Positions 1 through 64,000 of a stretch of 64,000 nt of DNA are shown in pieces. Each line of letters begins with the position of its first letter. The stretch's first letter is position 1. Source of the stretch: Nymphaea colorata (Eukaryota); the NCBI RefSeq assembly GCF_008831285.2, contig NC_045138.2, positions 19,592,001 to 19,656,000 on the forward strand, read 5' to 3'. A program made the translations under genes and the position numbers. The notes beneath the pieces were generated by a model. The model saw only the letters and a list, made by a program, of their open reading frames with translations, did not search any database and was not told the origin of the DNA.

Positions 1-146
1 TACCAAATTTAGTTATGAATGTTTGTGAGATTATCTTTTGTACTTCCAATTTCTGCGAATCCCAATTTTTTTAGACTACTACTAGTGCTGAAATTGACCA
101 CTTTAATTTGTCTACAGACAAAAAAAAAATTGAAATTGGACTCATA

Positions 147-3100
147 CCCATGAGGAGAGAACAGGGTCAATGTCTTTGCAGACAAAATGGAGCCTCCAGC
201 TCTCCGCCCTCCAAAGTGATTCCTCTCTTTCAGTTGAAAAAGGGTAGGCATGCACACCCCATATGTTGATCATATACAGCGCATTTGGATTGGTGACCTT
301 TCCCTGCCCATCCAAAGCTACCAATATGGCTTTCTTGCTAAATCTCCATTCATTGCGTACGTACTTCACAAAGGCAGATCTCGGGTGTGGCGGTGGGTAG
401 GCTGTCAGCCACGGCATTTCAGCTGCCACCTGCAATATCTCCTTCAATTGATTTTCGCCATTAATGAGGTCATTGACCGGCTCCATGATTGGAACCCAAA
501 CTATTTCAAACATGTTCTGTTGGCAGTGGTTACTATGGGTTTGTTGGAGAGCGTTGAGAATAGTCAGGTGCTCCTTCACCGTGATTTGCAAGTCTGAGAA
601 CAGTAAAAGCACAGCCTTCCGGCGCAACACCTCCACATGCACCTGGAAAAAATGGGGCATCAAAGCAGAAATTGTGATGTTAGATTGCTTTCTGTACAAG
701 AGGCACAAAGCAGATTCAATAATTAGAAAGACATCGATCATGCATGAAGCACAGATGAAGAAAGACAGGATGCATGGCATTTAAGTACAAATGACAGAAT
801 CATGGCACTGAATCTATTTAAAGGAAATAATTATTCACTTCATATGTAACAACAGGACCAAATTAAAATTCGAGGTAGTTAGGGAGTTTATACTTCTTTA
901 AGCTAAAGGATTTTTCTAGAGAAGTAAGCAGGTATTTACCAATTAAGGTTATGAAAGTCGTTTTCTCGATAATGTCTTTGCTTTGAAGGTTGTAAGAAAT
1001 GTACTTTCGCTTTGGCGTGCATTGATTTTGTCTAGAATGTCTTTACAAATGATTCACAATGCTAAAGCACAGCACCGAAGACAAAACACCGACCTTCTTG
1101 TCAAGGGAACGCCGGATGAAGGGGTAGTCATCCTTGGAAGGGAAAATTGTCCTCAGAATCTTCATGTTATCAACATGGATTGTTAGGAAGAGTTGCTGAA
1201 GTATTCTGTAGGCTTCTATTGACTTCTTCTCCTCTGCAGAAATCATTCATCATCGGATAAGTGGTAGACATGTTATCCATGGTGGCAAGAATCAGTAAAA
1301 CATGTCACCACTCCTGTAATGTATTACACTTTTCCATACATACCTATGATCTGCAGGCACATCTCCAGTTGCTTTTTTAGGTGACCGTGGATGTTCTTCA
1401 CCTTGTAAGCCAAGCTAGAAATCTCCCAAGCCTCAGATGTTGAAACGAGATGCCTGCATGGTGAGAGATGCTAAAAAAAGGCAACATTCTGCTCTCAAAT
1501 TTACCCTTAATTTTATCTTTCTTCTTTTTCAATTTGGAGATCAAATTGTCAATAAGTTGCTTCAAGTTCTAAAATTAAATATACGAAGAGAAACTGATCA
1601 CAAGTGCTTTCTCTTCTAGGAGTGTGGAAAATATGAAAGGAAATAACATGATGAACTGGTGCAGTATTTAACAGTACAGTAAAATTGTTTGGATATGATA
1701 GATCAAAATGATCAATGATCGTAAAATTATTCAAATTGAAAAAGTAAACGATGAAACAAACGAACTTCAATAAATCATGTTTTGCTTCTTGTGCAGTTGG
1801 TGGCACCACTATGTTTTGGAATATTGGTCGAACCAACTACATATTCATGCTTTCTTAAAATGGTAGTGATCGAAGCCATAAATATTTTCTTCTTTTCCTG
1901 CCTTGTCGACTTAGAAAAATCAGAAGCATGTTGCCTTAGCACATTAGATTAGAGTAATCTACGAACATAGTGATGGTGCTGATGGGGATACACGACTTGC
2001 ATTTATATCCCGGTCTGTCAGCAGGGGCGGAGCCAGAAAATGCCGGCTAAGGGGCGGTAGGTATAAGATTTTTAAAACTTTAAGTGGTACCAATATGTAA
2101 ATGAAAAAATTGCTGGAAAATATCAAGATAAAATAAATTTTTTGGGGGTTTCGAGTGGGCAATTGCCCACATGTAGCCCACACATGCCTCCCCCCTGTCT
2201 GTCAGACTGGTCCTTCAAAAACATATATAGATAGTTACCCGTGGTTCACGCTAATCAGACCAACAACCTGCGCCGACGATGTTACCGCACTTTTGATGAT
2301 CCAATAGACCGCGGTTGGAATACAAGACAGAGCTTCGACCATTGCAGGCACTTCCATGGAGATATAGTTTACCGGCAGCTCACTGAACGCAATTATGCAC
2401 CTTGTAAGCTCCAGCATTTCCTTGATCAAGTTGTCTAAAGCATCAAACTTTGGCTTCAGCGCGTGAACATGTCGTAGTAGTTCGGGCATCCGCTTGAGGA
2501 GTCCTACAGACTTGGCCAGGGGATTGACTGTACAGATCTGGCCAGTGAGCCAGAACTCTCCATAACTCATGGCAAAGGCAGCCAGAATTAGTACGACCTT
2601 TCCCTCCCAAGGATAGACACTCAGTATCGGGCCACTGAGCAGTCCCAACGTTGTCGCGTGCGAGTCGGTGCCTCCCGTGCACTTGCATGTTATCTTCAGA
2701 CATGCAAAAAATCAACAGCGGTATCAAACTACACTGGCAATTTTGGGAGAAATTAAATTATGGCCTGTTATGTTAAGAGATCGAAAGCACCCTGGGTGTT
2801 GAACTGCTGACTTCTTCAATTTAAAGGTCTTAGGTCCAAGCCCTTTTATATTAGAGATCTGCTGAACTGCTGCTGGTTATGTTCTACTGTTTGTACTTCA
2901 AGAGGGCTGCTTTTCTTAGTTCAAATGTTCTTGAAGAAAAGAAGCAAAGAGAAGATTTTAAACTGTGACTCAAACAGCTTTTGCCTACACTTTAAATTGA
3001 TCTCAATCGATGTTTTAAAAATGAAAAAGTCTGTATGTTAAACTATGTGATCGAATTAAAACTTGGGTATGATTTTCAACACTTTAATTCTGCCCTTGAG

Positions 3101-4042
3101 ATTGGGGAAAAAAAAAATGAAATGAACTGTAAATATGCGCACAGGTCGTGGTTTCGTAGAACTATACCTCGCAACTAATCTGCTGGATGACGTAAGACAC
3201 TCCACCCAGAGCATCAAGGTCTATGGAATCATCATGAGCGTTGCTTTCTTCGGTAACGATAGATTGGAAAGTAGTAGCCTGCACATATGGCAACGGCAAA
3301 TGCTTTCTGTGTTATGGTTAAGTGACACAGATCAGCAGTATAAGCAGCAAGCAGCAGCAGAAGAGGTAAATAATGTAGTTCAAATCATTGAACCAAATAC
3401 CATGTCTAATAACTAATAAGCTTGAACATGTGTTATTAGGAAGGAAAGGGTACTTAAAAGGCTGGTTCTTTCAAGCAACTCTCCAGAAATAGATCAGAGA
3501 GTGTTCGATCGAGTGAGAAGTGCTCAGATTTCCATGGAAAGCCGATGTATGAGAGACATGCATGAATGAATAAGAAATTCTGCTGTTAATAGTAAGAGGT
3601 GTCTTTCTAATAGCTGAGATGTCTAGAATTCTACTATGCTATTAGCAGGGGCGGAGCGACGGGGGGGGGCGCCTAGGCCATGGCCTGCACCCTGGTTAAC
3701 GAAAAAAAAAAACTTTTACATTAAAAAAAATATTATTTTTTAATCATTCTATGTATTTTTTAAATTTAAATTCAGTTTAGCCCTACCCGAATCTAGAGGT
3801 TGGACTGCTCCGCCACTGGCTATTAGTACACTACCAATGAAGTTGAGATGTCTTACCAGTACAGTAGAAGAAGCGTGGCGAAAGATCTGTTCGATGACAC
3901 TCATGACAGGCTTGACGTCGAACGCCCGGCCGTTTGGCTTGTGGGTGTCCAGTAGGTTCTTCATGAGGACTGTATCGTCAACAGAAGCTGCAAATGGAGG
4001 CGGGCTACAATTGAACGTCAAAGGCATCTTCAGGGGTTCCAT
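147..4042 (-). CDS. SEOR: Sieve element occlusion (SEO/SEOR) family protein, multi-exon, 3' end runs off the left edge of the window. Coding exons approx. 3857-4042, 3168-3278, 2239-2695, 1345-1454, 1095-1234, 147-642
   Basis: Spliced exons with GT/AG ends translate to SEO-family motifs: DDTVLMKNLLDTHKPNGRAFDVKPV, IQQISCE/ITCKCTGG..HATT, YPWEGKVVLILAAFAMSYGEFWL..NPLAKSV, IPTAVYWII, AWEISSLAYKVKNIHGHLKKQL, VEVLRRKAVLLLFSDL, FEIVWVPI, MPW..WRFSKKAILVALDGQGKVTNPNALYMINIWGVHAYPF. Confidence 0.93.
2022..2197. mobile_element. hAT-type MITE in SEO intron
   Basis: Imperfect TIRs CAGGGGCGGAG.../...CTCCCCCCTG, flanked by the 8-bp direct repeat TCTGTCAG (2014-2021 and 2198-2205). Confidence 0.85.
3646..3818. 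mobile_element. hAT-type MITE in SEO intron
   Basis: TIRs CAGGGGCGGAGC / GCTCCGCCACTG; 8-bp TSD GCTATTAG (3638-3645 and 3819-3826). Confidence 0.88.
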
Positions 4043-4511
4043 TCTCTTGACTGATCACCGGCACGTCTTGATCAATGAGCTCTGAGAAAACACTCGTAAG
4101 GCACAAGATATGTGGTGATGCCTGGTTCAGTGAAGCCATGCTTGGTAAGAAGCTTTTATGACGGGATGAAAAAGGTGAATCAAGAATGCTTATTATCATC
4201 CTCGGTATGGTTATCTGGTCGCATTTTCAAGAGTGCATGCTGATTTCCTCTACGTTCAAAATTTAGGAGAGACTTAACAATATAATGGTGTGACGTATGA
4301 AAAATTAAATAACAAAGAAAAATATATAAATATATGACGTGAACCTATTTACGAGGCATCCAAGCATGCAAAAAGTGAGGTAACGGAGAAATAAGTAACA
4401 TGAGCCAGGACTTTCAGTTAGTAAAGGAAGGGAGGACACCCCCCGCATGCTTTTATTGGAAGCAACAGGGTAATTTAGCGTGTCGATGAAAAGGATGACA
4501 GGTCAGGCAAG

Positions 4512-4892
4512 TAGAGCTGTACAACAATTAGTCGAACCAACTGAGAACTCCATTCAAACTCGTTTATTTAAGCTTGAAATGAGTCAAGCTCGAACTTATA
4601 AATGAGCCGTTTTCTAATTACATGAAATAAACTCGAATAAACTTGTTTAAGTTATGTTAAACTCGACTCGATTATACGTGAGTAAGAACCTTTAAAGCTA
4701 GGCAAGGAATCAGTGATGTTGGGAGTTGGTCAACGAGCTTAAATAAAGTCGAGCTCGAGCTGAGACCTGGTCTACTGAGTCAAGCTCAAAGCATATTTTG
4801 TACAAGTACTCAAGCTCGAGCTAAGCAAAATGTGAGTCTAGTCGAGTTAAGCTGACCAAGTTTGAGTTTGAGTAGACTCATGTACAACCCTG
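4512..4892. mobile_element. Probable MITE-like repeat (GAGCTCGAGC-rich)
   Basis: Imperfect inverted ends AGAGCTGTACA / TGTACAACCCT and internal AAGCTCGAGCT repeats; no TSD found. Confidence 0.5.
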
Positions 4893-5360
4893 CAATATTA
4901 GAGAAAGTTGGACCATGCATGCGTGTGTGTATATATATATATATAAGCCTTTGAGTGATCACGACCTCCGCACCACCCGTTGTGTATCAAACATTTTCGA
5001 TGGAGTAATCTCGTATCAAAGACTGGCAGTGGATGCATTAATTAATTTCGTATATATTTTCCACAAAACATCTCTTGGCGTATTAGAAAACACAAACAGA
5101 TGGTCGATTAATTTCTGGTTTTTGCTCGTTCTACACACATGATGTTTGCAACTGAGAGCGCTCAAAACATCATGGGTTGCAATAATACTAGCAACTAGCA
5201 GACGTTAGCTAGTCTGGTAACTGGGGAGAAGAGTGAGGCGTCAATTCTTCTCTTGCTTACCCGAAACTAACTAGCAAGGAAAATGTATTCACATGAGCAG
5301 TATATACGAAGAAGCTAGGAAAATGTATTAACATGAGCAATATATACGAAGAAGCTAGCA

Positions 5361-5695
5361 ACTCACCGGACTGATGGATTAAGAGATGGAAGAACTCACC
5401 GGACTGATGGATTCAGAGATGGAAGAAGGAGAAGAGAGTGGGAAGGCCTGAGAACTAGAAGGTATACTCGAGTTAGGATGGCAAAAATGAGGAGAACTCT
5501 GGCTTCCTTTATAGGCGCGAGCAAGCGCGTGAGGGCTCAGCACTGGTCACCTCTTCGTGTGCATTAATGGATCAGGGAAAGTATAAATTGGCATTAATGT
5601 GATGGCTCAACTGCATCCTGGAATTTTAGCAAACAAGACTTCCAAGTCCATGGGTCGTCGTCATCACACTCACGCCACCAAAGGTGACATCATTA
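5361..5695 (-). promoter_or_regulatory. SEO promoter module and non-coding first exon (copy P0)
   Basis: Minus-strand TATA (CTATAAA, 5508-5514); GTGAGT donors at 5361-5366 and 5394-5399; boxes AAGACTTCCAAGTCCATGGG (5635-5654) and ACGCCACCAAAGGTGACATCAT (5672-5693) that recur upstream of other genes in the window. Confidence 0.75.
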
Positions 5696-6217
5696 TCATT
5701 TTTTTTTTTCGCGTACTCCTAATTACGCAACAGCCCTGCTTGTCCGAAATTTAATTAAACCAACAAAACTATGTACATACAAAAAATGGTGCCAAGAGAA
5801 ATTATTAAAAACAAAATTTCTTGTGACTATCAAGTGGTTTTTAATAACCAGTTGCAACATCGTAAGGGTAAAATCGTTTGGATGTGAATGTACGCAGTCG
5901 ACCATTAATTAAGAGAGAATACATGACCGGTAAAGTATTTCCACATCAATGTTTGCTTTGTAAAGAGGTAATTAAAAAAAATCCCAATATATTAGATTAC
6001 ATTACAATTAGACATTGAGCATACTGCGCATTTAAATATTTCCAACATAAGCCAAATGCGAAGACGGGATTCAGAGGCATAAAGTGTGCATTATTGAACT
6101 GGAAGCACCTTTTAATTTTATTTTGAAGGATCTAATAAGCAAAATCAAGAAACTTAATATTTCTCATTAATGCATGGCAGTTCTTGGTTGTGAGGACCAA
6201 ACTACAACCAGTAGGGG

Positions 6218-6256
<39 letters not shown>

Positions 6257-7752
6257 GATGCATGGTAGTTCTTGGTTGTGAGAATTGTTAGTAAAGAAAA
6301 TATGAAAGGGGAGCAAATGTCGGCAGCCTGCGTGTGAAAGGGGGATATACATTTCTTTGGCTCCTGTGCATGACGGCCAAAAGGAAAAAAGTGGTTCAAG
6401 TTAGATCTATATCGTGCACAAAAACTTGGAAACATTGTTCGTTTCAACATTGTCGTTTCCGTGAAATATAGCAGTCTTATTTAAACAAGTTAAATCATGT
6501 AATGGTGATCAATCAGACACAGAGAGACTTCCGCGTTCAGACATTGCCTTTTTTGTGGATAGTTATTAAGGATAACTACAGTGGAACTAGTATTTTTTGG
6601 ATAATGTTGAATGATAATGAGTTAGAAGAGCCTACTTGCACCAGAGTTGCGATAAACATACCGAGCTGCATACAGCGGAACTCTAATTAGTGCAAAATTT
6701 TCTGTTATACTATATGTAAAATTTTGGTGAAATAGTATGTATGTTGCCCCGGTGAGCTAGATCAAACACGTCTCAGTTCAAAACATGTGGACAGTTATGC
6801 TCCTGTATTATAAGGGGGGCAGGTTTTACATGCAATTTAAAACATGCGGAGATCTCACCACCTGGTATTGACATAGCTCCGAACCTTACAGGCAAAAAAA
6901 CAAAAAAAAAAAAAGACTGAAAGTGGTTCGGTTTTAGCTCAGGCAGTATGATAATTCTTTGGCTCACCTGAAACTCATATGTATGTTAATATCCACTTTT
7001 ATGATTCATATCCCAAAACAACTAATGGATAAGAATCTAGCACTTGAAAACTTAATTACCAGTTCTATATATAAATTCTTCACCAATCTCCTGACGCAAT
7101 CTAAATGAAGAGCAAGGGCAGTAGGACCGCATATCCCAAGAATCTCTCCTACTTCGATCACATGATCATGTGCGCCAACAGGGAAGATGATTTCCAGGAA
7201 CTTTGCAGAACAAAAGTCTAGCTAGGTGAACACATTAATGGCGCGAGTTATAAGCACTGCATGAACATACGGAATATTTAATCTATTGCCTGTGACTGTG
7301 TGTCTTCACATTATGGGTCCCTTCTGAATGTTGGCAGCGAGCGATAGATGCCAATGTCCAAGGAAGCATTAAAGATAGCCGGAAGTTGTCAGTGCTATCG
7401 ATAAAAAAACATTATGAAGTATGGTATACCGATGGCCGAGTCAGGATTTTTTAATCGTGTCAGCACTTGCATTGGTGACACAAATTTGATGTGGGTGTTG
7501 CATATAATTTTAAAATCACAACAATGTAAGGTTGAGACATTATCATGTGATTTTTAATGGGCTCATGTGGGCAGTGGCCCACCTTAGCCAGCAAGTATCT
7601 CCGCTATTGTGGTATACGGTACTAAAACTGTTGTCGGTGCAACGCTACTGTGGTATACGGTACTAAACTGTTGTTGGTGCGACTATTATACAGTGTTTTC
7701 GGTGATGGGTTTTAAATATTTTGTCATTCGATAATATTTGGCACGTGGATGA

Positions 7753-7860
<108 letters not shown>

Positions 7861-9475
7861 AACTGTCTCTACAGTCGGATGTTTATTTTTTTTATTTTGT
7901 GTTGTTAAAAACTGTCATAAAAAGATGCATTTACAACAACTAATTACTTGAGTATAGTTTTTACCGATGGAAATAACTAGTGGTAGTTGGTAGGAGGGGA
8001 GGGGTGCAGCTTTGGCTTCTTTAGGGTATCCCTCCTCATCCCCCCGCAAATGAAGGGTGTCAAACACATGAATAGTGTGTTTGTCCCCCAAACTGGGCTC
8101 GGTGCATGCTAAGTCTTGTACTATTAGCACATAGTTGGTGCCAGGACAAGAAGTAGATTTGTTTGTGATTTTGAGGCAATTAATTGCACCTAGTGATGGA
8201 GCTAGAAATTTTGTGTTAAGGAGCACTGATAATTAATTTAAATATGAAACTTGAAGGGACACTATATACAAATGAGTGAACATTACTCAAATTTAAATAT
8301 GTAAATATAACAAGTTGTATGAGCTGATATGCATAATTGCAGACACAAGCTCAAATGCCTCCACCACTGATTGCATCGACTTTGCTGCTTGTCCACAATG
8401 CAAAACCCCAAAGCTGTTTTGCTTCGGTTTGTACAGAAGTAGGTGCTCATGGGAATCGAATCAAGCGGCTGACATCTGACTAGTTGCTGCCTGGCCGGAT
8501 CTGTTCTGCCAAACCCCTTGTACCAAAGCAAAGGGACGTTAAAGATTATATTGTTATCACTATACTTTTGATTGACATAAAAAATATGTTGAATTTACAT
8601 ATGACTGTTCCTTATATAGCTTCTAAAACCTGCCACCAAAATTTACTTGAAGAGCCAGATTTTCCTCATTCGCAACATTCCTGTTTGTATTGCAGAAAGA
8701 CTGCATGTTTGTACCAAAAGCTCTTGAATGACTTCGCAAAGAAGAAAAGCTCCTTCCATAGAGCGGCAACAAAGTACAAAGTAGATGTAATCCTAGATGA
8801 TGCCATTTGATGTCAACACGAAGGGGGGAAAAAAGAAAAGGACAAAAATGTCCCTCAGCTGACAAAGGATTTTTTTTTTTTTTTAAACATCCCATAATGA
8901 TAAAAGGGAAAAGTGAGGGCAGGGTGGTGGGAGGTGGCCATCTTTTTTAAAAAGAAACGTCTTTTATAGTCTTTTATCAATTTTCAATTTTGTCTCTACA
9001 AAAAGTTTTTACTAAGCGTATTTTAATCATTAATTATACTGGTGTATGAAATTGGTGCGTATTACCAGGCTCCCTTTTTTTCTTAAATGAAAAAAACAAA
9101 CAAAAAAAAGGAGGCGTCCCCTCCAACATGGAAGGAAGGGAGGAGGACTAAAGCTACTGGTCTTTAACAGTCTAATTCTGCAAAAAAGTGTTAAGGTGAA
9201 GCAGCAGCAAAGAGGATCGAAGCTAAGACTTAAGCTCTCATACAAGACACGATGTGCCACCGGACCCTACAAAGGAACAAGAACAAAGAAGAGAACTAAT
9301 TTCCAATCTAAAAGCTGAAGGGGCGCACCTAAGCTCCATCTATACCTGAATCTCACTAAAGAATCTATAGAAAAACAAAACTTGAGCTAAAAACTAAACC
9401 TGAAGGTGGCATCTTATAATTAGCCTTTCCATATTAATAAACCTTGGGATCATATAACACATGGTGGATCTGATG

Positions 9476-9608
9476 CAGGGGCGGAGGGAGGTGTGGTTAT
9501 ATGGCATAGCATTCCGAGATACAGGTCACTGTTCCATGGTAAATTGAGAATTTGTTAACCATATATTTAGTGCTCCATGAAAAAAAATTTCTGGCTCTAC
9601 CTACCCTG
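9476..9608. mobile_element. hAT-type MITE
   Basis: Starts CAGGGGCGGAG, ends degenerate ...TACCCTG; 8-bp TSD ATCTGATG (9468-9475 and 9609-9616). Confidence 0.8.
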
Positions 9609-10884
9609 ATCTGATGACTTCATCGTTCACTTCTGTTCCTGTTATAGATCCTTTATCTTTCCATTTAGTGCTACTTCAAAGGCCAGGCCAATGAGTACAA
9701 ATGGCATGATTGATACTATGACAGAGAGAAACGTAACTTTCTCAACGTTCAGAGGATGCGTTCACAAATAACTAAAGCTTGTCATGACAGCACAACATCG
9801 AAGTTTTGTCTGCCCTTGCCCTGAACAACCACCCTACCATGCATTAGAAAGAAAAGCAGATGGAGGAGATCGCACTTCAACCATGGTACCTGTAGATACA
9901 TTTGTTTACGACAAACACATATTGAAACGTAGCCTAAACAGTCACTGCTGATGCATTTTAAAACTCCTGTAACTTGGAGTAAATTTAGATTAGAAACAAT
10001 GACAAACGAAACAATCAAAACCATATCAAGACACAAACTCAGCAAGTTTATCAAAATCAAAATATTGATTATATGAACCCTTGCTCCTAACCAGCTTGGA
10101 TTACTAATGTTTGAGCCCTTGAACTTGTGATTCAAAAATAGCAAAATAGAGCTTCTGTGCCTGAATAAGCTTCTTTGCCTCGCCCTGCAAAGGAACAAAA
10201 GCTAGTAAGTCGAACAAAATAAAAATCTAGAAAAGACAATATTACACACATGACAAGCAAAAAAACTACATAAAGTTAGATCCCCTAAACATTACAATTG
10301 AGTTGCAAAGCTCTAGAGGGAGAAACCTTTAAGAGAGTTAGCAGAGAATACACATTACGTTAGAATGTAAAGGATTAATTGCATGCTTTTTCACTCCAAT
10401 CTGCTATGCAATCACTGCAGGGAAAATGGGCAAATAAAAGTGAATACTAGAGCTAAATGACGCTATGTTGAATGCTCACGTGACTTCACTTTTTTTACAA
10501 TTAAAACTTTTAAGTCCACAGGAAGGCTACACTTGCTTGCAACAGTATAGGATGGAGCTCCATCAAACAAGATAAAGATTATTCCTTTTAAATATCTGTC
10601 AACTTCATCACAATGAGAAGGATATGCAAAACAGCACAATAATTCAGATGAGAATGTTGTCTGTGTAGTGTGTATATAACAAACATCGGAAGAACTTCAA
10701 TGCTTATTTGATATATCCATATGGTGCATCTTTGAAACCAATGTCGATTTAAATGCTGGATCAGGTGTGATCCAAATTTGTTAAATAGATCAGGGCAACA
10801 TATGCATCACAAATGGATTCTCCAGTCAAGGGCACTAATTTTTCTCAAGCCTTAAACAGCTCATCTTCTAATTACTGTTAGGGA

Positions 10885-12715
10885 AACTTGACTTGCTCGA
10901 ACGAATTGATGAAATCAGAAACCATAGCTTGCTTACCTCAGATTAGCATAACTCTAGCAGATTTCTCGCGGTTATGCATATAGCGTCGTAGACAACGTCC
11001 TTAAATATCACATTCATGGTGTTGTCATACCTATTTCAGCATTTTAAAGCTGTTTTTGATTAATAGGCTTACGACCATAAACTTTGCATAAAAAAACATA
11101 GATTAAAACTTAACATAAAATCAGATGTAAGCCATCAACGTACAAACATGAACAACGATCGGACAACATGCATGAAACAGGGGACTAAGAAAGAAAAAGA
11201 AATAGATGGCTAAACCAGTGATTTACGAGAATATGGAAGGAAGACATTAACATGGAACAATGATGGACGCAAATGCGGTCGAATCACAAAGGGGATTAGG
11301 TTGCGTTTACCTGTGGGGATGCGTTTCTTTCGGCATAGCAGGAGATCAAAGGCTTCGCAAACGATTCACCAAGGGCTTGCTTGTATTGATTGGATTGCGT
11401 TAATCGGACCACCAAGCAACGATTCAACAAAGTAAGATTCCATCTGAAGGTGCTGTGATCACTTGGAGTCAATACGAAGGGGAGAAAAATGCCGCTCAGC
11501 AGAGGAGAATAAAAAGAGTGAAAATTTTGTTTTTGGAGGACAAAAAAATGCCTTCACATGAAATACAAAATGTTCCCTACATACTAAAGTGAAGGAGGGA
11601 AGACGTATTAACAGCACGCTAAACAAGGAACACACAGGGTGGAGAATTCTTTCCAAGCTGGTTGTAGATTTGGGCCCGCAATACAGGACTAGGATATTTG
11701 GCTCCCAAGTTAATTACCTTTCAATAAAACAAGCAAGGGTAGACATATGATTGAATGTACAACTGAGACTATCTTCCTTGCTTCACATTTTTAATCCATG
11801 ATATGTCTTTCACATACCCACCACCTGTCGTCACCACATGGACTTACCTTGTACTCTCTTTCTCTCTCTCTTTCGATATATATATATATATATAAGCCAG
11901 TAAAACCCCAGTGGACCTTGGAAAGCAGGTGGGTAGAGATAGCACATGACGAGTATGTAGTTGATGGAATAAAGTAGTAGCCCAGCAATCATATCATCAT
12001 CAACATAAGTCACACCATTAATAGAAATGAAACGAATAGCCTTCCTCCGAAAGTTCTGGGACGCCTATTGCTGAAAGAATTTAGCGTTATCATCCTTCCT
12101 TCAGCCATTGGACCCAATATTATTGCTTCCAGTAGCATTCATCAGGAGCACACCAAATATCAAAGATGAGTAAATGTGAGATGAGCCTGCTGTAAATGCA
12201 ACTAAAGAAGGTGATCATCATCACCATGGTGATGTAAACCAAAAATGTGTTGACACTTATATTTCAGAAAATTGAACAGTGTTTCTTGTTCATGCGCGAC
12301 ATGCAAAACAATTTCCACCGACTTTCCTATTTTCAACGACATAGAGCAGCAAGTTGATCGTCTCTATATATAAATACACATGAAACTCTATTCACCCATA
12401 TTTCCTGCCCTTGCCATCAGCTCATAAGCGTCTCTTCATAAGGATGCCCAACGCTAACAACAATCACTCCAAAGTTTCTGATTAAAAAGAAGCACTACAA
12501 TCAAATGTCAAGGTATTTCATATGTTAGGAACAGTAAGAAGTAAATTGGAAGAATTCAGGAAAAGAGGAACCAAAGAGGCAAAGACAGAATTCTCTGAAG
12601 CAGCAATCGTTAGTCAACCTACTCTGAATGTCAAGTTCCCATACAGTTAATGACTTCTCACATGATTCATTAACAGACACTCATGGTTGTGACAAGGGGC
12701 ATCTATGCAGCCACC
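10885..12715. repeat. Low-copy duplicated segment, homologous in the same orientation to 36268-37288; about 0.8 kb (11312-12120) is absent from the second copy
   Basis: Shared strings such as GATGAAATCAGAAACCATAG, TTAGGTTGCGTTTACCT, ATTGCTTCCAG, CTATGCAGCCACCA. Confidence 0.9.
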
Positions 12716-12755
12716 AGCGAGCGATAGAGAGCGAGAGAGAGAGAAAGAGCGTTGA

Positions 12756-12793
<38 letters not shown>

Positions 12794-13604
12794 TTTTTTA
12801 GAGTAAGGACAAATAAAAATTTGATTTTCAATGTCAAATTAATTGTTCCTGAAAGAGATATGGAAAACATAAGGTTGAAAAATAGGATAAATTCTTCTAC
12901 TATTTGCAATGGATGGGAAAACAGTAGCTTATATATTACTAAGTAAACAAAGGCATAAAATGGAAAAAAAGCAGTATTGGAAACATGCACATAAGAAACA
13001 CAACTTTATTAGAAGATCATTCAGGAAGCGGTACCATGAAGAACTAAATAGAAGCTCTTAGTACAAGCTAGCTATCAGCACTTGAGATCTTTTCATATGG
13101 GTTTTCCTAAAGCAAAGAAGTGAAAGTGAAAGAGTGTGGACTACAGCTCCTAGTGATGGCAGCAGATTTTACTCTTGACAAAAACCATAAACCAACAGAA
13201 GAACAGAGGGACATGGAATGGACCCACAAAATACCCAAACACTAAGCATAATAACTACAGAAGCATTCCACCAACATGAACTTGGACACCCAAAGACCAT
13301 AGAACACGAAGAACTCATGCCTCAGACACAGTTTTTACTACGGAATAGTAGTTTTCAGACCTCTAGGACAATTATATCACCACTGTTTATCCAGCATAAT
13401 CTACATTCCTTTGTTTATATCATCTGTCTTTTCCAGTTCAGAAATTTTACCGTCACCAAATACGTTGCACATCGCCACTGCTAGCTGGCAAGTCACTGCT
13501 AGAGATAGTCAAGGAACTACTGATGAATTCATCTGGCTGAGTTCCTGCATGACCAGATATAGCCTTTTTTGTTCAGGGTCAGGCTCCCTGTGCTTCTTCA
13601 AATG

Positions 13605-16600
13605 TTACTCTTCAGGATTATCTAACACACTACCACTTGAGAGCTCAAGGGCAGCATGACTAGTGGAAAACTTACATGGCTGAGTGCTCTGATCAATTGC
13701 TTGATTGTCAAATGAAGTCTCTCTGCTCAAGTTCACCTCTTTTGGAACTCCTTTTAGAGCAGAATTCTCTTCAGTGGCTTCACCACCCACTTCTTCATTG
13801 TGAAAAGTGAATGACTGGAACCATTCTTGCCATTTGAGCAATCTTTCTTCTAGCACAGTATCACTACTTCTGTTATATAACACAGAGTTGATATCTTGGA
13901 AACTTGTTCTGAGCAAAAATCTTCTTGGTAGCAAATAGCTACTGAATTTTCTCATCACCCTTTTTGCAGCAAGGACATCCTTTTGACATGCTGGATACTT
14001 CTTTTCAGCTTTAGAAAATGCACCAGATGCATAGATGGAGAACACTTCGTACCTTTCCTTATTGCTAGAGTTGGCTACCTGCCATTCTTGAAGATCTTTT
14101 CTGCTAACAAACTTGAGTTTCCCATTCCAGTGTGCATCAGAGGAATTGGCCTCAACAATCAGGAAATCATCTCCGCTTGGTAGCTGCAATGGTGGCAAAG
14201 AGTCACACTCTGCTTTAAGTTCTTTCAACCAACTTTCCTTTTCCCTGTCCCAAATAAATGCCTCCCCTTTCTTCAGAAGCTTTGCTATTGGCTTCCGCCT
14301 TCTGGCAAAGTCCTTGAGGAATGCTTCTGCATAGGATAAACATCCCAAAAGCATATGCAACTGCCTTTTGTCTTTAAGTTGGTCTGGAAATTCTTGGATT
14401 TTTCTCAAAATGTGAGGTAGCAAAAGAATTTGACTACCTTTGATATGAAAACCAAGAAAGTCAATTTCATTTTTCAGGATCTCCATTTGTGGTGCCGAAA
14501 GAACTATCCCATTTTCACAACAAGCTTTTGCAAACTGCTTCAGATGGCAAATATGCTCGTCTTTAGTTTTGCTGAAAACAAAAATCTCATCAAGGAAGCA
14601 TCTGACAAAGTCATGATATGGACCAAAGATTGAATCCACGTGCTTTTGTAATACTGATGGTGCATTACAATAACCTATAGGCATAACATTCCACTCATAG
14701 GTGCCAATAAGAGTGCTAAAAGCAAAATATTTCTTACAATCTTCGGCAAGTTTCAACTGAGAAAATCCTGATTGTACCTCAAATTTACTGAACCATTGGC
14801 AATTCCCAATCAAGGTGAATAATGAATCCTTGCGGGGTAAAGGATACCAATCTCTTATAACATTCTTATTTAGGTGCTTGTAGTCGATGACCAACTGCTT
14901 TCCTTTCTGGTGACTATTGATGTAGAAGGCTGAAGAGACAAGGCCTCCATGTGTTTTGGATTTCCTCACTACTCCAGCTTTTGCCCACTCTTCAATATCA
15001 TGTTTGCATTTCTCCTCATCTTCCTCATCCATAGGTATGCATTTGCTTTTCATTACCTGTGAATGATTTGGCTTAAGCTTCACCTCAATTTCAAATGCAT
15101 CTTTCTTGGAAAGTGAATATGCAGATTGGGAACACAAATATTTCTCAAAGATTTCTTTGGCTGAAAATTCATTAATATCTTCAAAATCCAATTCTTTGTC
15201 ATGTTGATGAGAGGGAGCTAGCTCAAAAATCATTTCACATGCCTTCTGTAGATAGAAAGGGTTTCCATTTGGCTTACATTCATGAAGATAAATCTCATGA
15301 CCTGCATCTGGTTTGAAATTCCCTCTGAAGTTCTGTTCTTGCAATTTATTGTTTTTGGCATATGCATGTGCAGCTTCCTCATTGTCACCTGCAAAAGACT
15401 TGACTGTATGAAATTTTAACACATGAGTTCGCGGAATCTTGTGCTCAACCCCATTAATTGTCCAATAGACATTAGCCTTATCATGAGAATACCTCTCAAG
15501 ATGCTTGTCAAGTATATCCTGTCCAATAAGGATATCATAACCTTGCTTGTCATAAGCATAGAAATGCAAAGTTAAGTCTTCCCCGTCAACCTTTGCACGG
15601 ACAAATATCTCTTGGTCAAGAAAGATTGTATGACCTGATACAGTACACACTGCTAATTTGGGATTTAAAGATTTCCACATACATTCTGGAAAAATGCAGG
15701 ACTTTGCAACACTAATTGTTGCCCCAGTGTCAATGAAACAATCAATTTCTTGGAAGATCTCTTTGGACTTCTTGCTAACTGCAAATTCAAGCTTGACAGC
15801 TACAATTTTTGGGCGGTAAACTATTGAAGAGTGTTCTAGTTGTTCCTTGGTTTCAATCTTATTTTCTATATATCCAATATCATACGCATCTCGACCAATT
15901 CCAGTTTTGTGTGAGAAGGTATTTTCATGAACTTCAAGCAATCCAACATAATCAAATGCTGTTACTATTCCAGTAATAGTATCACCATCAATGAAAGCAT
16001 CGTTCGGTAGAAGGTCAGCCTTTTTGTTTGTAGGATTCTGATCATCAATCTTTGCCCGGAAGTATGGGTTCCTTGCATAATCCTGATACTGCCTTCTCTG
16101 AATGGTCCGCACCCTCTTGGCCATTGTTTGGAAATCAACTTCTTTGATGGCCAACTTTAGTTCCCCGATAGTCTTTCCAATGCTCTCGACCTGAAATCCT
16201 GGATTCGTGACCCCATCATACTCTGCAACTTGCCGGTTAACCTCATCAATCTGATACTGCAGATGCTTTGTGATATCCTTAACGTCTTGCAGAGGATTTC
16301 CTCCAGAGGTCAACTTCTCAATCTCTTGCATAATTGAGGTAATGTTTTCTTTATCCGCAACTTTTTCCCTAAGCCCTTGCACAGATTGATAAATGGTTTT
16401 AAGGTCCATCTCTATGCCAAGGTGCCGTGGTGGAAGGTTTGTATATGCTTCATCCCAGTATTTTCTTTGATGAATTGCGTATAGTGCTCTAGAATACAAG
16501 TTCAGCTTGGCATTTAACCGTCGCTCAGAAAGAATCTTTTTATATTCTTCCCAGTCATCTAAGTTTCCAAAAAGATGGAAAGCTCGATATGCCATATCAT

Positions 16601-17447
16601 GTATAATCTTTTCTTCTGTTCCAATAGCAATATCGGCACCAGTACCAGGCCAAACCATGTACCTATCACGGTGACAGTGAGGGGGGACTGTAACATCATT
16701 ACCAGGCCGATTATAAGGAACTGTGTCACTGTAATTGTCTACTCTAAGAGTTTTCTGCTCCCTAGCGGGGAATTTTGGGTTCGTTGGTCGAGCCATGAAG
16801 ATTTGTTCATCTTCACTCTGTATTTCTGACTCTGTTTCAGAGCAGTAGTACTCTGATTCTTCATCAGAGTCCTTGGCTTCCAACATGTCAAGGTATTCAA
16901 TGGGACCATTTGTCTCTACCCCAGAAAGCCTTTGCTCAAGCAAACTAGCGTAGTCCTTGTAATTCTCATTATTGTCCTTCTCTTGAGGTTTTCTCATCTC
17001 ATCTCCTTTATCTGCAATAGCCTTTGACAGCATTCGACGTGATTCATCTATGAAGGAGAAGAGATTTTTCATTACCGACTCCATCAAATGGTAGACATCC
17101 TTGCAGCTGACGTCTACCTCTTTGGAAAGTCCCTCTGGATTGTCCCACTTGACGTTCCAATGGTTCACGCGACTACCTAAACCCATCACAGTGTTAAACT
17201 CCGACACCACTTCCTTCTTTCGCTTTTCACTCTCGGATTCCAACCTCTCCATCCTAGAAGTCAGATCATTGAAACAACTGGTGACAATGGATTCGAGGTT
17301 TTTGATCGAGGTGTTGCTATCAGTGACATTGTTCTGAAGTTGTTGGAACCATTTCTCTACAGATGCATCACAGCTTTTCTCGTCATGATCATGGCTGTAA
17401 ATGTATTTCTTGAGAAGATAGGGAACGTTTTCCGATTGACATGCCAT
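13605..17447 (-). CDS. 1280-aa intronless ORF: N-terminal family domain plus acidic tract, an unassigned middle region, then Caulimoviridae-like aspartic protease, reverse transcriptase (catalytically degenerate) and RNase H (catalytically degenerate). Gene g1
   Basis: DCFIDTGATISVAKSCIFPECMW and YDILIGQD (caulimoviral protease); DWYPLPRKDSLFTLIGNCQWFSKFEVQSGF, YEWNVMPIGYCNAPSVLQ, FLDEIFVFS, IDFLG (RT); LIVEANSSDAHW, YASGAFSKAEKKY, RFLLRTS, RLLKWQEWF (RNase H). The domain order AP-RT-RH with no integrase matches pararetroviruses. Confidence 0.92.
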   Translation of the reverse strand: MACQSENVPYLLKKYIYSHDHDEKSCDASVEKWFQQLQNNVTDSNTSIKNLESIVTSCFNDLTSRMERLESESEKRKKEVVSEFNTVMGLGSRVNHWNVKWDNPEGLSKEVDVSCKDVYHLMESVMKNLFSFIDESRRMLSKAIADKGDEMRKPQEKDNNENYKDYASLLEQRLSGVETNGPIEYLDMLEAKDSDEESEYYCSETESEIQSEDEQIFMARPTNPKFPAREQKTLRVDNYSDTVPYNRPGNDVTVPPHCHRDRYMVWPGTGADIAIGTEEKIIHDMAYRAFHLFGNLDDWEEYKKILSERRLNAKLNLYSRALYAIHQRKYWDEAYTNLPPRHLGIEMDLKTIYQSVQGLREKVADKENITSIMQEIEKLTSGGNPLQDVKDITKHLQYQIDEVNRQVAEYDGVTNPGFQVESIGKTIGELKLAIKEVDFQTMAKRVRTIQRRQYQDYARNPYFRAKIDDQNPTNKKADLLPNDAFIDGDTITGIVTAFDYVGLLEVHENTFSHKTGIGRDAYDIGYIENKIETKEQLEHSSIVYRPKIVAVKLEFAVSKKSKEIFQEIDCFIDTGATISVAKSCIFPECMWKSLNPKLAVCTVSGHTIFLDQEIFVRAKVDGEDLTLHFYAYDKQGYDILIGQDILDKHLERYSHDKANVYWTINGVEHKIPRTHVLKFHTVKSFAGDNEEAAHAYAKNNKLQEQNFRGNFKPDAGHEIYLHECKPNGNPFYLQKACEMIFELAPSHQHDKELDFEDINEFSAKEIFEKYLCSQSAYSLSKKDAFEIEVKLKPNHSQVMKSKCIPMDEEDEEKCKHDIEEWAKAGVVRKSKTHGGLVSSAFYINSHQKGKQLVIDYKHLNKNVIRDWYPLPRKDSLFTLIGNCQWFSKFEVQSGFSQLKLAEDCKKYFAFSTLIGTYEWNVMPIGYCNAPSVLQKHVDSIFGPYHDFVRCFLDEIFVFSKTKDEHICHLKQFAKACCENGIVLSAPQMEILKNEIDFLGFHIKGSQILLLPHILRKIQEFPDQLKDKRQLHMLLGCLSYAEAFLKDFARRRKPIAKLLKKGEAFIWDREKESWLKELKAECDSLPPLQLPSGDDFLIVEANSSDAHWNGKLKFVSRKDLQEWQVANSSNKERYEVFSIYASGAFSKAEKKYPACQKDVLAAKRVMRKFSSYLLPRRFLLRTSFQDINSVLYNRSSDTVLEERLLKWQEWFQSFTFHNEEVGGEATEENSALKGVPKEVNLSRETSFDNQAIDQSTQPCKFSTSHAALELSSGSVLDNPEE

Positions 17448-18882
17448 GTTCTTGCAAAGTAAGAACCGTCGGACAAACGGTATGCGGTTACAAGAGGAAA
17501 TGTGACTTGAAGCCTTTGTTCTGATGCAAATGATACAGAGATTGTTCTCTGCGATCGCAGAACTCAGAAGCTCATAATGAAATGCAGCAAAACTCGTGGT
17601 TCACAAGGAAGTAAACTTTACCACACCGACGTCATTCTCGTGGTTAGCTTATTCTGTACTGCAACCATGGTCGATCAAACGAGTCCCTGCGTGCTTCAAC
17701 CATTAAGTACACTGAGTTGTGGAAATTTAACAAGTGAGCATGAAAGATGAGAAGCACAACCGGAGTGGAGATAAGACCATGGTAACCACCCAAACAAACA
17801 AATGAATGAGTGAAAAGAAATCCATGAAGCAAACAAGCTAGCAAGATACAAACCCAACTGAACACAAGCATACACTATGGCTCTCTTTAAGCTAAAATTT
17901 GGTGCTGGGTTTAGACCCATCTAAGCATGATCCATTGATGTGTTCAAATTGAATCGAGTGAGTGTTATTTTTCTGAATTTGGTCAGCTGTTACACTCAGA
18001 AGCCGACATCAAAAGAACTCCGGTACTTTAGAGAAAAGGATGCACTCAAGCCAATAAAATGGAAAATTCATTGCCAACATTTGGTGACAAGGTGTCACCA
18101 TAATACAAAACACAAGCAAACCATACAAAACGCAAAAAAAAAAAAGAACAAAACAGAAAGAAAAATAAACAAAATAAACCAGAGAGAGAGAGAGAGAGAT
18201 TGTAATTCAATTTTATTAGGGATTAACAAAGATTATATGGTGACTGTGACTGGAATAAGTTCAATCCGGTGCGTCAACAAAACTTAGTTACTTTGGCAAT
18301 TCCTTGAAAGCCCCGTAATTAAGCATATCTCTTTGTGTTAATATTCAGGCAATAGTTCTTATATGGTGACTGTGACTGAAAAAGCTTACAGCAAACATGG
18401 CCCTTTGGCGTACAAATCCTATTATATTCATGCTTCCAACAAAATTTATTTTTTTCCATTTCATGGTTCTCGAAATGTAAAGCTCGCATTTGTGCGGTAC
18501 TTAGTTTTGTAAAATATAATACATTTATTCTCAATAGAAAAAATCAACAAGAGTCTATTGCACCCAAGTGTACGATAATACTATACATATAGAGGCCACC
18601 TATTTGGTCAGGATTCCTGAGTTCTTTTCCACGAATTCAACTATGATGTGGTAAAACTGAATCTCTAAATCTATAAGCCAGGATTTTTAAAAAAAAAATC
18701 AATGAAAAATTTGAATTGCAGATCAAATTTTGTTGTAAGCATTCAAAAGGCTGATATTATGAAGTTTCTTGGTACATATAAAATCCAATGTGCACATCAG
18801 ATTTCTAGTTCTTTTTTTTTTTATTACGATACTTTTTCAGTCTGATATTTGAAAAATTTGGTGCAAGAGATTACCACACACC

Positions 18883-18920
<38 letters not shown>

Positions 18921-19799
18921 CAGAGAAGAGAGCAGAACAAAACCAAATAGATCACAAATATACAAGCCCAAAACACAACGGGAAAGGCACTACAGCAAAT
19001 AATGATAACTAATGATAACAAAAACCTAATAGAAGACCAAGAAACCAGCAATCAAATTCCTCCATCAAAAAATCCCCAAGCAACACAGATTCACCAAGGT
19101 AACGATTAGAAGACCAAAGTGACCAGCATCTAAAGCCCCCACTAAACATTTAGGAGCAACGGTTGACCGAAGTTGCTAGCCAAGCAAGTCGGGATCGCCA
19201 AACCCAACATGAGAGTAAGTCGAATTATTATAATGGTATTAGAGTGGCATGTGAATGTGTTTTCATAAGGAGGTGGATTATAACGAGTACAAATTTTGTG
19301 TGCCATTATGTGTGTGCCGCCTATGTATGCAGCAAAAGAAGGGAGGTGTTTTTGCAATTTTTAAAAAATGTCATTTCACTTTTTTTATTTTCATTTTTAT
19401 CTTGCCAAAAATTTGTCTTTTTTTTTAACTCATGAAATTTTGGGCACCTATAACACCCATTTTAACGTTTTAAGAAGTTTAGTCCCGTTTGTGGGAGAGA
19501 GAGAGAGAGAGAGAGCGGTTCTAGTCTTTCTAGACACCAAACATCACATTCTCTTCCCTTATCATATAGCATATAGAGTTGTGTTATGAAATGCTCCATC
19601 TTGCACGAAACAACATCAATATACATATCTGTAAGTCATGAGATGAAGCTAATCTACGCGCAATGGCGATTGACAACAAGGGGAGAGGCCAAGGTAGGCA
19701 TGTTTAATTTGGCTTTACAAGTCAAGCTTGCAGGCACATGACATTAACTCGAATAGGCTATTAATCTTAAATAACAAAATAAAACTTAAGCATGGAAGA

Positions 19800-20072
19800 A
19801 CTCACAGGAGAGTACTGATTGGAGATGGAAGAACAACGATTGAAGATTTGACAGAAGATTGGACGAGCAGATGACCAGTGAACAAAAGCCTCTGCCTATT
19901 TATAGACGAAAAGAGCGTGAACTCGATTGCTAGGTGCTTGCATGTGCATTGATGCGGAAGTATAAATGGGCATTTATTAGGAGAGGCAACTGCCCGTCGA
20001 AGTTCCAGAGACGGAAGACTCCCAAGTCCCCGGGGCCATCCCCCATTGACGCCATCAACATGACATCATCCG
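19800..20072 (-). promoter_or_regulatory. Promoter module and non-coding first exon for g1 (copy P1)
   Basis: GTGAGT donor at 19800-19805; GAGATGGAAGAA exon motif; TATA CTATAAA at 19899-19905; TGTGCATTGATG..AAGTATAAATGGGCATT; GAAGACTCCCAAGTCC (20014-20029); TGACGCCATCAACATGACATCATC (20047-20070). All are collinear with P0. Confidence 0.75.
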
Positions 20073-20192
20073 TCCTTTCTGACCTTTCACATAATCCTGG
20101 GCCACCTTGCCTGCACGGCTACTCGCAGGAGCCAAGAGTCAAGAGTCCTCCAACCAGTGATCAATTACAATATTACAACAAAGCCGCCTCTC

Positions 20193-20225
<33 letters not shown>

Positions 20226-20927
20226 GAAACACGCCAGATTAAGATAAGTGATGGAACCGAGGGAAGCAGAGCTTCAGAAGTAATTGGACGCGTAGACAGG
20301 TTTCTTGCAGGTTACTGTAGCTGCATTCAATTCTGAAATGAGAGCCTTTCAGTTGTGATCGAGCAGGACATATGCATAGGGACCCAATAGGAAAAAAAAT
20401 CCATAAACAGCTTTAAATGTGTTCAGTTTCTGCTGGAACATGAACAATGTTTCAACGAAGACACGATGTTTCAAATTCGTTCAGTGAGCTTACTGCTAGC
20501 TAGAAAGAGGGCACTCTCTGACTATTCTTTTTTTTTTTCTTCATTAAGTGCCTCTCTTCAGCATTTGCCAAAGGCGATACGGGGTACATCGGATCATTTT
20601 GCAGTATATAGTCTGGAACTCTGGATATAGTGCGTGTGACAATCCATGCATGGACTAGTGACCTTAATTTTAGATTACCAAGTATGGGCAGATCTGGTTA
20701 GATACAATATTTCTGCAGTGACTTCACGTGGGTCAGTTTCACTTCTTTAATCCCCGTTCACATTATATTCTACAAGTTCCTTACTCTATAAAAGGGCAGA
20801 ATTTTATGAATGTTGGCATCCCATCTTCTAATTAAGCCGTGATAGACTGGTGTATCTTCCCGGCCTCTATCAACAGCCTAAAAGTTTTTACTTCATTTCT
20901 TTCCAAAGATTACGTCCATTCGAAACA

Positions 20928-21329
20928 ATGAGTTGCCAGTGTGATAAAGACGTGGTGCCATCGATAAACACTTACAGTAAATTTGTGATTACCACTCTGG
21001 TGATGCCAGAAGGCCATGGAAATCTGTACGAATGCCTCATGAAAGAGTTTGCTGATCTTTCCTCTCTTCTGAGAAAATATGTATCCGATCGTCATACTGC
21101 TGAGAAGGCCAATGATGATCACTCAGCGGAGAAATGTATCAAGAAACTTCAAGACGAAGCTGCCAAGACTCTCGCAGAGATCAGCAATTTCAAGAGTCAG
21201 CTCACGATCCTCAGTGAGCAGCTCAAAATTTACAGGGAGGAGCAGGACAACCTCTTCAAGACAATATTAGCAGAGAAAGAAGACCTGACTGCAGAGCTTC
21301 TGGAGAAAGCGAAAGGACATGAAAATTGA
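20928..21329 (+). CDS. 133-aa short member of the uncharacterised family (gene g2)
   Basis: ATG at 20928 (MSCQCDKD); INTYSKFVITTLVMPEGHGNLYECL matches the g4 N-terminus, LLRKYVS..EKCIKKLQ matches g1/g3, ILSEQLKIYREEQDNLFKTI matches the g3/g4 C-terminal region. Confidence 0.75.
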   Translation: MSCQCDKDVVPSINTYSKFVITTLVMPEGHGNLYECLMKEFADLSSLLRKYVSDRHTAEKANDDHSAEKCIKKLQDEAAKTLAEISNFKSQLTILSEQLKIYREEQDNLFKTILAEKEDLTAELLEKAKGHEN

Positions 21330-24113
21330 TGCATCTTAAAGATCGTTATCCTGAACGGCTCCGTTACTATCTTGATTTGTGCAAATGTGTTAAAGATTGT
21401 GGAGTACTCCGTACGTAGCTCGTGTCCTCTGGTAGTAGTTCGAGTCCTTCGTGTATCTTTATTGTCGTGCTTTAGCTGGTTGGAGATGTAACTGGCCAGC
21501 TTTTTGTTCTTGTCTCGCTTTGCCCACTGCTTTAGGCAAGAGCCTAAATAATGGTTCTTTAATTTCATTTCGGGTTGCACGTCTCTTGCTTGGAGTTGAA
21601 CAGGATATGATACTAGCAAAAATTAAGCAATGGCTGATTGGCCACCCATGTGATAGTAAAGAAGACTAGAGTTAAGAGAAAGTGAGAGAAGCACAATGAT
21701 ACAAAAACCCGAATTTACGTGGTTCATGAGACCCTGAGGATTTGCATCCTAGAGATGTTTTATACAAAAAATATTTCACTAGCTTGGGAAGAACATTACA
21801 ACAACAAATGTAGGAAATGTTTATATATATGAAAACTCAATGCAATGATAAAACGAAATAAAGAACAAGGAAACATGATACGTTTACAATCTAGATAAAG
21901 CAAGGTGAGCAGTACTGAACATTTTGACCGATGATTGAGGATGAGAGGAAGCAAATGGCGCAGGTTGCCATTATAGTCTTAAAGAAGAAGAAGCTGATTG
22001 AGAACGTTTGAATTGATTTTTTTCCTTCAAATTCCTTCCAAGAGGGGTTGCACAACGTAATATATTATGTTGATATAATCACAATCAATTTCAATGTATT
22101 ATGTTTTTCATATAACATAATATCCCTTGCAATATGAATGGCTGCTAATTGATTATCAAACCGCATAGGGAGACTGTTACAAGTAGAGATAAATCCCAAA
22201 TCAGTCACCAAGAATTTGGCACGAACTAACTTACATGTTGCGGTTGATCGGTTAACAATATTAATTTGATTATTGATAATGCGATTCGGAGTTTTAGAGT
22301 TCCAAAGGCTCGAGATATACAGGCCAGAAAATCCTTATGCTTCCGTTTGGTAAATTTTAGCAAGAAGATTCCTGCTTTAGGTATTACCCATGAAAGTCAT
22401 CGTTTTTCTTTTTGTTATTTGTCTCCTCAAAAAGTTGTAAAACCTTTGATGATTTTGTCACTGAAATGAAATTTGGTACTGCAAGGTAAGTGTGAGGAAG
22501 AGGGGGAGGCCGTGTGCGGGGATTGGGGGAGAGTATCGCAAAGAGGTTGAAGCCCTCTCCCTTTCCCTTGCCCCCCCCCCCACAATCTAAGGCTGCTTCA
22601 GGATTTGGGTGAAGAGTGGTATACCCGTAACTCTTAACTCTTACGTCCAATGTTTGCAATGCAAAAAAATAGCACTCATAAAAATCAAATTGACTATTAA
22701 ACTTTCACGGACCTACCAAACCGACCAACTATTCATTACAGTCTCTTAGGGCATATATACACATCTTTGGATAGCTACCAACTTATCTGGTTGCATCTCC
22801 ATGTTTTTGTTCACCCAATTAAAGGGTGTTCTCCATGCAGGTATACCCATCTTTGGTAAATGACTCTCAATATAATGGTAACTATAATAATTATTGGTAC
22901 AAAAATAAATTCTTGTAGGAATTGAGGAGGTTTAGTAGTCCTTATAGAAAAGTTTACACGGTATGACAATTCTCACTCAATTGGCTTTCATTTGAGGAGG
23001 AAGCTGTCCATGATTTTGTTCTCTGGGTGTCATAATAATCTTATTATGTATATCTACTCGCCTATACTGGGGAAAAAACTCTCTGGTTCAGTTGTCTGAA
23101 TTTGTGCAGAGCTTGTCTGGTTTTTCCTGGTTTTCCTATGTAATTATTTCATCTGTTCATTTTTTTTGCAATAAAGTAAGGGAGTCCTCCTCCCATCAAC
23201 TTTCCATTGGAACTAAATTATGCCTCTTCTGAATGGATGAATATCCCGAAAATTGCATTGAAGTACTTATGTGTTGTCACACCCTTGTATGCAACTCATA
23301 CATGCAAACGTGAGGTACTTGTTTACAAGTCATTCATCGGCAGTTTGAAACAATTTTTGAAAGCCTTCATCCTATATTAGCCCGCTACAAATTTGTTGCT
23401 TTATTAGAAAAAGTATACTAAAACAGTGACTTCGAAACATAACCAAATATGGGGTCTTAAACAGCAAGATTTTAAAATCTTAAAAAACTTGTCAAATGTT
23501 TGACAATTTTTTTAGAAAAGAAAAAAATCATAAAAGTTAGGTAAAAGTAAAATAAATGAAAAAATAACAAAAATAAAAAAAAATAACTTCATAAATTGAT
23601 AAAATGATGCTTTACTAATTAAGAAACGAAGATATATAATTTAACTCAACTTTTAAATTTTGAAGCAAAATAATTTAAAAATAATGAAAAAAAACATGAC
23701 AAAAGCACGAACATTCAACCAGTTTTACTAATTAATATTTTCTCACTCTCCTGAAACTCCCCACATGTCCATGCCATAGGCTTTACTTCCCCCCAATGGA
23801 GAACCCTAAACAGGAATTTTTTGGATTTTGGGTGAGTGCGGAGACCCATTACTTGTGACTTTCGTCTCTCCAAACTATAAGGTCTGCTTTCGACACTTTG
23901 GATGCCACCTCTATCCACCGGCTTTATTGTCAATTAATATTGTGGCAATAATTTACTATTTCATCATCTATAAGCCCATACAATATAGAAAATGAGTTTT
24001 TGGGCCACAACATTTTAAATTATGAGTCTTCGAAGTCAAGGGACTGCATTTTGTCGCTGTTAAGGCCACAGAAGGACCATCAATCTTCCTGCCGACCAAT
24101 TAATAATTTTATG

Positions 24114-24116
<3 letters not shown>

Positions 24117-24187
<71 letters not shown>
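24117..24187. repeat. (TA)n microsatellite
   Basis: Directly visible. Confidence 0.97.
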
Positions 24188-24190
<3 letters not shown>

Positions 24191-25649
24191 GTTCATATAT
24201 TTTATCATTTGATAGACAGGTTGTAATAAAAACAAACTTATCCTTCAAGAGATTTATTTTAACGGGGCCCATTTTTCTACTTCTAAAATCTAATCCGAGA
24301 CTTTTGAATAAGGCCAGCGTTTGGTTGGGCCAGCCTTGACCACAATTAAAATTATACCTTCAAACCCACCTGATCATCCAGCAGGCTGCAAGGCACCATA
24401 TAGATAAATGAATAAACAAATAAACAAATAAAATGAGTTGGTGATGAATAACCAAGGCAGCTTGAGAAAGTAGGTCGCCTCATTAATGTATGCAATAAAC
24501 CAAGAAGACCAATATTTTTATGTGACAATTTGTAAGTGATCATTCCAACCCATTGCTGGATCGGGATTTCTTATCCTTTCTGGATCTCATCATGTATGTG
24601 CATGTGTACATATTTGTTAATGTACTTCATTTGACATTCATGCCTTAAAAGTTTAGTACATATAACACAATCTGCTCAAGCCACCTTAGACCCATCCTCA
24701 TTCTCATGAATTGTGCACATTTATTGAAGATGTACTTTCTAACCATTATAGATATAGTAGATGGCTAATAAGTCAATTCCACATAGACCATTATTGTCGC
24801 CGATATATCGCCATATAACATCAACATTAATGTGTTATAATGTTCAACCCCCAACGCTCCAATCAAGGGATCATCTTCTATGGATTCACGCTGCCCTAGT
24901 AAAATTATATCTGCTTGGTTCGTGGTTTTCCAATTATATATGTTCCTGCCGCCCCACGCTGATCCGTTGAATCGCCTCTTCGTTCTGCCAAAGGGCAGCC
25001 ATAACTTATGTATTCAAAAGAAAGTCCACGTTGAGAAGACTTATTGAAATGTATACAGTAAGTTAACCAGTTTTATTAATCGTTCCCTACTCACTCACCT
25101 GGTGCAATGCGCATCATGAACAGCGAAGGAAGTAAAATCTCGGTAAATTAAATCCCGCAGATCACTCTTATTTTGATCACACGATGGTCATGTGCTCCAA
25201 CAGAGAAAGTTAAACTGATATGCAGGCACCTTGGGGCACGGAACTACAGATCATGTACGTGAAGAAATTAATGGCGTAGATAAATGGAGAGTCGTTGTCA
25301 GTTTTGTCTTGACATGACATAATTGTTTCGTTTGGGAGATAGCAGGTGGTAGATGTTAGAATCTACAGCAGATGCATATGGATTCCGTGGATTCATGTGG
25401 TAAACCTTGAGTTGCATGTATCTGATAACATAATTTTCATCACAGAGCCCTGGGATCAGATATCTGAGGGCTTTAAGCATGCTCTTAACGATTAGTAAAT
25501 ACTCAATAATTTTGTTACTTGAGCATGCATGCACATAATTATAACTTTGAATAGAGGAGATTCAATTAGTTATCGTTAACAAAATGTATGGAGGCTTCCA
25601 TTGGGCATGAACTTAGACAAGCAACTGTTCTCCCCTTCCAAGACAGCAA

Positions 25650-27420
25650 TCTATCACTTAACCATGTTTTTGTGTTGAAGCCTAGTAATCAAAAACTTCA
25701 GTTGTAAACTCTTTCTGGTCCTGAGAAAGACCTTGGGGAAGCCTTTTAATTGCTCCTGACCTCCCAATGAGTTCATCCTACGACAAGCAAGTTGATTTAG
25801 TTCTAACATTTTGCAATTTGAGAGAACTACAACTGCATTTTTTCTGAAGTACCTTATATACAAGTTCAAATCCTCCATGCCCGAGCTGATCCTCCTTTGA
25901 AAAGTTATGGTATACGTAGCTTCTTGTGTGTTCTTTAGGCTGAACTGAGGCAACTTGGAGTTACTCTCATAGTCTATTGAAGTCATCACAAGGTTGGATC
26001 TTTATAAATCTTTTGTTACTGAAAACAAGAGAAATTGAAAGAATAGTTTGTAACAAAAAAAAACATGCACAATAGTGTTGCAATTAGAGGAAATAGAGTT
26101 GTTGTTACTGCTAGCAACACCAAAGTACCTGGAGAAGCAAAGGTTATAGTAAATTTCAGTAAAAACTAAATGTTGGAAACATCTGCCATGTGGAAAGTAT
26201 GTCAAGAACTTGTTACTTGTGCTACAAATAGCAGCTTTAGCCCATTCTGTCTTGTTTGATCCAAAAGATGTAAAGGTATATCAAGATGTAGATATAAAGT
26301 AACTTTCATATTCAAAAGCTCAGTCAATATACATTTTGTGTATAGAGACAACATATATTGATAAGAGACTAACCCATGTTGGATGTAACAAACTTAGCCA
26401 TATGTCTCATCAAGAACACTTGATTAGTCTCTCAAAGCTCGAGGTGTGAACAAATAAAGTTTGTTCATGATGTCAATATGAAAAGAAGTACAAAATACTA
26501 TCTAAAAATTCCAAGTGCCAAGCTAAAGCACTATTGAAACATGTGCATCTAGATGTGTGTGGAAAAGTACTTGACCCAGCGAGAGGTATATGGTATTTTT
26601 ATCACATTTATTGTTGTTTTTTCAAGATTACTTGACTTTATTTTGTAAAGGGAAGCTCTCAAGTACTTGGAAGGTTTAAGGAGTTCCATCAAAATGTAAA
26701 GAAGGAACTTAGTTTCAAAGTTTTGTAGGTATGAACTGTCAATGTTAGAGAATATACATATGGCACGTTCATAGAAACATAAAACAACAATGGCATTCAA
26801 TGACAATTTATATGTGCCAATATGCCTCAGCAAAATGGAGTCATATAGCAATGTTTTTTTGCAATATCATGGTTTGACATGATTTTGCGGCATGACCTCC
26901 TTTCCTTTGAGATATGTTCAAGGAGACCTTGATCATAATACTTTACGGAAGAGAATCATCCTATAAAATGATCTGCCATTATAAGTATTGATCATGTTGA
27001 AGATTTGCCAAATGGAAATCAACTACTGGGTACACATTTGGTCTTCAAAATGGAGCAATCTCATGGTGTCATGAAAAGCAACCAACAATTCACTCCCTGC
27101 AACAGAGCATCGCATAGAACAGCAGTTGAGCTGCTAAAGAATGCATCTGGCTAATACAACTATGGGAAGTTATCATACAAGAAGTTTATTTTCTGGTGGC
27201 ACTTTATTACGACAATGAAAGTGCCACTAGACTTGCAAACAATCACAATCTTTGAGCAGACCACATAGAGGTCACAAAAAGCTTGCCAGGCATTCTCTAA
27301 GTTCAAGATGCTACTAGGAGTTATGAGTAGATAGTCAGCAATGAGAGGAAGATTGTAAAAAGTCCTCACCAACACTCACATAACGTTTAGGAGGACTCAA
27401 GGCCTCTGCATTGAGTAAAC
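25650..27420 (+). mobile_element. Heavily degraded, internally deleted Ty1/copia LTR-retrotransposon remnant (boundaries approximate)
   Basis: Frameshifted integrase relics LLKHVHLDVCG (about 26531), YFITFIVVFSR (about 26593) and PQQNGV (about 26825); an RNase H-end-like TKSL..FSKFKMLLGV followed by a purine tract GAGAGGAAGA and TTGT at about 27343-27356. Confidence 0.7.
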
Positions 27421-28760
27421 GAAAAAATAATGACTAAAAATTAATTAGAATTTAGTGTTATTTTTCACTGCCATCACTCTGCTCTGCTCTTTATAAATAA
27501 AGCCGGGTGTGGAACTACTGTGCACGAAAATTGTGGGAAGAGTGTGCCATGACCAAAATACTTATGCTAAAGTTAAAAAAAAAAGCATTTTAAAAGGATA
27601 AAAAGGGGTTATAAAAATGTTAAAAAACTTAAAATGTCCATTTCTTTATAAAAAAAAAATTGAAAAAATACCTCAGCATCTTCTTTTTTCCATTGTTATA
27701 TATTTCAACACCCTTCTTTTTTCCATTGGTATAAAACCAGGCCCGATATTCGGGTATTGAGTCAGGCTCGGCTCGGTCTGATTGCAATAAAAAACATTTT
27801 TTAAATTATAAAATATTTTTTAATAAAAATTATATTTTAAATAATAAAATATATATTATTAAATTTAAAAATAATAAAATTTAATTTTTTTAATATTACC
27901 AAGCAAGCCTGAATTGGTTTCTGTCGAACAGACCCCGGGCCGCCACGTACTAGCCCCTCGTCAGCAGCCAGGCCCGGCAGCCACCTCTACTTGTGAGTGC
28001 ACAAAAACTCGGTCTGGGCTGATGGTTCCCTTTACATTGCATCAAAAGGGTACATGAAATAGCAAGTGACGTTCGAAGGAGGTGAAGCTGATGAGGTTAG
28101 AGCGAGTTGCGTGTGCAACTTACATACCGTAAAAGGAATATTTTAATAATTTTTTAGAAAGGTATGTTTTTTATAGTTTTTTTATTTTCACTTTTGTCTT
28201 TCAAGTTTTTCTTTTTCATGAAAATGGGAGTATTTTCATAATAACAACTATATTAACGCATATAACAATCGGTTCAATTTCACGACAATATTAATCACCT
28301 TCACTCGACCCTTTCAGTTTGGAAGAAGAAGGATTCCTCTATTATATAGAAGAACGACAGGTTATCAACAAATTTTATTCATAAAGCTTGAAAACACCCC
28401 AGCAAGAGATCGAGTAATAGCTTTCTGAATGAGCAAGAGAGCAGCCTGTGGAGAAACAACGCTACACTCCGTAGACCCACTTCATTCGCAGCCATAGATC
28501 CTGATTATGTGACAACAGACTGCCACCATAGAAACCAACCAGGAAAAGAGAAAACAAAAACAGAGAAAAGAAGAAAAGAAATAAGCGAACGATTTAAGAG
28601 CATTCGCTGCCCTTAATTTCCTCCGAGCAGTGTTTTTCACACAAGTGATCTAGCTAGCGGAGTTCGCAACTTAAACTTCCATCATGATCCATGAGTGGCC
28701 TTGTTCATGTTCATCTGCTAGTGTGATTCTGTCTAAGGGCAGTAACGCTCCGAATCATCA

Positions 28761-29828
28761 TCAGATTCCTTTGCCTTCACCATGTTCAATAGTCACCCTG
28801 GCACCAGTCAGTCTCTCCTCGAGGGAATGAGTGTAGATCTTCAAATGATCAATGTCATTGTTCTCTTTCTCCTGAAACTTCCTGATGAGATCCTCTTTCT
28901 CCTCGATGGCCTTCAGCAGATTGTCCTGTTCTTGCTTGTAGACCCTTAGTTCGTCGCTCAAGATGTCTACCTGCCTTTTGATGTTCAGATTAGAAGCATT
29001 AACGAGTTCCAATTTGATCTTATCAAGCCGTTGATTCAAAATATTCACGTTATCGTCCATCTTCTCATCATACTGCATAAATTTTGATTCGAAGTCCTTC
29101 ACGACATTCACCACGTTGAATTTATTTGTTTCAATCCATTGATGCATGTTATGCAGCTCTAGTTCTTTGGGAGTCACAGTTCTGGTCCAGAACAAGTATT
29201 TTCTCAGCACTTCCATCTGAAACTGTGCATTTGCAGTGTCCAGATCCACGATCAAATCCCTAAGAGAGGATTTGGAAGCATAATTCTCATGCTTCGTATC
29301 AGTTTCAACATTCACTAGCGCGAAGGGTCCTTTCTGCTTGCGATCTCCGAGGCCTATTGCCTCGTCGACAAAGGAGAAGAGATTCTTCATTATCGACTCC
29401 ATCATATGGTACACAGTCCTGCAGCTAACGTCTACCTTCTTGGTGAACCCATCAGCGTTCTTCCACTCGACGTTCCAATGGGCTGGGCGGCTGCCCAAGC
29501 CAAGAACTGTGTTCATTTCAGATACCATCTGATCCTTAAGCTTTTTGTTCTCGGTTCTCAGGCTCTCTATGCTGGTAGAGAGTTCATTAAAGCGACGGTC
29601 AACGACAGAATTAAGATCATTGAGCGTTTCCTGATTCTTGGCAACATTCTGCTCAAGTTGCTTGAAGCGTTCTGTGACCAAAGACTGGAGATTTTTTATT
29701 GTTGTTTCGGTGTTGGTGGTTGTACCTTGAATGTCCTTGCACCACTTCTCGACACATTCGCTGCAGTTTTCAAGATTATGATCGTGGCTGTAGATGTACT
29801 TCTTCAGAAGATGTGGAACGTCGGCCAT
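28761..29828 (-). CDS. 355-aa intronless coiled-coil-like protein of the uncharacterised family (gene g3)
   Basis: Intact ORF; VPHLLKKYIYSHDH, SEMNTVLGLGSRPAHWNVEWKNADG, VYHMMESIMKNLFSFVDE shared with g1 and g4. Confidence 0.85.
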   Translation of the reverse strand: MADVPHLLKKYIYSHDHNLENCSECVEKWCKDIQGTTTNTETTIKNLQSLVTERFKQLEQNVAKNQETLNDLNSVVDRRFNELSTSIESLRTENKKLKDQMVSEMNTVLGLGSRPAHWNVEWKNADGFTKKVDVSCRTVYHMMESIMKNLFSFVDEAIGLGDRKQKGPFALVNVETDTKHENYASKSSLRDLIVDLDTANAQFQMEVLRKYLFWTRTVTPKELELHNMHQWIETNKFNVVNVVKDFESKFMQYDEKMDDNVNILNQRLDKIKLELVNASNLNIKRQVDILSDELRVYKQEQDNLLKAIEEKEDLIRKFQEKENNDIDHLKIYTHSLEERLTGARVTIEHGEGKGI

Positions 29829-30286
29829 TTATTTTCTCGGATGAAGGCAACCTTGCAGGGAGAAGTCGGAAAAATGCATCAAAAGAAAGAAACCCCTTTA
29901 TTCTAACAAGATCAGGAGCTGGATTTTAGTTTTACTGTGATTTCAAAAAGCAGATATCCGAATTTCAGTAGTCTTTATTCTCGAAAGAAAAGGCAGAATC
30001 GTTAGTCAAATGTTACCATACCAGCAAAAGCAGCTGGTACTCAAGTTGGTCTTTTCTGCAAGCACCTGCAAGTCGATCAAACACTCCCTGCATGCATATT
30101 TCGATTAGGTAGTCGTTTCCTAAAAATTAATTTTAAATCAATATAAGGCAATACAAAAAACAGTCGATTTTGGGCGTCTGCTCATTCTATACAAACATAC
30201 ATGCCGTCAAGAGGCCAAAAACAACTTGGGTTGCAACTTAAGTTAGCTCTAGCAACCAGGGAAAGCATGCGCAATATGAAGAAACA

Positions 30287-30570
30287 ACTCACTGGAAGCA
30301 ATGAAGATCGCACAGATGGAAGAAATGAGTGGGAGGCGTAAGATGAGCAAAGGGCTTCCTATTTTTTATAGACTGAAGGAGAATGTGAAGGCGTGAGGTT
30401 TCGGTTGGCGCCTCTACAGGTGAATTAATGGACGGGAAACTAAATAATAGACATTAGTTATGAGGGCCCATGTGCCAATGGATTCCTGGAGAACTAATAA
30501 TTTAAGAAGGAAGACTTCCAAGTCCATGGGGTCATCTTCCTACTGACGCCACCAAAGGTGACATCATCTT
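30287..30570 (-). promoter_or_regulatory. Promoter module and non-coding first exon for g3 (copy P3)
   Basis: GTGAGT donor at 30287-30292; AGATGGAAGAA; TATA at 30365-30371; AAGACTTCCAAGTCCATGGG (30511-30530) and ACGCCACCAAAGGTGACATCAT (30546-30567), both identical to the SEO upstream boxes. Confidence 0.8.
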
Positions 30571-32756
30571 CTTCTTCTTCGGCGATTAGCTGATCTTCTG
30601 TTACTTTCACGTGAAGTAGGTGGGTTGCTTTAAATTATTGACCCATGAAGAAGCCAAGGGACAAAACATGAATGATGGTATAAAACTTGGTAACGGGCAT
30701 GCATGAAACACACACATTTTCTCTCTCCCTCCCTCTCTACCTCCCTCCCTCTCTACCTCTCTCTCTCTCAAGAGATAGAGGGTGTTACTTTTCCAAACTA
30801 TAAACAGTGACATGCACAACAGGAACTAGATACCGGTTTAACTTTTGTTTACAATGACATCTCTAGGTAGGCTTCTTTTTTATCATATTTAAAGTGATTT
30901 TTAATTTTTGCTATTTCATAAAACTCAAAACGTCATTTATGTTACAAATTTTACTTAGGAAAAATCACCTTCAGTACAAAACCCTTAAAGTTGTACTTTT
31001 ATTATGCTTTCAAGATTTGACTTGTTTTGGGGTCTAAATGGACGTATAGTATACTTTCAATTCAATTGTTGTGTTTGCTACTGTCTGCAGCTCAAAGGAG
31101 TAACATATGGGAGTGTGACATCAACCACACGACCTTAGACCCGTTAAGTATAAACCCTCCTTGCTGCCTGATTGCATTACGCCCTTGAGACACTTCTTGT
31201 ACTGTATTAATTTGTAAATCGAATGTTGCGCTTATCATTGTTTGCAGCCCAGAGTAGCATATCAGAGTGTGATAGTAGCCACAAGATTGAGACCTCTTGG
31301 ATGTGAGCCGCCTTACCACAAGAGTAAATCCCTCATACTAATATTGATTTTTGATGTTCTCAAAGTTTCAGTCTTACAATGTACAAAAAGAGATTAAACC
31401 ACCTAATATGCTAAATAAATATATCGCTCATGTTTCTCGATTATATTATGCTCTTGTCACCACATCGACCTATTGCTCTGAACGAGAGCGAGTCACCCAC
31501 TTTCCAACTTTAAGAGCTCTTCCATAGCTTTCCCATTGAAGGTGGTTATATATGTAGTACTGGTGCATGAAAATTTCGTGTGTAAGTATGGCTAATGATG
31601 AAAATGCCCATGTTTAATTGAAAAAGAAAAAGAAATTTTTTTGTAAAAACAAAAGAGGAAATCGAAAAAAGTGAAAAGCTTTAAAATGACATTTTTTTTT
31701 TAATAATTTCAAAAGTGTCTCTATTTTTCTTCTGACTTACATTTGTTGCATGCACCGAGCAGCACAACTCACTCTCCTTCCCCACAGGCTTATCATGCAT
31801 TGTCCATAAAATTACTTTACATTACATGTTCCATGCATGATCCACGAGTTTGGCTCTTCGATGAGCCAAAAGGAAACGTACATGTTCATCCGAATCTAAA
31901 AATGTGGGAAATTTTGTTTTTGCGTACATGTTTGACATTTTTTTGTTTAATTTTGTTTTTTGCGGATTGTTTCTGTATTTAGGGGACCTCTTGTCCCCAA
32001 ATTTTATTATATATTCCCATTTTATCGGCTAAAAATGTAAGAAAAGATGTATAAAAATGGAATATGCAAACTTATCACCGAACTGTTGGTTGCAGACACC
32101 CTTTGCTTATAATAAATTACAATTGAATATCTTGAGGCCGTATCTGGCTCGGTCGACTTTAGCCTGGCAAATATTAATTAATGTGCCGATTGAATTGGTT
32201 GGCGAGCGATCCACCTTATAAGTACATAACAGTCTTGCAGGAACCTGACCAATTGATACATGACACTGAAGTTCCGAACCCTAACATGGCACGTGGGTAT
32301 ATACATATATATAGAGGGAAATTCAAATTTCTTCAGATGGAAGACGTCGCCAAATGGTTAAAAATAAAATTAAAAAAAAATGTTAAAAACAATCCCTAAA
32401 GAAGCATTAGTGGCAGTTCATGATGCAGCTATATGGTTCATAGTGCTTTTAATTTGCAACTGTTTATGATGCTTTCGGCCATAAATTTTTGGCTTTTAAC
32501 CATTTAGCAACTGGCAGATTTGAAGCCTTGTGTGTGTGTGTGTTTATAAAGTGTTTTCACCAAAAAAAAAAAAAAAAAAAAGTTAAACTTACGAGACAGT
32601 GATTTGAACCATCGAATTCTACAAGGCAGTTGTTCCACTAGTTAGCAGATGCGGCTTCCTATACTCAGATATCTTCATTCGATCATTTGGGCCCCTCTAA
32701 ATCTTGTCTTTCTTGTGGACTTTGATCATGAATCTTCAGATGTATGTGTATGAAGT

Positions 32757-33075
32757 CGTTGATATCAGAGAAAATATTCAGATGAATTTATGAAGTAGCG
32801 AAGTCGATTTAATGTTCAATATTAATTGGAGAAGAATACTTTCAGGGAGAAGTTGTTGATATCGGAGAAAATATTCAATTGCATTTATGAAGTAGCTAGC
32901 GAGTGGGTAGGGTGATTGGAGTAGATTTAATTATCAATATTAATTGGTCTGACAGTATCAAAGAATACTTTCAGATAGAAGTTGTTGACATCAGAGAAAA
33001 TACGCAATCGAATTTATGAAGAAGCCAGCGAGGGGCTACGGTGATTGGAGTATATTTAATGTTCAATATTAATTA
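32757..33075. repeat. Degenerate tandem repeat, three units of about 100-130 bp
   Basis: Recurrent GTTGATATCAGAGAAAATA..TTTATGAAG..TTTAATGTTCAATATTAATT at about 32758, 32855 and 32984. Confidence 0.85.
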
Positions 33076-33566
33076 ATCTAACGGTGAGATGCTAAAAAAT
33101 GGAAAAGAATAGCAACCAGAATTGCGTATGTGTACACTTTTGTGCATGCAACAAGAATGCATTAAAGAATACCAATATTCTTTTTTTTTTTTGGTGTATA
33201 TTTGTTGGCTTGAAAATTATACTTTCAGAAATAGTACGTGAAATATCTTAAGTACCCTCGATAAGTCAAGAAACCCTTTGCATAAAGATGAAGAACTCGG
33301 CTAATAATGTCAACAATAAAAAATGAGCCCCCAGAACCATTTGTAATCTCTCTTTCAAAAAAAAAGAGAGAGAGACAGAGAGAGAGGGCTTTCCTTCTTT
33401 ATCTGTTTTCTCGTCCTTGTTCTATGGTTTCTTTACTTTGTTTTCTTTGTTGTCTTTTTGCAGCCATTTTGTTTTGTCGTGACTACTCATCACTCAATAT
33501 TTGTTAATGAACTCCCATCTTGTCTGCTCTCTCTCTCTCTCTCTCAACCATTCATACTCCAACAAG

Positions 33567-33777
33567 GATGATGTCATATCCTGGCGACCTTAATGGAAGA
33601 TGCGATCCATTGGAAAAAATAAATAAATTCCAATACATTTCTCCATTTCACATGCAGCAAGTGCAGCGTCTCCACGGTGAATTGACACCATCTTCGAATT
33701 AATGACTTTTCTTCTTCTTAGGTCTATAAGAAGGCGGCGTCTTTGCTGTGTTTTGGTATCAACAGTCCACGGTAAGC
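33567..33777 (+). promoter_or_regulatory. Diverged promoter module and non-coding first exon for g4 (copy P4)
   Basis: GATGATGTCATATCCTGGCG (33567-33586) resembles the reverse complement of the P1 box (GATGATGTCATGTTGATGGCG), followed by GGAAGATG..CCATTGGAA, GTCTATAA (33722-33729) and a G|GTAAGC donor at 33772. Confidence 0.6.
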
Positions 33778-34243
33778 TTCTTTCTGGTCTCTGCTCCGGC
33801 TTACTAGTCTTCATCGTGCAAAACCTCAATAAGATTCTTCTATTACTGAAAATAGCAACATCTCCGCTTGCGTTTCCTTTTCTTGCCTATTATTGATATC
33901 GCTCCTCTGATCAATCCGTGTTTTGTTTTTTTCTGAACATTTTGAAGCATCCAGGACTGATAATCTACCACATTAGCAGCTAGGAGAAGACCGAGTCGAC
34001 TACATGATGTTGGCGTGATTAATGCATTTCATCAACCATCCTTCCTTCCATGAATCTAGAGTTTGCTGCAACTGAAGTTCAATTCAAATAAGCTTTCTAT
34101 AAGGCCTGTAGTCACTGTAATAGAGTCTTCATTTCCACCGGGGCTTTCTTTCACACTGAATTTCCTTTTGGGCGCAGTTTAATTTGCAAGTTCTTCATCT
34201 GCCAAAAAGAAAAAGGAAAACGAAAGAAGGAAATACATAAAAA

Positions 34244-35407
34244 ATGGGCTGTAACTACAACAGCAATGCTGTCATGGACATAAACACATACTCTAAGTTT
34301 GTGACCACAACTCTGGTTATGCCGGAAGGCCGTGGCTGCCTTTATGATTATCTCACAAGAGAGTTAGGCAATCTCAATTCTCAAATCAACGGCAACAGGA
34401 ACCACCACAATCAGACTGCAGCTGCCATCAGTGACCTCAAGTCCTTTGTCGCCAACTCCATCAGCGATCTCTCTTCCAGGATAGCGCGGTTAGAATCAGC
34501 AAACGAAAAGCGAAAAAGCGAAGTGATTGCCGAGATCAACACGATCGCCGGTTTAGGCAATCGTCCGACAAGTTTCAAGGTAAAATGGCAGAATCCGGAC
34601 GGATTCTCCAAAGACGTGGACATCAACTGCAAGGATGTCTACCACCTGATGGAGTCGATCATGAAGAACCTCTTCTCCTTCGTGGACGAGGCCATAGGCC
34701 TCGGAGATCGCCAGAACAAGGCCTCCTTCCCACTGGTAAATGCTGAGACTGATACCAAGCGTGACAATTATGCTTCGAAGCAGTCCCTCAGAGAGCTGAT
34801 CATAAATCAGGACAAGGAGAACTCAAATTTTCAGCTTGAAGTGGTAAAGAAGTACTTGTTTTGGCTGAGAACTTTGAACCCCAAAGAACTAAAAATGCAT
34901 AATATCCATACTTGGATCGAAACGAATAAGACCAACGTGGTGAATTCGATGAAGGATTTTGAGGCCAAATTCTTGGTGCACGATAAGAAAATGGACGCAG
35001 TCTTGTTGGCACTGAACATAGACGTTGGCAAGATCAAGATAGAACTTGTAAATGCCTCTAACCTGAACATCAAGAGGCAAGTAGACGTCATGTCCGACCA
35101 ACTCAGACTCTACAAGCAGGAGCAGGTCAATCTGCTGCAAGCCATTGCCAATAAAGAGGATCAGATCAGGAAGCTCCAAGAGAAATCGAAATCTGAGATT
35201 GAAGCTCTGAATAACCGAATCCGTTATCTTGAAGAAAGGCTTACTGGTGTGAAGACAGAGGAGCCCGGAGAATTCCTCGACATGTTGGAAGCGAAGGAGT
35301 CTGATGGAGAATCAGAGTACCACTACTCTGAAACAGAGTCAGAACTGCAAAGCGAAGATGATGATCAAGAGAAGCTGCTTCAATCTATTAATCACCGTGG
35401 AACCTAG
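34244..35407 (+). CDS. 387-aa intronless coiled-coil-like protein of the uncharacterised family (gene g4)
   Basis: Intact ORF; core shared with g3 (ESIMKNLFSFVDEAIGLGDR, ELVNASNLNIKRQVD) and C-terminal LEERLTGV..LDMLEAKESDGESEYHYSETESELQSED shared with g1. Confidence 0.87.
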   Translation: MGCNYNSNAVMDINTYSKFVTTTLVMPEGRGCLYDYLTRELGNLNSQINGNRNHHNQTAAAISDLKSFVANSISDLSSRIARLESANEKRKSEVIAEINTIAGLGNRPTSFKVKWQNPDGFSKDVDINCKDVYHLMESIMKNLFSFVDEAIGLGDRQNKASFPLVNAETDTKRDNYASKQSLRELIINQDKENSNFQLEVVKKYLFWLRTLNPKELKMHNIHTWIETNKTNVVNSMKDFEAKFLVHDKKMDAVLLALNIDVGKIKIELVNASNLNIKRQVDVMSDQLRLYKQEQVNLLQAIANKEDQIRKLQEKSKSEIEALNNRIRYLEERLTGVKTEEPGEFLDMLEAKESDGESEYHYSETESELQSEDDDQEKLLQSINHRGT

Positions 35408-36267
35408 TGCGTCTCAGACTTAGTTTACATGTCTAGGCTCAGCATCATCTTGTCATGCATTTTTAGCTTCTTCGTGGGTGTTGAATCTGTTTCTCTGTGT
35501 TTGATCTCTGTTCTTCCTTTTTCTTCTGGTTGGTTTATGAGGTTGTGAAATTTTGTCATATTCCGTAGTTAGGGTTAAATCTTCATGTTTTCTTCTTTCT
35601 TGGATTTCTTGTGGAAAAAACTACTGATAAAAATAAAACTGTGGAAGGAAGCGGTGCTTCTGGAATCTTTAGATCTCTTGGTTATGCAGAAAATTACAAG
35701 CTAGTGAGAATCTTTCTGTTGTCTTTAATTCAACAAATTTTCGATGAAGTTCTCTTGGTTCGCGAAAGATGCAGAGACACAGAGGAAAGAGGTTACCTGC
35801 AACCATGATTTGAAAAGCTTTCTGCAACTTTTTCATGTTGCAGGGAAGGCGAAAAACTGGTTTTTTTTTAGAAACAGGGCTTTGCAGTTTTACCAAGCTA
35901 ATCAGACGCTCTCTTAACCATCACAAATCTAAAGTGGTGTCAATGGTAACAGTTTTCTATGTAAGAGATTGGGAATATGAACCAGGACTACTGTAACAGC
36001 AAACCACTCGAGAAGAGAAGCGTGACAAAATGTTTAAGTTGATTTAGTTTTGCTTCACCAAATCCACAACCACGGAGGGGCGATCCAATGACAACGCGGC
36101 TTCGGAATGTGCAATCCTGTATATCGGATACGCATAAAGAAAGTAAGCGGCGCTTGGATCTTATTGACACCAATTGCCTTTCAGAATGTGATTGTACTTC
36201 ACATAATGAGGCGAACAAGAAGGATCCAGTTACATGAACCACAATCTCATTTGAGCGATTAATGTGG

Positions 36268-37288
36268 AGACTTGACTTGCTTGAACAAGTAGATGAAATC
36301 AGAAACCATAGTTTGTTTACCTCGGATTAGCATAACTCTAGCAGACTTCTCGCTGTTATATATGCACATAGACTTATTTCAGCATTTTTAACGCTGCTTT
36401 TGATTAATACGTTACGACTATAAACTTTGAATAAAAAAATATAGATGAAAACATAAGATAAAATCGGATCTAAGCCATCAATATACAAACATGAACAACG
36501 ATCGAACAACATGCATGAAACAAGGGGATAAGAAGGAAGAACAAACAGGTGGCTAAACCGGTGATTTAGGAGCAAAAAGGAAGAGTGAAGACATTAATAT
36601 GAGAAAATGATGGATGCAAATACGGTGGAATTACAAAGGGGGTTAGGTTGCGTTTACCTACGTTTGTTTATTGCTTCCAGCAACATTCATCACGAGTACA
36701 CCAATCAGAGATGAATGAATGTGAGATGAGCCTGCTGTAAGTGCAATTAAAGAAGGCGATCATCATCACCATGCTGATCTAAACCAAAAAATATGTTGAC
36801 CCTTAACATTTCAGAAAATTAAACAGTCACATGAGTAGGTTCTAGTTCATATGCAACATGCAATACAATTTCCACTGACTTTACTATTTTCGACGACATA
36901 GAGCAGCAAGTTGATGGTTTATGTATAAAAATTCTCATGAAACTCTATTCACCCATTCCTTTCCTTGCCATCAGCTCATAAACTTCTTTTCATAAGGATG
37001 CCCAACGTTAACAACGATCACCATCCGAAATTTCTGTTGAAAAAGAAGCATTACAACTAAATGTCAAGGTATTTCATATGTTAGGAACAGTAAGAAGCAA
37101 ATTGGAAGAATGCAGAAAAAAAAAAAAAGAACCAAAGAGAGTTCTCTGAGTGAGCAATTGATAGTCAACCCCAAGCCTAATGGTTAACCTACAGCTGAAT
37201 GTCAAGTTCCCACGCAGTTAATGACATCTGCACATGATTCACTCACACACACTCATGGTTGTGATGAGGGGCCTCTATGCAGCCACCA
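36268..37288. repeat. Second copy of the 10885-12715 segment
   Basis: Collinear similarity to 10885-11311 and 12122-12715. Confidence 0.9.
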
Positions 37289-37602
37289 CTCCAGTAATTT
37301 TTACTAAACCGATAAGATCATAAGTTAAAAATGGTCGATCGGATGCATACAAATGCCTGTCGACCATGCATGCAAAGAACACACATACACACACTATCTA
37401 CATATATATAAACAAATAAACTCAAGAAGTCTAATTGTATGAAGAATTCGCTCTTGATGCGGAAAAGGGTGATCACATCACTTAAAAAACCATCCTGAAC
37501 TGCTCGAAACAAATAAGAATATAAAGAGCCCAGATCTTGGCCATTTGTTTATTTACCATTTTAATTTCTTGATCACGCAGGCCTTACTTTTGTTGGCATT
37601 TG

Positions 37603-38018
37603 TGGACGCAGTATTGATCACACTGAACATAGACAATGGCAAGATCAAGACGGACCTCGTAAATGCCTCTAACCTGAACATCAAGAGGCAAGTAGACGTC
37701 GTGTCCGACCAACTCAGAGTCTAGAAGTAGGAACAGGTCAATCGGCTACAGGCCATTGCCCCATAAAGAGATCAGATCAGGAAGCTTCAAGAGAAATCCG
37801 AATCTGAGATTGAAGGTCCGAACAACCGAATCCGTCATCTTGAAGAAGGGCTGATCGGTGTGGAGACAGAGGAGCCCGGTGAATTCCTCGACATGTTGGA
37901 AACTAAGGATTCTGATGGAGAATCAGAGTACCAGTACTTTGAAACAGAGTCAGAACTGCAAAGCGAAGATGATGATCAAGAGAAACTGCTTCAATCTTCT
38001 AACCAACGTGGAACCTAG
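37603..38018 (+). pseudogene. 5'-truncated pseudogene copy of the g4 C-terminus; the duplication extends through the 3' flank to about 38865 (equivalent to 34992-36260)
   Basis: Close copy of 34992-35407 with TAC>TAG (37722-37724), CAG>TAG (37728-37730) and small indels. Confidence 0.9.
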
Positions 38019-39294
38019 CGCATCTCAGACTCAGTTAAGATGTCTAGGCTCAGTGTCATCTTATCATGCATTTTAGCTTCTTCGTGGGTGTTGAATCTGT
38101 TTCTCTGTGTTTGATCTTTGTTCTTCCTTTTTCTTCTGGTTGGTTTCTGCGGTTGTGGAATCTTGTCTGATTCCGTATTTATGTCTAAATCTTCATCTTT
38201 TCTTCTTTTTGGGTTTCTTGTGGAAAATCTAGTGATCCAAATAGAGTTGTGGAAGGAACCGGTGCTTCTGTAATTTTTAGCTCTCTTGGTTGTGCAGCAA
38301 ATTATAAGCTAGTCAGCATCTTTCTGTTGTCTGCAATTCAATAAATTTTCGATGAAGTTCGTTTGGTTCATGATAGATGCAGAGACACAGAGGAAAGATG
38401 TTACCTGCAACCATGATCTGAAAAACTTTCTGTAACTTTTTTCATGTTGCAGGGAAGGCCAAAAATATTAATGGGGGCGGACTGTTTTTTCTTGAGAAAC
38501 AGGCCTCTGCAGTTTTACCAAGCTCATCAGACGCCCCCTTCACCAACACAAATCTAAAGTGGCGTCCAAGAGATTGGGAATACGTAAACCAGGATTTACT
38601 GTAACACAAAACCAATCGAGAAGAGAAGTGACCAAATGTTTAAATTGATTAAGCTTTCCTTCACCAAATCCACAACCGCGAAGAGCGATACAATGCCATC
38701 GCGGCTTGGTAATGTGCAATCCTGTGTGTCGGATATGCATAAAGAAACTGAGCAGAGCGTGGATCATATTGACACCAATTGCCTTTCAGAATGTTATTGT
38801 ATTTCACGTAGTGAGGCAAACAATAAGGATCCAATCACATGAACCACAACCTACTTTGGGCGATCCAGGTTCCTCATTTCGATTCAATTCTGGTGTTGTA
38901 GTCACCCTTTGTCACAATATTTTCGATTAATGTGGAAATAATCGTGCTTACAGAAAAATTCTAATTTTGAAGATGACACCTTTTCCTATATGATATAGCT
39001 CAACCCTACGCGCACATGAACATGCACCCACAGTTCCAATAATAGAGATTATTAATTGCAGTAATCATATGCACAAATTACAGAATGTACAATGGAGATG
39101 ACAAGTTTATGTATATACACAGGATAACGTGAATAGCCATGCGTAAGGTAGAAGGCCAAAGTCCCCCACGCTTAATTTGATCATCATATTAATGGCCAAC
39201 AATTTGGAGATGTACAGGATGCTTTCACGCCTGCAACATTTCACCTTAGCATTCGATTGCCATTTCACCTTAGCATTCGTTTGCCATGTTCATT

Positions 39295-42200
39295 TCATGG
39301 TTCTGCAGATGGCTGAGCCAGATACTGGCGCCACTCATCTGGAAATCCTTTTCGCATTTTCAGCACCTTCAGGGCAGAAGCTGTCAGAGGTATAGAATGA
39401 ATATCGAAGTTCTTGGGTGCCTGCAACCATAGTAAGAAATGCTCAGGACAGCAAAATAATGTCAACAACCAATAAGTTTCGGATTAGAAACTTCAAACAT
39501 TTTGCATTTAGCCTTTTCAACAGAAACAATTAAAAACAAAATAATGAAAAAAACAAAGCAGGACACTAGAATATGCCAAAACAAATACAAACGTGATGGT
39601 GCAGTACAAAATACAACTCTTCGTTAAGCCAGTAATATCATAATGTTGTGGAGACATATGATAGCAATCAAAATCATGTTCTTCTTTACCATTTCTTCAA
39701 ACAATGTCCCACTATGTACCACATAGGCAGGAGGGCTTCCCAGTTAGGAGTAAACATGTTTGAAGGCCCCCAAGTCAGATACGAGTTGCTCAAGACCCTA
39801 AAAAGACTAATTGGAACTAGTGGGACCAACTCCATTCAAGTTTATTGACTATAATTGAATGTACACATTTATACATATATTTATATGAAAGTAAATATAG
39901 AAACATATAATATCTATTTAGCAAGTCAGACAGTAGTCAGCAAATCAATGACTAGCCTCACTAATTGACTAGTCTCACCAACTAACCACTGGTTTGAAGC
40001 ACAGGTCTGACGATGACTAATTCAGACGACTAGTCAGCTGACTAATTGGGAATTTGATAACCATGTCAGCAACTGCAATGAGCCTAGCTAAGCTGAGGCT
40101 GTATATTACTGTTTTTGTCTCATCAACCTAATTCAGTAACAGCTTTCTAATTCAGTAATAGCTCCCAAGACATAAAGTGCAACTAGCTCAGACTAACCGT
40201 GAGTTAATCAATCCAAGTATAAACTCTTGATTCAGATAGATTACTGACATAAAAGTACACTTTGTTGGGAGCCTAATACTAAAATTTCACCAGATTTGCA
40301 CATCACAGTAGAAGATTTGCATTACCAACCTTAGGAATTCTGTTCAGTTTCATGCCGGCCTCTTCTACAGTTTTCTTCCCTTTCCTAGAGTTGCACTTCG
40401 CACAAGCTGTAACCTGCAATCAGGAAGCCCCACAGAGAACTTGATATAGAGATTGACACCTGGAGTCAGACCTGCTAATTGCAGTTCAGAGTCTTCAGAC
40501 TTGGTAGTGTAGAATCCTCTGAACATAGAGATCCACATGCATATTAAAACCTCTTGCCCCAAAAACGAACTGCTTTGCATGCTCAACCCCCTTGTAGTTC
40601 CAAGGACAAACAAATTGGCACCCATTCGTACATTTTAATAACTGTTTTCTGCATGCAACCGCAGTCCACTGGACAATTGATGCTTTAAGCAAATAAAGTC
40701 CGATGGTAATTCAATAGCTTTCACAATTTAGGGGCCAATAAATCCTATGCAAGTATAGAGAAATCTCATCGCTAGAAACTGGGTGGCTTGTTTAATAGAG
40801 TTCTGAAGGCAGAAGCCGGGAATGTACAGGCTAGACAGTTCAACCTTGTCAGTTCAAAAAACAACTAGCTTAGGGGAATAAAAATAAATTTTCTCACCAA
40901 GTTTTCCCATGTCCACTGCCCACCACGTGATATTGGCAAAACATGATCAATTGTCAAATTGTCACGGGAAGAACAATACCTGCAGATATAAATTATTATG
41001 GTACTTGGAAGACTTGAATGTTCATGTAAAATTCATCACATTCAGACAAGAGTACTTGAATGCTTGCAGACGTAAATAACATCAATATCCCGACAGACTT
41101 TTGTTAAGCCAAAACAAAATTCTGCCTTCCAAGATCATGGGAATACCAAATAACCTTACTAACTAGACCAGGGAATGGAACATCAGCAGGATGTTTTACA
41201 TTCTTATGGATTGCTCTTAGTTTGTAAGGAATGCACAACTTGTAACAGCAAAATCACTAAACAATTTTTCAAATGACGCAACTCTGCTAAGACTGCAACA
41301 GTTAATATGGAAACAACCACCACGTTCATGTGCACCTTATAAACCAACAGTAGCCTGTTTGGATAATCCTATACCGATGGTTAAATCCTGGTTTTCCAAA
41401 ACTAGTTTTGACACTAAAAATCAGGCTTCTACAATCGTTTTACCAGTGTAAATGGCATCGAAATTGTGAGTGAGATATAAAAACAAATTACTAGAGCTTC
41501 TTCAATGTAGGTCGGAATTCAACAATCTAGACAAATATCAGGAAAAAATATTTTTTCCAATTAAATGAAACCATCACAAAAGAAAATATTTTCCTTTCTG
41601 ACTACATAACCAATTCTTATAATACTTACTGACAAGTGAAACCATCACGAAAGAAAATATTTTTCCGGCTAAGGTGTTTTTGGACCCTTCTCCTCTTGAC
41701 AACCTGAAGTAAATTTGGAACCTAACAAGGCAAGCAGAGGCCGATGATAAGTCAAGTTTAAAGCACATAAAGAAGTTGGTCAAAACTTTATCACAGATAT
41801 GAACACTAAATGGATAATTACTTACTCTTAGAACAGCGGGTATGTAAAAGGAACCACTTGGAGAAGAGATTGTTTGATCATAGTACTCCAACACATCAGC
41901 CTGCTTAAAACATAATTAAGATCTAACATTTTATTAATGTAGAATGAGAAAAAGAAACTAATAGGACAAAAGAAAGAAAATAAAGCACGAAAACATGAAA
42001 GATGCAAACATGATATGCTCTAAATATAAACATTCTTCTTTATTTTATAATACAAATTTGAAAGAGAAACTAGAATATAAGGGTCAGGTTGTCTAACCTT
42101 TTCCATGAATTCCAAACAAATGGCACGTCTCCAGCATACAACATTAATGGGCCTAATAATGAGAAGAATTTTAAAAAAAAATATGCAACAGAAATTAGTA

Positions 42201-44824
42201 ACTTTAATGTGTCTTTGTGACAATGTTCAGAGAAAATCACCTCTAAGCATTTAAAAACAAGAAGTATGGGTGGATGAACTAACAGAAGGTAGTTTCGAGC
42301 ATGTAAATTTTATAAATATTATAGGAAAACAGGATATCAAACCGTGTTTGGAGCATAAGAACCAAGGATTGGAGCGCATAATTTCTTCAGTAAAGCATAA
42401 AAAACAGAAAAACTTGATAAAGCTGCTTTTACTCATATCATGCATCAGAGTTTGAATTTATTTTATGCATTTTAATTTTTTCTAAGCCTTTTTTTTTAGA
42501 AAAATCCAATTTCTATGTGGACTGCTTTCTACCATGAGCCAAGAAATAGGCGAGTAGGGAAGAGTCACTATCGTTGAGATCTAGGTCCAGTTGCTTTTTG
42601 AGTCTCGTTTCCCCATTTCTTCCTATTTAGGAATACACTTTCTTATAATCATATTTCCTTCTTACAGACACTCATAAATGGCATAAGCACAAGATTGCAC
42701 CTGAAAGACAAATTCCCACGGTTCTACTATAAACTACAACCAACATGAATAGAGGAATTGAAATCAGTCGGCCACCCTCCATGCCTGGATGGCTTTTTAT
42801 ATATTTTTTGATGCTAAAAACCATTGTAAATGATTCATTCTACGATGGCAGTTGATTAGCCATGGTTTTTAGCCATGGAAATTTGGAATGCACCATCTGC
42901 AATGGTTTTTAGCATTGCAAAATTTCAAAATAAAAAAAACAAAATTAATAAAAACTATCCACGCCATAGAGATGGCCGGCTGATTTCAATTTTTCACATG
43001 AATATCTATTATCAACAAATGTGGCAACATGAGAAATTTGACGATGAAAGTTGTTCTCGAGGAATATAAATAGCTATTTAAAGGATTGAGTTTATAAATC
43101 ACGAAAAGATAAAGTACATTTGAGTTACTCAGCTTTTCATTATATTTATCCAAAAATGCAACTTTTTTGTAAATTCCACACACAAACTGAGTCAGTCATC
43201 CAGTGAGTTAATCATGCACTAGTGACAAATAACCTAATTTTTGTGATTAAAAGTCCAGAAAGTGCCTAGAAGTAATCATAATTCTTATAGGATGGTCCTG
43301 TAATGAACTGCTGTCAGTGACTGTGTTCCATGGCTTACCTAAGAACCTAAACATCCAACTATATGCATACATAATGACCACATTATTGCTTTCATAGACC
43401 TGCTTACCTAGATAAAATGCGAGCCATGTTGGAGCAATGACTTTACTGGACATCCAACTCAACCTAGCCTTGCCTATAATTTTTTTCCCAAGGAAGAAAA
43501 AATTACGACGTAGATCTTTTAGCTTATAGCCAACTCCACCGAATATTTCTTGTAACTGCCAATAACTTAACAAGAGAGACTCTAGGATTTCTTATACTGC
43601 TCACTGCGAGATATAAAGAACCTCCTGAACCCAATGAGCAAGACAAGTAGAACTGTTCAGTTTCTAAATCAGATGCCCAAGTTACTACGGAATAAATTCC
43701 TGCAAGAATTAGAAACTAGCTGGAACTGGGACTTCTAGACTCTCTCTTCATTTTAATCCTAGCTATACCCAGCCATGCATGCAGATTAGCCAACAGTAAA
43801 GATGAACTATCTACATTAAATAATAGGAGGAAGATAATATGAGAAAAGCTCCTGAGTTTATAACATCACATGGTTGGCAACTCTTTCATTATTTATGATT
43901 TAAGAGGCAAGTGTTCTTATGAAGTGCCCCCGTTTATAATTAACCAATATATTTCTCCTTCCAAACTGTGACCCGTGATACGATTTTAGGTGATTGACTA
44001 CGTACAAGCTTCTGAGGTACAAGCCTACCCATGCATGCAAGCAATTAGAAGACGACCTAGAAAATCAGGTTATGACCAAAATGGTGCTTCTTGCCATTGT
44101 GATCAAAGCAAGAACACATAAATCTAAGTAAATAACACCCGCAAGGAGAAATCCTGAAGCTATAAAAAAAACAAAAAAAGGGGACGACAAGAACCAACTA
44201 AAGCACATAAAATAGCTCTGAGCAGAGGAAAAACTTCTAACTACCCAAAATCTAAAGATCAGTATCATCATAGGACTAATCAGAAAAGCAAGTGCCACAG
44301 GCAAAAGCAGTCACAAGTAGCAAAAGCAGAAAACCATCGTGACCAAACAGAAATTCTATCAAGAGGAACACTCAATTAAACGGAAGAATAATTCACCTGT
44401 ATGAAACATCCAGCACCAACCCCCTGAAACAGGCCAATTCATCAAACCCACCATAACCACCTATGTGATCACCATCATCATGATCAAGACCACCTACGGG
44501 ATCACCATCATCATGATCAGGACCATCGATGGCATCAATGCCACTGACCCTGTCCCTCAGCAGATGCCCTTCCCCGGAGACCTTGCCAGACTTGGTTGCC
44601 TGTGAACATACCTTACAACCCGTGCTCTTTCTTCCAAGGACGTTACGTGGGTACTCTCCAAATCTTGAGGAACAGCCCCTATACTGAGATGGGTCCTTGA
44701 AATCTAGTGCAAATGGCGGCTTATCTCCGTGACTAAGAAATCTGATGCATCCCTGAACAGAGAATTGCGGGGATGATGTGGGTCTGACGCCGCTGGTAGC
44801 AGAGGAAACCGACGGGCACTTCAT
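39295..44824 (-). CDS. Plant HNH endonuclease-domain protein. Exons approx. 44397-44824, 42098-42152, 41826-41900, 41630-41721, 40898-40979, 40329-40412, 39295-39420; start codon uncertain
   Basis: Spliced translation [110 protein letters not shown], an McrA-type HNH with CxxC pairs. Confidence 0.93.
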
Positions 44825-47320
44825 CCTATGGTCCCTAAGCAAAGGATTCCACCATCTTCGCGAAATTTAATAGGAAGAAGGAAGGTGGCCATCGGGAGAT
44901 CTTTCTGTCGTCTGAACTGACACTTGAAGCGTGTGGGGAAAAAGCAAAAGGCTCTCTGCCACAAGCTGGGCTTATGCTCTTGGAATATCCCAACTATAAC
45001 CAGTCCTATGGTCAAAATTCCAGAAAAGATTTGCGTGCCGATTTTTGCTTTTACTTCCGTAGGTGCCAAATTTTTGTCCTCCGCACATGCTTAAGAAAGT
45101 TCTCCCTTCCTTTCGTTAATTTTCGGGTGAATTATTTCTCTTCTTTGGAGCATGCGAAACTTAGAGAAAATCTTGAGTAAAGCGTTCAACTTTGGGTGGT
45201 ACATCAAGGGAGCGTTGAAGTTTCAATTTCTTTAGATTAACTGCTTAAATTACAGACAAAACAGGTGGTTAATTAAAAGACATACAAATTTAACTGTTTT
45301 TTTTTTGCTACTTGAGTGTGCACTCATAAAAAGGATATATAAGAAATCTTACAAAAACACACTCAACTTTTGGTAGTACGATCAATATTGTAATTTTCTT
45401 TTTAAAAAAATTTATCTTAAGCAAATTTTTGGAAAGGCAAAGTTGAGAACTAACATCGTAAAAGGTAACTCAAACCGAGCCTTATTAAGAAAAATAAGAT
45501 TATAACCCAAAAAATGGGTCCCAAAATAACGGTTTCTTTTTCTAGTTACATCATGCTTCTAGTTTGGCCAACATAGTCATTATGATTTGGAATTAAAAAA
45601 ACATAGTTATAGCGTCCAAACGAGCCCTTTTAAACTAATTTTGATGCTGAAAGTGTAAGATCCAACTTTATGTGAACGTCATCCAACGGAGCAAAAAGTC
45701 TATTTTTTTGACTTCATCAATCATTTCACAAGACTTCTATATCTCATTCTCGCACGGCAGTAGAGTTTCCTACCTACGAAAACACGACACCGAACTTTCG
45801 TTTGGTTGGTATCGGCTCTCGCCAATAGGAATTTTGATATTTTATCATTGTTTTCATATTCAGTTTAAAGTAGTCAGCTTTATTTTAGAATATGAAACCA
45901 AGAGATAAAGCAATTTACGCAAATATGACTGTGAATCGGGTTAGGATAAGCTATCCAAACAAAATGCTTTCAAGAAGTCTGATATGGAAAAAAAAATAAA
46001 TCTGATTAAGAAATTGAATTGGATTTGGATTTAAGAAATGACATCCCATTGCATTCAGTTTTATATCAGTATCTATTTGGATATGATTCTTACTTGAATT
46101 TAGATTTGGTTTCAAATAAATATGCTATGTCTGATATCTGTATATTTTGAAAGTTGGTTTTTAGCACATAGTAATGTGGTTCGAATTAGGTTATGTATTG
46201 AGCAGTGAGATTTAGCTTCGAATTCAATTATGAATCAGAGCTAGATTGGGATTGGATTTGTAATTTAAATTTACAATTTGATTTGGATAAGTGAACATCC
46301 GAATAAATTGGGTATCGTAAAAGATACATCCCAATGGAATCGGATCCACTAATACCCCGAAATATGACAAGGAAGATATGGACTGATTCTTTATACAGCC
46401 CTCACTGGGGGTAAAAGTGAGTTCATGCGAACACCTTGCTTTCATTTCAAAGCCTCTAATTCTTCCGTAGGACAGGTTTGCGAAAAAAACTAAGGCTTGT
46501 AATGAGTTTGGATTACCCTCCTCAACCCGGTAAACTGGATTATGAACTGAAAAATTCACCATATTGTCTCTTTATGCCTTTTCAGGGTATCTCTCTACCA
46601 TTGAATTATATATATACATATATATATACTCAGGGAAATTGAATTATGGTTTTTTAACGTCATCCAGCATGATGAACAGTTAGGAGAAAAATAAAGAAAA
46701 AAAAATTGTGAGATTGGTATTTTAGTTATCTAATATTAGTTCACCCTTTTCTCCTTGTTCTTCTCTTTTTTTGAACCAACAATCTATTTCAGATGGACCA
46801 ACCTAATTAGATGGCTAGGTGACTTGCTAGAATGTAAATGGAATTTGGCCAATTTTATATAGCAAAAGGAAAACTTCAAAATTACATTCTAACCGTTTAG
46901 ATCACCCTATTAAAGCCTCAAAGTCACCAGTTACCAGCGCTTGAACAAAGCTTTCTTGCCAGCATTCCTTTACAAGTGCTTAAATATTCACCTGTCTTCC
47001 AAATGTTCATCTCCTCCTCTCCCCTCTTCCTTTTCAATTTTAAATAAGAACATAAATGGTCAGGATACGGCTTTGGGATGTTGATCTTTTTGTTGGTGCC
47101 GAATCAGATTGGATCTTATTTTCAATGCATTTGGATGACATCCATCTGAAATATATTTCTAATCTTAATGCATATGTACAGTTCCAAGAAACGAAAGAGA
47201 CCTCCGTACTTAGCCTTCTTCATAGGACCACCATGGGAGAACAAATACAATCCATCCACTGGTAAATGAATTATGTGGTTTTTAGTTTGTTACAAATGGA
47301 AGAACACAGGTGATCTTCTC

Positions 47321-50300
47321 TCAGGCCTGAGCTCCACCGTGGTTCATAGTAGCAGCAGTAGCAGAAAGGGGAAGAGGTCTGGCTGCCTGTTGTTCCTCTT
47401 CCTTCTTCTGCCTTGCCAAGGCAATCTTCTCCTTCGTGTACTCCCTGAAGTCTGAAACCAAACTGCGATTCACCTGCTGCTTCATGTTCACCAACAGTCT
47501 ATTTAGTACCTGTCCAACCAAAAACAAATACATAATCCGAACAAAATCAATGTGGGTGAACAAATTAATCGATCAACCAAACACCATTTAAGTTATGCCT
47601 ATATTAGCAAATGAAGAGAACCAACCGATTCTGCAACACTTTTGAGCACGTCCCTTGGCACCAATTCAAGAACAGGTGGGAGAACAAAGCTAACGCTCAA
47701 CTCTAGCTGCCCCTTCAAGCGGGAGCGGACCCCCAACTTTTCGGAATATAGAGCACCTCGAATCCCCAGTGTGAAATCAGAAGGCTTCAATACGTAGTCC
47801 AGACCTCGCAATTCCCATCTTGTCTTCATTTAGCCACATAGAGACAAGTAACCAGATAAACAAATGCAAGAGATGGTGACTTAGACAGGCAGAAGGAGAA
47901 GAAAATACTAATTCTACTACTATTCTTTTTTTTTCTTCTTGACCAATCTTACCGCTTCTAGGGCAAGAACTGTGGAAATGGACTTGGGCACCCCTGGTGG
48001 ATATCCCTTCCCCTGTGATTTACATGTCAATCTCATGTCAACAATGGGGTTGACAGAGAGGAAAAAGAAATCGATGGGAAGCATCTGGATTCTCCATTCC
48101 TCCTGCAAAATGAAAAGTGTACAGAGTTTATCTTGACATCGACACTGAATCCTAACCATCAAGAGGTATAAAGAGAGGAGAGAATAACTGTCTGCTTTTT
48201 ACCTTAGGACCTTGAGACAAAAAAAAAACAGAACTATAGTGGCTAAAGCAGCTTAGATAATTTACTGAATTAGAACCACTGTGAATTTCAATAGTACAAA
48301 ATGATCCACCTCAAGCAAAAAGTAAACTGCATACGGAGATATTCTTCATTGGGTAACATGCAGGCACACCACAATCTCGTTATTTGGGTTTAATAATTCT
48401 CATTAGACAACCTGCGATTGAAATACAGTTCCGGACTTGATACCACCCCCAGTAGGGAGCATCAATAGGCACACCAAGGTTCATCATCTAAGAAATGTAC
48501 AGATGAAAGATATGCATCTTCCACAGATTTGCTCAAGATTATGTTCACAAATTACAAGACATAAAGAAGGTCATGCAAACTAAGTATTTGAAATCAACAA
48601 TGTTATGTGCAGTCGTGCACTAAGCTAGTAACAACAGTCAAATGTTAGATGAGCACTCTGCCCCTGAAACTACTGAACACATCAATAATACTCTAATATA
48701 ATCAACACATCAATACCATAATATAATCCAGTAAAGCAAAAATTGCATCCAGTAAGATTATTATGAACTCAACCATAGCATCTTGTTCAATAAGAAAACC
48801 CATCAATTAAAGATAGTTGTAGCACATTGGATGCAACGAATCAAAAAATTCAGGATCTGTCAATGTTAAATTTTAAGTAAATAGGATTTATGACAGACTT
48901 AACAAGAATGACCGTGCCAACCTGCAAATAGCAGGAATCGTCAAAGTATCAAAAAATAATGTCCCATGGACAACTTTATAAATTACAATCTTGGTATGTC
49001 TTATCCTATTTGGTTAGAATAATAAAGAGATGACTGGTTGCGTCTTGTGCTCCAATGATTTTCCACAGATAAGCAATATAATTAATGATAGTCTCAAAAG
49101 AGTATTATCAGGTTATGCAACATACCAGGTTTCATATGAGCCTATGTACAAAAATATGCTTGCCTGCGTATGTTGACAAGGTAGTCAGTAGAGACTCTTT
49201 ACAGGCCCCTTTTTTTTTCCAATTCCACACCTTATACCTCTACCATAATCTTTTAGCCAAAAATCAATTGGTTGTAGGGTTCTTCCTTTTCTCCTTCTGG
49301 AAATTCAACTGCCAAATACATCTACATGTCAAAACATGGTGATTGTCACCATTGGTATGATAGGACTTACTGAATTACTTCCCCAACCCTCTCACCCCCT
49401 CTTTAAATGGTTCATTACTTGTGGGGTGTTCAAAGGTTGTTATGCTTTATAATTTGAGACTTGAGAGCAAGATGGAGGATCAAAGCAACTTTGAGTATTC
49501 GAGAACCCTGGCTTTCAACTGGATAACTTGGCCTAAAAGATGTCTTTGTCAGGTCAGAATCTCATTGCATGATGCATCTACAAACGTGACCTTGACATGG
49601 GTACCAAAGACCGCTACTTGATTTCAAAGCATCTATTTCTATCAGCCAAAGGCTTACAAACCATATATAACTAAAATATCAGAACCCAAAAGGAAACTTC
49701 AAATTTCAAAACCAAAGGGCAAGGGCTGCAAAACAAGACTGATGGGACCCTGTGCCGACACTGCACCAGGTATATCACATGCCTTATCATCATGTCTATT
49801 TCCGAACAAATTTACCAAGTCGTAGAATAACATGAGAATCCTCGGGGTGCAATTAATAAAGAACCGATAACCAAATAACTTGAAAATTGCTATTATATGC
49901 TTAAGGGCCAACAATAATTATCCATGAACTCCATTTTTTCACAGTTAAAACTTAGCCCTTCTCATCGCTTAACCTTTCTTCACCAAGCAATTCTGACCTC
50001 ACCTTAATGCACACGATTAAGAGAAAGACAAAACGGAAAGACGTAACCATCCAGAGTTTTCGCTTAATGAAAAATATACTTAAATCAAGAGCTCAACCAG
50101 CAATCAATTTAAAGGCCAGCCTCATGATGGAACTGAACTTAGGTTAGCGTTAGCGTACCAACACTATGAAAAGCCCATGATACAAGGTCTACACGGTAGA
50201 ATAATGCAAACAAAAAATATTGAAGGCCAAGTCACCTGGTGTTGTAGCTTAGTAACGTGAAACACCATAAGAACCATCATTTTCTAGTAATTGTACACCA

Positions 50301-50921
50301 TCACTATACAATGGCAAGCCTGCAAGGGGCATATCCGCGAGTCTATGCATTTTTATGAAGCATCATGTACATGGTCTCAATCCACCAACACCTCCTCCTA
50401 ATTTGAACTGAGATCAGGTCGCATGGAATTGAGATCAAGTCTCCTGTGTTTCATACAACATCACAGGCATTCCCTTATCAGGCTTGTCAGTGTACTGATA
50501 CGCTAAAACACAAGGTGACCTCGTCCGCACTCAATGTAATGGGGATATGGAGCACTAACATCACTAAGCCTCTGGCTTCGCCTTTTGTCAGGAAACATTG
50601 CCTCAAAGACCCGCTGCCGATCACGTACGTAGTCATCGAAAGGCGCCTACATGAGAATATGGCGGTCGTGAGGGAGAGAGAACGGTCGAGCGAGCGAGAG
50701 AGAGAGAGAGAGGGCAGGAGGCAAACTTGCGGGGATTCGTAGAGCGGAAGATCGGTAGAAAGCTTGGAAGAGAAAGAGGAAGGCTTGTCCTGCAATTGCA
50801 TTCTCACATGCCGACCACCACGATACCTCGTGCTAATGCTCCTACTCATGCCCAACATCGACTCTGCCTTGCATTTCTTGGAGCCTGAATTTGAAACCAC
50901 AACACAATTCCTCACCGTCAT
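47321..50921 (-). CDS. DUF1997-family protein. Exons approx. 50727-50921, 50560-50646, 47952-48102, 47625-47822, 47321-47508
   Basis: SSKLSTDLPLYESP, APFDDYVRDRQRVFEAMFPDKRRSQRLSD, EEWRIQMLPIDFFFLSVNPIVDMRL, RWELRGLD..PSDFTLGIRGALY, SRLKGQLELSVSFVLPPVLELVP, VNRSLVSDF. Confidence 0.85.
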
Positions 50922-51122
50922 CCCTGTCTGCTTCTTGCCTCAACTAAGGCGCTTTTAATTGTAAGAAAATAGAAAAGATAAATGGAGAGAAAGAGAAAAA
51001 GAGCGAGCATACTGCTACCATAATCGAGGAAAGAGTGTCCGCGAGAGGTGATTCGTGCGATTGAGACCTCCCCCATTGCCCCCAAACTCAAGGATCCACA
51101 GTCATTCTCTCAATAACACTCC

Positions 51123-51155
<33 letters not shown>

Positions 51156-54100
51156 ATGATTTCGACCTGGCGATTGAAGATCGGTGTGATCTTCGATTGG
51201 GAGGCAGCAAAAAGAGCACCTCATCATCTATCACTTCCGGCTTCTTCTGAACCACCCATTCTGAAGAAAGACGACCAGGCGTAATGGGGACCGAACATGA
51301 GCAACGCTCGACACATAGATAATACATGTGGATGGAAGTGGGGCCCGAATGCTGTCCGAATAGCTTTAGCAAATCGAACCTTTCCTTCTTTACCTGCATC
51401 CGTCCTCAGGACAGCCATGGCGAACGGGACCGGCCCCCTTCCATCTTTTTGCCCTCTCCGCTCCTTCTTCTGCACAGCAGGGCCGGGCTGCAAACCGAAA
51501 TGCTAATCTCAGTTCTCGTTTCACAGTATCCAGTGGCATCTCCAGCTTCATCGCCGGCCCAAGCAAGCGCCCTTTCTCCTAAGGAAGATTACCACCTCCG
51601 CATGTTCACGGACTCAAATTCACCTGCTCTGTTCCTTGCAGAATTCGGACTGATCTTTGTCTGGCTCATGCTTTCACCTCTTGCCATCATCACGTACCAG
51701 TGACCATGCTGCACCTAACCTCCATTTGTGAAACCCTTGATATAGAAGAACCTCTGCCATTTTGCCGTTCTGTAGAGAGCTTTTTGCTATGCTTACCATG
51801 GACTCTTCATGCCTTTAGATTTCCAACCATGAAATCTGAGCCCGTCCCATAGAAAGGATCCTCCAGCAGGCCTTTTCCTTTCTTCTTTTCACCAACACCA
51901 TCGGCTTCATCACCTCCTCTGCCTCACATTGATCGGTACCCCAGTAAGAATCAGAATTCCCCTCCTTGGCGAAGGCTAAGAAACAAAAACCTAACTCGTT
52001 TCTACCAGAAGGAAACAATGCCTCGGATGCGTTCTCTGCAAGCCTGAATGAATCCAAACGGAGTTGAAAGAAGTTACATATTGATATCCTGTTTCTCTGG
52101 AATGAATAAAGGAACCCCTGTAAAATTCAATCTCACAACTCTCCTAAACTTATTAACAATTTTGACATAAAAAGAACCTAATTAACAAATAAGGCATGTT
52201 ATTTCACTGTGGTGTACTTCTACCCCCAAAACTAGTGAACAAAGTAGGACCTCTCTTCTTCTTTCTTTTTCTTCTCCTCAATTCAATGGACATACATTGC
52301 TTGGCATAAAAATACAGCTTGAATTTCTTCACCATGTATTTGGCAGGTTATGTGATAAAGACAATATTTACTTTAAAAAATCTAACCAATCAAGCTTACC
52401 CTTAATGAGACAAAAAAAAATTACATAATCATGCAAGTATCACTGATCAGTTAAATAAAATACTAAGGGTTCTTTTTTGTGACACTCCAGAACAGTGTTT
52501 TTGAAGTAAAACCTAATTTTTACTGGTTTTGATTCCAAGACTGCACTTTCAGAGTACTTGGTGACATCAAAATTGGGCTTGAGAAAAAACTAATTTTAAC
52601 AAAACCTGGTCTCTAAAAGAAGTGAAAAACCTGATCCACACCCAAGAGGTTATTCACAAAATTTGGGTGTCACCCAAACACATAAACCAAATTTTTAAAA
52701 TCTAGTAAAAAACTTGATTTTCACAAAATTTGGATTGTTGTGCTTGATTGTTTGGTAAAATGGCTCAACTTTTGTAAATTTAAATTTTACCTATTAAATT
52801 TTCAAGAGGTTTTAATTCAGCCCCTATAAAACTTTTGAAACACTAGCGGTTGGCCCTGTTCAAATTTGTTTTAAAAAAAATAATTAGTGGTTATATGTCC
52901 TCAACACATTGGACATTTGTATGAACGGGATGTCTCTTATCATTTTCTTTATTTAACTGTGCCTTATTAACGTTCAATCAAATTTTTTGTCTATTATATT
53001 TCACTCATTAAAGCATGTACATACAGTCTCAACAGGTATTGTAAATAGGTGAATTTTAGTTCCCTGCACAAAAAGATTATAGAACTAAAATGCTTGAAAC
53101 AAATTGTTCCAAGTCATCAAACAGTGTGTGGTATATAGAAGGTGGAACTTTTGTTCCACCTGAAATTCTGATATTCGAGTATTTAATAATATATATTCAA
53201 ACTTACTGAGGTAATTTTTTATCTTTTCTTGGACATTTTGTTTTTTCTTATGGATAGTTAAGAGAAACATAACAAAAAAATATTACTATTTTTATTATCT
53301 ATATTAATTTATACTTTTTTTTGTTTTTATCTCAACAATTCATCCACTTTAGATCGACGACTTCGGATAGACAACTGATTAATTCTGACTAATGAGAGTT
53401 ATCATTCTCATGTATATATATTATATATGAATCTGAATTCCATCACTTCCTAATCACGTTTGTTAATCAAATATTTTTTCGAAATAGTTTCTTGATCTGT
53501 CTTATTCAAATAATTCTGTTTATACTAAAGAAGACAAAAAAAAAAAAGAAAGGCGTTTCGAGAGTGATACTTTAAGCCAAGCATCACGTGCTCAAATTTG
53601 GAAGAATTTGAGACGTTACGTAAAAAACTACTACGAAGTAGTCAAACCTTTGCTCGTTTTACAAATACACTCCCAACATTTTAATTTTTACGTTTAATAA
53701 CTAAAGTTAATGAAATTAAAAATCTCAAAAAACCCCTCCAACAATGGAGACGACAAAAATTACTGGACCACGAGTTCCTTTTTTTTGTGTTACATTTTGC
53801 ATGACTAGAAGGAACATCCTAAAGCCACACCCCACCCTCTCCCCTTTATGAATCTTTTATGAATATTCATAAGGATATGGAGTGGAGACAATGTACTTTC
53901 AACTTAACACCGCATCTACTTTATTAATAATCTAATCTAGGAGCATATGAGCATTTTTCTTTAATTTTTTGTCAAAAGTGATTTTGATTACCATTTGCAT
54001 GTAGGTTTTTTAAGGTTAAATGAATAAAAAGTTGTGTGCTAAGTATTGTTAATGTAGTGTTTCATGAATATGTTCTCAAAGTTTCCTAAACAAATGTGTC

Positions 54101-54559
54101 TTCTGCATACTTATTACCAAAAGTGTTTTTTAAAAACATTTTTTTTACATTGTTAACTATAGTTAATTAGACAGGAGTAAAGAAAAAATACTTCTTGAAA
54201 AGTTACTCATAAATTTTATAAAGCAAATTATTTGGTATGACCGTTTTACAATATATTATCATGTGGTTGAAAAGACATAACACCCAAATCGCCTACTCTT
54301 AAATATTACTTTTGAATTGTTACGCAACACTATTTGTGAAATGATCAAACTTTAGGCTCTTTTTGGTGATTTTTAAAAATTATAGCCAAAGTTTCGTTAG
54401 TTGCGTGGAAATTTTGGCTTTTGATTAAGGACACACGCCAGTGCCACGCAGAGGATAAATCTTTCCAACTCTTGCGCATTTCCTTCATCTACCGCTTTTT
54501 TTCCCCTTCGTCCATTCTTCGACGAAGAGCCCTCTGCGATCATTCTGAGTTAGCCTTCA

Positions 54560-57500
54560 ATGGCGATGGCTCTACGCAGAGCAGGAAGAAGACTGAACTT
54601 CCTGAGACTCCTCACTACCTCTGCCTCCGGAAGCGACCTATCTCCGTCAGAGAAGAAGCCCATGAACCTCTTCTCTGCCATCAATAATGCTCTTCACATA
54701 GCACTCGATACCGATCCTCGGTGCGCTTTCTCTCCTGCCATCCCTGATTCTTTTTGGTTTCTATCTAATACCATCTTCTTTTTCGAACAAATGTGCGTTT
54801 GCTAATTCACCATGCTTGTGCTTTTGTGATTTGTGATTTGTGGGACGTCTGCATTTTGCGGTGTTTCCTACCGAGCTTTACATGGGAAGACAGTTAACCG
54901 TTTTCTGGGATGTTCCGGTTTTGTTTTTCTCCTTTTCCTTTTTATGTCAGCGTGCTCGTTAGAAGATTGGAATTTGTGTTCCTTCTGCATTTTAGTTTTT
55001 TTCTTTTTCTTGTGCAACTTCCAGATGATTCTTCCTTTTTGGTTTATGTGCTTGGTTCGACAAGAACTTAAACGGACTAGGAGGGTTCAATCTGTTCATG
55101 TTTTTTGTAAAGCGACCATGGGTTTTTTGTATTTTGTATATGCAACATTTATAAATATATGTGGACCCATAGGGCAATTGATAACTAATCTTTCCTAAGT
55201 AGGAATATGTGCGGATCCACAGAGCCAGAGATATTGTTTTTTAAACCAACGTTCAGATTATCTTATTTTTCTGCTGAACTTTTACGAAGTCGTTAATTGT
55301 AGGATGTGAAGAATCAGATGCATGACCTTTGTGCCTTCTTGGATGCGAATGTCAGCCTCGTGTTATTTTCATTCTTTAATTATTTAGCACCATAGGAGAT
55401 ACCACTTTAGTAGTTATGACGACCAATAAGTTTATATGAATCTGTAACTTGTTCTGCATACAAGATTATGTACAACTGCATGCCTAGGATTTTATATGTA
55501 CCCTCAAGGATTCAGTGAACTTATTTTTTGTTATAAGGTTTTTCGGGAAAAACTCACATAGGTGCACGACAGCTCCAGCTGTCTACTTCACCAGAAGTGC
55601 AACCATTACTTACGCCTACTCTGTATCTGTTCTTAGGTGGACATTACTAAGGTTTCATCCCTTTAAGAAATATCACACGTCTTTCCACTCTCTTTCATAT
55701 GTTTTGACTTATTAGATTGAATGACAAGGATTCGTGAATTCAAGGGTGCATGCTAATTCATGAAGTCCATCTAAAATTACTCAGCTTTTTTCATTGGGAG
55801 ACTTGCTTAGTCATTGGTATAGCATTTTGGTCATTTATGCAAATTGTTGTTTCCCTACATCACCTTGTCATCGGAGATCAGTATGAACACCTGCTCTGAA
55901 AGTGACAGGAATGATCCTCTCTTTGTATCACAATCCAAAACTGCATTTTGTATGACAACACTACGCATCCTGCCTGTTCAACTGATATTATCAAAACTTC
56001 AGTTGAGTTCATTAAGAGTGAACAGTGAATAGCTCATGGCATGGTTTTCTCTTTTGCAATCCACTTTCAGGGCAGTTGTGGCTTCCATTGTCACTTGATT
56101 CTCTATAGTCTAATGCTATTTCAACAAAATTAATGGAATTAGTAGAAGCGAAATAAGGATATGGATCCACTTAATTAATAGAATTTATGCTGCTGTGCGG
56201 CATTACTTTTAAAATTCCAATATTTTTCTTGGGTGTAGTCGACCTGTAATTAAGTGGATTGCTTGGTCCATTTATCTCATATTGCAGACACCACTACTGC
56301 TACTATCCAGCTCATGTCTGTGTCCTTCAGACCATCCTGTACTTACTGGAACTTGTCTATAGATGAATGTCTGAATAGTGATTTGATGGATGTTAGTCAT
56401 CTCTGCTCCTATATTCCTCCTTGATCTGTTTCTGAAGAATCTTATGTTCTATACAGTGCATATGTTTTTGGAGAAGATGTAAGCTTTGGTGGTGTCTTCC
56501 GTTGCACATCAGGATTAGTAGATACATTTGGAAAAGAGAGGGTCTTCAATACACCCCTTTGTGAGCAGGTATTTCATTTTCTGCAGCATTTTGACACTTC
56601 GTTGAGCAATTATGTCGTTGTTGAGAGCATCAACATGTTCGTAGCAGTGACTCGCTAGTACCATATGATAGATATCTCAGAAACTTGCAAAAGATCCTTT
56701 TAGCTTTTGATAGTCAGAAGACTCAGAACAGGTTATCACTTATCTGGCTTTCCTGTTACTGTGCTTGAAACCCAGTATCCTTCAATTAAGATGGACACTT
56801 TTACATGTCCAGTAATCTTTTGGTAACTCTGTTACATTAGGTCAAATTTGCAATAATTTTGTGTGACGCTGTGAGCACATTCACTATCACTAGCAACATG
56901 AAAGAAAGTCCTTCTAATGAGCCATTCTTTTCCCCTGAAAATGGGATTATAAATTTATAATGTCTGAATGGTTCACATGTTGGCCTATTTTCCTTTTCTC
57001 TGCAACTAATAGGAGTATATATATAAACATGCAGGGAATTGTGGGATTTGGAATTGGACTAGCAGCAATGGTAAGGATGTCTTTGAATTCATGTACTTCG
57101 GTTATTTCCATTATGCCTATTCTTTTTTATCCTTCAATTGTAGGAGCTCTGCTGCTTACATTCTGCAGGTAAAGTTAGGAACTGAAAGTTTTCATTTTGA
57201 TCAGGGAAATCGTGCTATTGCTGAAATTCAGTTTGCAGACTACATTTATCCTGCTTTCGATCAGGCATGTTTTTTTTTTCATTAAAATTTTCTTCTCAGT
57301 TTTAAGCTCTATCCAGTGTGCGCTCTGGTATGAACAATCTAAAATAATAAGATTGTTCATCCACTGCACCAGGTCTAAGGGAAGTGATATAAGATTTGTT
57401 TCTAGTCTCACTATAGAAGCCCAAAGGGCTTACTCAAGTGCATGTACTTTTCCTGGATGGCGTTAATTTCCACAAGTAGCTATAAGTACGGAACATGATC

Positions 57501-59025
57501 TTGTGTCTGAGCATCCAACAATAAGCATATTATGTGCCGAAAAGAGCTACTGTATTTTTCACATTTAAGAGCCAACTGATAGTATTGGCAAGTTATCACA
57601 TCTTTCTCAGAATATCATAAAAAGATATGTCACCATGATAACATCATGATATATTTTATGCTTTTTTGAAAAAATTTCCTTTTCTACATATTTCAGTATG
57701 TGTTTCCTTTTTCCCTTTATACCTAGAAATACTATTATTGTTTCATACCTTTCAAAATAATTTTAAATGCCTATTACTTTGTTTATTTTCTATTATTTAT
57801 TTCTATCTTTTCAAATTTTAGGACTTCCAAGATCTTCCTTACTTTATTTGAGGTATCCTTCATTACAATTCAAGAAAAACCTTGCTAAGAACAAACTTGG
57901 TGATTACACCACAAATTATCCAACTGAAACTTTTGCAGTTATGTCCAGCCTAATAGCTTATATCGTAAACTTATATCGTATTTGAGATGACTGCATAACT
58001 TTTATGTATGATTTAGATAGTTAATGAAGCAGCCAAGTTCAGATATCGGAGTGGAAACCAATTCAATTGTGGTGGTAGGGCTTCTTCACTTGGTGATGTT
58101 CTTAATTCAATTTGCTGCACATTTACAATATTGAAATATTTCATATTATTCTCTCAGGTTTGACCATACGATGTCCTTATGGTGCTGTTGGGCATGGTGG
58201 CCATTATCATTCACAGTCTCCCGAGGCATTCTTTTGCCATGTTCCAGGTCTCAAGGTTATCTTGACTTCTCCATTCATTTCCTAATCTCTCTCCCCATCT
58301 CCCTCAAATATATATATATGCACAAATTACAAACACACATACACAAAGATGTTCTTAACTTCAAAATTCCTATCTTCTATGTCTTTGAACAGGTTGCCCA
58401 TACTCCTTGTATCATAGCTTTTGAGCCTCAACGCATCACCTTTTTCTTTACCATAATGTACAGGTGGTCCTACCCCGGGGTCCAGAGCAGGCCAAAGGAC
58501 TGCTACTCGCATGCATACGTGATCCTAATCCTATTGTCTTCTTTGAGCCCAAGGTATTAATCTTTTGGTGAGCAAATGTCAACATCATGGACACATACTC
58601 CCGCAAATATGCATATGCTGATTAATATTTGCTAGTTACTTCTGCTGCTTCTAATTTGATGTATGGGGCATCTATCAACAGACTCAACACATGCCTTCAC
58701 TTTGAACTCTGGAATTTGAGCCTCAATAATCCTCAAAGTTAAAAATTTGCATATGTTTTCATTGCTGAAAGAGTTAATGGACTTCGGAAAACCAACAATT
58801 TTCTGAGTATCATAGTGTCTATGGAAGCTAAGTAATCAATCAAATAAGAAGTCGAACACAAGTCATCAAGCCCCTAAACGAATTAGTGGAGACTAGTCAG
58901 ACCAATCTGTCCAACTTAGTCTCCTAGATATTAACAAATAAAAAAATAATAGAAACCCAAAATTAGGCATCAAAAGTAAAAAAGAAAAAGGGAGGTACAA
59001 ATTATTGGTATGAATCAAGTAGACT

Positions 59026-59089
<64 letters not shown>

Positions 59090-61831
59090 GAAATCCAACT
59101 GCATAGGTGTGGCCAGAATGTCTGAAAATATAGAAATTAGATTTGATTACCTAGTTTTGGGTTGTTTGGTGGCTGTCTGGCTGCTTTACCCTTCTTTTTG
59201 GAAATCCAACCACATATATGTAGTCAGAGTGTCCAAAACTATATGTTTCAGAAAGGAAAAAAAATGTGAAAAGCTGATATGTAAATCAGGTTTTATGATC
59301 TGGCAACTTTAATGTAGTTGTTTTTTCAACTCTTATAAAGTGTGATCTACCAGCAGATTTCAGTTTTTTTCTTTTCTAAATATTATAGATTTGATAAATT
59401 GAGCACACCCATAGGGTCAGTTTTATGAAAATTCAAAGGCACCCAGCCAAATGGCTGGACTGATGCTACAGCCAAATCAGACACACACACACACACACAT
59501 GCACACACTTATATATACATATTATAAAATGCAGTTACATGTACTTCTTGATGTACTAGAGTACCTATTGTTGAGAAAAGTATTATGAAGATTTTCTTCA
59601 CATTTTTCCATGAACTATTCTCCTTTTCTTCCCCTGTGTTTTGGGGGCTTTCCCGATTTGATCAATTAATTTACTACATTTCCTAGAAAATAGTACCGCA
59701 GAGTTATGGGATGTGCTATTCAGCTTCCACAGTCATGTCATACTATGTCAAAATGAGTATCCAAAATCAGACTTTGGACTTAAACCAACTAACTTTTTCA
59801 TTTTGTGCTCCTGTCAACTCTTTCTCCATGGCCGACAGACATGGTAAAAAAAAAAGTCTGTTCTTGATAATATTTTGTTGATCACTAAATGCTAATAATT
59901 ATTTATCTTTCCCATATGTTAGGCCTTTCGGGCATGATTGACAGTCTATAACTTCAAGAATGGGCCGTGTTGCTCTATAATTATATGGCTTTTTATCTGC
60001 TTATATAATAGTTACAAGCCTACAACCTTCTGTACATTCATTCTGAGCTTTTCTGTGTTGAGTCCTTTATGTCTTCCCTTTGTCCTATACCTATGCCCAT
60101 GTTTATGAGATAAAGCCTTGCACCACTAGAAAGTTTCTAATACTAATGTCAATGGCACAAGTCTACAGGCTCTAAACGTCTAGGTTGTTTTATGATTTCT
60201 GATGCGCGCCTGGGATATGTTGACATTTGTGTGCTTTTCTTTCTTTCTTTTTTTTTTCTAGCACGTAAAATATGTTTCACCAGCCACTTTCTCTTTAACA
60301 TTCCTTTACCTGCCATTAGTGGCTTTACAGACTGGCAGTAGAAGAAGTACCCCATGAAGACTACATGCTCCCCCTATCACAAGCAGAGGTAAGAAAGTTA
60401 ATTTACCCTGGTGTTCTTAGAAATGCAAAACTGAATGTTCTTTGATATGTGCAGGTAATCCGTGAAGGAGATGACATTACACTTGTTGGATGGGGAGCAC
60501 AAATATCAGTTATGGAACAAGCATGCCTTGATGCTGAAAAAGTTAGTTGCTAGAGATGTCATCAAGTTTCTCCTTTTCTTCCTCTCTTATAGAAACATAT
60601 GTTTGACCTAAAGCCCTATTATTCTGTTATTTGGGGATCTAAACCTAATCTGTGCTGTTTCTGTTTGACTTTTGAGCATATATTTATTACTCAGGAACAT
60701 TTTCTTGGTAAAAATTATCAAACTGCAATTCACAGATGCAATGGTCTTAAGCAGAAATAGTACAGGCATAATGGGAGAACTAACTATTGGACTGCGAAAA
60801 GCATGTCCTCTAAATTCATTTCTAAATACATTACCATACTTGGATGTGGTTTCACCAGTTGTTGCATAGGTCTATGGAAACTAAAAAGTTGATGTTTTCG
60901 TAGGATGGAGTTTCTTGTGAGCTGATAGATTTGAGAACCTTGATTCCTTGGGACAAGGAGACAGTAGAAGCATCTGTGAGGAAGACCGGAAGGCTGCTCG
61001 TGAGGCTTTCTTTTTTTCGTTAGAAACCTTTTTTCCCCTTAGTGCTATACTTTCTTTGATCCTTTGAAGGTGCCTCTACATGCCAGGTCAGTCATGAAGC
61101 ACCCTTGACTGGAGGGTTTGGTGCCGAGGTTTGTGCTTCAATTGTTGAACGTTGCTTCTTAAGGGTAAAAGCAATGTCTTATTTCTTACTCTTTCTATCC
61201 TTCATACTTCTATAGAATTGCACATATTATGCTCTATCTCTCTCTCTTTGTGTGTGTGTGTGTGTGTGATGCACAAACACACGTAAGTCTTCAGAGAACA
61301 CCTGAATGCTGGCAGATTGGCTTTCATAATGGAAGAAACAAGTTTCCTATTTTCTGTAAGTGTTGAATCTACATAGATTTAGAAGCTAATCACTTCTACT
61401 CTAGGAAGCAAGCTTTTGAGACTCTGGAAGCTTTATGGTGACTGTGGTTCGAGTTCATTGTCGAGTTCATTGTATTTTTGCTCGTGTTTGCTGCTAGTTA
61501 TTCAACCATCACCCATCCCTGCATTCGATTTTCTGCAATATTTGTCATACATCAGAGCTTCAGAATGCAGTCATTTTAATGCTTTCATTTGTTTTGCAGT
61601 TGGAAGCCCCAGTAACCAGAGTATGTGGCCTTGATACACCCTTTCCTTTGGTTTTTGAACCGTTCTATATGCCAACAAAAAACAAGGTGTGTAAAGGAAA
61701 CTCTTTTTAACTTTTAATCAGGCAACCGTCCTCATTTACGTTGCAAGCAAATTTTCAGTATAAACCTGAAGTTTTCTGTCTCCTATTTTTGGCAGATCCT
61801 TGATGCAATCAAGGCAACTGTCAATTACTAG
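54560..61831 (+). CDS. BCKDHB: Mitochondrial branched-chain 2-oxo-acid dehydrogenase E1 beta subunit, multi-exon
   Basis: [119 protein letters not shown], ending [15 protein letters not shown] (TAG 61829-61831). Confidence 0.96.
59027..59083. repeat. Compound (TA)n(GA)n microsatellite in BCKDHB intron
   Basis: Directly visible. Confidence 0.95.
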
Positions 61832-63579
61832 AGCTCATGTTTCCCCAACCGACAGTTGTATTTAAGGATTTGAATGCTACTCCCAAGTTTCAAGTCCCTG
61901 TATAGGTAGTTTACTGCAACATGAAGCGAGAGGTTCTTCATGGCCAAGGGGATGCTTCTCACAAAGTTTCATACTTCGAGAAAACAAAATGCAACTGTGG
62001 CTACGGCAAGTAAAAGGCCAGCATAGCCAGATTATGGATCCTCGTTGTGGTATCCGCATGCAATAGTAATAGCAAAGTATAAGTCTATCTCCATGTAATA
62101 ATAATGAAATGTATAAATAAGTTCAGGTGCAAGTGAATGATTATCCTGTATCTTATGGGGTTCTAAATCTGTGGCACACTGAACATGAATACAAAATCCG
62201 ACAAAAATTATGTCTTTGCAATATTTTGGATGGATGCACGTGATCTAGTCCAACTCCTGATTGTGTTCACGAGTTGTGGTCTAACAGATGAACTGCACAC
62301 TTGAGCATCCAACAGATTGAAGGAGACACTGCTCAATGTTTTGTTCTGTCTTTAAGAAGTGCTGGCCTTCATCTAGGGACCTATACATTTTCTGGATCTC
62401 CATTTCAAACGGATACAATTGTTGCATCTTTTTCAGTACTCTCCCTTTCCCTGACTCTTTTCTCCTCAGCTAAACATGCCTCCATCAAGTTACTTGTCAG
62501 ACACTGACCTTCTGCCTTTTCACGTCTTTAAGTGGTTGGTTTGCTGAATGTGGGTCATACTCAAGAAAGGACCACGCATCGTGCATCTAAATAGCAAATG
62601 ATCTTTATGCAAAAAATATTGAAGAATGAGCAGCTGATTTGTTTTCATCTTGTTCGGTGGCACTCTTATCTTCTATCGTGAAGATTGGACCTACTTTATT
62701 TTTCCTGTACTTTTGCAAGACACTTGAGTGTTAATGGGATCCAAAAGCTTTCATATTTAGCAAAAAATGGGCCTTCACCTCTAAATGCTGGTTGCTCATG
62801 CTTTTCATGGTTTCCATGGAAGGAAAGAGATGGTAGACTGTTTTGAACAGCATAAGAGCCCTTTACAGTTACTGCAAACTCTTAGTCCCTTGTTGCGTTG
62901 CGGTTAGCTCTAAATGGGGTTCTATATCAAGAATTACCCTTGCTCCACTCCTTCCCTGGTTGTTTCCTCATTGACAATGGCTCCTGATGCAACCCTTTCA
63001 TCTTTTGGTTGCCAATTGGAATCTTTTTGTTTCCAAGAAAATGAAAAGTGAATCTGCTCTCTACAACTAAAGCGAAAGAATCTTGACAAGGACATGTTTG
63101 CAGTGCCATGGCAACATTGAATGGTGTTGAAGACAAGCTGCAGGGGGACCCTGCCCACTCCCCCACTTGCCGAGCTTGATGTGTTCATGATATTCTTGCT
63201 CTTGGACTCATTTGGTGTCCGCTGCCGAAAGCTTTCTGCTTATCTTGGCGAGGTCACATCTCGGGGAGCTGCTTCAAATGCTACAAAGTTAGAAAGTGCT
63301 TCTAAAATTTTGATTCTTATCATGAAGAAGGCTTTTGCAGGTATTTTCTAGCATGCTTTCGTCTCTGAAAAAATGGAGATGTCCCTATCGAGTCTTCCAT
63401 TGTGAAGATCAATATGGGTGGCGTTTTTTTGAAACAATTTTGTGCCAAAAGTGATAAATGTTATTGAAATGATGAGAAGAGGCATTAATTATTTTGGATA
63501 ACTATTGAATGACTCTGGATAGCTGGAGTTACCTTGCTAGGAGACTCATAAGGACCATCTGATCTATCATAATGGATAT

Positions 63580-63612
<33 letters not shown>

Positions 63613-64000
63613 GAGGGGGGGAAGAGAAGAGAGAGGGATAAAAACCAGACCTCTTAAATTTGTGTTAAAAGATATTTTAAATAAAATGTGAACCTCCTAA
63701 TATGTTTGTCTAATTTAATATAAATATTGATTCATTTCAAGTTATTTTTTGTAAAAAAAAAATGATTTCCCTACTATCAAAATTTTCATGTAACAAGAGC
63801 CGTTCATTTTTTCAACATTAAGAAACGTTATTAAAGTCAAAAAATGACTAACCTAATATCTGTTTCTCACTAAATTACTCTTAAAATCATATTTATAAGA
63901 TTGTATTTCCAAAAAATACTTTAATAATTAATTTTAATCGGTCTAGTTTTTGTCTCTCTCTGTGTCCCTAAGTCCAGGAACTATATTAGCAGTTAGTGAA

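Follow-up and report, generated by a model that had tools for sequence, protein, structure and literature searches.

Background

The polymerase polyproteins (Pol) of Caulimoviridae, such as the product of CaMV ORF V (PDB 8R0S) and that of Rudbeckia flower distortion virus (P0036), carry a protease, a reverse transcriptase (RT) and an RNase H in this order and have no integrase. The catalytic residues given for CaMV RT are Asp140, 203, 204, 351, Glu396, Asp421 and 468 (PMC11363490). The protein described here, P0001, shares this domain order, the lack of an integrase and the predicted fold. However, the carboxylates kept in the viral proteins are mostly altered in P0001, which is moreover fused to 545 unrelated residues, has neither a primer-binding site nor further viral genes nearby and is encoded by a gene with a host-type intron.

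In mammals, RTL1/PEG11 is a long open frame derived from a reverse-transcribing element, in which the protease is kept, the RT and RNase H sites are mutated and coiled coils are present, as in P0001 (PMC2799525). According to the same paper, RTL1/PEG11 differs in coming from a Ty3/gypsy retrotransposon, with gag and integrase remnants, and in having a demonstrated protein, full length and apparently not self-cleaving. The monotreme genes RTOM1-3 are likewise RT-derived, lack the catalytic aspartates, lie in a tandem cluster and are described as being under purifying selection; unlike P0001 they are of retroviral origin, consist of RT only and have been followed by dN/dS over 55 million years (PMC9514029). 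By analogy, P0001 would work like RTL1 and RTOM; it is a member of neither.

In plants, Arabidopsis AtMP and eggplant VR1 resemble P0001 in being transcribed caulimovirid sequences joined to a host gene, but AtMP is a movement protein and VR1 disrupts its host gene (PMC10377300, PMC8346255). In the available part of a 2023 review these two cases, a movement-protein fusion and a promoter, are the only pointers to caulimovirid domestication, and the evidence is called scant (PMC10377300). We found no description of a domesticated caulimovirid pol in plants in a literature search whose coverage excluded most subscription journals. The nearest entry is OTU 21 of a 2026 paper, comprising N.colorata_copy_64 and N.thermarum_copy_63, one copy per genome, and placed as sister to Clade A (PMC13308828). 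There it is read as a virus lineage, and the accessible portion of that paper makes no mention of domestication, co-option, exaptation, orthologs or purifying selection (PMC13308828).

Organisation of the gene

The window is the whole stretch of DNA that was analysed, 64,000 nucleotides of Nymphaea colorata contig NC_045138.2 (positions 19,592,001 to 19,656,000). The gene is laid out as follows.

13605..17447, minus strand: P0001 open reading frame, 1,280 codons, ATG at 17447 and stop at 13605
16806..17447, minus strand: aa 1-214, coiled-coil part and acidic tract, common to four paralogues in the window
15813..16805, minus strand: aa 215-545, helical middle part, constrained, without Pfam, viral or atlas match
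15408..15812, minus strand: caulimovirid aspartic protease (Pfam Peptidase_A3, E 2.5e-7), DTG (15723-15731) and ILIGQD kept
14184..15107, minus strand: reverse transcriptase fold, 2 of 3 catalytic Asp and dNTP-pocket residues altered; alignment-based model matches CaMV RT
13752..14183, minus strand: RNase H fold, 4 of 4 carboxylates altered

The original prediction described a Pol frame without stops; the frame is indeed open over all 1,280 codons, of which the coordinates given there covered the second half only, and the ATG lies in a strong context (AACATGG). Pfam matches (Peptidase_A3, RVT_1 and RNase H) are confined to the second half, in which the A3-type protease precedes RT and no integrase follows RNase H. 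A model of aa 530-1220 (pLDDT 78) superposes on 8R0S with an rmsd of 2.9, although, being alignment-based, it reflects the alignment more than P0001 itself. For aa 1-702, prediction from the single sequence gave a pLDDT of 34, too low to use. An atlas search with aa 1-540 and with the 387-aa paralogue returned nothing usable, and none of 6,528 candidates was a relative of aa 1-560 in a weak search that also missed the paralogues in the window. An in-frame ATG, Met 219 (16791-16793), lies directly 3' of the acidic tract, so that translation could yield a protein lacking the coiled-coil part, even where the allele is damaged close to its start. The coding strand of the locus is A-rich. The pol part (13608-15812) is strongly depleted in CpG (observed/expected 0-0.3; 0.07-0.83 in viral RTs), and CHG is not depleted in the frame (1.06).

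Caulimovirid origin and surroundings

The closest solved relative of the RT is CaMV RT (E 7e-78, against 2e-36 for Ty3), and identity to Caulimoviridae Pol is 32-37%. An RT phylogeny had been proposed with the original prediction, and the trees place P0001 within Caulimoviridae with support 100/100. A Ty3/gypsy origin was considered and rejected, since both the E values and the trees favour Caulimoviridae. P0001 has the longest end branch (1.04 and 1.23), with a root-to-tip length inside the viral range. In a tree of 36 rows chosen from 126 it falls weakly inside a Clade A-like group; in a tree of 24 of the 78 viral contigs plus 13 proteins it is sister to that group (support 85/49), and this sister placement is not rejected (p-AU 0.48). 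The 78 viral contigs were recovered with an alignment query rather than a single protein; the P0001 protein alone, used in word-based scans of contigs from viruses and metagenomes, gave no match.

The sister-to-Clade-A place in one tree and the occurrence in two Nymphaea genomes are shared with OTU 21, and any open RT frame of at least 200 aa would be caught by its pipeline as described (PMC9719215). Against this, the pipeline filter requires a DD motif where P0001 has DE, and the other tree puts P0001 weakly inside Clade A. Matched by description, P0001 is probably OTU 21, and if so it would be a single-copy locus.

No movement protein, capsid zinc knuckle or transactivator was found among the 142 ORFs of the window, tRNA-Met primer-binding-site motifs occur 5 times at 2 mismatches where 4.3 are expected by chance, and Rfam had no match in window positions 9000-40000. 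The neighbours are ordinary host genes, and some repeats are present.

142-4054, minus strand: sieve element occlusion gene
47602-48198 and 56425-56655: DUF1997 gene (exons), and a weak match resembling transketolase
10882-12716 and 36266-37288: pair of dispersed repeats in the same orientation, 78-82% alike
32752-33085: three partial copies of a short tandem repeat (about 97-129 bases)

The two dispersed repeats were rejected as shared gene flanks, having the same orientation while the genes differ in orientation. A run from a related species, X18, has separate contigs over 11956-12660, inside the repeat region.

Catalytic and contact residues

As the original prediction had stated, the protease DTG is intact (aa 573-575, 15723-15731) while the RT and RNase H motifs are substituted. 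Motif A reads FSKFE (aa 886-890; the column is D in 76/76 viral rows), YxDD reads FLDE (aa 951-954, 14586-14597; second-Asp column D in 77/77), the arginine of KxRMV is Q851 (R in 76/76), ETDAS of RNase H reads EANSS (N1101; D in 78/78), ExLA reads DVLA (D1157; E in 76/77) and RTD reads RTS (S1182; D in 76/76), counted over those of the 78 caulimovirid contigs that have a residue at the column. Further changes, which that prediction missed, affect the fourth RNase H carboxylate (S or K depending on the alignment; D in 74/76), Y951 (Y in 77/77), K987 (K in 77/77) and F924 (F in 75/76). The altered dNTP-pocket positions are R851, F924, Y951 and K987. CaMV RT numbering converts to that of P0001 with an offset of 750, valid up to Asp351. 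In all, 6/7 catalytic carboxylates are altered, at columns 97-100% invariant in the 78 contigs, and D953, the first Asp of YxDD, is the only one retained (1/7).

This loss exceeds that at other conserved columns (6/7 against 19/56, Fisher p 0.013), the more so when the four dNTP-pocket residues are included (10/11 altered against 15/52, p 0.0002); an earlier alignment of 44 rows gave 5/6 carboxylates against 13/48 other columns. By contrast with the catalytic sites, both motifs of active retropepsins are present in the protease: DTG and hydrophobic-hydrophobic-Gly-x-Asp/Asn (ILIGQD). Of the nucleic-acid contacts described for CaMV RT (PMC11363490), ten show conservation of at least 90% across the viral contigs, and 7/10 are identical in P0001. 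The RT-RNase H segment has a net charge of +8, below 75/75 viral segments (+9 to +21), and this speaks against a strong affinity for nucleic acids.

Judged by its RT and RNase H carboxylates, the locus is not a replication-competent endogenous caulimovirid, and by analogy with mutants of other RTs both enzymes are predicted to have no catalytic activity. Polymerisation by Ty1 was stopped when Glu replaced the second Asp of YxDD, and likewise when either of the remaining aspartates was altered (PMC2148107). An RT with weak or altered polymerase activity might still be imagined, as the two altered RT positions remain acidic (E, E), the first YxDD Asp is retained, the fold is predicted intact (a prediction driven by the alignment), and Ty1 tolerates Asn at the second Asp while Ty3 is reportedly flexible (PMC2148107). 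Yet P0001 has precisely the Glu that inactivates Ty1, together with the changed pocket residues, and we regard this as very improbable.

Promoter, leader intron and transcript

Upstream of the frame, a promoter and a spliced leader were found, and downstream a 3' untranslated region.

20047..20068, plus strand: paired TGACGCCA / TGACATCA sites; a second pair at 30544-30566, upstream of the paralogue at 29828
19897..19905, minus strand: TATA box, common to the paralogue at 29828
19806..19885, minus strand: first leader exon, 5' end approximate
17687..19805, minus strand: 5' leader GT-AG intron of 2,119 bases, skipped by an X18 contig, donor and acceptor read
17448..17686, minus strand: second leader exon, carrying short upstream ORFs of 16, 5 and 3 codons
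12914..13604, minus strand: 3' untranslated region, to the reach of X18 contig 15, AATAAA at 13005-13010

Contig 15 of X18 runs unbroken over 12914-17686, including the whole ORF, and continues with letters that map to 19808-19828. The leader intron is therefore removed, as in a processed mRNA, and the contig is RNA-derived because of this splicing, the RNA label of the run being only a guess; none of the listed runs that contain the stretch is recorded as RNA. Contigs of X20 end at the same leader-intron acceptor. Expression is low, with 12 raw reads in 11.6 million in run X21; raw reads in X22 (0), X24 (0) and X23 (2, partial) are uninformative on expression. A strong donor-like site, CAT|GTAAGT, is present near the ORF end (13667-13674) and is unspliced in X18; the gene model of P0002, the Nymphaea thermarum relative, uses it to reach an exon at 12184-12104.

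The paired TGACGCCA / TGACATCA pattern has 2 matches, against 0 in 100 shuffles, the pattern having been derived from the same two sites. We take these sites to resemble TGA-factor or as-1-like sites, with wider spacing. They are retained upstream of two paralogues at a dS of about 2.

Probable fusion with a local coiled-coil family

Two points went unnoticed in the original prediction: the gene joins a member of a local coiled-coil family to the viral part, and its best conserved part is the protease. Four paralogues of aa 1-214 lie within 25 kb, each with a single coding exon.

20928..21329, plus strand: short paralogue, 133 aa, divergent from the P0001 gene
28761..29828, minus strand: paralogue, 355 aa, with the same promoter and leader-intron layout as P0001
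34244..35407, plus strand: paralogue, 387 aa, ending just past the acidic tract, where P0001 continues
37602..38018, plus strand: broken partial copy of the 387-aa paralogue, a recent tandem duplicate (dS 0.2)

The paralogue at 29828 has the upstream element, TATA, donor and acceptor in common with P0001 (0/500 shuffles each). Of nine paralogue pairs, the three long ones have dN/dS 0.14-0.35 at dS 1.2-2.3, three are saturated, and three short ones with the broken copy have 0.39-0.52. The cluster (20928-38018), for which no relatives were found outside the window, consists of old duplications under purifying selection. GC3 in aa 1-136 of P0001 is 0.55, like the paralogues, and falls from 0.50 (aa 1-214) to 0.36 beyond (p 0.0002). 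This drop, together with the 387-aa paralogue ending at the acidic tract, suggests that an older family member was fused with a captured segment.

A different origin would have the whole frame and the coiled-coil family descend together from a single ancient transcription unit of a virus, which was captured with its own promoter and leader and in part duplicated afterwards. All copies indeed have a single coding exon and no relative elsewhere, and the coding strand is A-rich. The short upstream ORFs and paired TGACG sites would also fit, which we take to resemble caulimovirid leaders and promoters. However, aa 1-545 and the coiled-coil family had no match above reversed-sequence scores in 2,263 ORFs of the 78 viral contigs, and the GC3 drop is as expected when two sources join. 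We consider such an origin rather unlikely; it concerns where the gene came from and does not conflict with domestication. Badnavirus ORF1 and caulimovirus ORF II/III were also rejected as identities of the family, the weak matches being equalled by reversed controls (HH probability <5%).

Relatives and selection

The stretch encoding P0001 was found in 20/24 listed runs, which represent 10 organisms and 11 studies; three of these runs may be the source of the window itself. The closest protein, and the sole close one, is P0002 of Nymphaea thermarum (93%); among 1.84 billion representatives the best matches reach only 24-42%, and annotated proteins include no relative outside Nymphaea. The P0002 gene model skips aa 827-1088 and 1151-1193, either because repeats were masked or because the sequence is broken there. 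The introns that it places inside RT and RNase H have no support from X18, which reads straight through. One pol copy is present in the window, and no other over the pol part among the X11 and X12 pieces listed.

Four contig runs (X11, X12, X18 and X20) were compared, the frame being judged from gap counts among the rows listed. The locus flanks are syntenic, being covered in both DNA runs. Over the whole ORF, X18 has only an 18-base and a 21-base deletion, with all 56 gap letters placed, and the 21-base deletion matches a 7-residue gap in P0002. X12 is gap-free over aa 215-1280, and X20 over aa 59-703, with 1 inserted letter unplaced; X11 has no deletion in the ORF bins and 5 inserted letters unplaced. 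One base within aa 8-82 is missing from one X12 contig, which has about 60% of its neighbour's depth and is more diverged (3.6% against 1.9%). This points to a disrupted allele or homeologue, or to an error in the contig. ORF-bearing contigs are less diverged than flanks in X11 (p 0.0001) and X12 (p 0.04), not significantly in X18 (p 0.10).

The argument that neutral decay hitting so many catalytic residues would also have brought stops is borne out. Under a neutral model the alteration of 17-30% of conserved columns needs 0.09-0.17 substitutions per site, at which RT-RNase H should have gained 5.4-10.1 stops and the whole frame 14-27, where 0 are seen. For RT-RNase H alone the probability of zero stops is 5e-3 to 4e-5. 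In the comparison with P0002, for which the neutral rate (3.5%) was borrowed from contig flanks and not from P0002, there are 10 changes in aa 1-214 (16 expected), 9 in aa 215-545 (24 expected), 1 in the protease (10 expected) and 4 in the linker (11 expected). RNase H, in which 89 residues could be compared, has 5 changes (6.6 expected) and is not below neutral, and the RT core falls outside the comparison since P0002 omits it. Constraint is thus clear on aa 215-826, that is, on the middle part, protease and linker. Crude selection estimates for the whole frame are 0.10-0.51. None of the relatives is more than about 2-4% diverged from the window, and the history tested in this way is therefore short.

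These data bear on whether the locus is simply an inert single-copy fragment of an endogenous pararetrovirus, read through from an adjacent promoter. Nymphaea genomes carry more than 100 caulimovirid RT fragments each (PMC13308828), the read count is low, one X12 contig is frameshifted, and the annotated relatives stop at Nymphaea. It is nevertheless improbable, given the chance of zero stops even in RT-RNase H alone, the single protease change where 10 are expected, the fact that 0 of at least 6 X12 gap events fall in the ORF part (p 0.002), and the lack nearby of a movement protein, zinc knuckle, transactivator or primer-binding site. The locus is real, not an artefact, and goes beyond an ordinary insert. 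Domestication as such, proposed from the first, is likely, supported by a frame open despite catalytic loss, a host-type promoter and spliced leader, presence in ten organisms, syntenic flanks and the constraint on aa 215-826.

The accompanying proposal, that RT-RNase H is retained for its fold, stands in part. The catalytic loss was selective in the past, but RNase H now changes about as expected by chance, and in X20 divergence reaches 4.4% in the RT-RNase H contig, which includes about 500 bases of 3' UTR, but 2.8% in the front half (p 0.008). The gene may thus be domesticated with only the coiled-coil part, the middle part and the protease mattering now and RT-RNase H a relaxed passenger, kept open since an early stop shortens the tail or triggers nonsense-mediated decay, or since its release is recent. 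The neutral RNase H, the faster RT half, the low net charge, the omission of RT from the P0002 model and the alteration of 19/56 non-catalytic conserved columns would all agree with this. Pure drift, however, would not alter catalytic columns far more than structural ones; moreover, 7/10 conserved contact residues are retained, and a constraint against stops only would permit large in-frame deletions, of which there are none in RT-RNase H of X12 or X18. A relaxed passenger is therefore a minority reading in our view, though one to be taken seriously.

Possible function

The reading that we prefer, with roughly even confidence, is a domesticated gene whose protease works and whose RT-RNase H is dead but likely kept as a binding module. 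A member of the coiled-coil family runs in frame into the caulimovirid protease, RT and RNase H, and the protein would presumably be made. The protease, as the most constrained part, is likely a working enzyme; it would dimerise and may cut the polyprotein itself, or a host or viral target. The dead RT-RNase H may bind RNA/DNA hybrids or partner proteins, and the past pattern of loss would fit a period of selection on the fold without catalysis.

The likeliest role, put forward tentatively and by analogy, may be interference with the replication of pararetroviruses or retrotransposons. CaMV RT requires a second RT molecule for RNase H cuts (PMC11363490), so that a dead, still-binding copy could block that step. 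This need, together with the 121-135 caulimovirid RT fragments of Nymphaea genomes (PMC13308828), makes a decoy plausible. The boldest form of the idea is speculative: P0001 could be the first domesticated pararetrovirus polymerase of plants, a fusion under a host promoter with a live protease and a dead RT-RNase H that, as a protein, heritably block caulimovirid replication, and could have been mistaken for a basal Clade A lineage (OTU 21).

Endogenous caulimovirids are present in most vascular plants, and P0001 offers a concrete, testable case of domestication of their polymerase gene. It would be a plant counterpart of mammalian RTL1 and RTOM, drawn from a different virus family. If P0001 is OTU 21, one of the sequences used to date the root of Clade A belongs to a host gene that evolves free of catalytic constraint, and the date obtained is affected by this. 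Should the dead module interfere with replication, the gene would represent a natural resistance, conferred by a protein, against a virus family with crop pathogens among its members.
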